DNA of 64,000 nt from the NCBI RefSeq assembly GCF_006345805.1, contig NC_042998.1, positions 130,138,001-130,202,000 on the forward strand. Reading direction: 5' to 3'. A model generated the notes under the pieces. It saw nothing but the letters and a program-made list of their open reading frames with translations. It was not told the origin of the DNA and did not search any database. The translations under genes and the position numbers were made by a program. The stretch comes from Octopus sinensis (taxonomy: Eukaryota). Below are positions 1 to 64,000 of this stretch, in pieces; positions within the stretch are counted from its first letter, which is position 1, and each line of letters starts with the position of its first letter.

Positions 1-582
1 ATGCAGTTTGTTTTCGTGATTAACCAGTTCCCTTGCCTTGTGTCTTTAAATTCTGGTGTTTCCTTTTTTAAGCTGTGTCAAATATCATTTTAAAATTGAA
101 ACAATATCATAACTGAACATTCCTTTCAGCCATTAGAGGATAGACACACACACATGCACAAACACACACACGTACAAACACACACGTACAAGCACACACA
201 CACTTTTTAATAGACCTGTCTTCTATGAAGTCACAAATTTTTTTTCGCTATTGTTACTATACACAACCAAAATAATTCCACTTAATCCTTGAATTTAAAT
301 GTCATTAGAAAAGCTCCTTCACCATTCTACTGCTTCTCCTTACACAGGAATGACGTCTGGATTTTGAATGCTTATTGTCGGTATATATTTGTATTCCTTT
401 ATATTAAACATTGACAGCCGAGTCTAGATTATGGTGATATTCATTAAAATACTACATCATCATATATTATCAAAAGACATATATGTAAAACATTGTTTCC
501 TTTGATATTAACATTAAGCAATTCGCTGTCTCTCTCACCCACTCACATAAAACGATATATATATATATAATACACACGCACA

Positions 583-584
<2 letters not shown>

Positions 585-622
<38 letters not shown>

Positions 623-644
623 TATATATATATATATATATATA

Positions 645-696
<52 letters not shown>

Positions 697-720
697 TATA
701 TATATATATATGTATATATA
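585..720. repeat. (TA)n microsatellite; one of dozens of TA/CA/GA tracts in the window
   Basis: Directly visible. Confidence 0.95.
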
Positions 721-1321
721 CTACTTGAATATTGAATTGTGTTTCCTGTAGTTCGATATATTTTCCCCTAACATTGCCTGGTCAGTTGCTTAATACCACT
801 CACCGTCTAAAAGGCATTGATTACACAACCTTAAAATAGTAGAAAGTATATATATATAAAAAAATCATGCTGACGATTTATCTGACGAGTTGAACAAAGT
901 ATAGAATAAAGTGAATACTTTTGTAAAGTAATTTTTATTTTTTCTGTTGTTTGGATGAAAGCTTCTGGTAGAACTTATCGGATATAATGCAGCCATAATT
1001 TATTCTTTCTGCAAAAGATCATTTTCGAATAGACTGCATGTATACGGACAGTCAAACATACGTTTGTGTCCACACATACATACACACACACACACACTTC
1101 TATATAATGCATCAAAATTAGTGTATCAATATAAAACATTAAAATTCACACATTTTTGTTACAAATTTGATATTATATATCCTGAGTAGGCTACATATGT
1201 GTGTGTGCTTGCGTGTGCATGTGTGTGTATGTGTGTACGTATGAGTGCGTGTTTGTGTGTATGTGTGTGCATTCAGATATATACATATATGTGTGCATGT
1301 ATATATATGAAAGATTCATAC

Positions 1322-1805
1322 CGTAATCGTGCTGGGCAACACCCTGAAGAATGTTTGTCGAACGAATAGACCCCAGTCCTTACATTATCTAAGCCTCGTG
1401 CTTATTCTGAGGTTTTCGTTTGCCAAAACACTACGTTATGGAGACGTAAACATACAGCACCGGTTGTGAAGCGGAGGTGAGGTACAAACACACACACACA
1501 CACACACACAGATATACCACGGGTTTCTTTCAAGCACTCTTCTTATTTTTTCATTGTCCATAAGGGGCTAAACATAGAGGGGACAAACAAGGACAGACAA
1601 AGTGATTAAGTCGATTACATCGACCCCAGTGCGTAACCGGTACTTAATTTATCGACCCTTAAAGTTGAAAGGCAAAGTTGATCTCGGCGGAATTTGAACT
1701 CAGAACGTAACGGCAGACGAAATACCGCTAAGCATTTCGCCCGGCGGGCTAACGTTTCTGCTAGCTCGCCGCCTTAAGCACTCTTCTTACTACACAAACA
1801 TACCT
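1322..1805 (-). mobile_element. Decayed CORE-like SINE (family B), interrupted by the family A SINE
   Basis: Similar to the family B copies at 28201-28635 and 51489-51955 (GACGTAAACA..CAGCACCGGTTGT.AAGCG, internal CA tract). Confidence 0.65.
1546..1775 (-). mobile_element. tRNA-derived SINE (family A), full length, with 14-bp target-site duplication
   Basis: Reverse strand reads GGCGGCGAGCTAGCAGAAACGTTAGC...GTTCTGAGTTCAAATTCCGCC (box A/B-like head), then the body. AAGCACTCTTCTTA at 1532-1545 and 1776-1789 flanks it. Confidence 0.85.
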
Positions 1806-1820
1806 ACACACACACACACA

Positions 1821-1862
<42 letters not shown>

Positions 1863-3673
1863 GAGGAGAGAGAGAGAGAGAGAATGACAACTATATAATA
1901 GTTGATTTTTAGTAGAAACTCTTAGCAAAAGAGAAGGATTAGTGTGATAAGGAGACAAGTATAAATCAGTACCATTTTGTATATCTAAGTAAACAATGAT
2001 GTACATACTGGAAATTTAATTCCTAGCAAATAAAAAAGAAAAAAAGAAGATAATATCTTAAATAAATTGCGGATAAAGATAAAAAAGCAAAAGTCAATAT
2101 TAAAACAGGATCCCAATATGATGAAAAAGAAATAGAAAACAACCACTCCAAGGAGAATTCTGTGCTAAAAGTAGCGAGAGAATATCTTAAGAAAAATACT
2201 TTATACTCAATATTTCTCAAAATTCAACTGTCATTATATGACACCAACCACACAGCGTATACAAATTATTAGCGCCTTGCAATAAAATAATTGTTTCAAA
2301 TTTAGCACAAGGTATAAATACGGATAAAATGCTGCTAAGGACTTTGTTCGGCGTGTTAATGATTCTTCCAGCTCGCTGCCTCGCCTCTCTGTAAAATGAT
2401 ACAGTACATATTGCGCCAAAGCTGCACATAAACAACTGAAACATCGAAATAACACTAGAAAAACATAACCAAATCGCACAGCATTGCAAAAGCCATGTAA
2501 CATTTACAAATACAATTCTACATCCCCAAACCGCTAATTAACTCACACGCCTCAAGAACGGGGTGGCGATTCAGTTAAAAATAACATATAACTCATGATA
2601 ATGTTTGCTGACATAGACACCCGATTTCAAATTTTGTGCGGAAGGAAAACCGATTATATCGAACTCAGCACTTTACTGTTTTCCATTTTATGAGTTCATC
2701 GTCCCCCTAAACATGAAATGTTATGTAAATCTGAAAGAAAAAAAAAATTAAACCGAGATTGCAATTTATCTGAAAGAATAGCGTAGGCAATTTGCGGGAT
2801 TTCAACTGTTAATCCAGTGAATTATCGACATCGGCCATAGCGAAATTTGAACCCAGGACGTAAAGAACCGGAAAAATAGAGCATAGTATCTTTTAGATAT
2901 TTTTGTTTCTACCACTCCACCGACATAATTCTTAAACGGTGGGCATCGTCAACTGCTGCTTCGGTACCTTTCGAGAAGATTGTTAATTTAATTGTGCGTG
3001 GGACTAACAATTATTATAGTTTTTGTACTTATTTTAAGTGATAATAGATATAAAAACTACCCTTAAGTTAAAGAGAATTTTTTGTCTGTTTGGTACATAC
3101 GTTAATGCAACCCTTTCTCGCCGTTTAAGGCTTAATAAATCTTATTTAGGTGCAAGATCAGTGATTTTGTGAGTAATGAGGTACTCAAACCCATCAACGC
3201 CAGTACTTTGCTGGTACATCATTTTATCCAACCGAAAATATGACTGGCAAAATTAGCCTCAGTTGCATTTCAAGTTTGAATGTGAAGAGACAATTTAATT
3301 TTTTCCGATAACTCAATTTTTTCCGACTATTTATGTTTCTGCTAGGTCACCGTCTTCTCCACCGCCTAAATTGTTAGTAAATATAGTCTCAAGGACAGAA
3401 ATTTTGTTTGAGCGGAACAGTCGACTATATCCAACCAACCACTTGTCTGGTGCTTTATTTTATCGCTTCAGAATATTAAAAGCATTAAATGCGCCACCTA
3501 ATTTACTTTCGCTATTTAAGCTTGTACTTGCTTCTAATACTGATTAAGAAGGGAAAAAAATATAAGTAAATATGATTGCTGCAATTTCTCTGAGTATTTT
3601 CTACTGGATATAGCGTTCGGGCGAAGAAGTAACAAGAGACAGGGCGAAATAAAGAGATATAGGGAGTGGGAAT

Positions 3674-3708
<35 letters not shown>

Positions 3709-6700
3709 GGAGAGAGAGAGAAAGAGAGATCATGCAAGAATACAGATGCCTTGAGGCACTGGAGGGACAGTCACAAGCGGGCGAATCTCCTATCATTGCG
3801 GCTTTCTTCTTCCTTTCCCCCTCCTACTTTGTCGCCACATGGACATTTCATTATGCCACTGTTGCCCTGTATTTTTTGCGAATTTGATTTTGTTCATATA
3901 TATTATTTTTGTATTATGCTGTGAAGGAAGGCTTCTCCGCTACGACCAGTGAATCAGTATGATTGGATAATGTTAATACGGTTTACGTCTCATTTGAATG
4001 TTCTTTTCTTCTTTTTTTTTCTCGTTTCTTTTTAGTTATCCTACTTTTGTTTGATAGCGGATAAACAGAAAGACGTGACATATGGCCAAAGCAGGTGAAC
4101 ATTGAAGTGGAAAGAAGGGACAAATGTATTCATCATAGAGTAATGAAAGAAAGAGAACATATCAGTTTACTAAACAAGCGAACTTCCCTCGTTCATTTAC
4201 ACAAGGAAAACTTTCATAAATTATAACTGCTCCTCCTATAAAAGTTTTACTCTCTGGAAAATACTGTCAAATGAAAATGTAGGCCAGTTCATATAAACTT
4301 ATATCATTGCAATGTTTGTTATTATATATCGTATTTTACATTTCTATCCTTTTGTTTATTTCTGTGGTTATTACATTAATATCTACTTGTTTCCCATTTA
4401 TTTAATAATTTTGTTGCTGTTTCTCGTTGTTCTTGTTATTCGAAGTTTAATTGTTATATAATTGATTTGGAACCACTTATAGAAAAATATTCGTTTCTTG
4501 AATATCAATACAAGTTAGAAAAAAATAACAAAATAGTGGGAAATTCTATGAAATCACTTCATTGTCGAGCGGAAGCTATATATAAAAAAAAAAGCTCTCA
4601 AGTTAACAATAGACAGATATAAGAATGTTTCTGCATCATATCCAAAGGTTATATTTTCACATAAAGAGGAGATATGTTGGCAGAGAGTGAGATGAGGTAC
4701 TTGTGGAAGTGGAGGTTCTTCTGAAAACAAAGAGACGGAATGAGAAATAGAGAAGAGAGAGAGAGAGAGAGAGAGAGCAAAACTTCCGAAAATAGAATTA
4801 TTCTAAAATTCAAAATGGTGGATTACCTGAAGGTTAAAATACATAGAAAATCAAAGGAAATTGTAGTTTAAACAGAAAACAAGCCCATGTTTTCTATATT
4901 TTTATATTCTTATGTTTTTCTAATTCACTTCACTCTGACGGGAATTCTTTTCTTAAATCTCAAAGAGAAACTTCCTATCAAAAGAGAGAAATAATATTTT
5001 TTTAAAAATTAAGTTGTATTGCTTCTAACACTGAAAAATTAATTAAAAACATTCTTAAAACTAGCTTATAAACAATGTAGAAATTTTCAAGATTTCAAAG
5101 TTGTTTTAAAGCTTTCAGTTTTATTTATATCTTTTTTTTTGTTTTCCAATACATAAGAGGTTATTCCGAATCAAATACACGATGGTAGAAGAGCTGATGG
5201 TATGTGAGATGGTGTGTTATTGTGTGTGTATGAAATAGCAATTGTTTCTAACAAATATTGAAAACGTATGATAGAAACTAATATTAAGCAAAAGACAAAC
5301 GTAAGCGAAAATTCCAATTAATTTATTTCGGCGAAGTAATACTTCTTTACCATTCAAATTATTTCTCGACATAAGGAATAAACCTTTTTTTTTTATACAT
5401 TGTGCATATTATGAGACTGCTGAATTTATTTGCTCCACTATAATACAAGTTACACAATTATTGACATGTCAATTTTCAAGATCGCTACTGTATCAACAAG
5501 CGTTTCTCATTCAGCTTTATAAGTTGTGTATACCTAAATGACTTGCATGAACATGATTTTACTTGCATCATATTGTTACTTCTTAATTAGAAACGTGCAA
5601 ATACGCCTTACTACTTTAAAATTATTCGTCTCCCAGTTTATAAAATCCTATATACGAACAGTAGTTTACTTTAAAAAAAAATAAGACGTTAAATTATCAA
5701 ATAGTAATGAATACCTTATTAAACGTATAACTAAGCATCCTTTAATTGAGCTTTTTGAAATACTACAGGATTCACATTGACTTTCATATTATTAAGCACG
5801 ATGAAATAAAATGGTCTCATGCTGATGTTAGATTTACCTTCATCTTTTCAGAGACGAGAAAACGAAGTATTAAGCAAGGTCAGTTGAAGAGGTTGATATA
5901 AATTTCAACCTTTCACTGAAGGATTTGGTTTTATGGCTATGTTAGAAAAATTATTATTTAATAAATTAAAATATATAATCTAATTATAAAAGTATAGCTG
6001 AATATAGGAATTGTTAGAGAGTCAAACAAAATCAGTTATGACTTTGCTTTTGCCATTCGTATACTCGAGATAGTTGACACAAAGTATCAGTCAAATACTA
6101 GGATAATGGTATCGGTTATCTCCCTTCTCTAAATTTCAGGCAATGTGTCTACGTTAGAAACAATAATTATTGAACATTCCATTGCATTATTAACATTTGT
6201 CAGGAACTGGTCATATAATGTGGGTAAATTTCAAATAACAAACATTTGGTTATAATTGTCTTCTCGTATATTCAGTCCCTGCCTTTCGTTGACTGACTAT
6301 GTGGACATATATGTCTCCAAACATACTTTAATTACTCACGCGCGCAAAAAAAAAAAATGAGTCATAATACTATATATTAAATTTTTCTCACCACATACAA
6401 ATAATTCATTTTAACATTCTTATAGTCAAAAAGAAAAAGAGGGGATGGGGCATGAGATTGATGTGAAGACAGAAAATTTTATATCGGACAATTATTAAGG
6501 ATTTAAATTAAATTTGAAAATTAAAATTACTTTCAGCTTTTAGACAGTTTGATATATTACAAATGTAGTTTATATAACCACAGCCCGGAAAATGAAAGGT
6601 GTAGACAAACTCTGCCTTAAAATCAAAATGTTACTGAATTATAAAAGAGAATGCTGAAATATACAAAACAAAATAATTTTTGTCAAGCATCTATGCAGCC

Positions 6701-8029
6701 AAATCTTCCTCAACTCACATCCTACCATCTTAGCTGTAGTTTTGAAAAGAAAACAAATGCAAGATGGGTTAAAGCTGAAATACTTTACATTATAAGCCTG
6801 TTCAATCAAGGCTGCTCGATGTATGTGGATGGGAGGTACACAACGCGTAAACTTTCTTTCTTTAATTGTTTCTGCCAAACTATTTTTATAATAGACTTAT
6901 GGGCAAGAATTACGCAAATTGATTCAATGCCAAAAGATTAAAATTACAATCTTCCTTATAATTATTATGTTTTACTTTGTAATTTGAGATATTTCACTTT
7001 ATTGGTAGTTTATATTTGTTATTAAACTGTTGTGTATCCATTTGAATCTAGTCATATTTTCAAAGATATATATGGTTCCAGAAATAACATGAACGCTCCA
7101 AATTCCGAAGAGAAACAGTGAAATGTAGACAGCATAAAATAGCATTAAAGTCAATGCTACATGTATATTTCCTTGAAATTCCTACATATCTCACCGGCAG
7201 AAACTAGAAAACAAAACTACATACTAGGTGGATGGAATAGCTTATAGAGGCACACTGTATAAAAATCGAATCTGTGTCTACTTAGGCTCTGTGAGAATTA
7301 CGGTGGCAATTTTATTCAAGCAAAACTGGAAGTAGTTAAACTCGCTCTCTAACACATATTTCAGTCAATTCAACAATAAACTTGAAGCCAAAAAGGATAA
7401 ACTAATATTTCTAATTTAGGTTTATGGTCAGTAATTTGAGCGAGGGCTGTTAGTAGATAATTTAGAAAGAAATACCTGGTCAGTATTTTATGTTATCATC
7501 TCGAAAGGGTGTAAATCAACAAACTTAGCCGATATTGGCACTATATTCTATTAACTCCAAAAGTAAAAAAATTAATCCGGCACAGTTCGAAATTAGAACG
7601 TAAACCTACGTAACAGAATCCGTCCGACGCTCTAAATTTTCTGCCATTTTACCGCCCTCATAATAATTTCTAAGCTAGACATTTTCTGAAGCCAGTATCC
7701 AATTAAATCAACCCAGTATAGGAAGGAATGTTGTATAACACATTTGAAGAAGGTAAAATTAAACTTAGGGCATAAATACCCTAATATATTTCATACGAGG
7801 ATTCCTGATCTGCAGAGTTACGTTTATATAATAATAACGTTCAGCAATTTTGGGGAGAAGGGTGAAGTCGATTACCTTGTCCTTATTTTATCGACAACTG
7901 TATAATTTGAAATAAGAACATAAATAACCGATAGAAATATCACTAAGCATGTAGTCCGACGCGTTAATATTTATACCGGTTCGTTTCCTTAATGGTGTAA
8001 AGAACAATCCTTTCTAAGATAGGCAAAAG

Positions 8030-8212
8030 GCTTGAAATTTTGAGCGAGAGGGGCCGGTCCATTACATCTTCCCCACTGCTTTGATAATACTTATTATGCC
8101 CACCCCGAAAGGATGAATGGCATGGCGGAACTCGGAACCAGAGCATAAAACCGGATGAAAAGCCGCTAAATAGTTTCCCTGGCATTCTAACGATTTCGCC
8201 AGTTCGCTTCCT
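8030..8212 (-). mobile_element. Decayed family A SINE
   Basis: CCCCGAAAGGATGAATGGC...CTAACGATTTCGCCAGTTCGC resembles the reverse complement of the family A head and body. Confidence 0.6.
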
Positions 8213-10278
8213 TAATAATGATAATAATAATGATTTTTATTATTATAAACTAGAATGTCGTTCGCTTTATTTTAGAGACTAAACGCATCGAAGGTTGCAG
8301 TAGGAATGGTTGGAATCATAATAATAGCATGTAAAATTAATTTTAAAACTTTTCATGAAAACAGAGAAACAAAAAGTAGTCATCACTCGAAAATAAAAAA
8401 TAAAAATAAGGCTTCATATAACAGCTACAATATTAAATTAACAACATTGTTGTTAGCATTATGCCAATGCATCAAATCAATATTTACACATTTGTCTAAA
8501 GTCAATGGAATATTTTGAACAACCAATGATAGGAATCTTGGTCTCATTGTTGATTAAAAAAAAAAAAAAAAACTTCCGTGGATTTGTTTTTCATTTGGAA
8601 GTTTTAGTTCCTACATTACTAGGATGCTTTCCTTGAATGGAAATTGTTGCAACGAAAAAAAAAAACTTTTTTTTAATCACAAAGTGAAATTTGACCACCA
8701 ATCAAAATTCAATGACAAGCGGGAATTCGAATGAGAATTGACATATTTTAATGCGTTCTTTTTTCATTTCTTCCCCTTGAGGTTGACTGATTTCTAGTTG
8801 GAGTCGAATTTCATTTCTCAGTCCTACTATGACATGGCTATAGTAATATATTTCAATTAGAAACATATAATAGAAACGCTGGGGTAAAAACTGACAGAAA
8901 ACAAATTTATGAGAATTTCTATTTATCTGGAGGATTAAAATGAATTGAGTCAGATTCCAACATTTAACAGAACAACAATATCGGGGATTTTTTTGAATTC
9001 AAGGGTGAATATTCAAATGTGAATGCGCGACATTTCAATCTTTCCCAAGAGGACTAGTGGCATACATAACGTGAAATAGATATAATTAGTCGAAGCAGAG
9101 GAAATTAAAACTAGATCGTGGGTCAGCGTTCACTAGTAGTTTTCTTCTATTTCATGGAATTAAGCACTGAGAATATAACAATATTGCATAAACATAATAA
9201 TGCATTCCCCATGCACGGCATTTCAACTCAAAGAATAGAATTTCTGCCATTGGAAAGATGGAAAAAAGAAAAAAGAAAAAGAAAATATAGAATCTTCTGC
9301 GCAGGTACTTGCCTGAAATAGCAGCAAAATCATCTCCGTATTACACTCTTCTGTTTTAAATACTGAAAAATCATATGGAATAATGCAGTTTTCCATACCA
9401 CTAAAAATACAAGGTGGAATCGTTATGGATGATGTCAAATATTTATTACAGATGTTGAAATTTATTGATTTCTGACAATAAATAAGAGATAACACTCTGA
9501 AGCTAGGCCCAGAATATTTTCAGTAGAAAATATTGTAAAATTATCATAGTGATTATGATTATCACCAATATTGGGTCTCTATCCATAACGGATTTCCATT
9601 CTAGTTATGAATTATGCAGCTAAAAATATATGAAAAAAGTGTCGATATGTAGAAGACACTTCACGTAAAAGGTCTGATGCGATCAAATATACTAAATACA
9701 GCGAAAAAGTCAGATAGCCCCAACTACCTTATACAATTCCCCCTATTGTCACTGATGCTTTGGGATAATATATTAACATATGTTTACTTTCTTAGTTCTT
9801 TAAAAGGTTTATAATTTAGGCACAAAGCCTGCAATTTGAGAGAAGAGGCTAAGTCGGTGTTCTCAACTTTGATTCATCACGGAGAGATGAGATTCAAAGT
9901 TGACCAAGGGAGGCATTTTAGCCGACATTTTAAAAGTCTTGAAAATGTCATGTAAATGAATCATTACGTACAATATTTTGTAACAGCAATAATAACACCT
10001 GGCTTACATATATTGCAGAACGATACAACAAATGGAATTAAGTCAAAATGAAAATCAGAACGTCAAATTCTTTCCTATGCATATTGCTCCGACTGTATAC
10101 GCAATTAGTTTATCTGCAGTTACTTTATGACAGGTGTCGTTTATTTTTTTACGATTACTAAACATAAAATAATCAGAGTGCATTGCGTTGAGAAATTATA
10201 AAGTGATAATTTTCCCCTGGTAAAAAAGCAGACGAAAAGTGTCTCTCTATCTATCTCACATTCTCTCACTTTCTCTCT

Positions 10279-10338
<60 letters not shown>

Positions 10339-10399
10339 GTATATGGAGAGAGAGACAGAGAGCGAGGATAAGGAAAAATCCTTCTTTGAGTTATATAGA

Positions 10400-10612
10400 C
10401 TCATAGGGCCGGTTTCTCGATTTCCCGGTTTCTGTGGAACATATGTATCCCCCTACCTTAAACGGGACCGCGGCCAGTCGCAGGATTACTCATCTTACCC
10501 AGTTGAGTGAACTGGAGTAATGTGAAATAAAGTGTTCAGCTCTAGAACACAACACAGCCCCCGGTCCAGGAATTGAAAACAAAGTCCCACACTCTAAACA
10601 GTATGAGACGCA
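10400..10612 (-). mobile_element. Decayed third SINE family (family C, CORE-like)
   Basis: CTCATAGGGCCGGTTTC...GTGAAATAAAGTGTTCAGCTCTAGAACACAAC...CCGGTCCAGGAATTGAAA. Related decayed copies lie near 50370-50530 and 60685-60830. Confidence 0.55.
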
Positions 10613-10622
10613 CTTACACGCC

Positions 10623-10657
<35 letters not shown>

Positions 10658-11158
10658 GTGTGCGCACATAGTGCATGCAATCGTCTATGTGTGCATGTGT
10701 GTATGTGTGTGTGTGTGTGTGTGTATGTGTGTGTGTGTTGCAGCAGGGTGCATGGCAATCCATAGAAATAAATACATGCAAATAAACAAAGTTATCTTGC
10801 TTGGTCTATGACATTCAGGTGTTCTTTGGCAGCCAAGCGTCGAGTAGGCCGCTATTCCATGTGCTGTCCCACAGCAAATTCGGCGTATCAACAAAATACA
10901 TACACTGTATATGTGCGATCGGTAAGGTTTACATTACCAGAGGTACTTTTAAATCTCGATTAAATTTAACGTATATACATAAATTTACACCTCTCTATTT
11001 GGCTGTCGACCACTTAGAGCATCGATATACTCATTTACTTAGCATGAGAAGCGGCTGAGTATTCCAAAAACATGTATACACAAGGCATAATTCTTCAATA
11101 GAACCGGTTGCACGCAATTTGATAAGCTTTGCTCTTTCACTACCACTCAGCCTTAATT

Positions 11159-11271
<113 letters not shown>

Positions 11272-11461
11272 TAAAAAGCAAGGTTCCGGGTTCGGTCCCA
11301 CTGCGTGGCACCTTGTGCAAATGTCCTGTACTATAGCTTCGGGCAGACCAAAGCCTTGTGAAAGGAATAAACTATTTGTACTTATCCTACTTTCCAGAAT
11401 TTTTTATTCCAAATTTAACTGTTTCTATCATTGAAAGTAATAGTATCTGCTATTACTTCCA

Positions 11462-11649
11462 ACAGTTTTGGAATCGGGCATAGGTCGATTGTATCGACGT
11501 CAGTAACTCTACTGGCATTTATTTTAACGACCGAGAAAGGATTAACGGCAAAGTCGACCTCTGCGAAATTTGAACTCTGAAGGTAGAGACAGACAAATGC
11601 CACTAAGCATTTTGCCCGGCGTGCTAACGATTCTGACAGCTCACCGCCT
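11462..11649 (-). mobile_element. Family A SINE
   Basis: GGCAAAGTCGACCTCTGCGAAATTTGAACTC...GCCCGGCGTGCTAACGATTCTGACAGCTCACCGCCT. Confidence 0.8.
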
Positions 11650-11679
11650 GAGTCCTTGCTTTAATATCAAATGCTTATG

Positions 11680-11888
11680 AGGCTACGAGATGGCAAAATC
11701 GTTAACACGCCAGGCAAAATGTTTAGCGGTATTTCATCTGTCTTTACGTTCTGAGTTCAAATTCCACCTTGGTCGACTTTGTCTTTCATTCTTTTTGGGG
11801 TGGATAAAATAGTACACTGGGCACGATATAATCGACTTACATTCTTCCCCGAATTTGCTGGCCTTATGCCAAAATTTAAAACTAATAT
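11680..11888 (+). mobile_element. Family A SINE, inverted relative to the adjacent copy
   Basis: GATGGCAAAATCGTTAACACGCCAGGCAAAATG...GTTCTGAGTTCAAATTCCACC..GGTCGACTTTG. Confidence 0.8.
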
Positions 11889-12260
11889 TAAGTGCTTATA
11901 CAGTAGGCAACACTCGGTATTTTTCCAAGTCATTCTTTTAAATTCTATGTTTTATCCGCCAGAAAGTCTTATATCACTCTTTTACTTCAACGGCTTATCA
12001 TTCATAGTTAGAGTATATTTATCTGAAGAGTCTGCTTCGGCCAAATATGTCTGACGTTGTCACCAAACTGCAAAAGATCAGAATCATCCTTATTGCATAT
12101 CTACATTTAAAGATTTTTCATAAATTAAAATTTCAGTATTCATTCTCGCTGTTATGCTGCAGTTTTTGAAGCAAGGAAAGACAGAAAGGCAGATACATAC
12201 GTATATATATATATGTGTGTATATATAAATAAATATAAATATATACATGTGTTTGTGTTT

Positions 12261-12291
<31 letters not shown>

Positions 12292-13418
12292 CAATTGCAG
12301 CGTGGAGTGTGTTTATATGCCATCTAAAACTCCAAAAACACACAAAAGCCGTTAGATTCACTTCAACATTTAAATTCAATTTGCCAACATATTTTTGTCG
12401 CTTTCAGGCCGAGACCTGTTCTCTGACAAAATTCCCTGATTCTATATTCATTTTCCCTCGGTCAATCCACTCACAAGGCGTCGGTCCTGCCGAGTCTGTA
12501 GTAGAAGACACAATGAGCCATACAGTGAGACCAAACCTGGCACCATGAGTTTAGGAAGTAAATTTCTTACTACACAACAACACCATATATATGCATTTAT
12601 GCTCATATTCATGCATCAGTTATATGCGTGTGTGAGTTTGATTGCATGTGCGTAAATTCGTTTCTATATATAAGCTGTTTATTTTTTCTGTTCTATTTAT
12701 AAAGCATGCTGTCCTCATATTTTGAAGTGTGGAACGAATGACATTTTGACGTTTATGCTTCTTTAGAATGTATATGCAGTCATAATTGAAGAGAAATTGC
12801 TTCAACGCCGATCATTATTATTTTTGTTGTATTAAAAGAGATGAAGGGATGGGCATATGCAGACAAACACTTTATGAAGAGAAAATAATAGAAATAGTCT
12901 GGTGACAATCGAACCGATTGTTAATGATTAACGTTTTTCTAAATTCCCCCATATATCAACCTGACCGATAAAATTATATACATCAAAGACACATTGTGAG
13001 AAGTTGCTTTTTTGTTATCCTGTCAAAGTTGTTTACAAGGATGAAATGAATTCCACAATCAGTGTAGAGTAAGCGTTTTGTCTCTACATCTTTGGATTCC
13101 ACACTATATCTGAGGTAATGTTATTTTATATTTGGGTGGCGAATTTGCAAAAAATGTAGAACAAAGCGTCTCGTTGTATTTAGTTAAATCTCTCTCATAT
13201 CTCCGTTCGATTCCTGCCGATATTTACGCTGGCTGGATAAAATGCAAACAAAACTATATTAATATAAGCATGTATGACTCGAAAGCTTTTATTCTTTATG
13301 AGAACTGAGTTATCATAAATATTAGCCATTATTATTTCATCCTTTCGTCTAGGCTTTAATCTCATTACACACGTATGAACATCTGTCTCTCTCTTTCTCC
13401 CTCTCTCTGCCCATATAT

Positions 13419-13497
<79 letters not shown>

Positions 13498-13954
13498 GTG
13501 TGTGTGTGCATATATACAATATGTCACCAAACCTACATACGCACGAAATAAACAGATGAAAATACAAACGACAAGCAGAAGCTGTAATTACAACAGTAAC
13601 TAACCAAGGACAAGAAACTATTTCCATAAACAAGATATGACCTCGAATGAATGGATAATAAAAAGAGAAGTAGAAAAAGTAAACCGTGTATGAAAGACAA
13701 GCGGGAAGTAGAAAACAAACACTCAGAATAACATTGACAATAATCACAGCAAAACACATCATAATAAACAAACAAATAAATAATGTTTGTTTGTATGTTG
13801 AGAAAAATTCCTGAAATTTGTTTTTCGACTTAATTAGCTTTATTAAAGAAAGAGCTAATAAGTGAATGAGAAACAGAAATAACAATCGCATTGAATAATA
13901 ATAACAAAATGCATTTCTTACATAATGTCATTCATTATTATTGTTGTTGTTGTT

Positions 13955-13955
13955 T

Positions 13956-14014
<59 letters not shown>

Positions 14015-14030
14015 ATTATTATTATTATTT
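13955..14030. repeat. (ATT)n microsatellite
   Basis: Directly visible; source of the poly-Ile pseudo-ORF. Confidence 0.95.
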
Positions 14031-14422
14031 CAGAAGGCTGTTCTTTAAATAAACGAGTAAGGGAAAAACGCAAGACTAAAATAAAAGGTGAAAGAAATAG
14101 AAACGGAAAGAAAAATTATTAAATACATTCGATAATATGAAAATAAAAAAATAAAAACAATTCTGCTGACTTGAGTTGATCGATTGAGTCAGTCTAAGAA
14201 TATTTTAAAATGCTGTGGAAAAAAAATAATCAGAAATATGTGAAGTAGAATGAGAACAGAAGAGAAGAAAAAGAAACGAATGAAAATACTTCTGACTAAG
14301 CAAATCAGACGATATCAGAGAACGAAAACAAAACATGGCGGATGTAAATGTCTGTTATAGGTGTTTTGTTGAGTGGCAGGAGTGAAAGAGAGTTGCTGAA
14401 GTGAGCGAATACCTAGGATTCA

Positions 14423-14489
14423 TACATACATACACACATACATACATACATACATACATACATACATACATACATACTACATACATACA

Positions 14490-14520
<31 letters not shown>
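14423..14520. repeat. (TACA)n microsatellite; similar tracts at ~16912-16985 (opposite strand) and ~25751-25895
   Basis: Directly visible. Confidence 0.95.
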
Positions 14521-15277
14521 GTACAGTTTTTGCGAGAGAGAAAGAGAGTGAGGAAGACTGGAGAATGAGAAAGAAAATTTCAGAAACAAAGCTTTTCTGA
14601 GGGAAGAATTTTAGCGTGCGAATGTATGTGTTTGGATGAATGTTCGTGAGATAAAAAATGGGAGTGTTGAGAGGAAGAATGTGCGTGTTTGAAAGATGAA
14701 AATTATTTTGATAGTGGTGGAGAGAGGGTAAGGTTAGAATAAAAGTGTGGATATGACAATATAGAAAAAAAAATATGCAGGGAAAAACAAGAGACGGTAT
14801 CGCGAGTAGAAAGACAGAGGAAGGTCTAGCGATTAAAATGGGGATATTTATAGAGAAAACTATAAAGGGAGTAACTTAAAGAAACGGTGTTGCCAGTGAA
14901 GAGCGATAAATGTTGTTGTTTCTATTGATATTAAGATTGCCGTGATTGTTGTGTGTTATCTTGTTCAAGTTGCTGTGATTATTAATGTGGATGTTGTACT
15001 TTGATATTTTTTTTATTATTATTGATGATTACAAGAACGATTGTAAAGAGATTGAAAAGAGATGAGATGCATAGCAAGAGGAACTGTGATGTGAATAATG
15101 GAGAGAAACATATTGGGAGAAGTGAAATAAATTACCAAAGAAATCAAGATTGTTAATGAAAGAGAGGAAAGAGTGAATCAATCTAATTCATATATATGTA
15201 TATATATATATATATATAATATATATATATATAAATATGTATGGGTGGATGTATGTATGAGTATGTGTGTGTTTGTA

Positions 15278-15401
<124 letters not shown>

Positions 15402-18191
15402 TACAAATACACGGGTGCACACACGCGCATACATACACACACATATTTATAGACAAGGGAAGAGAATTGACGAAGAATGTGGTTGTAGGGCGCTGAACTA
15501 AAGAAAGGAAGAGCTTAAAAATATATTCTGAAAACATGTGTCGGCATACGCCAACTTGTTTAAAATGGAAGGCAAACAAACATGAAGTTTGAATGATATA
15601 ACAATATTTGTGAGCATCATTGTGACTACGGCTGTGTTTATTCGAGTTACTGGACATGTTAGTAGTATATTGATGATGAGGTGGTTCAGCTTGGGTTGTG
15701 GATTTTACAGTTAATAATATCGTGGTTGTTATTAATATGAAGAATTTTAATGAGTTTCATTTCTAAGATTACTTGCTGTTGATTTTTCTTAGTGATTTAT
15801 TAAAATACAAATTGAGTAAAAATTAACAAAAGTATAGTGAGAAGAATGGTTCATGAAAATTATAAAATGTTTAAAGGATAGCAATGCAAGCATACATGTT
15901 TCGACGTGCATACATACATATGTGTATGCGTGGCCCGCTATGGAAATGCATACTTGCTCCTATCTGTGCATGTGTTTATGTAAACATGTTAGAATGCCTC
16001 TATGTCTGTGATGATGTACGTTATTGTAAGCGTACCTGTGTGTGTTTATGAATCTGCAAACGAAGGAAAGAAAATTAGATAAATAACGTAAAAGGGAAAC
16101 TGGCAAAAGAATATGGGAAAAAAATATAAAACTTAGTTTGATAGAGAGAGAGAGATGAGAGATATTCTGGAGAAAGGAAAGCTTGGAAACTAATAATTGA
16201 GCTAATTAACAAGATATAAGAAGGGTTTTGCGGTAAGTAAACAGAGAAAGAGACGAATTATGGAGAGAGGAAGAAAGGAATGACTGAATGAACAAAAATT
16301 GAGAAAGCCAAAACGAGTATATGTGTGTGTAATGTGTGTGGATGTATTCTTGCGTGTATGTGTGTGTGTGTGTGTTTGTGTGTGTGGTTTATTTGGAAAT
16401 TCTAATATAACTGCGAAAATGAGGAAAATATCAAGTTCGATGTATGATTATGAAAGAATAAAATGAGAAAATGATAAAAGGTTGCGAGAGAAGAGAAGAC
16501 AGAAGGAAAAAAGAAATAATGGGTGTCACTATGAGAGAAAAAACAACAAAAGAAATTAGATATAAGAAAGTAAAAGTAAGGATATCTAACGATGGTGTGA
16601 TAAACAAAAGATACGTAAGTGTTGTGAGGATACACAAAATATAGAGAGTGAATGAATTTATTAAACGTTATAGAAGTAGCAGAAAAAGAAAGAAATGTGT
16701 TTTTGACTCATATCTATGTTTCAGTCTTACTACCAATGTTTACTTATTTTTACTGTCGCAATCACCTAAGACATCTATCTTTAACACCACGCCCTTTCGA
16801 TGCCACATGTAGAGAGCAGTGCCAATGTTCTTTGCATGTGTACAAATATATTTCTGTATCTGTATTCCTGTGTCACCTGCATGCATAGCGAAACCTTTAC
16901 ATGCGTTTGTGATGTATGTATGTATGTATGTATGTATGTATGTATGTATGTATGTATGTATGTATGTATGCATACATGCATGTATGTATGTGTGTGTGTG
17001 TGTGCGTGTATGTTTGTTTGTTTATGCGCGCCTGTGTTTGTGTGTTGTAGTAGTTGAAAGTGCACATATATCATTAAAAGCGAAAACAGACAAATTTTTT
17101 TTGTGTGTATGTAACAAATATTGTCATCAAGCAATCTTGTAAATGCATACACAGAAATACTTAGATCTCTCTTTGTCTTTTCCATATATACATACACTGA
17201 AACATATATAGGAAAATATTTACATTCTCAAACACATACACACATACATATACATACATATGCATACACATGTATGTATGTGTATTTGTGCGTGTGTGTG
17301 TGCGTGCGTATGTGTGTGTGTTTGCGTATGTGTGTATGTTTGCGTATGTGTCTAAAGTATGCCAACGGTGAAACAGGCATTGATATAAATAGTGGTAGAA
17401 CATTAAGCAGTGTCTTCATTAAGCGAAATCGCTTTCTCTTCTACGCCGTTCTACTATTCTCTACTTTCCCCTTCATCATGTTAATTGTGCTGTACGTTTG
17501 CAGACAATACTAATGGCTTCATCCAAAAGACCTTGAACATATTTCCGCGAAAATTCCTCCATTGTAATTTATTTATTTCGTATTTATTTACTATTGAAGA
17601 TTTGTGATTAATTCTATATTCCCTATATTTTTCTATGTTTGGATAATGGTGATGGGGCGGCGGATGTGTTATCACCCATTAAATCTGTGTATGCATTTTT
17701 TGTATCTAACGTTGTTATGAGCTCATCTCATGTTACTAGATTCCTGCTTTTGCTATGCATTCCTTTTCCCTTTGATATTTATTTATACTTTTTCTCTGAT
17801 ATTTATTTTTTACTGTATTTGTCGATATATATTGAATCAACATATTTTTTCGCTTATTTATTTCTTCGTTTCCTTCTTTCGTTTCTATTTCATTCATTAT
17901 TTTAGTCCCTGTCGCAAGAATGATATATTTAGTTGTTTACTATGCTTCATTCATTCATATTTTATTTATTTATCTTATTTACACATTCTAGCATGCATTC
18001 AAACAGGTGTATTTGTAAGCATATATCTCTATATAATAATGGCCTACATAATTAGGATTACATCATAAAAAGAGAAAGGAAAGGAGAGAGAGTGAGTGAG
18101 GCTAAAAATGAAATACAGGCAAAGAGAAAGAGCTAACTAAGAACTGAAGTCGAAGAGAGGAAAACTGTGAAAAACAAGTGCCAAAGGGAGA

Positions 18192-20170
18192 GAGGGCGCT
18201 ATTACTCCAAAGGGCACTACCTTGTCGTGTTAAGAGGGCTTCCACCCATGGATGGAGCTTAATCGCAAATATATAACCATGCAGAAGCAGTCCTACTACA
18301 TTCGGTTAACCAAAAGCGTCCGGGACCTCTCAAAGCGCGCTACCGTACCACACAAGGGACTAGGCTTAATACTGAGACGATACGACAGGGTCGCTACTGT
18401 AGCGCCGTTTCATCCACACACATGGCTGATTATCGGATGGGCCCTTCTGACAGATGCTATCATTTGTGGGTGATCTAATCTCGAGTCCGGGCGCTGCGCT
18501 CAGTTCTAGGTTCTCCGTGTAGGCTTGAAATTGGACGAGTGAGCTGTCCACGCTCATCCGATCCGCTTTTCAGATAACAGGAGTTGCCCTGACAGATTCT
18601 ATTATGCTTGGTTTATTCTTGCTTTTGAGGGGACACACGATCGGCAGATGCCGTGCGGGCGAGATTCGCACCTGTTGCTGCTGATTAGACCAAGACAGAA
18701 GGGCGATCATCGACTAGCAGTCTACACATTCACCCTGTGTGTCAGCGTTCTCATCGGTTGGAGACATGAATGTTACACTAGCGTTCCCCAATAGGTGCAA
18801 CCATAGTCAAAAGGCCTGTATTAATGCTATTTAGCTCGCGAATGTTTTCAGTGAATTAAAAGAACCCAATCTGACAATGGCAATGCAGATGAAAAAGGGT
18901 CTTCATGCTCGATAAGTGCTCTGAGTTCTATCGGGAAGTGGGGCTAGAAGTTAATGCACCTGGTTCTCCGTAAAAAAGCTGAAGGGAACCCTTCCTCGTC
19001 AAAATGGATACCCTGCAGACGATCGAAAGTATCCCACTCAAGAATATTGAGTAAGGAGACACAAAGTTTCCTACCGACTCGAGAAGTTTCATAGAAGTGT
19101 CTCGCAATGTGCTCTTCTGAAACCGCACCAAAGGTTCCATCTTTTCTGCTAGTATTACCTGCTTAGATTGTGCTATAGACGATGCCTAACTGGGGAATAC
19201 TCAAGAGATTTACAAGGTGCAAGAAGTTGAAGCAATGAGGATCATTGGGATCTAGGACAGAGCATTTAGGAAAAGATGTACGCAAAACATGTTGCGAGAC
19301 TGACTCCCCATAGAAGTCAAATCGCACAATTAGATCCTGAAGTCGAGGCGTAGGCACCGCAGATACCATCTAATGCAGTGGCTTCTTTGGTTGCTTCCCG
19401 TTGGCACACAGAGAAGGATGCGTACAGGGCATGATCAATGTCATGAGCGTAGATAGATCGCGCTACCAACACAAGACAGCTGAAGAAAAATGAAACGCCA
19501 GAGACGTAACTTACATCGTATTGCAAGCAGGTAGATAGAATGCAGGTAGGCCGCTTATAACCATCCCCATCGGCCGTGTGATCGTTTTTTCCGTGTGTGC
19601 TTCGAGTGAACGGATTTTCTGGGAGAGATCTAAGGCTGGATGCTCACCCATCAGTGCGGGAACAGTCATCGTGCTTTCGGTAAACCGAACCACATGGTAA
19701 TTTGCATCTCTAACGTATTTCCTCAATACAAAGTAGTTCCATGTGTTTCGGGTATACCGAACTAGGGAATTTCCGGTGACCCTAAAGGAGTGCTGGGAAC
19801 CAGCTAAGGTTGGATGCCTCAATCAATAGGGAGCCGACCGTACTCCGCTCAAAAGAAGACCGGATCTATGAAATACCGGGTGTTGAAAAATACTCACGTG
19901 TTCTCTGGCGTATGTTGGTTCGGGTCGTCCGCTAGAGAGACGAAGACTTTTGTGGAGAGTCCTTTACTCACCTAGGGTCCGAGAGTCGTTGAATCTTGCA
20001 GTCTACACCCCTGGTGAAGTGCCGGTCCATCCGGGCATATGATGTCCGCTTCTTCTGATACCGATCTCGCCTTATCCTCAGTGGGGAAGGAGTTTTTCAG
20101 ACAGTGGGTAGTGACGATGTACGCCCGTTTCACGCGCGTTAGTGTCGACGAGAGCGTGAAACCGCCCTCG
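18192..20170. other. ~2-kb compositional island (~50% GC, CpG-rich, no microsatellites, no long ORF), origin unknown
   Basis: Three hand-counted 60-nt lines gave 53%, 42% and 55% GC against AT-rich flanks. The longest ORF is 103 aa with no recognisable domain. Confidence 0.7.
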
Positions 20171-20371
20171 TTACTACTAGATTAAAATAAGGAAACCTAT
20201 TATGGAACAAGCACATAGACGCCTAATGCATAACACATGCTCACACACAAACACCCGAACACACACATGTTCACGCATTCGCATTTATATGCGCAAATAT
20301 ACGTACACATATATATATATGAATATATATTTTTCTCTCTAGTTTCAGCTCAGAGCTGCCGCCATGCTGAT

Positions 20372-20420
<49 letters not shown>

Positions 20421-21589
20421 TACATATATATATATACACATACATATATATGCACACAAGCATACACACACACGCTCACACACATGCACACATATAATAA
20501 ATTTCCACGTGACATAGATTTTAAGACTTGCTCACTGGATTTTATTCAATCCACTAAATCTTGAAGACCAATTCAACAAAAAATGTACAATTAAATTGAC
20601 TTCATTCTCGGAACTGATTCAGCTAATTCATAAATGTTGTTATTTCTAAAATAGCTTCAAATTCACATGAATTCAACACACACGCGTACATTCACGAAAC
20701 TCTGCATGCTCTTATTTGAATTAAATGTAATAAATATTAATTAAAATACTCTATTCTATTAAAACATGTATAGAGGCGCACGAAGAAGTTCCTCTGTATG
20801 CATTTTAGTAATAAGATTAAAATATATGTGTATACAGTTATATTATATTTAACACTTTCATTTCCAGTCGGACGTGGAAAGTCATTTGCAGCGGAAATTA
20901 TCTTGGGAGGAAAAAATCTCATTTAGTTAATTTGTGGCTATGAATGACGTCATCAAATTGTAGGACGCAAGCATTTTTTCGTCGTCGTGCTTCGCCAGCT
21001 TTCGTTTATACCCTATTAATACGAATCTGTTTTGAAATTTATGCAGCAAATATCACATGAGATGATATCGTAGAGTTTGTTCACGCGGCAACTAATAAAC
21101 TAGGCATACAAAGCTGTATTGGATGAAATAAATTTATATGCAGTGGTATTCAGCATGTTTGTGTATACTTGGACATGAAAAGAACATCGCTGCCAAAACC
21201 GCCTTGACAGAAAAATGATCAAAAATTGTATGTGAAAACGCGTTATGCGTGAAATATTATTTTACAGTGATTTCATTCAGTGCTGCTTCGTGCATCTCTG
21301 CTCACCTAATCCTTGCTGTAATAAGTTTCGCATATCAGGAAATGTACCATTTGCTGTTTACATATAAGAACAGTTCTTTCTTAGTGTACTATGAACGACG
21401 ATTGTTGATGATGATGAGAGAAACAATGCAGAAACGTCGTTGTTTTTCAGTCAGATGATGTCATTCATAGCCCGTTAATATGTTTTCAAACACGATGTCC
21501 TATACGAAGAATATTTCTTACCCGAAATTTCCAAAGCGAATGTCTTTTCACGTCTGAATGTAAACAAGCGTGTTAAACATTATGTACAC

Positions 21590-21648
<59 letters not shown>

Positions 21649-22289
21649 AACAACAAAAAACAAAAAACTCCTACAAATACATATTGTCTAACCTTGGGTA
21701 GAATTAAAACTGTATGAGGTAAATCCATGTTAACAAAACACATTTGTATATTATGAGGGGAATCAAAACTGTATTACTGTTGAAAATAGTCTCGCTTATG
21801 TTTATAATTGCATATTGTTACTGCAAATATGTAAATCTCTGTTTTTAGGATTTGTAGGATGTGTTCTTTATAACAGTACAATATAAATACTTTACAGTGT
21901 AATGTATATTAGGCAGAATTCTTCGTGATAGAAAAATCAATTTCAATAACCTCTATATAAATTCTGTCACCACTTCATTTGGTTATCCACACTTTGAAAT
22001 TCTGTCTCGTTTCGAATATACACTCGGGTTGCAATTACTATGCTTCTCGTTCATTAATTCCTGTTGTCATTTAATAGTATATACCTTCAATCACACAATC
22101 TAGGATCCAACCACAATTGATTTCACTTTCATAATTGTCCGTTGCGATTCATTTAAGAAGCAGTTCATCACATTTTAGCTGACACCCATTTATTCAGTTA
22201 TTCTATTTCTCTGATACACCAATTCATATTCATATATGCATATCAACTATCGTTAGTTAGTGATTTTTTTCTTAAAAACAGCTTAGTTA

Positions 22290-22343
<54 letters not shown>

Positions 22344-24997
22344 TATATATATAAATAGATAAATGCATATATATATATATTTATATATAAATAGATATGT
22401 GTGTATTTATATGCGTATATACGTATGTGTGTACTTGTGTGTATATGTGTGTATGTGTGAGTGTGTGTATATGTGTGAATGTGTGTGTGTATGCACATAT
22501 TTATGTGGCAAGAACATTAGACCATTAGTCAAAATGTCTTGAATTATTTAGTTTCGTTATTTTACATACCAATATTTATTTATCGCACAGAAGTCGATTT
22601 TGATTTTCATTCTTCCAGATTTATGAAATCATATCCAACTTATTAATTAAATACTTCCCTAAATATGTTCGACCTTATACCGATATTGATATTATTTGTA
22701 TAAGGGTTTAATCATTCTCTTCTTTCACATTCATTCGAAGTCATTAAATAATTCATTAAACTCACCATTCATTCATACATCCATATTGTCCTTGTTTTCA
22801 ACTGTTAATTTTATTTGAGAGCGATAGCTTTCAAGCAATTTTATGCCTCATAACCGACTGGAACTTAGAACATGTGAATCGAGCTTAGAACATGTGCTGT
22901 TCGATCTTGTTTTCCTAGTTAATGAACATTGTATGGAACTAGTGGTTCTTATTATGTCAGCGAAGTACTGATGTTGCTGTCACTATAAATAAATTGGTTA
23001 GTCTATTTAGTAGTAAAAGATAACATTGACAGGTACATATTATGTCAGAAAAATTTCGCCAACTTCTCATCTCATTTGACCTAATCTACACATTCCTTCA
23101 GTACAGAGGTAATCGAATGCTAGGTTTGTTTTTAGTCCTATTTTATTTAACATAATAAACCTAAAATGCAGAGGACCTGGTAACTGGTGATGGCTATCAT
23201 GAAAAAAATGTAGTGAAGTTTATGAGTTAGAATTAGTTCATATATCTTGGATATAAAGATAAAAGTGATATATTGCTTATGAAAATGACACTGCATGTTA
23301 TATTTTCTTCTAGCCACTGCTATCATCATATAAATTTCAAAGATGTTTACCTCTAGTTCGCAGCCACACAATTTTGGCAAGAGTTCAGCCAGTTTAAATG
23401 ACAACCGTGCAAATTTGCTAATTTATCAAGCCCTGAAAGATGATATACAAAACCGTCCAGGGAACAACGAAATCCATTTTTTCCTGTACCGTCCGATTCG
23501 ATGAATTTGCTGTCATCTATTATAATTTTTCAACTCTGATTCCTGATTCATGGATAGTTTTATATTTTTCTCTAATATTTATATTTATTTAATTTTTTTT
23601 AATCACATAACAAATAATTTGGCTTAATCCTCTTCTATTTGTTTCATTAAATTGTTAATAACTGGTGGTACACTTAATTACTTGTGCCGTTACGGTCACA
23701 CATTGATCTTTGACAGCTTTTACATCTATTTAATACAAGCATCTCTAACGAAGACACTTATATGAAAATGACTTAATGTCTAGTTATTTTGCTTCCTAGT
23801 ACAGCAGCCACTAGCTGCTACTTACACTCCTATTTCACCCAACGCTTTGTGAGAAGATTTTTCTGAAATCCGTGGTTTCTGCACTTCTCCTGTGACAAAA
23901 TAAACCATATAAAATATGCGTTTATTTAACTTTTCCATTAGTTTATTAATAAATTTATTTCTTCATCACCGCTTCAAAAAGAAAAGTATCATTCAATTTT
24001 TAATTCGATCTTGCATTTGCACCCGCTGTATTTTGTATTTATTTATTTCCTCATTTCATTATATTCCCTTACTTTATATATTTTCTTATTTTATAATTTT
24101 TTATTCTATTGTTTCATTTTGAAATATTTCCCACCTTAATCTATTTTCTATAATACTATTTTCGATTATATATTCGTACATAAAGTGGTAACATATTTAA
24201 TAAAATATTAGTGATCACTAACATATTTGATGAAGTTAGGCAAGCAGTGTTAATTAATTACAGGAAAACCCGTGCTAAGGAGAAAAAATCATAAACTAAA
24301 TTATTAATTCTGATCAAGAAATGTTGGGGAGAAAACACACGAATTAAAATTAATTAATATTAATTAAAAATAGAATACAGTGTCTCATATATTTCTGTCA
24401 TTACTATGACAGCTCTGGACATACTTCAGTGTATGTTTAATATATTTAATTTGTGTTCATATTAAATACATACTCTCACCCAGATATGGTGCCCATCCTT
24501 TTGATTAATCAATGTTCATTGATGTATTGTTCTCTTAATATTTATTATATATTTCTTGGTTGCAAGCACTCACACGGGTGCGGGCGTAAACACACTCAAC
24601 ATGTACTTGTGTCTCTGAGTGTGTGCGCGCGTATAAATATATATAAACGAAGCTATATATGTACAAATATTCATACATGTCTATGCCCACACTCACGAAT
24701 GCAGCACTACGCGCATACATAGACATACATACACTCACACAAAATCGATGGAGATTAAGGTATACTAAAATCGACTACATTTAAAAATGAAGGTTAAGTG
24801 TCTCCTTAACACCGACAGTCTCACCGGACCGGAATTCTGCAGACTAGTGAAGAACTGAATAGATATCGTATTCAGATAAATTTAATTGCGTTGGATTTGA
24901 TTCGGAAAAATTTCGATTGTATGTGATACGGTGTTAATCATCAATGTTGGTGGTCCCTTGTTTGTACATCTTAATCTATTAATATACATCTATATTA

Positions 24998-25388
24998 AAG
25001 CGGAGAGCTGGCAGAAACGTTAGCATGCCGGGTGAAATGCTTTGCGGTATTTCGTCTGTCTTTACGTTCTGAGTTCAAATTCCGCCGAGGTCGACTTTGC
25101 CTTTCATCCTTTTGGGGTCGACAAATTAAGTACCAGGTGAGTACTGTGGTCGATCTAATCGACTTGCTCCCTCTCCAAAAATTTCGGACCTTATGCCTAG
25201 AGTAGAAAAGAATAACTGGCAAATTGGCAAATCGTCTTTACGTTCTGAGTTCCATCTTCGCCATCGAATTTATCTTTTGATCCTTTCAAGATGGATAAAA
25301 TAAATGCCAGCTGAGTATTGGGGTCGATGTAATCAATTTATCTCCTCCCTCGGAATTGCTCACTTTGTATTAAATATCGAAATCAGTA
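24998..25388 (+). mobile_element. Family A SINE followed by a 5'-truncated second copy
   Basis: GAGCTGGCAGAAACGTTAGCATGCCGGG...GAGTTCAAATTCCGCCGAGGTCGACTTTGCCTTTCATCC. A second CGTCTTTACGTTCTGAGTTC starts near 25232. Confidence 0.8.
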
Positions 25389-26473
25389 TGAGTTTATATG
25401 TATATACTAAAGCACGCATGAGTGTTTCTTCGTTATTTTGGACAACCAATATTATTTTATAATAGTTGTTTTTTAGTGAATCAGAATCAGAATTGTACAG
25501 CATTTCTGACCAAGGTCTTTAACCCCCTGTATTATCAATGGCATCTTTAGGATCGTCCATAGTTCATTCATTGTGGTCAGCCATTAATTTATGAAAACTT
25601 TTTTCTGCTCTATCACTTGTCTTCTTACCACGAGAAATTTACCACAGAATAAATTGATTTATTAGCATATTTCGTATTGTCACTATATTAGACACTATCC
25701 TGTGTTTCTCTATTCCACTTCACATTTTTGCGTCGGGTTATGTCCATGTAAATACATACATACATACATACATACATACATACATACATACATACATACA
25801 TACATACATACATACATACATACATACATACATGCATACATACATACATACATACACACATACATACATACATACATGCATACATATATGCATACATGCA
25901 TTCATGTATACTTATTTCGTCTAACAGGAAACGAAGAAAAAGAAAAACAATAAAGAATGGAATGATTTGAGTTTAGGTGCTAAATGCTATTATTAAAAGC
26001 TACAGTCTAATATTTCTGTCACTCCTCAGGTTTTTTTTATCACAATTACAATGCAGAATGGTAAATAAAACTGCCTAGTGGATGGTGTAAAAAGTAAACA
26101 GAGAAATCTGAATACAAAACCAGACAGAAGGTGGAAAATTGAATGATACGGAGAACGAAATCGTGGGAAGAAGAAAAGGGAAAAATGGAAATAGAGAGAC
26201 AGAGATAGAGAGAGAGAGGGAAAGAGGGCGAGAAAGAAGATAAAAGCGTAAAAGAAATTGGAATAGGATAAAAGGAATAAAAATACGCAGAGCAAGAACC
26301 TGTTTATTTATATGATTCCATGTTATTCGCCAATCCATCAAAATATGTTGATGGATTGGCACATTAAAGGGGAAAATAACGAAAGCAAAATAGTCACTTT
26401 TTTTTACTTCTAGAATGTCTTTCAGAGGAGAAAAAAATAATACAGACTTGAACACTTACACACACACACAAGC

Positions 26474-26508
<35 letters not shown>

Positions 26509-26712
26509 CATACACGTACGCACGCACACTCTCAAACGCATGCGCACACTCACACACACGCACACACGCACGCAAAAGGGCTTGCACATATATACACATG
26601 CACATACATGTACATGTATACATAACGTACGCGTGGAATATATATATATATAAATATATTTATACATCTACACGTATATGCATACAAACACACAAAAACA
26701 CCCACATATTTA

Positions 26713-26743
<31 letters not shown>

Positions 26744-26822
26744 ATACATGTGTATTTGTATTCATATATATGTATTCATCAATCATGTATATATAGGAAC
26801 ACACATTAATATATATATGTGC

Positions 26823-26854
<32 letters not shown>

Positions 26855-27050
26855 ACATATATATATATATACATAGACATACGTATATGTACATATATAT
26901 GTGTATATATATGTATATATATATATATATATATAGGAACACACATTAATATATATATGTGCATATATATATATTTATATATATATATATATACATAGAC
27001 ATACGTATATGTACATATATATGTGTATATATATGTATATATATATATAT

Positions 27051-27081
<31 letters not shown>

Positions 27082-28200
27082 CATACAGCAAAGAGGATTT
27101 GAAAATGCAGAGATATTTTAGAAATGTTTATTGACTTGACCGGTTTCACTTTTTTAAAAAAGATTATTAAAAGTAAAATGTAACGACTTGTGTAATTCGT
27201 AAAAGACTTGAACAGCTATGCAATATATATTTTAACCAGAGTTCTGTTATCCAGTGTCGTTTTACTTCATTAAAAAGTAAACTAAAATGTGATAAGCAAT
27301 TGCATTTTATATCTCGCTGAAAATTTCATTTATCACCCATAGAAGTTCACTTATTGAGGTTTATCATTTAAGCTTTCCTCGATTCCTCGTGATGTTGCTT
27401 TGCATTATAATAAAATAAATATATACAAATTATAAAAATAAATAAAAAGTATATAGTACAGAACTGTTTCTACTTCGCGGATTTTCACCTATCACTCGGG
27501 GGGTGGGGGTGGGATGTTTGGAATGTAACATCCGCGATAGTCAAGGGATTATTATATATATATGTAGTTATAAATAATATTTATTTATTTCGACATTGGA
27601 TTGCGTACGGCCCTGAAAGATTTTAGTGGACCGAACGGACCCAAGTACTTTTAAAATTTTGTTATTTAAGCCATCGGACTCGCTTGCCAGACTCCCATGT
27701 TACCGTAAAAAAAACCCCATTGGCCAAGCGATAGAGAGACAAACGTACAGACACGTATAAAGATACACGCAAATGCACACACATACCTACACGCATACAT
27801 ACATACATGCATACATACACACACGCGCGCATACGTATATATATGTATGTATGTATTTGTGTGTGTGTGTTTGTTTCAGTATCCGCATGAATGTGTACAT
27901 GTGTATAGATATTATTACTGCTTGGATTAATTTATGCATCTTTTATTATGCGCAGAAGCGTTTTTGAGTATATCTGGAAGAGTTCACGTATTATTTACTG
28001 CATCAATTTGTACATGCTTATGTGTTTACGTATGTGAATATATATATATATATGAATAAGTACACACACACGTATACACACAGAGACACACAGAGACATT
28101 ATATATACATACATGTGTGAATATATATATATGCATGTGTGTGTACATATATGTATATATGTGTATATACATATATATATATATATATATACTCTTTTTA

Positions 28201-28432
28201 CTCTTTTACTTGTTTCAGTCATTTGATTGCGGTCATTTGACTGTGGCCATGCTAGAGCACCGCCTTTAGTCGAGCAAATCGACCCCAGGACTCATTCTTT
28301 GTATGCTTAGTACTTATTCTATCAGTCTCTTTTGCCGAATTGCTAAGATACGTGGACGTAAACACACCAGCACCGGTTGTCAAGCGATGTGGGGGGGGGC
28401 AGACACACAGACACACATACACACACACACTC

Positions 28433-28469
<37 letters not shown>

Positions 28470-28635
28470 TACGAAGGGCTTCTTTCAGTTTCCGTCTACC
28501 AAATTCAATCACGAGGCTTTGGTCCACCCGAAGCTATAGTCGGAAACACTTGCCCAAGGTGCCACGCAGTGGGACTGAATCTGGAACCATCTTGTTGGTA
28601 AGCAAGTTTCTTACCACACTGCCACTCCTGCGCCT
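28201..28635 (-). mobile_element. Full-length family B SINE (tRNA head, CORE-like segment, internal microsatellite, LINE-like tail)
   Basis: Reverse strand: AGGCGCAGGAGTGGCAGTGTGGTAAG...GGTTCCAGATTCAGTCCCACTGCGTGGCACCTTGGGCAAGTG...(TA/TG)n...GGCGGTGCTCTAGCATGGCC. CCTTGGGCAAGT resembles the CORE-SINE domain; octopus OR SINEs are known CORE-SINEs. Confidence 0.85.
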
Positions 28636-28820
28636 ATACACACATAAATGTATATATACATATACATGTATAAGCACTCAAACTCATTTATATATACATA
28701 TATTTCTGCAGGTGTGCATGTGTATGTACACCCGTACAGATATACAGGTGAATGTGTCTTGTTCTGTTTGTGTGTGTGTGTGTGTTCATATTTTTTTAAA
28801 GAGTTAATTTGGTATGTCAT

Positions 28821-29053
28821 AAGGCAGTGTGCTGGCAGAACCGTTAGCACGCCGGGCGAAATGCGTAGCCGTATTTCGTCTGCCGCTACGTTCTGAGTTC
28901 AAATTCCGCCGAGGTCGACTTTACCTTTCATCCTTTCGGGGTCGATAAATTAAGTTCCAGTTACGTACTGGGGTCGATGTAATCCACTTAATCCGTTTGT
29001 CTGTCCCCGTTTGTCCCTTCTATGTTTAGCCCCTTGTGGGTAATAAAGAAATA
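28821..29053 (+). mobile_element. Full-length family A SINE
   Basis: Head GCTGGCAGAACCGTTAGCACGCCGGGCGAAATG, box B-like GAGTTCAAATTCC, tail GTAATAAAGAAATA. Confidence 0.85.
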
Positions 29054-29288
29054 CATAAATATGTTTTCTAACACAATGTTCTGTAACGTATGTACTTCAC
29101 ATACGCATATACGTTCATTCACATGCACGGTGAAACACACACACGCACACACACACGTTCCCGTTGACATTCACATTGGCAACCACATCAATACGCATAT
29201 ACACACATTGCTATATACAGACACTACCTTACACTCAGGTTCCTTCTCCCTCACCTCTCACACTTCTTTTTACAATATATGTAGGGCT

Positions 29289-29865
29289 AAGGTGGCGAGC
29301 TGGCAGAAACTTTAGAACGCCGGGCGAAATGCTTAGCCGTATTTCGTCTGCCGTTACGTTCTGAGTTCAAATTCCGCCGAGGTCGACTTTGCCTTTCATC
29401 CTTTCGAGGTTGATTAAATAAGTACCAGTTACGCACTGTCCTTGCTTATCCTCTCTGTGTTTAGCCCCTTGTGGGTAGTAAAGAAATAGGTATTTCGTCT
29501 GTCTTTACGTTCTGAGTTCAAATTCCACCGAGGTCGACTTTGTCCTTCATCCTTTCGGGGTCGATGAATTAAGTACTAGTTTCGCACTGGGGGTCGATGT
29601 TATCGACTTAATCCCTTTGTCTGTCCTTGTTTGTCCCCTCTATGTTTAGACTCTTGTGGACAATAAAGAAATAAGAAACATTAGCATACCTGGCGAAATG
29701 TTTAGTGGTATTTCGTATGTTTTTACGTTCTGAGTTCAAATTCCGCCGAGGTCAACTTTGCCTTTCATCCTTTCGGTGTCGATAAATTAAGCGCCAGTTG
29801 CATACTGGGGTCGATCTAATCGACTGGCCTCCTCTCCAAAATTTTCGAGCCTTGAAAAGAAGAAT
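29289..29865 (+). mobile_element. Head-to-tail trimer of family A SINE units
   Basis: Three GTTCTGAGTTCAAATTCC.CCGAGGTC motifs (~29358, ~29510, ~29728), joined directly after AATAAAGAAATA-type tails. Confidence 0.8.
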
Positions 29866-30707
29866 ATATGCGTAGGGTTGTGTGTTTGTGCTTGTATATA
29901 TTCTTCTGACATATTCCTTCCACGTACCTATTTACCAGATTCAGTTTGACATATTGCAACAAGGTTGTGCGTATAAATTATAATTACAGTCTACGAAAAT
30001 ACACACAGAAATTCTATGATTGAGACGAAAGGATTTTTGAGGTCACCTCATGGATGCAATGAGAAATGCTTAACTGCTATTTTAAATGCATAGGAATATG
30101 CACGCATGCACACGAATGCCATACACAAGCATGTCCACTCATACATATGTAAAATATATTTAGATATTTATTATTGAAATTTTATATACTTACATGGTAT
30201 GATACTTTTCTTTAATTAGCTCAATCATTAGAATCTAACAACCAAACAAACATGCCGAATAACATACGTACGCAAACACTCCATTCTTCGCGTTGACAGC
30301 ATAAGCAATTTTAATTCGGTGTCTATTTTCGCATGTATGATATTGTTGAGGTTAACAAACGGTGCGTTTATTAAATTCATGTCTAGAATAGGCACTGAAA
30401 TTGAAAGGCATAAAAAAAGACTAAAAAGAAGAGTAAAGAAAAAATACACTGAGTTTCATGTTTTAATTTAGGATATATTTAAGAAATTGGAAACATTTTT
30501 TATTTTCATATTAAAAAATTATTTCGCAAATTATATTGCGCGCGCGCGTGTGTGTGCTTTTGTGTGTATGTGTGAGTGTGTACGTGCGCGTGCGTATACA
30601 TACTATATATATATATATATATATAGATATATATATATATATAGATATATATACAGTTATTTATATATACATATATATGTACCCATATACGTGCATACGT
30701 TACTACA

Positions 30708-30870
30708 AAGGCAGGGCTATGTGGTAAGAAGTTTCCTTCTCAATCACATCGTTCCAGGTTCAGACTCACTGCGTGGCATGTGGGCCAAGTGTCTTCCTCT
30801 ATAGCTTCGGACCGACCAAGACCTTGTGAATGGATTTGCTTGACGGAATCTGAAAGAAGTCTGTCATATA
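30708..30870 (+). mobile_element. 5' half of a family B SINE
   Basis: GGCTATGTGGTAAG...GGTTCAGACTCACTGCGTGGCATGTGGGCCAAGTGTCTTC...CTGAAAGAAG, ending at TATA next to the mariner. Confidence 0.7.
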
Positions 30871-31680
30871 CGACGTGTGGTCCAAATGTATCCGACCTAT
30901 GGCGAAAAAACAAGTAATATTAAAGACTTACAGTTTTGATTTAGTCTCCTTCAAATTATTTGCCTTAGGAGTCTATACACTTCTGGCAGCATTCCTGACA
31001 CTGATGGAAACATTTCTGGAAATCACTTTTTGGGATGCTGTAGAGCTGTGTCATCGAATTTTGCTTGATGTCCTCTCTTGACTCAAATCTCCTCCTTAGT
31101 ATTTTTTGAGGCTTGGGAATAGCCAAGATTCACACGGAGCAGGGTCTGGGGAGTAGGAAGCCTGTTGAACAAGTGGTGTGTTTTCCTTGAGGAAAAATGC
31201 TTGGACGACGTGGGCGGAATGAACGGGTGCGTTGTCATGGTGAGGTTGCCAATTCTTTGTTGCCCACCTTCGGCAACAGTCTCCTCAACAGTCACACGAT
31301 GGTCTTCATAGAATATTCCTCGAACCTTTGCAATTATTTTGTCGTTTCTGTTAGTCGGTGATCTGCCACAATGTGGATCACAGTCCTCTGAGGTGCGGCC
31401 ATCTTTGAATCCGTTGTACTTCTCTTTTATTTCTGCTTTTCCCGTAGCATCATCTCCAAAGGCCTTCTAAATTTTCTCGATAGTCTGGGCTTTCGTATCA
31501 CCAAATATTTTGCATAATTCTATACACTATCTTTGCTCAATGCACTCGGTCATATTTAGACGAAAGTTTTTGCGCATGCTCAGGAAGGACGCGGCCACCT
31601 AATCCCCATGCGGACTTTGCTCACACATTATTGTTTTGTGCCCAAAAAATCAAGATCTGATAATTTTGACACCTTGTCTG
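30871..31680 (-). mobile_element. Internally deleted mariner transposon (pseudogene)
   Basis: Minus strand from ATG 31553: MTECIEQR*CIELCKIFGDTKAQTIEKI..FKDGRTSED..GRSPT..HRVTVEE. It then jumps to LHHDNAPVHS..YSPD..FQKCF..EGD* (stop 30941). Degenerate TIRs at ~30871-30898 and ~31650-31680. Confidence 0.85.
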
Positions 31681-32051
31681 ATTGTGTGTGTGCATATATG
31701 TATATATATGTGTATATATATATGAATATAATCAAAAAAGGGTAATAACATAGATTACTGCCAGTGGCCCAGCACAAAAGACGAATTAGTCATTAGACAA
31801 ACTATTATTCATATAGAAATATTTATATGCATATATATATATATATATATCTGTATATATGGATACGTAGGTGTGTGTGTGTGTATGTGGGTGGGGGTGT
31901 GGTTGGTGGTTGTGTGCGTTTTATGTGATCTGAGGTTCAAGAAGACCGAATTAAGCAATCTGATGTTTTAACAAGAAACAAAATGATGGATAAAAGTAAA
32001 AACCATATAGAAACGTGATATAAACATTCATATAAATAAAAATACAAATAC

Positions 32052-32103
<52 letters not shown>

Positions 32104-33148
32104 TGGATACATATTTATATATGTATATATATATATATACAAATATATGCATACACACACACACACATATATGTATATATATATAATATATAGAAATTCA
32201 GGGTGAGTACTTGATAATTGTAAGCACCTGTATATACCGTTTGGTGGTGTAGGTCGTGGAGTAAATTAATCAAAATAAAAACATGATGCCAAGGACTCAG
32301 CGGTATATATGTTTCGGGCTTTTATTAGAGGGATTTATAACAATGCATAATGTGTGTCTATGGCCTTCTTCAGCCGCGCACAATTACTACCCCAAGGACA
32401 TGTATTACATCAAAAATTCTACGTTGGGGATTCAAATCCTCTCATTCGCGTACGACATAATGCGGCAGCAGCACAAAAATGAAGCGTCCATCTCGTCCTT
32501 CTCCCAATGTAGAATACACATATATATATATTTATATATATATATATATATAGTTATATATATATATATAAACTTAAGCTAACATAAACACATAAAAATA
32601 TAATAATTGCGCACATTTGCAAGAATATCAGGCTTTACATTTTACTGACCTTCATCTTTACCTCATGGAATCAGTTGCAGTAGAATTGATGGAGTCCAGA
32701 ATTTCATATACGAAAAGCAATTTTTACATTTGATGCCTTCGGGTTAAAAAAAGAAAGTGATGTGGAACAATCTAAATCTATTTCGCTGAGTGTTATTTTG
32801 ATAAATCTCTTTACTTCGCGTTGCATAGAATAGGAATGATTCATACAAGATACCAATTAAAGCTTTACAACTTTTGTTTAGGAAAATTAAGACATGAACT
32901 CCAAGTGATGCATTTAAGTTTTATGTCGCTTTATTGATTAGTCTCTAATGAATTACACTTAGAAATATTACATTTTGCTTTTCTTTTTATGAAGTATAGA
33001 AAACAAGGATCACGGTCAAAGAATTATTTATCCACCAATGTGCAACTTCTAACTTCTTCGATATATAGATCAGACATATATAGATATTATATTATTCAAG
33101 TTTATATATATGGTGTATATATATAAAAATATACATACATATATATAT

Positions 33149-33215
<67 letters not shown>

Positions 33216-33621
33216 AAATTTATATATATGTGTATATATATGTAAAAATTATACATATATTATATATATATAATCTATACACGCAAAAACAGGCATATGT
33301 ATAGTCATATATGTGCTATATATACGCGTATAAATGATTTATGTGCATGTGTTGGCTGTGATAGATAATAAGGATGTATACTGCGCACGAAATTCCAATT
33401 TAAGTCACGCACTTCAGATTCCGACTGATTTCCATTTACTAGTTTATGTATATATATATATATATATATATATTTGCGTGTGTATCGGTGATTTCGTGGG
33501 TGTGTGCGTGTGTATGTGCGTCCATGTGAGTATGTTTTGTAAGTACATATACATAAATATAATGTATCTATATATGTTGATGTATATAAGCATAATATGT
33601 ATGTATGCATGTATATCTATC

Positions 33622-33703
<82 letters not shown>

Positions 33704-34154
33704 AATATAGATATATGTATATATATATATATATATATAATATAATATATATATATTATAGAGAGAGAGAGAGAGAGAGATAATCATATTATATACAAAT
33801 TTATAAATGTGTGTACACACTCACACACAACATACAGCACACACACACACAATACACATAGATAAACACAAGCACACACACGTGTGCGTGTAAACTCATT
33901 ATATTTGATAAGATCATAGAGAGAAAGAAATGTAGATAGGAGATGTGAAACTGAATGAAAAATAGAGAACACCAAAATAATAGAGATATCTCTAGGCAGG
34001 CTGACATATATAACCAACATCAACTGATTTAATACACTTTCTAAATCGTACGACTTCCGTGTTTAGAATAGAAGAAACATCACAGCTGGAACAGTATAAC
34101 GAATTATTATGCAGATGTATACATTTACCTACAGACATACATATTTTCTTGTAT

Positions 34155-34210
<56 letters not shown>

Positions 34211-34425
34211 ACTGTATTGTGTACATATATTCGTAATAATATAATTATATATGTATATATGTATATGTGTTTGTGTCTGTGAGTATGTGTGTATATAAAT
34301 ATATATATATATAATTATTAATATTAGGGAAGTTACTTCGAGGCTCACTTACACCTCTCTCTTTCTCTCTCACACTCTCTCTCTCTCTCTCACTCTATCT
34401 GTCTAACTATCTATCTATCTATCTA

Positions 34426-34458
<33 letters not shown>

Positions 34459-35166
34459 CAAAGAGGAACTTGAGAAAGAAAAATCTAGTTATTCTTTGAT
34501 ACACCTGTTTCGTAAAAGTAAAAGGGAAGCACCGATAAAAAAAAGAGCTTCAGAAGTAAGGAAATATAAACATCGGTAAAATCAACACGGTATTTGCATT
34601 GTTGAAAAACGCAGAAAAACAATTCTTGCATTGACTCAAAAATTAAGTTTCGCTCGATTGTTGTTGGAAAATAATTTGCTTCAAAATTTCTTTCTTTGGT
34701 ATTTCATATTGTCTTCTGAAGGCTAGCATGAGCTTCGAGCAATCTCATCATTCTCAGACAAGGAAAAAGATAGCTTTGATGCTAAAATAGAAACATTTTG
34801 TATGTGTATAAAATTGAACGCATATTTGTAATGTTCCAACTTACAGATCTCAAGGTTGTGGCTAGGGGGATGAAGTATCACATTGTGGCATATTCTTTCA
34901 AGGTGAAGCTTATAGGCTACGTGAATTTCGCTGATAAATTTAGTACTTGCACCTAATTCCGGGTACTCCTGCAAGTGCGCGCTAGCATACATATATACAC
35001 ATACATATGCGCGTGCGTGTATATATATATATATTATATATGTGTGTATATATATATATACATACATATAACACGCACGCACACATGCACACGCACACAC
35101 ACATATATACGCATCTCTGTGTGTTTGTGTGCGCATGTGTATACAAACAACACACATAATACATAC

Positions 35167-35204
<38 letters not shown>

Positions 35205-35458
35205 TGAACTTAAAAATGGTCTTTGACTATTAATTTTTTCCCACTAGGCCGCTGGTGGCAAAAAAATTCTACAAAATGTTTTTTGCCACCCTATATTGAT
35301 TAATTATGAATTTTCTGGAATTCCGTAATGGAATCGACGGCTTATATTTATTTGCTGCCGATAAATTGGCGCAGTGCGCGATTGATTGAAAATTTTAGGT
35401 CAGATAACCTTGGCAGGGTCGGAAATGCCTCGTGAAAATATCTGTTCCGACTTGGGCT

Positions 35459-35565
35459 ATTTCTTACTGAAGAATCTGAGGGCCTATGGAAGATTGGCTT
35501 GATTTAATTTAATCAGGTTAGTTTACCATTAAACAGCAGATGAAACGGTGCATCGTATAAGAAAT
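35459..35565 (+). ncRNA. Type I hammerhead ribozyme, copy 1 (predicted cleavage after A35557)
   Basis: Helix I ATTTCTTA 35459-66 / TAAGAAAT 35558-65. Core CTGAAGA 35467-73. Helix II ATCTG 35474-78 / CAGAT 35537-41. GAAA 35542-45. Helix III ACGG-TGCA-TCGT. GTA cleavage triplet. Confidence 0.9.
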
Positions 35566-35943
35566 TACAGGGTAAAGGTTTTTAAATTTTCTCTGGTTAC
35601 GGAATTAATTTTTATTTGCGGTTGAAGCTTTGGCTGTTATTTCTAGGGGTGAATGGCCTATTATGGCCGTTCCTTGATTGTTGATGTTGAACTTAAAAAT
35701 GGTCGTTGACTATTTAATTTTTTCCCACTAGGCCGCTGGTGGCAAAAAAATTCTACAAAATGTTTTTTGCCACCCTATATTGATTAATTATGAATTTTCT
35801 GTTTAATTCCGTAATGGAATCGACGGCTTATATTTATTGTGCCGATAAATTTGGCGCGAGTGCGATGATTTGAAAATTTTAGGTCAGATATTACCTTGGC
35901 AGGGTCGAAATGCCTCGTGAAAATATCTGTTCCGACTGGGGCT

Positions 35944-36050
35944 ATTTCTTACTGAAGAATCTGAGGCCTATGGAAGATTGGCTTGATTTAATTTAATCAG
36001 GTTAGTTTACCATTAAACAGCAGATGAAACGGTGCATCGTATTAAGAAAT
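35944..36050 (+). ncRNA. Type I hammerhead ribozyme, copy 2 (extra T after the cleavage nucleotide)
   Basis: Same core and helices as copy 1, but reads TCGT-A-T-TAAGAAAT, a 1-nt insertion 3' of A36041. Could be a real variant or a sequencing error. Confidence 0.75.
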
Positions 36051-36431
36051 TACAGGGTAATGGTTTTTAAATTTTCTCCTGGTTTACGGAATTAATTTTT
36101 ATTTGCGGTTGAAGCTTTGGCTGTTATTTCTAGTGGGTGAATGGCCTATTATAGCCGTTCCTTGATTGTTGAATGTGAACTTAAAAATGGTCTTTGACTA
36201 TTTAATTTTTTCCCACTAGGCCGCTGGTGGCAAAAACTTCTACAAAATTTTTTTGCCCCCTATATTGATTAATTATGAATTTTCTGTTTAATTCCGTAAT
36301 GGAATCGACGGCTTATATTTATTTGCTGCCGATAAATTTGGCGCGAGTGCGATGATTTGAAAATTTTAGGTCAGATATTACCTTGGCAGGGTCGGAAATG
36401 CCTCGTGAAAATATCTGTTCCGACTTGGGCT

Positions 36432-36538
36432 ATTTCTTACTGAAGAATCTGAGGGCCTATGGAAGATTGGCTTGATTTAATTTAATCAGGTTAGTTTACC
36501 ATTAAACAGCAGATGAAACGGTGCATCGTATAAGAAAT
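36432..36538 (+). ncRNA. Type I hammerhead ribozyme, copy 3 (predicted cleavage after A36530)
   Basis: ATTTCTTA 36432-39, CTGAAGA 36440-46, ATCTG...CAGAT, GAAA, helix III ACGGTGCATCGT, A36530, TAAGAAAT 36531-38. All core nucleotides intact. Confidence 0.9.
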
Positions 36539-36924
36539 TACAGGGTAATGGTTTTTAAATTTTCTCCTGGTTTACGGAATTAATTTTTATTTGCGGTTGA
36601 AGCTTTGGCTGTTATTTCTAGTGGGTGAATGGCCTATTATAGCCGTTCCTTGATTGTTGATGTTGAACTTAAAAATGGTCTTTGACTATTTAATTTTTTC
36701 CCACTAGGCCGCTGGTGGCAAAAAAATTCTACAAAATTTTTTTTTGCCACCCTATATTGATTAATTATGAATTTTCTGGTTAATTCCGTAATGGAATCGA
36801 CGGCTTATATTTATTTGCTGCCGATTAAATTTGGCGCGAGTGCGATGATTTGAAAATTTTAGGTCAGATATTACCTTGGCAGGGTCGGAAATGCCTCGTG
36901 AAAATATCTGTTCCGACTTGGGCT

Positions 36925-37030
36925 ATTTCTTACTGAAGAATCTGAGGGCCTAGGAAGATTGGCTTGATTTAATTTAATCAGGTTAGTTTACCATTAAACA
37001 GCAGATGAAACGGTGCATCGTATAAGAAAT
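36925..37030 (+). ncRNA. Type I hammerhead ribozyme, copy 4 (predicted cleavage after A37022)
   Basis: ATTTCTTA 36925-32, CTGAAGA 36933-39, ATCTG...CAGAT-GAAA, intact helix III, TAAGAAAT 37023-30. One base is missing in the helix II insertion (CCTAGG vs CCTATGG). Confidence 0.9.
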
Positions 37031-37152
37031 TACAGGGTAAAGGTTTTTAAATTTTCTCCTGGTTTAACGGATTATTTTTTTATTTGCGGTTGAAGCTTTG
37101 GCTGTTATTTCTAGTGGGTGAATGGCCTATTATGGCCGTTCCTTGATTGTTG

Positions 37153-37207
<55 letters not shown>

Positions 37208-38960
37208 ATATTGCCAATTACCTCCCCTTAGATTTTTCTACATGCTGATTCATTTGCAAACTCTTATCCAAAGCAACAAGAACTAAAAGTGGACCGCGAA
37301 ACATGAACTGCGAAACCGGTCCACTACTATAATGTTCCATCTTTTAGAATATATCAAAAATATATAAATTGTGTGCATTTCTTTCTCTCGTTATATATAT
37401 TTCCCATTACAACTCACTACGTACGAAATTAGATACACATATACGCATGGCTATTCTAATCTAGAAGTTTTCAGGACTATTCTTTTCCATGAACTTTGTC
37501 TTTGTAAAAGATGCGAAATGGCCCTTGGTTACGTATTTATATAGATCCAAGTCCTTTTGGGTAAGAATCCATCCAAGTTTGCTGATGAAATTGGTTCAGT
37601 AAAATACTTCAAGACACGAGTAAGATAGGGTAAATGTGATTGCTGTAAATTTTACTTATTTGCAGACGAGCTCGTAGCTCTTGCATGGCTTTAATGGAAC
37701 CCACTCAGCTGCACGCATCTGCGAGTTACACACATTTTAGTTGTGAGCAGCTACATCTGTGTACGATGATATCAGACCCAGGTCGTCACATGTATACACA
37801 TATGTAACACACTTACACACACATACACCATGGAAGATACGCTATTAATATCACGTCGTATTTATGATCAACTCAGCAACCAAAATCTACTCAAACTGTA
37901 TCAATGCCATTCCTATCACACCTGTCGCAAAGTCGACGACGACGACAACAACGACAACAACAACAAAAACAGATGATTATTCTGTAGTTTTATTACCGCT
38001 TACTCGTGATATAATCGATGTAACAAAGCCTCATAATCTCATTCTCACCACAGATTCGGAAACCTTGTAAAAGTTCATATGTGTTTGAAATAACCCAATC
38101 TCGATATTGATTTGAAGCATTAGAATGATTGATAAATGAAACTGCTATCGTACAGAATGCCCCGCCATAATTCTGCTGAACGTTTTTGATATTTTTATGC
38201 CGGCCTTTAATTTTGATTTATTAATAGATGTCTTCTGGCAGATGCGTGCCTGTACTTGCATGTTGGTAGGTGTGTGTATGTATATGTGTGATTGTATGCA
38301 TGAGTCTCTGTGTGTGTGTGTGTGTGCGTGTGTATGTGTGTGTTAGAGTGTCGTGGTGCCTCGCAATAATGGTAACAATATGTTCTGTTATATCGTCGCT
38401 GTGGCTGCGTTAGTAATTCTGTCGGTGGGGCAATGGTGGGTTTTATGTCGCTGCGTGATTTGTTTGTTAGAAACATTGCTTGATTAGGATACTTGCCTCT
38501 TGTTGCTGTTTGTTGCGGTTGCGGCGATGGGAGAGGTGTTGGCCTTGATTTTGTTGTTTTGGTCGTGATATCCACGTATACTATGAATAGCTTATGTTTT
38601 CGTGATGCATGTATACGTGTGTACATGTGCCTTTCTGTGTATGATATAATATTGAATGAGTATATCTGCATGCGTTCAATGTTGATCGTGCATGTATATA
38701 CACGCGTGCCTTGATTATATGCGTGTAACACAAAGGATATATATAAAAAAGAGAATTTCAAAAAAAAAAAGAAAAATAGCAAAAGTAAAATGATGAATCA
38801 AGGTAAAGAAAGAAAAGAAAATTTCCTGAATCATCATTAATGGGATTGCATGATTGGAAAACCTACTTCATGTTGTCTCCGTTTAGGGGAAGCAGCATAC
38901 ACACTTAATGGTAATAACACAGATACTGAAACATACTCGCTTGCGTTTATAAAAACATTT

Positions 38961-38991
<31 letters not shown>

Positions 38992-40539
38992 CAATACATA
39001 TGCACACACACACGCGTGTATATATATTGGTTTATGCATATAGCATGCGTGCGCATGTCCGGAGGAACAATAAACGACATAAATGCTATTAAGAGAATAA
39101 AAAGCGAAATACAAAAAATAACGAATTAAAAAAAATGAATTAAAATTGGAAATAGATTATGCAGAAAAAGAAAAAAAATATATGCAGACAAGTAAGGAGC
39201 ACAATAAATAGTTGTATTGTTGTATGTCATTTATGCTTGTTGAGCAATTTTGTTAGTCAGGAAAACTTTGCGTTTTATTTTAAATGTATCAGCATTTTTG
39301 AGATGAAAATGTTCGGAGTGGAAGGTTAAATTTAAAGTCCAAAATACAGTGTCCACAATTAATTTATCACTTGACGTTTCAAATCTGAAGTCATTTCACG
39401 TTTGGGTTCCTCTGGAAGCTTATTTTAGGGTAATCGCAGCAGCAAAGATATATTGATATCGACTTTGTTGATGCTATTGTTGTTACTAGTATTGTGAACT
39501 GGCAGAACCATTGTACGTTGATATTACAGACTCGAGAGAGTGTGTTACAAAATGTCTAGAGCTATTTAGCTACGGCTCTTTACGATTTGAGTTCAATTCT
39601 TTTCACTTCATCTTTGCCTTTCATCATTTCGAGGTTGGTAAAATTAAATACCATCCACGTAAGTGCCAACATGAAATTATGCACTATACGTACGAAATCG
39701 GGTAGACATCACATTTAGCAAAGTATCTCCAAATATCAGTAAGGCGTGCTGTGTCACAAGCATTCGTGAGATTAGCAAATGTTATATACAGGATGTGATT
39801 CTACTTTCTCATCGATCTGTTCTACTGCAAAAGTCATAATAGCAGTTTCCCTACATCATTGTACACATGCATACATATGCGCTTACTTCCATACATAAAA
39901 TGATACATACATACATATATATATATTATATATATATATATTATATATATATATGTCTGTGTATGTGTGTGTGTATGTATGTATGAAATAACGGATGCGA
40001 AAGTAACAAAATGTGGTAGACCAAATTCGCAACATGCTCAAACCTTCTAGAAGGATCAAAATTCCTCTTCAAAGAGGGACAAAAATTCAAAATCAAATTT
40101 AATTGTACTTGTGCTTCAGAAAACCTGATTTATGACATAAGATGCTCGGGCTGCCACCAAAACTACATAGGATCCACGGGATTATCGCTCAGACGTAGAT
40201 ACACTCTGCATCGACAACAGATTGTATTCCCAGAATACAGAATGATACCTTTTAATGAACATATTGATAAATGCGCAAAGCAACTACTACCACAATTTAT
40301 AATCTTTCCATTCTATCAATGAGCTATTTGAACACCAACACATGTTAGATTAAACAAAGAAACCTTCTTTATTGAAAAATATAAGCCAAAACGTAACAAT
40401 TTCTGACATTTTTAAATGAGGAAACTCGCCTCATTGAAAAAATATAAAGCAAAACCTAACCAATTATAACATTCTATTCCTTCTAAACTAAATCAAGTTT
40501 AATTAGTCATTCCCAACATGTTTGATTATCTCCCTTATA

Positions 40540-41750
40540 CCGGAAAAAATCGCTGATTACCTTTCCCTGCCTGGAACTCCATATTTCGCAACATAGCGAA
40601 GACATCAAAGCTAGAAAAATACTGACCACCCACTGGCAACTTTCATTCAGTATTCTTACCGATAGGATGTATGGGAGACAAATTGATGGTGGTAACGGTA
40701 GAGAGACATAAGGACAGTCCATACTGTACAGCCTTTGAATGTTGCATTGTATCACTCAGACAACACTTATTGCACAGTAAACAAAAAAAGGAGTATATTC
40801 AATATATACTCAAAAGTGAGAGCAACATCTTCAGTTAGAGAAGAAGTACCGAGTAGGTGCTCTGAGAGTAAAACTGTCTTCTACAACCAAAAGAAGGCTA
40901 GACTGGCCTAACTAAACAGAAAGTTGGAGGAGAATCAGGCATCATATCAGAAGAAAGGTAATGTATGGATAAATATCCCGTAAGCTAAAGGATAACAACA
41001 TCATTTACCAGAATAATAGCTTGACGTGGACTTGAGATAGATACATTACATCTCATCTAGAAGCGTTTTCCTTCGCTATTCAGGAACAGGAGATAGTTGC
41101 TAAACACCTGATAAACAAAAGGGACATAAATACCTCCAAACCTCCACGTTGTGATAGAAAATATCGACTCTGCCATACCAGTGTAGAATATATCACCCAC
41201 ATCATCAACAGCTACTCCAAAATGTCTACGACACACTATCTACCCTTGAGACATCACATAGTTTCAAAACTTATTTAGAAGGCTGTCCGCTGGAAAGGCT
41301 GCACTGACCTATACATCAAAGAATGTCAGAACCAGCAGGTATTCACGCCTTTAAAATCAAGGAATGCTGGTGGCACACTGCAATAAAACAGCAATTCGGG
41401 GTCAAAAGTCATGCACTTTTGTAGAAGTCAGCTGTCCTCTGGATGTGAATGTACCATCAAAAGTTCAGGAAAAAAGATTAAATCTATGGTGAATTAATGC
41501 GGAACTTACAGCTCTCGTACCCTGACTATGAATTCTCATTTGTACCAATCTGCATCGGTGCATTAGGCTATATACCGATAAATTAACACAAAAAGCAAGA
41601 TAAACTAAGTTTTTTGAAGAGCCCAAAACAAAAAACAAAAAAATACTGACGTGTGTTCTCCAAATCCAAACTATTTGCGGTACATTGACAATTTGTAAGA
41701 CATTCCAAAGATTCTCTGTCTGAGATTCTTTCGATGAATAGATTCATACT
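40540..41750 (+). mobile_element. Decayed 3' part of an RLE-type non-LTR retrotransposon (R4/HERO/NeSL-like)
   Basis: Frameshifted peptides: DRMYGRQIDGG (post-RT thumb), EAFSFAIQEQEI, RLCHTSVEYITHII...RH (degenerate CCHC knuckle), WW, FVEVSCPLDVNV..K.QEK..YGEL, FVPICIGALG (restriction-like endonuclease region). Confidence 0.8.
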
Positions 41751-41908
41751 CTTGGGTGTCTGCATCGACAGCTCATCCAACACACGAATTTGGGTAAGTT
41801 TCTTAACTCATAAAAACTTGTTTTGTTATCAACCTGCTTGAACTCTCTCAAGAACTTAAATAGAATTAAAAGAAACATACCCTCACACGCACACGCGCAC
41901 ACACATGC

Positions 41909-41960
<52 letters not shown>

Positions 41961-42021
41961 ATATAAATATAAATATAAATATATGTATACATATATATAT
42001 ATATTTATATTTATATGTATA

Positions 42022-42052
<31 letters not shown>

Positions 42053-43326
42053 GCATATATACTTAAATACATATACAAATTCATATATCGTCACGTGCAT
42101 ACTTGTATTCTTGTGTGGTATGTAGATGCTCCGACGATTTCAACAAATGAACTCTCAGATGTGTGCTCAACTGAACTATTATGTCTTATGTGAATAACGG
42201 TCACATGTCTCGTTAAAGTAATTCACAGTTCGAAAGAATGTGACAAAATGTGTAATATGACGGATTTTTCCCGAGTTTTCTTCAATCTAATACATACGCA
42301 TGCACAATCTAATACATACACAAGGCTTGTGGCAACTCAAGGCTATGTTAAAATAAAACATTCACTCAACCTAGTGCTCAGTAGAATCGAACTAGGAACC
42401 TCATGACTGAGAAGCGAATAATTTACTCATGCATCCAAGCCTACGTTTGTACATACACGCATGCGAGCGTCTATGCTCGCATGGATGCACACAAGTATGC
42501 GCAGATTGTGCAAGCCTCAAATGCAAACACATAAAGGGTCATGAAATAAAGGTATAGAGAAGGACAAGGATATGTAGCCAGAAATTGATATCGTTATTCA
42601 CATACCTATCATGATGATCATCATTACCATCCTCGAATTCTCCTAATTACTGATTCGAACGAACGAACGAAGGGAAGTCTAGTCATTCGGGGAGTTGCTA
42701 GGTACGACAGATAAACATCACGCTCAAGCCACACCCTTATATCTGCGAAAGTATAGAGGAATATAAAAAGACATTGGACGGAATACTCTGGGTTATATGA
42801 TATTCCTGAGTCAGAAGAGGTGACAGTTCTGACTTAAATGAACTTACAACTTCAGCAGATTGGACTTGTGACTGACTGAGTAACATTTATTATCACATAC
42901 AAAATACAACCAAAACTCATAGGACCACACAGAACACACACATACACACACACAGAAATCCGCACACACATGCATTTACACGCAAAGTCACTCGCACAGA
43001 CAAATTTATATATGACAAAAAACTTAGATAAACATGTGCAATCATGTTTGTGAGCACCTAAATGCACAGATGTATGTACAAATAACATCTGGTGCAATAA
43101 CTCTGGTACATATTAAATATATATAAGTCAACCGTATATGTGATATGAAGGTAGGTTTCTGACAGAAGCTGCATATTATTAACTAGTTGCGACTACATCA
43201 CATACCCCGGGTCGAGTAGCAGCTGTAGTAATATTAAGCAGTATGCTACAGCAGCTCTATGATATATGCAAGGACAACAGTAGTCCATATACGCTCTCAG
43301 CAACACTGCTACATAGTACAAGACTG

Positions 43327-43364
<38 letters not shown>

Positions 43365-45539
43365 ACACAGATTCTATGTCTCTAACTCCCCTTCACACAC
43401 ACATATAGACTTATATTTATGTAAAGATAAGAATTCATATTTCTATACATATCCACTCATATATGCGTATATATATATATGTGTGTGTGTGTATATGCAT
43501 ATATACATTAGAATATATATATTCATATATACACACATATCTGTATGTGTGTGTGCGCGCGAAAATTCCTGCCGTTTTTAGGCAATTCAATGATATAAAA
43601 TGTATAAATTAAAATGTGTAGCAAATACAAAATTAAACAGAAGACGTAAACAATAATTATCCCAACTGTCGCATACAGCACAATGTAACAACGTGTTCAT
43701 ACAACAAAGAAGCCTCTACGTGGTCAGTCGATCTTTTGGAAATCCTTTGTGTCTTCAATAAGTGGACATATCTTACAACATAGTCATACATGCCCCTAAA
43801 ATAATCAAGAAGTCCGTAGTTAGACCGTCTAACGATCACTGTTGCTATGGACACAACTATAACACCCACTACAACAATTTTTACAGTTTTTCTTCGACCT
43901 ATGCCAAACGGAATGACGAAATTCAAAGCCTAAGTAACGGACAACTAAATGTTAATATAGAAATATTGGAAACATTATATAAGTTGTAGAATGTTGAAAT
44001 AAACAAACATCACCTTAAAATATGAAAAGATCCATAGCAGTACACGAAATTTCTATGTTAAAGAAAAATATATAAAACGTAACTAGATCCTGAAAGATAT
44101 TATATATTCTAATCAGAGCAACACTGAGACCCCTCACAAGTACTATTCATTATCGAATGAAATTTCGAAGATATAATGGTTTGTATTATAATGAATAATA
44201 TACAGATTACTTTATACTACATTGCGGACTATCGCTATATTATACTATACTAATATTCACTAAGCTGCTACAGTAGAGTAATTCACTCGAATACACTGTA
44301 CAACACAACTGTTCTAGTAATATTTTACATTGATTAAAATTTATGAAACACACTAACAGAGAGAACCGGAGAAAACAAAAATCTCTAGTTTGTCATATCA
44401 CACCTCAAATTTCCATCTTTAGTCATTCACTAAATCTGTTTACAACCAAACTGATATCAGTAAAAAATAGCAATGAACAATAAGAAATTGCAGCAGTAAA
44501 CTATATTTTATAGTAGTGACATTATCATCACAATGATCATGATCATGATAATCAGGATAGTCATCATCACCATCATCATCACCTTCACTCTCGTCACTGT
44601 CGCCGTCATCGCCGTCATCTTCGGCATTTCCGTCGCCATCGTCACAATAACCAAAACAATGTTATCAACATAAGCAGCAATATAAAGCAAAATTCACCAT
44701 TCATCAGCAGTCGCTTTAACATTGCAACAGAAGCTTCCAATAATATAGCAGCAACTACTGTAGATGCAGTACGCTGTGTGCAATGTTATCTGTCAGACAC
44801 ATTGGAAAATTGTTGAAGAGTCGGACGCAGTAGTAATTGAAGAATAATAAGTAGCTTGAAAAATATTGGGCGTCAGCACTGCGCATCAGCAAAGATGTTC
44901 AACAATAGCGATTCCCCGTATCAGACAATTCGCGATCAACATATTCCAGTTGATGCAATTTTATTTGCTGCAATTCAGATATCGTATTCATAGAAATTGC
45001 TTCAGCCTATTCAACTTAATTAAAATAGCTTCATCGCTTTAGCAATTTTGCTAACATTAAAAAATGTGGCAATATGGAAGAATAAATAAAATGTAGAACT
45101 AAATAAGTACATTACTACATTGAATTGTATGGCACGTGTTACAGTAGCCTAGAATATAACTGGATAATGAAACTTAGATTAGTAATAAACACTTTTTTCC
45201 TTTTTTAATTTCGATGGTTACTAAATACATATCCAAGAATCAGTCATCGCTTGACGGTCGGCAGACGACAGATCAAATTGTTGTCTGCAGCAATTGATAA
45301 GTATACTCATAGCTATGACAGTTTTCATTTTGTGTTGAAATTTGTCCAGGACATGTATATTAATTTTTAAATTATTTAAATAAATTATGTTATTAAATCT
45401 TTTATGAGTATGTTACTAACCTTTTGGGGGAAGAAGTTTTTTTTCTAATGCTTACATATACATACACACGAGGAGACATTCTTATAGGCATATATGCAAA
45501 ACAACGGTATAAGTCGAGTACTGATTTCATGAACACAGT

Positions 45540-45597
<58 letters not shown>

Positions 45598-45794
45598 ACG
45601 CACACATATATATATATACACACACATATTATGTATATATGTATATACGTATATACATATGTATATATATATATACACATATATATATATATAAGCCCTA
45701 ATTATATAATGTAATATTTTGAATTCGCCTTAAATGGTCCTTTTACATACTGAACACTTGGTGAAATTGATTAATTAATTTTACCCTCAATTGT

Positions 45795-45839
<45 letters not shown>

Positions 45840-47145
45840 TACACATACTAAAAGTAATAAAATTAGTATCGTATTGACTCCAGGAAATACTGATTAAACT
45901 TAGCTATAATGTTAATTTTCAATACAGGGAACATCAAAATGCTTACTGGAGTTAATTAATTATATGATGTAATATAAAAGCTATATTAGTTAATACTTAA
46001 TGTTATCTGATTTATTCGAAAAGTACCAGAGACAACAGTAGACACACTTGAAATTCTTATGATCTCGTAAGTGAATCATAAATTTCACTGCACTTGCCTA
46101 AATAATCAAAGAAAACATTGCCAAGTATATGATTGTAGACAGGTTATCTAGGAAAATGCTTAGTTGCTTACACTCCGCTCGAAACACCATCATTAGATTA
46201 GAAACGAAGTTTTCTCGTAGACAAGTCACGGCCTCGTGAAATTCAACCAGAAACCCATGCAATACAACCCCAGCCAGTGGAATACATTTATAGCTCTAAA
46301 TTCCAAATTCTAAACTCCACGCAAGTTATCTCATAATTATCACACGCGCAGTACTAGCAAACTAACCTGGCATGATAACCTTACACTCGTACATTTACGA
46401 CATTTAAAAAAGTGTATTTTGGTCCTAATATTAGAAGTATTTAGATATTCCTCGGATAACCTTACAGTACCTTTGTTACTACTATAATCAGTGCTTAGTT
46501 TTGTTAACTATATTGTCATTATGACAGTAATCTATAAGACTATTTTCTATACATTTTGCAAACTACAGCAATCATTTACATGAAACTTACATTGTATTGA
46601 GGATAAAATAACTCACACATATAATAGGGTTCTTTTATGATATCATAATAAGTACAAAGTATATTCATGAGTATGCTCATTATGTTATGAAATTATTAGA
46701 ATAACGTCATTTATTAAGAAATATATTTTTTATACGGCATAGTTATGTTCATGTAGATTCTTAATGTTATCTATATAATGCAAGTTAATGATTTTGTACA
46801 TTATTTTTTCTTTAAACAATTTCAATATATTTTAAACTGTTTTGCTTTAAGTAATGCAAATTATATGCTGCCATAGGATTTTTTTTTCCTGTCATAGAAA
46901 GAGGTTTCGGGAGTTGAGTACACTGATGACGCAAATTCATCGCCTGTAATGGAGGCTATAATGAGCAATATCTTTATACAGCAAGGGCAATTTGAACGAC
47001 CTTTGTCATTCATCAAAAAGATATACCCACTTTTGCATTAATTTCTCCCCAACCGTAGTAAGAGAGAAAAATATTTTTAGACAACACATTCTCTCTCTAT
47101 ATATATGTATATTTGTCGTAACCTTTAACAAAATACAAATAATAT

Positions 47146-47178
<33 letters not shown>

Positions 47179-47371
47179 ATGTGTGTATCTTGCTCTGTGC
47201 GTGTGTGTGGATGTGTGCCTATATGCAAATGAAGACGCTTATATAAGGCCTCTGCTTATTGAATATCTGTTTCCAAATAAAGTTAACGAATTTGAGACGA
47301 AAGGACAACGGATAGGAGTCGGGTTTTTGGATAAGCAGTGCAAATGAATAATCACTGAATTATGAACCTAG

Positions 47372-47582
<211 letters not shown>

Positions 47583-47764
47583 CTGTGGCTATGTAGGTAT
47601 GTATAAATGTGTGTGTATATATGTCTATATATATATATATATAATCTAATATATATATACATATAATCTAATATATATATATATACTTACATACATATAC
47701 ATTTTAATATGCTGCCACTTTTGATGAAATTTTTTTCTGAAAGAAATTTTATCCTATATTAGTT

Positions 47765-47804
<40 letters not shown>

Positions 47805-48176
47805 AAGTGTACGTGCATACACGTATATATTTTAAGCTAACATGAAGCGATCAAAGATGAGGAGCAAAATGTTTCATTGAGAACTTTGAGATAAAAAACT
47901 ACACTACGAACGGACATAAGAAATATGACATCCATACTGATATTTTCCCTCGGAATACGTCTGAGATCTACTGATTCCTAGTTCATGCGCAGTTCGTGCT
48001 TCCTCTGGGCATATAGTCTTCATTTGACTGCAAATCACATAGATGGCGCATTTCCTATTCCGTAATTCACAGTGTATAAAAACACCCGCCACACACGCAC
48101 AGGCTCATAGGCACACTCACTCAACGTATAAGCAAGTGCAAAAATACACATATATGCATATATATATATATATATA

Positions 48177-48232
<56 letters not shown>

Positions 48233-48649
48233 GTATACACACATATACATACACATATTACATACACACAGACGTATATACAAATATGTATATATATATA
48301 CACAGAGAGAGAAACATGAGAGAGAGAGAGGGGGGATAAACACACACGTCTGGTGGGTGCTTGTTAAAATTCTAGTCAGGGTTACAACTGTAAGTTTAAT
48401 AAACATATTTTTTAGCCTCGCAGTGTTTGGCTGCAGTTCTACCACTAGATTCACAGAGAGAGATAGAAAGAGGTAAGGAGAGACTTAAACGCATCGACTA
48501 TCGACTATCGATTGGCTTAGGGAAGCTAAAATATCTCTGTGTCAAATATTCAAATATATAATCGTATCCTTGGCTACAACTCTAATATCAAGAACGTTAC
48601 GTCTCTCCGCCAGAAATGGAATATGCATATACATATATATATATTATAT

Positions 48650-48738
<89 letters not shown>

Positions 48739-48741
48739 TAT

Positions 48742-48780
<39 letters not shown>

Positions 48781-48933
48781 CATAGATACATACATACATA
48801 CATACATATACATATATACATATATACATACATATATACATATATACATACATACATATATACATACATACATAAATACATACATATATACATATATACA
48901 TACATATACATGTATACATATATACATACATAC

Positions 48934-48987
<54 letters not shown>

Positions 48988-49930
48988 ATATATATACGTA
49001 CATGTATGCATGTGTGTGTATGTATATATATATGTGTGAGAGAGAGAAAAAGGGGAGAAAAGAAATAAATAGATAGATAGATAGATAGAGAGTGAGTGAA
49101 AGAGTGAGAGAGAGAGAGAGAGAGAGTGAGAGTGAGAGAGAGAAGCACATAATCGCTATAATACACGCGCGCGCGCGCACACACACTTATGCATAGACTT
49201 TCGCACAAGAGAGACGGGTGCAATCATACACATTAAAGGAAGAAAAAAAAAAAACGCAAACTGAACATTGTGGAAGGAGAATAGCTGGCTACATTGAATT
49301 AGCCGGACAGACAGACTGATATGCAAAGAGAGACAAGAAAGCACATAAATGAGAGCAAACAGCGCTGTGAGGCAGGGAGCGAAGGAGATGCACACATAAT
49401 ATATTACAATGCACTTCCTGTCTAAGATTTCCTCTACGTTCTCTCCTCTTTACTTATTGATTTTCCACTCAAGGCCAATATAATTAGTATAAGAAGTGCT
49501 CTTTGATACCATCTCCGTCAGTTCAACGAAAACAACTGACATCAGCAACGTTTGGATTACATAGTGATTTCAAGCAAATGAGATCAAAAGAGAAGATCTG
49601 CTGGCTTGCAGCAAAATATTACGTCACTTATTAATGTATACAGCCACGATACCCTACTCTGTCATAATTTACTATAGTATATGCTATTTAACCTAATTTT
49701 TTTATTATTCTTTTTTAAACAAAATTCACAAACATATAGTTAAACACGTATACACATTTTTCTCATACGTATATACTGTAAATGTGTATGTGTGTGTGTA
49801 TATATATATATATACACGGATAGATGGATAGATAGGAACAAATATGTATACGTACATATATTTATATATATTTCGTGTTTGGATTTGGTTTGCAAGATTC
49901 TTTATATGAGTTCGTGTGTTGAAGCATATT

Positions 49931-50221
49931 CTGTTGTGCTTGGGGAGAGTCATTTTCTTTTTGTGCCTTATAATTTAAGACACTCACCGGTAAAATTTCC
50001 ATTTATTTCTTATTTTTATTTTCCTAAAATTTTCGTTGCGTCTTGCAACCCTTTCAATAGTCTTGACTCTTGAGTCAAGACTATTGAAAACGTTGCAAGA
50101 CGTAACGAAAATTTTAGGAAAATAAAAATAAGAAAAAAATAACAATTAAGTGGAAATCTTACCGGTGAGTGTATTAAATTATAAGGCACAATGAGAAAAT
50201 AACTCTCCCCAGACACAACAG
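49931..50221. mobile_element. Palindromic foldback / MITE-like element, 291 bp
   Basis: Left arm 49931-50069 is the reverse complement of right arm 50072-50221, around the centre GTCTTGACTC-TT-GAGTCAAGAC. Ends are CTGTTGTG / CACAACAG, with TA on the right flank. Confidence 0.85.
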
Positions 50222-51488
50222 TATATATATATGTATATGCGACTGTGTGTTTGTGTGTTTCAAAGTAACACTGAATTGCATATCTATTTACACTCGAGAT
50301 GCATCATTCTCTATTCATTTCGGTATGATTATACAGCTACATGAAAATAGATCAAAGGTTCTTCCCGAACCATAGGCTCGTAAGGCTGGCATCCCGGATT
50401 TTGTGAACTATACTTTCTTCTCCTGTAATGGATCTCGTGTAACCAAAACTGAAATGTTTTACTCAATACTACAACGCATCATCCGGCTCAGGAATGGAAA
50501 CCATAATCCCACGATCACGAATGTAACACTGTGACCAATATCCCACGTCCATTCCCACATCCATCCATCCATACTTACATACATACATACATTCATTCAT
50601 TCATACATACATACATACACACATACATACACACATACATACATACATACATACATGCACGCATGTATACATACATACGTACATACATAGACACACAAAG
50701 AAATGTTATTCCATTTTTTAATGCTTAATAGAACCACTATTAAACAATCTCATTCTATCACATTTATCCTATGAGCTATAACCACAGCCTCAAATAGATT
50801 TATAAAGAATACTCATAATTTCATTGCGATTTCTCCCAATTATATTAACAATAATAAGAGTTCTCATAATTGCAGCAACAGTATTATGAATCTTACGATA
50901 TCGCTTATATTACTTATAACAGTACCGATACCCCAACTAACAATGGCATATGTAATATGGGCAACTGCAATAATTATCGGAACAACAACTCAAATAATGC
51001 CAAAACTGAAAATACCTATGAAAACAATAATATTAATTCTTAAAAAGATGACAGTAACTTTACCATTGCCAGCCAATTTAGTATTTTTAACTATAGGAGC
51101 TACCGTTTCAAACGTGGTGAACTAACCCCTACTAATATTGCTACTCCAATTCTCACCCAGACAAATATGGATAAAGTGGCTAGGAGCGTTCATGATGACA
51201 ATGTTGAGAATTATAGCGATAGTTGTAGTGGCTTGCGCACTACTATCTATAATCGATGTAAGTAGCATATTCGCAGCTAAAATATTTATAATCTTCCTAT
51301 GGGTTGTGGGTGGGGGAAGTATGTAAGGGGTAAAATTGAGTAATTTTTTATTTCTCGTTATCTTCTCCCTACCTGCTTGAAACCATTACATCGCAAGCAT
51401 TGTATCACTTTGTATTGGTGCATGATCCTAAAATGTGAAATTGGTCAGCATAGTTGTTGTTGACGATGAGAAAGTTCGAAACATCATC

Positions 51489-51668
51489 AGGCGTAGGAGT
51501 GGCTGTGTGGTAAGTAACTTGCTTACCAACGACATGTGTTCGGGTTCAGTCCCACTGCATGGCACCTTGGGCAAGTGTCTTCTACTATAGCCTTGGGCTG
51601 ACCAAAGCCTTGTGAGTGGATTTGGTAGGCGGAAACTGAAAGAAGCCCGTCGTATATATATATATATG

Positions 51669-51732
<64 letters not shown>

Positions 51733-51955
51733 TGTATGTATGTGTGTGTATATGTCTGTGTGTCTGTGTTTATCCACCCAGCATCGCTTGACAACCGATG
51801 CTGGTGTGTTTACGCCCCCGTAACTTAGCGGCTCGGCAAACGAGAGCGATAGAATAAGTACTTGGCTTACAACGAATAAGTCCCGGGGTCGATTTGCTCG
51901 ACTAAACGCGGTGCTCCAGCATGGCCGCAGTCAAATGCCTGAAACAAGTAAAGAG
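51489..51955 (+). mobile_element. Full-length family B SINE
   Basis: AGGCGTAGGAGTGGCTGTGTGGTAAG...CGGGTTCAGTCCCACTGCATGGCACCTTGGGCAAGTG...(TA)n(GA)n...GCGGTGCTCCAGCATGGCCGCAGTCAAATGCCTGAAACAAG. Confidence 0.88.
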
Positions 51956-53394
51956 AGAGGCAACAGCTACTACTTTTCATGAAAGTTTTTCTCAACATTA
52001 ATACGATTATAACTGAGGTTACTAATAAAATATCTGGATAATTTTGGGTGATCAATAGCCAAAATTCTTTTCTTTGTTGGATCCTTAGTCAATTGTTTCT
52101 CACACTAATGTGTAATTCAATAATTTTCTATTTTCAAAAGAATGATCTCTAAATGTGCAATGACTGATTTCAATTTCTCTTTTACTGCATTGTGTGCATT
52201 GTGCGTAAATGTATCAGTAAGGGAGCCAGTTCAACAGATCGTGTAGGAGCTATAGAGAATATTTTTTAACGAAATGTTAAATTTAGTTGAGGTTCGTTAA
52301 TTTCATTTCACGAAGATTCTTTTTCATTTACTTAGATATTTTAAATTATTGTTGCATTTCTGATCTTTCTAATGTCTGAGGGTGGATATTGATACGTATG
52401 AGTTTTATTTTATCTTTTTTTTTGTCAAATATAATTCTGGAGAGCTGCAGAGACAAATTCACCTTATATTGTCTTACTTATTTTATCCCACTTAAATTTG
52501 TCTTTTGTATGTTCAAACACAGCGAAAATAATTAATTGAAATATTAAGAAGAAAATAAAATAAAATACAAACCCTGAAGCGGTTCTCTCCCTTTAAGGTG
52601 AATATTTACCCTCTCTTTACACACACACACAAGTAATTACAGTTATCTATCTACCTATCTTTCTATCTATCTGTCTGTCTGTCTGTTTCTCTATCTCTCT
52701 CTCTCTACATATATATACATATATAAGATTACGGGTATTTTAACCCTAGATATTAAATATTACATCCATTTAATATCATATATTTTTACGCACACGCATA
52801 CACACACTCACACACGCACACACACACACACACAAACAAATCCCCACACCCCTACACACAAACAAACACAAGCATATATATATAATGTTAATAACTTCTA
52901 ACGTCGGTTTAAATTTCACGAGTGGGATATCAATCGCATCATTATTTTGGATAGCGATCAACATGCCTTATTATTCCTTAATTAAAATAAATCAAGCGTG
53001 TGACGCATTCAGGGATGAAAATCATAACAAAGTACTTGAAGAAAATTAATATTATATAAGAATGATTTCACGGCCAATCAAATGTATTGATTAATTAAGT
53101 GACGCAGATATGAGCCAGAGTGAGTCAGTAAACGTATCATAGGTGTCAAAAATAAGGCACACAGCAATCATACACGAAATGCAGACAAACTCCACCCCAA
53201 ATCAATACCCAAAATTTGCAAAACTTTATGGAAGTTCTAGATATTAGAGAAAACTGAACCTCTTCACTTTAGAGAATGAATATTTGTCCATATAGAACAT
53301 AGTTAGGTATGACGGGGTACTGATTTCTGAGTCAGTCAGAAAATATATAATCATATGCCAATGATAATGAAACACATACACATATACCCCTTCT

Positions 53395-53520
53395 CGCTTC
53401 CCTTCTTTCTTCCTTCCTTCCTTCCTTCCTTCCTTCCTTCCTTCCTTCCTTCTTTCCTTCCTTTCTTTCTTTCCTTCCCTCTTTCTTTCTTTGTTTTTTC
53501 TTCCTTCTTTCTTTCTCTGC
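53395..53520. repeat. (TTCC)n/(TTTC)n tract
   Basis: Directly visible. Confidence 0.9.
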
Positions 53521-54060
53521 CCCTCTCTTTCTCGACACATGCAGGCGCGCACAAACACACATACACACTCATGCACACGCACAAACACACACACACGCAC
53601 AAACACACACACACACACACACACCACACACACACACACAGTGGCATTTTTGGAGAAATAGACAAAAACCTTTTTTTCTTTATGTATTGTAGTAGACAAA
53701 TCTCCACAGGGGTTTGGTCTAATTCTATTATGGATTTTTCATACTTTGTTATCAGCTTTTCATGCACAAACTGGATCGTTAGGGCACCTAAGCTCTTTCA
53801 GTTCATTAAAGTTTCGATTTTTCTACCAACTTTCTTCTCGGAATTACATAATCGGAAAGATAGAATGTTCCGGCGCTTTTCGTTAGCCCACAAAACTTAA
53901 TGGTAATATAAGCGGATTTTCGTTTCTTTTCCAACACCTATTAAGTCCGCTATTTTCCGTAGTTCATTTCACGTGTTGTTAATTTTCTATTAACACAGCC
54001 AATACACAAGGTCATCTAATCTTTTAAAAAGCTTTTCGTGGAATATTCTTTTCTACTCTA

Positions 54061-54223
54061 GGCCCAAAATTTAGTGGGGAGAGGGTTAGTCGATTAGATC
54101 GACCCCGAAACGATGAAAGGCAAATTCGACATCGGTGGAATTTGAACTCAGAGCACAAAGACAGACGAAATACCACTATGCATTTCGCCCGGCGTCCTAG
54201 CGTTTCTGCCAGCTCACCGCCTT
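54061..54223 (-). mobile_element. Family A SINE with internal deletion
   Basis: GAAAGGCAAATTCGACATCGGTGGAATTTGAACTCAG...GCCCGGCGTCCTAGCGTTTCTGCCAGCTCACCGCCT. Confidence 0.75.
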
Positions 54224-54466
54224 CTTTGTGTGGAATATTACATAGAATATATTACTTCCATTATTTACAATTGACGGATATTTGTCCTCGTCTTGTTTGT
54301 TGTTAACACAACGTTTTGCTGACATACCCTCTAGCCTTCATCAGGTGTCTTGGAGAAATTTCGAACCTGGGTTTTCCTTCCTAAGGTATTTTTCGATGTC
54401 GTTATTAACCACTACGCCATATGCCCACGGGCATATGAATACAACACACACACACACATACACTCT

Positions 54467-54500
<34 letters not shown>

Positions 54501-54687
54501 CAAACACACGCAATATATTTAACACAAAATATTTCAGCAGTATTTCAGCAGTAGGGCTCATAATGCCAGTTACCCTGTCTCCAAGTGACCAAAGTTACAA
54601 TATTTTTCTGCCAACTCGCCTCCCCATATACGAGGGGAATAATTCATAGGCTGATTATGAGGGAGTAATGCTAAAGTTTTGCATGTA

Positions 54688-55868
54688 TTATTAGGCTGTT
54701 CCGAAAATAATGGCCGCTCTAAGTGTTGTGTTGTGAAGCGCAATTTTATCATAGTATTTGAATTATATGTTAGTGTCATAGTATTTTAATTATGTTTTCG
54801 ACATATTTAATAATTGGTGTATGCTCTTTAAAAATTTTCTACTTATTTCAGACAGAAAACATTCTTGAAGTATAGGCGCCCTGAATTATGAAGATGACTG
54901 AAAAAGGACCTTCACTTATTTTTCTTGCATGAGTTCAAACTTGAACACCATGCTTCCCAAATTGCTGTCAATATCAATAGAGCATGGAGGGAGGGATCCA
55001 CAGGTGATCGCACAGTACGAAGGTGGTTTCAGAAATTCCGTAGTGGTGATGAGTGCCTTGAATAAGAAGAAGGTAGAGGATAATTATTCAGTCTTGACAA
55101 TGAACAATTGAAAGCAATTGTTGAACAAAACCCACGTCAAAGTTTCAGAGAGCTGTCTCAGGCACTTGGCATCAGTATTGCAACGCTCTCACGCAATCTG
55201 CAGAAGATTGATAAGGTGAAAAAGCTCGACAAATGGGCACTGCATGAAATCAATGAAAATCCAAAAGTTCGGCGTTTTGAAGTGTGCTCGATGCTCTTTC
55301 TGCGAAACACCAATAGTTTTGACCGAATAGTCATTTGTAACGAAAGGTGGATCCTTAATGATAATCGAAAGCGATCAGGTGAATGGCTTGATCGTGGTCC
55401 TCCAAACATTTCCCAAAGTCAAAGATGTATCAGCAAAAGATTATGGTGGCTGTCTGGTGGTCTGCAATTGGTGTTGTCCATTACAACTTTCTGGAAGCCA
55501 ATCAGATCATTATAGCAGAGGTTTACTGCAATCAACTCGCTGAAATGAATGCTCACTTGCAAAAAATGAGACCAGCATTGGTGAATCGGCGGGACCCAAT
55601 TCTACTCCACGATAATGCAAAACCACATGTTTCAAGAATGACGCTGCAGAAATTCACAGACTTAGGATACGAGACTTTACCACATCCTCAATATTCTCCT
55701 AATCTTTCACCCACTGACCACCATTTTTAGAGCATTTAAACACGTTTTTAAGTGATAAAACTTTCAGGTCCAAACCAGAGGTGGAATCAGCTTTCGAAGA
55801 TTTCTTGGCATGAAAGCCAATAAGTTTTTATCAATGAGGCATAAATAATCTCGTTGATCGATGGCAGA
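54688..55868 (+). mobile_element. Mariner transposon with decayed transposase (Hsmar1/SETMAR-like), 3' end missing
   Basis: TIR-like TTAGGCTGTTCCGAAAATAATGGCCGC. From ATG 54888 with stops and frameshifts: RTVRRWFQKFRSGD..LDNEQLKAIVEQNPRQ..KKLDKWALHE..DRIVICNERWI..KIMVAVWWS..ILLHDNAKPH..LPHPQYSPNLSPTDHH. Breaks off at LVDRW(Q) into (TCTA)n. Confidence 0.9.
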
Positions 55869-55912
55869 TCTATCTATCTATCATCTATCTATCTATCTAT
55901 CTACCTATCTAC

Positions 55913-55995
<83 letters not shown>
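55869..55995. repeat. (TCTA)n microsatellite at the 5' junction of the Tx1 element
   Basis: Directly visible. Confidence 0.95.
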
Positions 55996-55996
<1 letters not shown>

Positions 55997-57262
55997 TAAT
56001 CCATGATGTGGTTGATGATGCGCAGACACGCGCTGAGACTGCGACATCTCAGGTTCTTCGTAGACGACGGTGAACAGATGTGGTCGCCGTTTGTGAGGCA
56101 CGCTTTCCCGCAGATCGTCTCCATGACCGAACTGCAGTAGTGGATCAAAAAGAGGCCGAGGAAGGGCGAATCGCACCGCGAGTGTCGCGTTGCTCTCAAG
56201 CAACTCTGCCGTCCCGGGTCGACCTTGAGTGACTCCATCACAACCCAAGCATTCTATAGGGGATTAGTGGCGGGGTGGTACAACGACGAGCTCGGGGCGA
56301 ACCTGGACGTCGACGAGGAATACCTGGCCCGCCTGTTCGGGACGACTTTCGGGCCAGAGCCCATGAACAACTTCCAGAGATCCCTGGCCTGGCAGTGCTA
56401 CCGAGAAGCGCTACCCGTTCGGGATAAGCTCTAAAGACACGGCTCGAGAAACACGAGATGCGGTCAGAGCGACGAAACCGTTCTGCACGCACTCGTGCAG
56501 TGTCCAAAAATTTCCGACCTGTGGGCTTATGTCGAACAACTGCTGTCACGTGTGGGACGAGTCGGTTTATCAGCTGTGTCTATCGTCAATATTGTCACGC
56601 CTCCTTCCTTCAAACGGGAAGGAAGAGCTATTTTCATCATCCTTGTGGCTATGGCGAAAGACTGTATCTGATGGACGCGTCTGAAAGGATTGGAGACAAA
56701 CACTATCCTCTCTGGTCAATCTCTCATCAACTTCTTCAAGTACCCCTTGAAAAGGAAAGTGAGAGTAGAGAGGCAAGTTTTGTCTAGCGAATGTTTTAAA
56801 AACAGATGGGTGAATGTAGCAAGGATGGCACGTATGAATGACGAAGCCACCTTGAGCATAATCCTTTGAGCCCAGAAATTGAAAACAGGGTTACCCACTT
56901 GCAAACAAATGTGGTAACATATAACAATATTGACCGAGGTCACCGTGGTCTTTTTTGTAGGCTTTTCTCCCCACGGATAAACCTTATCTGCTTCCCCCTT
57001 TACACCGTACATCATGACACTGTGATGCACGATCCCTATTGATCGTTTTTTCCTCTTCCCCTTTTTTCCTCTTTTTTCTTCTTTTTTCTTTTTTCTTTTC
57101 TTTTGTTTCTTTTCCTTTTTTTCTTTTTTTCTTTTTTCACTTTTACGATCCCTTTTGATCGAAAACCTACGCCACCTTTTTTTTTTCATCCCCCAAAAGA
57201 AAAGCTCTACCTTGTAATTTTTCCCATCTGTGTGCAGCCCTGTGTGGCCAATAAAGAAACTT
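55996..57262 (+). mobile_element. 5'-truncated Tx1/L1-group non-LTR retrotransposon (ORF2 C-terminus and 3' UTR)
   Basis: One frame 56003-56869 with two internal stops: ...SLAWQCYREALPVRDKL*RHG..RCGQSDETVLHALVQCP..LWAYVEQLL..AMAKDCIWWTRLK..FKNRW. This is the L1/Tx1 zinc-knuckle region. GC-rich body, pyrimidine-rich 3' UTR, AATAAA near 57250. Confidence 0.88.
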
Positions 57263-57290
57263 ATCTATCAATCTATCTATCTATATATCC

Positions 57291-57367
<77 letters not shown>

Positions 57368-58799
57368 ATATGTGTGTGTTTGTATGTATGTGTGTGTGTG
57401 TGCGTTTGTTTGACAATGCATGTTTCAGTGTATATTTGTGTTCCTGTATGGTGACCACCTGGGCATTCGACATCTCTGCGTAAGATCTTAAACAGATTTC
57501 CATATGCGAAGGTCTTTATAATGATGAACATATATGACTATAGCAGAAATACGTACACACACATACACGCAAACATATATAGACACATTCCCACACACGC
57601 AGGTTCATATAATGACGCAAATCTACAAACAGCTACACGTGTTAATGCAATAAAATATAATAATGTTGTCACTGATTATACAGTGAGTATACACATGTGA
57701 TATATGATAGAGTTGCAATGTACTTAATTGCATAATAATGTCAACAATCACAGTTAAGTAACCTGATTAATGGGAACTTGTCTTCCTTCAAGTATGAAAA
57801 CAAATAGGTAAATCATAAAACTTGCATCCCTCACGTAATGTAATACAAGGATACATGTTAGTCTGAAGGCGAAATGACTTAGGAACATAGATTTCAAATA
57901 TGACAGAGATGGTTGCATATTACACAACAGTGAGTAAATCATAGGGAGCGCGTTTCCCAGGGTAAAAAATTATATACGTATATATGATATATATATATGT
58001 ATATACATATATATGCATATACATTATATAAAATTAGTGTTCGTTTAAACAAAAAAGGGGCGACACTTAACATGCAGCCTTACGTGCTAGAAGGAGCAGT
58101 CAAAACATCCAAAAACCATATTTAAGAGTAATTTCGAAGGGATGAAAAATAAAAACTTTTATCTTGTTTTTTTTTTTACGGCCATACGTAAGTTTCGAAC
58201 TCTAATTAGCAAATAAAGGAATTTACTAGGCGAAGTTCGTGTCAGTGATTACACCAAAACACTAACATGTAATTTAGAGAGAGAATAACACGTATCTCAT
58301 CATTATATATTATAATATTTCAAATTTACCGCGCAAGCGCGATTTCAATCAACTCCTACAGAAAAAATGCCGAATTAACTTCCGAAAATTCTAAAATCAT
58401 ATTCATAAATTAATATATTCATTTCCTCCTTAACTACTTATTCATAATGAAGAATTCATGGGTTTTAAACTTAGTTGCTTTAGTATTTCATATTTGATGT
58501 CAAAATTCACCAGATGGAATCCAGAGGAATATTACCGTAATACGTAACCAAGAAATTATAGATTTCTTTAAACAAACAAAAGTATTTCATTTGCAGTAAA
58601 CGTCTACGAAATACCTATTTACAACGCAAATGAAGCTTATGATAAGAAAATAACAAAAGTGCAATAGACAATAAACAAATATATAACAACACATAGAAGA
58701 TCGTCTTATTGCAACAGCTCAGCCACTGGGAAATACTGAAACAGCTAAGATTTTGTTCCCTGGAGCGAAGGCACGAGAGATATGCAGTAATATACATCT

Positions 58800-59195
58800 G
58801 GAAGATGTATATTATTGGAAGGGATTATGCCAAATTTTAGCATTCAAAGCTACACAAATGCCAGAACAGGTCCCCACTGCACAATGCTAAAGATCCCAGG
58901 AATGCCGTCCCACTTTAGGACCAGTTGCTACATCAGCCTGGATTTCAAGAGTCCACAGCTTTTTAATAGTCTCCCAAGGGGTCTGAGGGACCTGCAGAGT
59001 GTGGATGTAGGTGTTTTCAAATCAAAATGGATATCTTCTTTATAGTCCCAGATGAACCTACGCAGGAGCCGCAAATGAGGGCAGCGACAGCAAACACCCT
59101 TATCCACCAAATACCACATATCAGAGGAGGCTCTCAATAATAACAGTGAGCAAAACGGCGGTGCTCCAGCATGACCATAACTTTGAGCTGAAATT
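58800..59195 (+). mobile_element. 3' end of a CR1-group LINE
   Basis: LEGIMPNF..PQLFNSLPRGLRDLQSVDVGVFKSK / VPDEPTQEPQMRAATANTLIHQ, typical of CR1/L2-group ORF2 C-termini, followed by a short 3' UTR. Confidence 0.75.
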
Positions 59196-59379
59196 GATAG
59201 GAAAATATATACATATATATGCATAAGAAAAATATATATATACATATATACTAACAGAATAAATTGTATAAATCACGCAAAGGTAAAAATAACACTGACA
59301 TCTCATTTTAACAGATATATTTACCAAAATTACATATAAATATCTTGAAATACTAAGCAGTAAATTTATCCATTAATGT

Positions 59380-60060
59380 CCCCATTAGTTTTAACCGCGG
59401 ACTCCAGACGACTTTGGAATCCCCTGCAACTCTTCTGGACGGCCCCTTTATTTAAGTTGGTGAAGGCTGCTATAATCCTTGCATTCAGTTCATCTTTGGT
59501 GTTACAAAGAGTTTTGTTAGGTGGTCAGGTGTTAGGTGTCATGTGATCAGCAGAAATTATCTGACAGCCATTACTGAGTTTTCCTGCTTGTGTGGCATGG
59601 TGCAGAGTCATGTTGCCAGACATAGGGTCTTCCAGCAGCAAAACTCTTGACCCAGGGCGCACTACCTCCGCTAGGCACTTGATTTAAACTTCCGTGTTGA
59701 GTCTGAAGCGTGTGGGAAGATGAATGGAGGCATAACATTACCATCACTAGTGATAATTACAAACACCATGATGTTGACTGAATGTTTGATTTTTATCACT
59801 CGGTACATGTCCTCAGATTGCACTGTTCTCAGATTGACACCGAAACTCTATTATATAATCGCATTGGAAATTCCGGCGCGAATGCCAAGCAGTACAGCAT
59901 GTCGTTTTCAAATTTGTGGCAGAATGAATCGCGTCATGATTCTGCTTTTCTCACAGACAGTGCCCAATTGAGCCTACTATTCTGTGTAGTGAGCAAATCA
60001 AAAACAATGTGCATGGACGAAAGAATATGAAATGGCGACAATTTACTCATCGCACTTTGT
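59380..60060 (-). mobile_element. Internally deleted Tc1/mariner-superfamily transposon (maT/DD37D-like)
   Basis: Minus-strand fragments: KRHAVLLGIRAG, IMVFVIITSDGNVMPPFIFP, YVWQHDSAPCHTSRKTQ.WLSDNF, KDELNARIIAAFTNLNKGAVQKSCRGFQSRLE. TIR-like ACAAAGTGCGATGAGTAAATTGTCGCC at the 60060 end. Confidence 0.75.
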
Positions 60061-60870
60061 CTCTCTATCTCTCTAACTCTGTGTGTGTGTGTCTGTCTCT
60101 CTGTCTTGCTGTATCTGTCTGTCTGTCTCTCTCTTTATATATATATATGTGTATGTGTGTGCGTGTGAGTGTGAGTGTGTGTCTATGTATGTATATATAG
60201 ACATAGAGTTAAACATTGTTAATATGTTGACACTATTAGTGTTGCTGCCAGTTACCCTTTCAAAGTCGGGGGTTGGGGTGGCTTGGTGTCGTGGGATTGT
60301 TGGTGGTAACGCTGGTCATATTGCTAATAGATAATTGTATTGTTTTTGCTGTTTAGTCTCAAGTCATTCTTCTTTGTCCTAACATCAAAGACATTTCACT
60401 CAAATTTTAAAATAGCCTAGCGTACCACATTGTCTCATATGATTGTTAGTTATTTTTGATGCAATTGCTTATCTCGACCATAAATTTGTTCCTATTGTTG
60501 TTAGTCATTAAAGAGTTGGTGTGTTAGTAAAGGCGGTAGTTATATTTGGATATTTGATGTTTAACGTGGATGTAATTGTGTTGAGAATAATTTGCAGTGC
60601 TGGTAAAATTTGATATTATAAAATATATATACATACATATGTGTGCGTATGTGCATATGTGTGCGAGAAGGTGTGTGTGTGTGTGATGACCCACGCGTTA
60701 GTGGTTAGGATGTTGCACTCGTCATTGTGATATCTATTTCGTTCCCCTCAACTGGCAAAAGGACTAGTCCTGCATCGGAATATATACGCCTTGAAAATCC
60801 AGGGACCCGGCCTTATGTGCTTATGGCACACGGATGTCATTCGATACTAATATTTTATATAAATATATTT

Positions 60871-60871
60871 A

Positions 60872-60903
<32 letters not shown>

Positions 60904-61050
60904 TTCTTCCTTCTTCTTCTTCTTCTTCTTCTTCTTCTTCTTCTTCTTCTCCTTCTTCTCCTTCTCCTTCTTCTTCTTCTCCTTCTCTTCTTCTCTACTT
61001 CTTCTTCTTCTACTTCCTCCTTCTTCCTCTCTTCCTCCTCCTCCTCTCCT
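60871..61050. repeat. (CTT)n/(CCT)n tract
   Basis: Directly visible. Confidence 0.95.
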
Positions 61051-61094
61051 TCAAGTGTACGAGTAGTTGTACGAGTAGTTCAGTGTACGAGTGT

Positions 61095-61705
61095 ACGTGT
61101 TGTTCAGACGTTTCCAAAATGGCTGAAAAATGTTGATAATGGTGAACGTTCTCGGCGACCCGCAACCAGCAGAACTGGGAAAATCATCGCAGATGTGCGT
61201 GCAGCCGTGAGATGAAATCGTAGAATCACCATCCGTGAGTTATCAGAGGATGGGCAGATTAAGTACAGTTCAGTTCAGTCTATTATCACTAAGGATTTGG
61301 GTATGAAACGCGTGACTGTCAAGTTTGTGCCAAAACTGCTTTCAGCTGACCAAGAAGTCTGTCACTCGGCTTTCAACGGCACAAGACCTCATTGATTTTT
61401 CGAGAACGATTAAAGCCTTTTGAAAACATTGTGTAGGCTTTTGAGCAGGCATCGCCAAGCTTTTGGCAAAATTTGATGCAGATTCTCTGCCCAAATTTCT
61501 CTGTTATGTTCAATGCGATCATCACACGCTACACTCCTTTCTTCCAAGCACTGCTATAAACTGCAAAATAGAGTTAGAGCGTTAAAACTTAGTGTGCATA
61601 TACAGTAGAGGTCAAGATCAGACTGTACCAAACGGCTTTACTCTCCGTGCTTTAGCTTCGTTATTATAGAAACAGTCCGGATATTTATTGATCAGAGCTC
61701 ATATA
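61095..61705. mobile_element. Rearranged mariner remnants
   Basis: Plus strand 61095-61425: GERSRRPATSRT..RRITIRELSE..DLGMKRVTVKFVPKLLS. Minus strand ~61425-61705: TIR-like end and N-terminus QRICIKFCQKLGDACS. Confidence 0.75.
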
Positions 61706-62337
61706 AGATTTATATCCAATTCCCTTATGTCGGTGTGAGGTCACGTGTTTCTTTCTGTGTAAGCCCTTTCTTACGTGTGAGTTAGTGTTTCTGTTATGTA
61801 AGCCTCTGTATACGCTTATATAGGTTAATTGTGTGAGTAGCGAATGAATCTGAAATAAGAGAAAGCTTGAAGAAATCATATTACAAACTATATGGTTTCT
61901 AATATAGACGTCCAACTGCGTTTTTAAGGATTAACCAACTGTAAATAGGATAACGAGACGATTTGATGTCAAATATGTAAGTTATATTTACCAACGTGAA
62001 AAACCTCGGCAGGTCTGTTTTCCCTAACACTGGTGTCTCTTATGAATATAACATCAAAGTCTTATGAAATCCTTAGTAATCTGAAACTATGCCTTGCTTT
62101 TCCACATATAATTTTCTACAGATACACACTAAAAAACAGCGACTGTGCACATGCTGCCACGTGTACACGCGTGCAAATTTGAGCGCACCTACACACACAC
62201 ACAAACACACACATGCACACATACATATATATATACACATACACTAACCTATACGCATGTTAAATATATGTATATATGTGTATGCATATGGTTGTATGTA
62301 AATATATATATTTTATCTGTATATATATTTGTGTGTG

Positions 62338-62382
<45 letters not shown>

Positions 62383-64000
62383 GTGTATATATATACGTAG
62401 TCACATGCACACACCTATTTATATGCATATATACACAGATGCGGATGCTCACATAAATAAGCATGCATATTTGTGCATACATATATATGTATGTATTTTT
62501 ATGTAATGTGTATACGTACGTATACACAAAGTCAAACGCGCATACATTTTTCGAGCGATTTCTCAAATTGCTACTTAGCAATATCATACAATTATATTTT
62601 AAACTAAATCTAGGAAATAGTTTTAGAGTAATTATATTCGATATATATCCTCCTGATATATAGACATATGTGCGTGTATAGACTGTGTGCGTGTTTCTGT
62701 GTGTGAGTGTGTGTGCTTGTGTCTGCTAGTGTGTGTGTATGTGCTTGTGTGTGTGTTTGCGTGTGTGCTTGTGTTTGTATGTGTGTGCTTGCGTTTGTGT
62801 GTGGTGGGGTGTGTGTCTGTGCATGTTTCTTCAATTTCACACACAAGCAGTTACATACAATATAGTAAGAGTTACGTGTTGAAAAGCCCTTGTATAAACT
62901 ATAGCCACACATATGTATGTATTTATATAATTACAAGGTAAGTAAAAGTGTACGTACGCCGTTATATGAACGTATAAATCCTCAAAATGGAATAAGGATG
63001 CAACTGACGTCAATAAAACATCCGGACAGATAGGTGATACGATGACGGACAAGAAAAACAATAAAAAGACGGACAGAACAAAACTAGGACGGGCCATTCA
63101 TGGCCTTCTCTCATCAGTCAAGTTTTCACATCATCCTTACAGTTTCGGCCGGTTACACTTGAGACTGTTCAAATCTGGTTGACCCTAAAAATCTAAGCTA
63201 GGAACATTAAATATTTTGGAAAAAAGCAAGTGAATGTGTACGACAACAAAAACAAAAAAGACCAACAAAGAAAGGAACAAGATTCCATGGGAGAGGAACA
63301 TCTTCATGAGACGACGACGAATATTGCAAATTTCTTCAACCAATATCCCAAAAGTAATGAAATGTTCTGCTGAAAGCCAACACTGACGGAGATTGAAAAA
63401 GCCTGCAAGAATCCTATATGAAGGAGGCAACAGCTTTGAGCTGAAACTAATAATATATTTACTGGGTATTAGTGGAAAACATTTGCCCTTAGTACAAGTC
63501 GTGTTTACAAATTGAGTTTCGTAACCACTTAGTTATGTAGAATATTTTTGTATATAGTTTAGTCGATCTTAGGTAGGTTACTCTACATTTCATTCAAGAA
63601 TCAGACCCTAACTATGTGTAACAAACTAACTCTATGAAGACTGGACTTCTCTTAACATAAAATGACTTATTTAATATTGCTGTTGTGTGATGTCTTAAGT
63701 GAAATGAGAACGCTAGTGAACATTGATACCAAGTTCATTTCATTCTAGACACGAATTCTTCAGGCCAGGTGCCATAGCGCTCTATGATATGTATCCGTAG
63801 CTACTTCTGTATTATGTAAGGTAAATAAAAAAATCAAACAGTCATCAAAAAGTTGTTCTAAAAATCTATAAATGCTAAGCCCCTTGCCAAACTGCCGAAC
63901 TGAAATCTCTCAGTTAAGAAGTTCTGCAAGGATTTTGATTATACATCATTAAACCCACATAATGTTACTCACATCACCAGTAACAAACGAATAAAATCGG

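What the first reader, a model, noticed from the sequence alone, without database searches (positions are those of the whole stretch)
35204..37154. Retrozyme-like element: four-unit tandem array, each unit encoding a hammerhead ribozyme, predicting ~490-nt self-processed (circular) RNAs
Seen: four head-to-tail ~488-bp non-coding units, each with ATTTCTTA-CTGAAGA-ATCTG...CAGAT-GAAA-CGGTGCATCGTA-TAAGAAAT on the + strand. Helix I, the CUGANGA/GAAA core, helix III and an NUH (GUA) site are all present, giving a Type I hammerhead. Predicted cleavage after 35557, 36041, 36530 and 37022 yields monomers of 484-492 nt. Established: tandem repeats with Type I hammerheads (newt satellite 2, schistosome Sm-alpha, metazoan non-LTR retrozymes) are transcribed as multimers, self-cleave, and can circularise; they are thought to be mobilised in trans by an autonomous RT such as a Penelope-like element. 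Inference: this is a retrozyme family of this (probably octopus) genome, with a monomer at the long end of sizes I recall for animal retrozymes. I cannot verify whether it has been described.
Basis: partly seen in the sequence, partly recalled or inferred. Interest (0 to 1): 0.95.

Follow-up and report, generated by a model that had tools for sequence, protein, structure and literature searches.

The report
Tandem repeat carrying hammerhead ribozymes
A four-copy, 488-base non-coding tandem repeat in an animal genome carries a self-cleaving hammerhead ribozyme motif in each copy (three intact), which fits a known class of small mobile elements that spread through circular RNA, so it is a new example of a known kind, not a new kind.

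Summary
The array is real: 35204-37154, period 488, 4.0 copies, 96% identical and non-coding. A complete type I hammerhead lies on the + strand in units 1, 3 and 4. It has an 8-bp helix I, the CUGAAGA core, a 5-bp helix II with a long hairpin extension, GAAA, a 4-bp helix III and a GUA site. Unit 2 has an extra T right after GUA that shifts helix I.

Chance is unlikely. No motif with helix I of 6 bp or more appeared in 94 Mb of simulated sequence. The ribozyme fold lies only 1.5 kcal/mol above the predicted optimum.

Helix III is weak as a hairpin but forms a 12-bp self-duplex, so a newt-style double hammerhead is likely. The array sits inside a (TA)n tract and both ends fall in the same phase of the unit. 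About 2.9 kb downstream is a 5'-truncated endonuclease remnant of a Penelope-like element.

By the published sequence criteria this is an animal non-LTR retrozyme. The 488-bp size is within the reported range.

Weak points:
- No Rfam hammerhead model matches.
- The 10.1-11.1 pair is A-U rather than G-C.
- No other copies or relatives could be retrieved.
- Cleavage, expression and circles are untested.

It is a new member of a known kind, of moderate interest.

The parts
35204..37154 (+). Whole tandem array: four head-to-tail units of about 488 bp (units 35204-35691, 35692-36177, 36178-36665, 36666-37154)
   Evidence: TRF period 488, 4.0 copies, 96% matches. MAFFT alignment A1. Self-BLAST finds the four copies and nothing else in the window.
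35459..35565 (+). Hammerhead 1, intact type I; predicted cleavage after 35557
   Evidence: Descriptor scan: helix I 8 bp, helix II 5 bp, helix III 4 bp, CUGAAGA/GAAA core, GUA site.
35944..36050 (+). Hammerhead 2, probably impaired: an extra T (36042/36043) directly after GUA shifts helix I; nominal cleavage after 36041
   Evidence: Sequence and alignment column 362. Not found by the descriptor even at relaxed settings.
36432..36538 (+). Hammerhead 3, intact; predicted cleavage after 36530
   Evidence: The ribozyme-competent fold is -29.2 against an MFE of -30.7 kcal/mol for the 107-nt motif. In the whole unit it is -129.1 against -130.6.
36925..37030 (+). Hammerhead 4, intact (1-nt deletion in the helix II extension); predicted cleavage after 37022
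36447..36519 (+). Helix II of hammerhead 3: 5 bp next to the core (AUCUG/CAGAU), two small internal loops, then an imperfect hairpin of about 18 bp; the same in every unit
   Evidence: MFE fold of 36425-36545: -31.9 kcal/mol, z = -3.4 against 200 shuffles. Constrained folds.
36520..36530 (+). End of the core, helix III and cleavage site: AA-ACGG-UGCA-UCGU-A. The 12-nt segment ACGGUGCAUCGU is self-complementary, allowing G-U pairs.
   Evidence: Hairpin alone -0.2 kcal/mol; 12-bp self-duplex -17.5 kcal/mol.
35159..35204 (.). Left flank: (AT)23 microsatellite abutting the first unit
   Evidence: TRF; junction printed.
37153..37211 (.). Right flank: (AT)30 microsatellite abutting the last unit. 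The array starts at (T)TGAAC and ends at GTTGAT, which is four units minus 1-2 nt.
   Evidence: TRF; junctions compared with the three internal junctions.
40029..40403 (+). Context, not part of the array: 5'-truncated remnant of a Penelope-like element. Only the CxxC linker end and the C-terminal GIY-YIG endonuclease are present, with two in-frame stops.
   Evidence: phmmer against 1.84 billion representatives: 1033 hits at E<=1e-3, best 1e-39. Full-length hits of about 745 aa carry RVT_1 plus a C-terminal GIY-YIG domain. tblastn shows that only their last ~123 residues are present in the window.

Best explanation
The locus is a copy of an animal non-LTR retrozyme, that is, a hammerhead-bearing satellite-like retroelement. 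The proposed cycle is as follows.

1. The + strand is transcribed as a multimer.
2. Each type I hammerhead cuts after GUA and releases monomers of about 490 nt with 5'-OH and 2',3'-cyclic phosphate ends.
3. Helix III is only marginally stable as a hairpin but is self-complementary. Cleavage therefore probably goes mainly through a double hammerhead formed by two neighbouring units, as in newt satellite 2 and axolotl retrozymes.
4. The 8-bp helix I holds the monomer ends together, so a host tRNA ligase can close the circle.
5. The circle is copied round and round by the reverse transcriptase of a Penelope-like element.
6. The multimeric cDNA is inserted at a nick made by that element's GIY-YIG endonuclease in a (TA)n tract.

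Shown here: the array, the complete hammerhead in three units, the accessibility of its fold, the self-complementary helix III, the (TA)n insertion site, the in-phase array ends, and a Penelope-like element remnant nearby. Inferred from published work on the family: transcription, cleavage, circularisation, and reverse transcription by a Penelope-like element.
For: - The array and its units are confirmed.
- A full hammerhead consensus with an 8-bp helix I is present in units 1, 3 and 4 and nowhere else in the window on either strand.
- Chance expectation is about 0.003 per window for a much weaker motif. No motif with helix I >=6 bp appeared in 94 Mb of simulated sequence.
- The ribozyme-competent fold is within 1.5 kcal/mol of the MFE, both for the 107-nt motif and for the whole unit. 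The MFE itself already contains helices I and II.
- Hammerhead columns vary less among the four units than the rest of the unit: 3 of 108 against 44 of 381, Fisher p = 0.005.
- Helix III is -0.2 kcal/mol as a hairpin and -17.5 kcal/mol as a 12-bp self-duplex. The dimeric mechanism is documented for newt and ASBVd hammerheads (PMC6155905) and for axolotl retrozymes (PMC7229834).
- The + strand monomer folds as a circle with z = -2.9 to -4.6 and 60-67% of bases paired.
- GC is 36% and the unit is non-coding.
- Units 3 and 4 meet the criterion of two consecutive complete hammerheads.
- The array interrupts a (TA)n tract. Perfect (TA)n tracts cover only 3% of the window. (TA)n is a preferred target of Penelope-like elements (PMC8557442).
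- A canonical RT+EN Penelope-like element remnant lies 2.9 kb away on the same strand.
- Both array ends fall at the same point of the unit, as expected if a circular template was copied a whole number of times.
Against: - No Rfam hammerhead model matches, at gathering score or at E<=10, even when only 131 nt are searched.
- The 10.1-11.1 pair is A-U. The usual G-C is described as the most conserved pair of the consensus after 15.1-16.1 (PMC3088659).
- Helix II is far longer than in described type I hammerheads, and no loop-loop tertiary contact is evident, so monomeric cleavage may be slow.
- Unit 2 is damaged.
- Only one locus is available. The window holds no second copy and the collections within reach hold no relative. 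Copy number, dispersal and covariation are therefore untested.
- The unit shares no sequence with the nearby Penelope-like element remnant.
- The lower variation in the hammerhead rests on four non-independent copies and on an alignment with some gap-inflated columns.
Confidence: 0.7

Rival explanations
1. This is an ordinary satellite or minisatellite whose unit happens to contain a hammerhead-like string. It has no ribozyme activity and no RNA life cycle.
For: Hammerhead consensus matches are expected by chance in large databases (PMC3088659). No Rfam hammerhead hit was found. The 10.1-11.1 pair is non-consensus A-U. No relatives were found to show conservation.
Against: A motif of this quality was never seen in 94 Mb of simulated sequence. 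By extrapolation the expectation is well below one per Gb per strand. It would also have to fall inside a long-period tandem repeat, on the strand that folds better, with helix II extended into a stable hairpin (z = -3.4) and a self-complementary helix III.
Confidence: 0.1
2. The array is not an independent non-autonomous element. It is a tandem of extremely 5'-truncated 3' ends (pseudo-LTR pieces) of an autonomous Penelope-like element of this genome.
For: Penelope-like elements insert as partial tandems, carry hammerheads in their pseudo-LTRs and favour microsatellites (PMC8557442). Xenopus retrozymes are sister to Penelope-like pseudo-LTRs. A remnant of such an element lies in the window.
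Against: No reverse transcriptase or endonuclease coding remnant lies inside or next to the array. The unit has no similarity to the sequence downstream of the local remnant. The hammerheads of Penelope-like elements are usually minimal and lack helix III (PMC6155905), whereas this one has a 4-bp helix III and a long helix II.
Confidence: 0.15
3. The hammerhead is real, but the array spread at the DNA level. An extrachromosomal DNA circle excised from another array was amplified or simply broken, then re-inserted at a break in a fragile (TA)n tract. The ribozyme only processes transcripts.
For: The array is a whole number of units minus 1-2 nt, with both ends at the same point of the unit. This is what linearising a circle at one point gives. 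(TA)n tracts are break-prone (general knowledge, not tested here).
Against: The same end geometry is expected from rolling-circle reverse transcription that stops where it started. The (TA)n target and the Penelope-like element remnant fit retrotransposition. Nothing here discriminates the two directly.
Confidence: 0.15

Closest known systems
Metazoan non-LTR retrozymes (Cervera and de la Pena 2020, PMC7229834), for example the 350-390 bp repeats of the mussel Mytilus galloprovincialis and the 220-240 bp repeats of the coral Acropora millepora
   Same: Head-to-tail repeats of a few hundred bp. One type I hammerhead per unit. AT-rich and non-coding. No LTR, PBS or PPT. A self-paired monomer RNA.
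   Different: The unit is somewhat longer (488 bp) than the 150-450 bp given in that paper, though within the 51-972 bp of the 2026 survey. Helix II carries an insertion of about 58 nt that forms a long hairpin. Expression and circles are shown for those families and untested here.
Newt satellite 2 and axolotl retrozymes
   Same: A type I hammerhead in a tandem satellite, with a weak helix III that can be extended by pairing two ribozymes (double hammerhead). Here the 12-nt helix III segment is self-complementary.
   Different: No sequence relation was tested. Those are vertebrate families with short helix II. The dimeric mode here is an energy-based inference, not an assay.
Hammerheads in the pseudo-LTRs of Penelope-like elements (Cervera and de la Pena 2014; Arkhipova and co-workers)
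   Same: Type I topology, association with tandem arrangements, and insertion in (TA)n microsatellites. A remnant of a canonical RT+EN Penelope-like element lies 2.9 kb away.
   Different: Those hammerheads are usually minimal and lack helix III. The array has no coding part and no similarity to the local remnant.
Schistosoma Sm-alpha hammerhead repeats
   Same: A type I hammerhead embedded in a repeated, non-coding, few-hundred-bp element of an invertebrate.
   Different: Sm-alpha is a SINE-like dispersed and tandem element with a compact helix II and defined loop-bulge tertiary contacts (recalled knowledge). No such contacts are evident here.
Plant LTR retrozymes (PMC4918200)
   Same: Non-autonomous, hammerhead-processed, circular-RNA intermediates.
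   Different: Those have type III hammerheads in LTRs, plus PBS, PPT and 4-bp target duplications. None of these is present here.

Membership tests
Hammerhead ribozyme, type I | Conserved core: C3-U4-G5-A6-N7-G8-A9 and G12-A13-A14 | tested here: met
   CUGAAGA and GAA(A) are invariant in all four units.
Hammerhead ribozyme, type I | Three helices around the core, with helix I open and helices II and III closed | tested here: met
   Helix I is 8 bp and perfect, helix II is 5 bp plus an extension, and helix III is 4 bp with a UGCA loop, in units 1, 3 and 4. Unit 2 has helix I out of register.
Hammerhead ribozyme, type I | A15.1-U16.1 pair and a cleavage triplet NUH (H17 not G) | tested here: met
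   A-U closes helix III and the site is GUA.
Hammerhead ribozyme, type I | A base pair at 10.1-11.1 closing helix II (G-C in most members) | tested here: met
   It is paired, but as A-U rather than the usual G-C. Natural active variants at this position are reported. This is a weakness, not an exclusion.
Hammerhead ribozyme, type I | Recognition by the curated Rfam hammerhead covariance models (a test of resemblance, not a defining property) | tested here: not met
   No hammerhead family matched at gathering score or at E<=10 on 64 kb, 2.2 kb or 131 nt. The insertion of about 58 nt in helix II is the likely reason. The tools could not test the motif with the insertion removed.
Hammerhead ribozyme, type I | Helices supported by compensatory changes among relatives | tested here: inconclusive
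   Only four copies at 96% identity are available. Helices I-III do not vary except for the unit 2 insertion. No relatives were retrieved.
Hammerhead ribozyme, type I | Site-specific self-cleavage | not testable with these tools
   This needs in vitro transcription of a monomer and a dimer.
Animal non-LTR retrozyme | A tandem array with at least two consecutive units that each hold a complete type I hammerhead | tested here: met
   Units 3 and 4, plus unit 1.
Animal non-LTR retrozyme | Non-coding, no LTR, PBS or PPT, and GC below 50% | tested here: met
   Stops in all frames. No protein relatives. GC is 36%. The units abut directly.
Animal non-LTR retrozyme | A monomer RNA predicted to be stable and highly self-paired | tested here: met
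   Circular fold of the + strand: -125 to -132 kcal/mol, z = -2.9 to -4.6, 60-67% of bases paired. The fold is branched rather than rod-like.
Animal non-LTR retrozyme | Many copies dispersed in the genome (monomers, dimers, multimers) | not testable with these tools
   There is no second copy in the 64-kb window, and the source genome is not searchable here.
Animal non-LTR retrozyme | [quoted passage not shown] | not testable with these tools
   No transcript data are within reach.
Animal non-LTR retrozyme | Co-occurrence with Penelope-like elements in the same genome | tested here: met
   An endonuclease remnant of a canonical Penelope-like element lies at 40029-40403. Whether an intact, active element exists in the genome is unknown.
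Animal non-LTR retrozyme | Sequence relation to the pseudo-LTR of a resident Penelope-like element | tested here: inconclusive
   There is no similarity to the local remnant or its downstream sequence. Only one decayed remnant was available.
Autonomous Penelope-like element | An ORF with a reverse transcriptase and a GIY-YIG endonuclease | tested here: not met
   Nothing of the kind lies in or next to the array. The array is not itself a Penelope-like element.
Plant LTR retrozyme | Type III hammerheads inside LTRs, with PBS and PPT | tested here: not met
   The topology is type I and there are no LTRs.

The most novel reading that the evidence does not exclude
The hammerhead belongs to an overlooked structural subclass of type I ribozymes. 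Helix II is extended to about 25 bp, the 10.1-11.1 pair is A-U, and helix III is palindromic. No Rfam model sees it, and the usual descriptors with short helix II may miss it too. If so, surveys undercount retrozymes in this lineage. Separately, the whole-number array with both ends at one point of the unit would be a genomic footprint of rolling-circle copying that stops where it began.
Probability: 0.25. Interest if true: 0.55.

Novelty: new member of a known kind. Interest (0 to 1): 0.4.

Why it matters
If the ribozyme is active, this is one more lineage in which small circular RNAs are made by hammerheads and spread with the help of Penelope-like elements. It would be a family that standard covariance models do not detect because of its long helix II. 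That matters for annotation, since such arrays are otherwise filed as plain satellites. It also matters for estimating how common ribozyme-made circular RNAs are in animals. The in-phase array ends inside a (TA)n tract are a concrete, checkable prediction about how these arrays are made. It does not change the current picture of retrozymes.

Tried and rejected
- Rfam at gathering score on the whole window, at E<=10 on 35100-37300 and at E<=10 on 36420-36550. Only low-complexity microRNA-like noise in the flanking (TA)n tracts appeared, and no ribozyme family on either strand.
- A search for relatives through proteins. A pseudo-protein of both strands read across the array, which covers all six frames, was run against 5.8 billion proteins and found nothing.
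- Exact 25-mer scans of metagenome and viral contigs found nothing.
- A gapped core pattern in metagenome and prokaryotic genome contigs gave 39 matches. All are in bacterial-type contigs, none is similar to the unit, and only three are weak hammerhead-like strings. I treated them as chance.
- tRNA or SINE origin: ARAGORN finds no tRNA-like gene in the window.
- A full Penelope-like element next to the array: Pfam on the three + frames of 37155-42100 found nothing. tblastn with 745-aa Penelope-like proteins finds only the terminal endonuclease part.
- Organism identification failed. A window ORF is not on record. I ran no further search on this.
- Literature search for hammerheads or retrozymes in cephalopods. 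Nothing specific turned up in the held library.
Full report
**Observation.** Tandem Repeats Finder reports one long-period array in the window: 35204-37154, period 488, 4.0 copies, 96% matches. The four units align with 96% mean column identity. Self-BLAST finds no further copy of the unit in the 64 kb. The array is non-coding. Every frame is broken by stops and the longest stop-free stretch is 54 codons. A pseudo-protein covering all six frames has no relative among 5.8 billion predicted proteins.

**The hammerhead.** I wrote a descriptor for a type I hammerhead: helix I, CUGANGA, helix II with a loop of up to about 100 nt, GAAA, helix III, U, H, helix I. It finds three matches in the window, all on the + strand of the array: 35459-35565, 36432-36538 and 36925-37030. 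Each has an 8-bp perfect helix I, a 5-bp helix II, a 4-bp helix III (A-U, C-G, G-C, G-U) closed by UGCA, and a GUA site. Unit 2 (35944-36050) has an extra T directly after GUA.

**Chance.** A much weaker descriptor (helices of at least 5, 4 and 3 bp) gave one hit in 300 dinucleotide shuffles of the window on both strands. The same descriptor gave three hits in 94 Mb of first-order Markov sequence with the window's composition, and none with helix I of 6 bp or more. Extrapolating with the pairing probability of this composition, a motif with helices of 8, 5 and 4 bp is expected well below once per Gb per strand. It would also have to fall inside a long-period tandem repeat. Perreault et al. warn that consensus matches do occur by chance in very large databases (PMC3088659). 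Chance is therefore not excluded, but it is improbable.

**Fold.**
- The 121-nt region folds with z = -3.4. Helices I and II are already in the minimum-energy structure, and helix II continues through two small internal loops into an imperfect hairpin of about 18 bp.
- Forcing the complete hammerhead secondary structure costs only 1.5 kcal/mol. This holds for the 107-nt motif (-29.2 against -30.7) and for the whole unit (-129.1 against -130.6).
- Helix III alone is marginal (-0.2 kcal/mol). Its 12-nt segment ACGGUGCAUCGU is self-complementary and forms a 12-bp duplex of -17.5 kcal/mol with a second copy.
- That is the arrangement of the double hammerhead described for newt satellite 2 and ASBVd (PMC6155905) and required by axolotl retrozymes (PMC7229834).
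- The monomer from cleavage site to cleavage site (484-492 nt), folded as a circle, is more stable than shuffles on the + strand (z = -2.9 to -4.6, 60-67% of bases paired). It is more stable than the - strand by about 35-43 kcal/mol.
- Among the four units, the hammerhead columns vary less than the rest: 3 of 108 against 44 of 381, p = 0.005. This is suggestive only. The copies are not independent and one misaligned stretch inflates the outside count.

**Weak points of the ribozyme call.**
- No Rfam hammerhead model matches, at gathering score or at E<=10, even when only 131 nt are searched. The likely reason is the insertion of about 58 nt in helix II, but the tools could not test the motif with the insertion removed.
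- The 10.1-11.1 pair is A-U, whereas G-C is the most conserved pair after 15.1-16.1.
- With so long a helix II, the usual contact between loop 2 and helix I cannot form in the usual way. I see no obvious substitute.
- Taken together, these points suggest a slow monomeric ribozyme that depends on the dimeric mode, if it is active at all.

**Surroundings.**
- The array interrupts a (TA)n microsatellite, with (AT)23 on the left and (AT)30 on the right. Perfect (TA)n tracts of 12 bp or more cover 3% of the window, so a random insertion would rarely land in one.
- The array begins at (T)TGAAC and ends at GTTGAT, while the internal junctions read GTTGAT-GTTGAAC. The insert is therefore four units minus one or two bases, with both ends at the same point of the unit. 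This is what a circular template gives, whether it is copied a whole number of times or linearised at one point. It is not expected from a random stretch of a linear multimer.
- About 2.9 kb downstream on the same strand, 40029-40403 encodes a GIY-YIG endonuclease with two in-frame stops. Alone it is a sub-threshold Pfam match (E = 0.072), and the word-indexed protein search missed it.
- A full phmmer scan of 1.84 billion representatives found 1033 relatives, the best at E = 1e-39. The full-length ones, about 745 aa, carry RVT_1 centrally and GIY-YIG at the C-terminus, which is the canonical Penelope-like architecture.
- tblastn shows that only their last ~123 residues are present in the window. 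It is thus a severely 5'-truncated copy. It starts about 45 bp after a compound (TA)n/(TG)n tract.
- Penelope-like elements carry hammerheads in their pseudo-LTRs and favour (TA)n targets (PMC8557442). Animal retrozymes co-occur with them and are related to their pseudo-LTRs (bioRxiv 10.64898/2026.07.22.740005).
- The unit shares no detectable sequence with the local remnant.

**Comparison with what is known.** Cervera and de la Pena (PMC7229834) define animal non-LTR retrozymes as follows:
- no LTR, PBS or PPT;
- GC below 50%;
- stable, self-paired RNAs, expressed as linear and circular forms.

Li et al. call a tandem repeat an active retrozyme if at least two consecutive units hold complete hammerheads. 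They report family consensus lengths of 51-972 bp. The present array meets all the sequence-level criteria, with units 3 and 4 as the consecutive pair. The 488-bp unit is unremarkable in that range. Dispersal in the genome, expression, cleavage and circles could not be tested. I found no report of hammerhead retrozymes in cephalopods in the held literature, and I could not establish which organism the window comes from.

**Mechanism proposed.**
1. The + strand is transcribed as a multimer.
2. Hammerheads cleave it after GUA, mostly through double hammerheads between neighbouring units, and release monomers of about 490 nt.
3. Helix I holds the ends together and a host tRNA ligase closes the circle. 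This is the route favoured by Cervera and de la Pena.
4. A Penelope-like reverse transcriptase copies the circle by rolling-circle synthesis, primed at an endonuclease nick in a (TA)n tract.
5. Synthesis stops where the enzyme meets the start of its own product. This would explain the whole number of units.

The sequence features behind steps 2 and 3 and the insertion geometry are shown here. The RNA steps and the identity of the enzyme are inferred.

**Rivals.**
- A chance motif in a plain satellite (0.1).
- A tandem of truncated 3' ends of a Penelope-like element, rather than an independent element (0.15).
- DNA-level spread through extrachromosomal circles, with the ribozyme only trimming transcripts (0.15).

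**Verdict.** It is a new member of a known kind, with an unusually long helix II, not a new kind. Interest is moderate.

Noticed in passing
window 40029-40403 (+), within a block of about 39975-41890 bounded by (TA)n tracts at 39903-39954 and 41912-42061: A 5'-truncated remnant of a canonical Penelope-like element: the end of the CxxC linker plus the C-terminal GIY-YIG endonuclease, with two in-frame stops. The window holds no reverse transcriptase part.
   Followed up: yes
L001 about 1222-1275 (ENA metagenome scaffold; 72% nucleotide identity to window 40000-40392): Downstream of the endonuclease of the closest relative of that remnant is a minimal hammerhead-like string, GCUAA-CUGACGA-AAACAUUUUG-GAAA-CCGG-UU-UUAGC. 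It has a 5-bp helix I, no real helix III, a palindromic CCGG loop and a weak helix II starting with A. It did not pass my descriptor.
   Followed up: partly
L002 2577-2587 (Logan contig carrying an intact 745-aa Penelope-like ORF): CUGAUGAG begins about 210 nt after the stop codon and is cut off by the contig end. It may be the element's 3' hammerhead.
   Followed up: no
window 1540-1780, 11481-11870, 24995-25197, 28820-29053, 29288-29439, 29489-29853, 54098-54223: An interspersed repeat family of about 130-230 bp in at least eight copies (74-89% identical, both orientations), including a cluster of four at 28.8-29.9 kb. It is SINE-like in size, but ARAGORN finds no tRNA-like part.
   Followed up: partly
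window 28234-28635 and 51489-51937 (inverted): A pair of repeats of about 450 bp at 78% identity, each next to a microsatellite. The family is unknown.
   Followed up: no
window 54898-55727 (+), 31086-31466 (-), 59369-59847 (-), 61216-61392 (+): Decayed mariner/Tc1-like transposase fragments. Pfam Transposase_1 gives E = 1.8e-17 for 55392-55727. The others were judged by eye only.
   Followed up: partly
window 56435-56668 (+) and 41036-41275 (+): C...C...H...C strings like the zinc-binding tail of LINE reverse transcriptases. zf-RVT gives E = 0.012 for the first and nothing for the second.
   Followed up: partly
window 35254-35290 and the same place in every unit: A 12-13-bp hairpin inside the unit, GGUGGCAAAAAAA...UUUUUUGCCACC. 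It is the strongest local structure outside the hammerhead. Unit 3 has changes on both arms. Its function is unknown.
   Followed up: no
whole window: The microsatellite load is very high: 129 TRF rows, mostly (TA)n, (CA)n and (ACAT)n. GC is 34.6% and no convincing host exon was seen.
   Followed up: no
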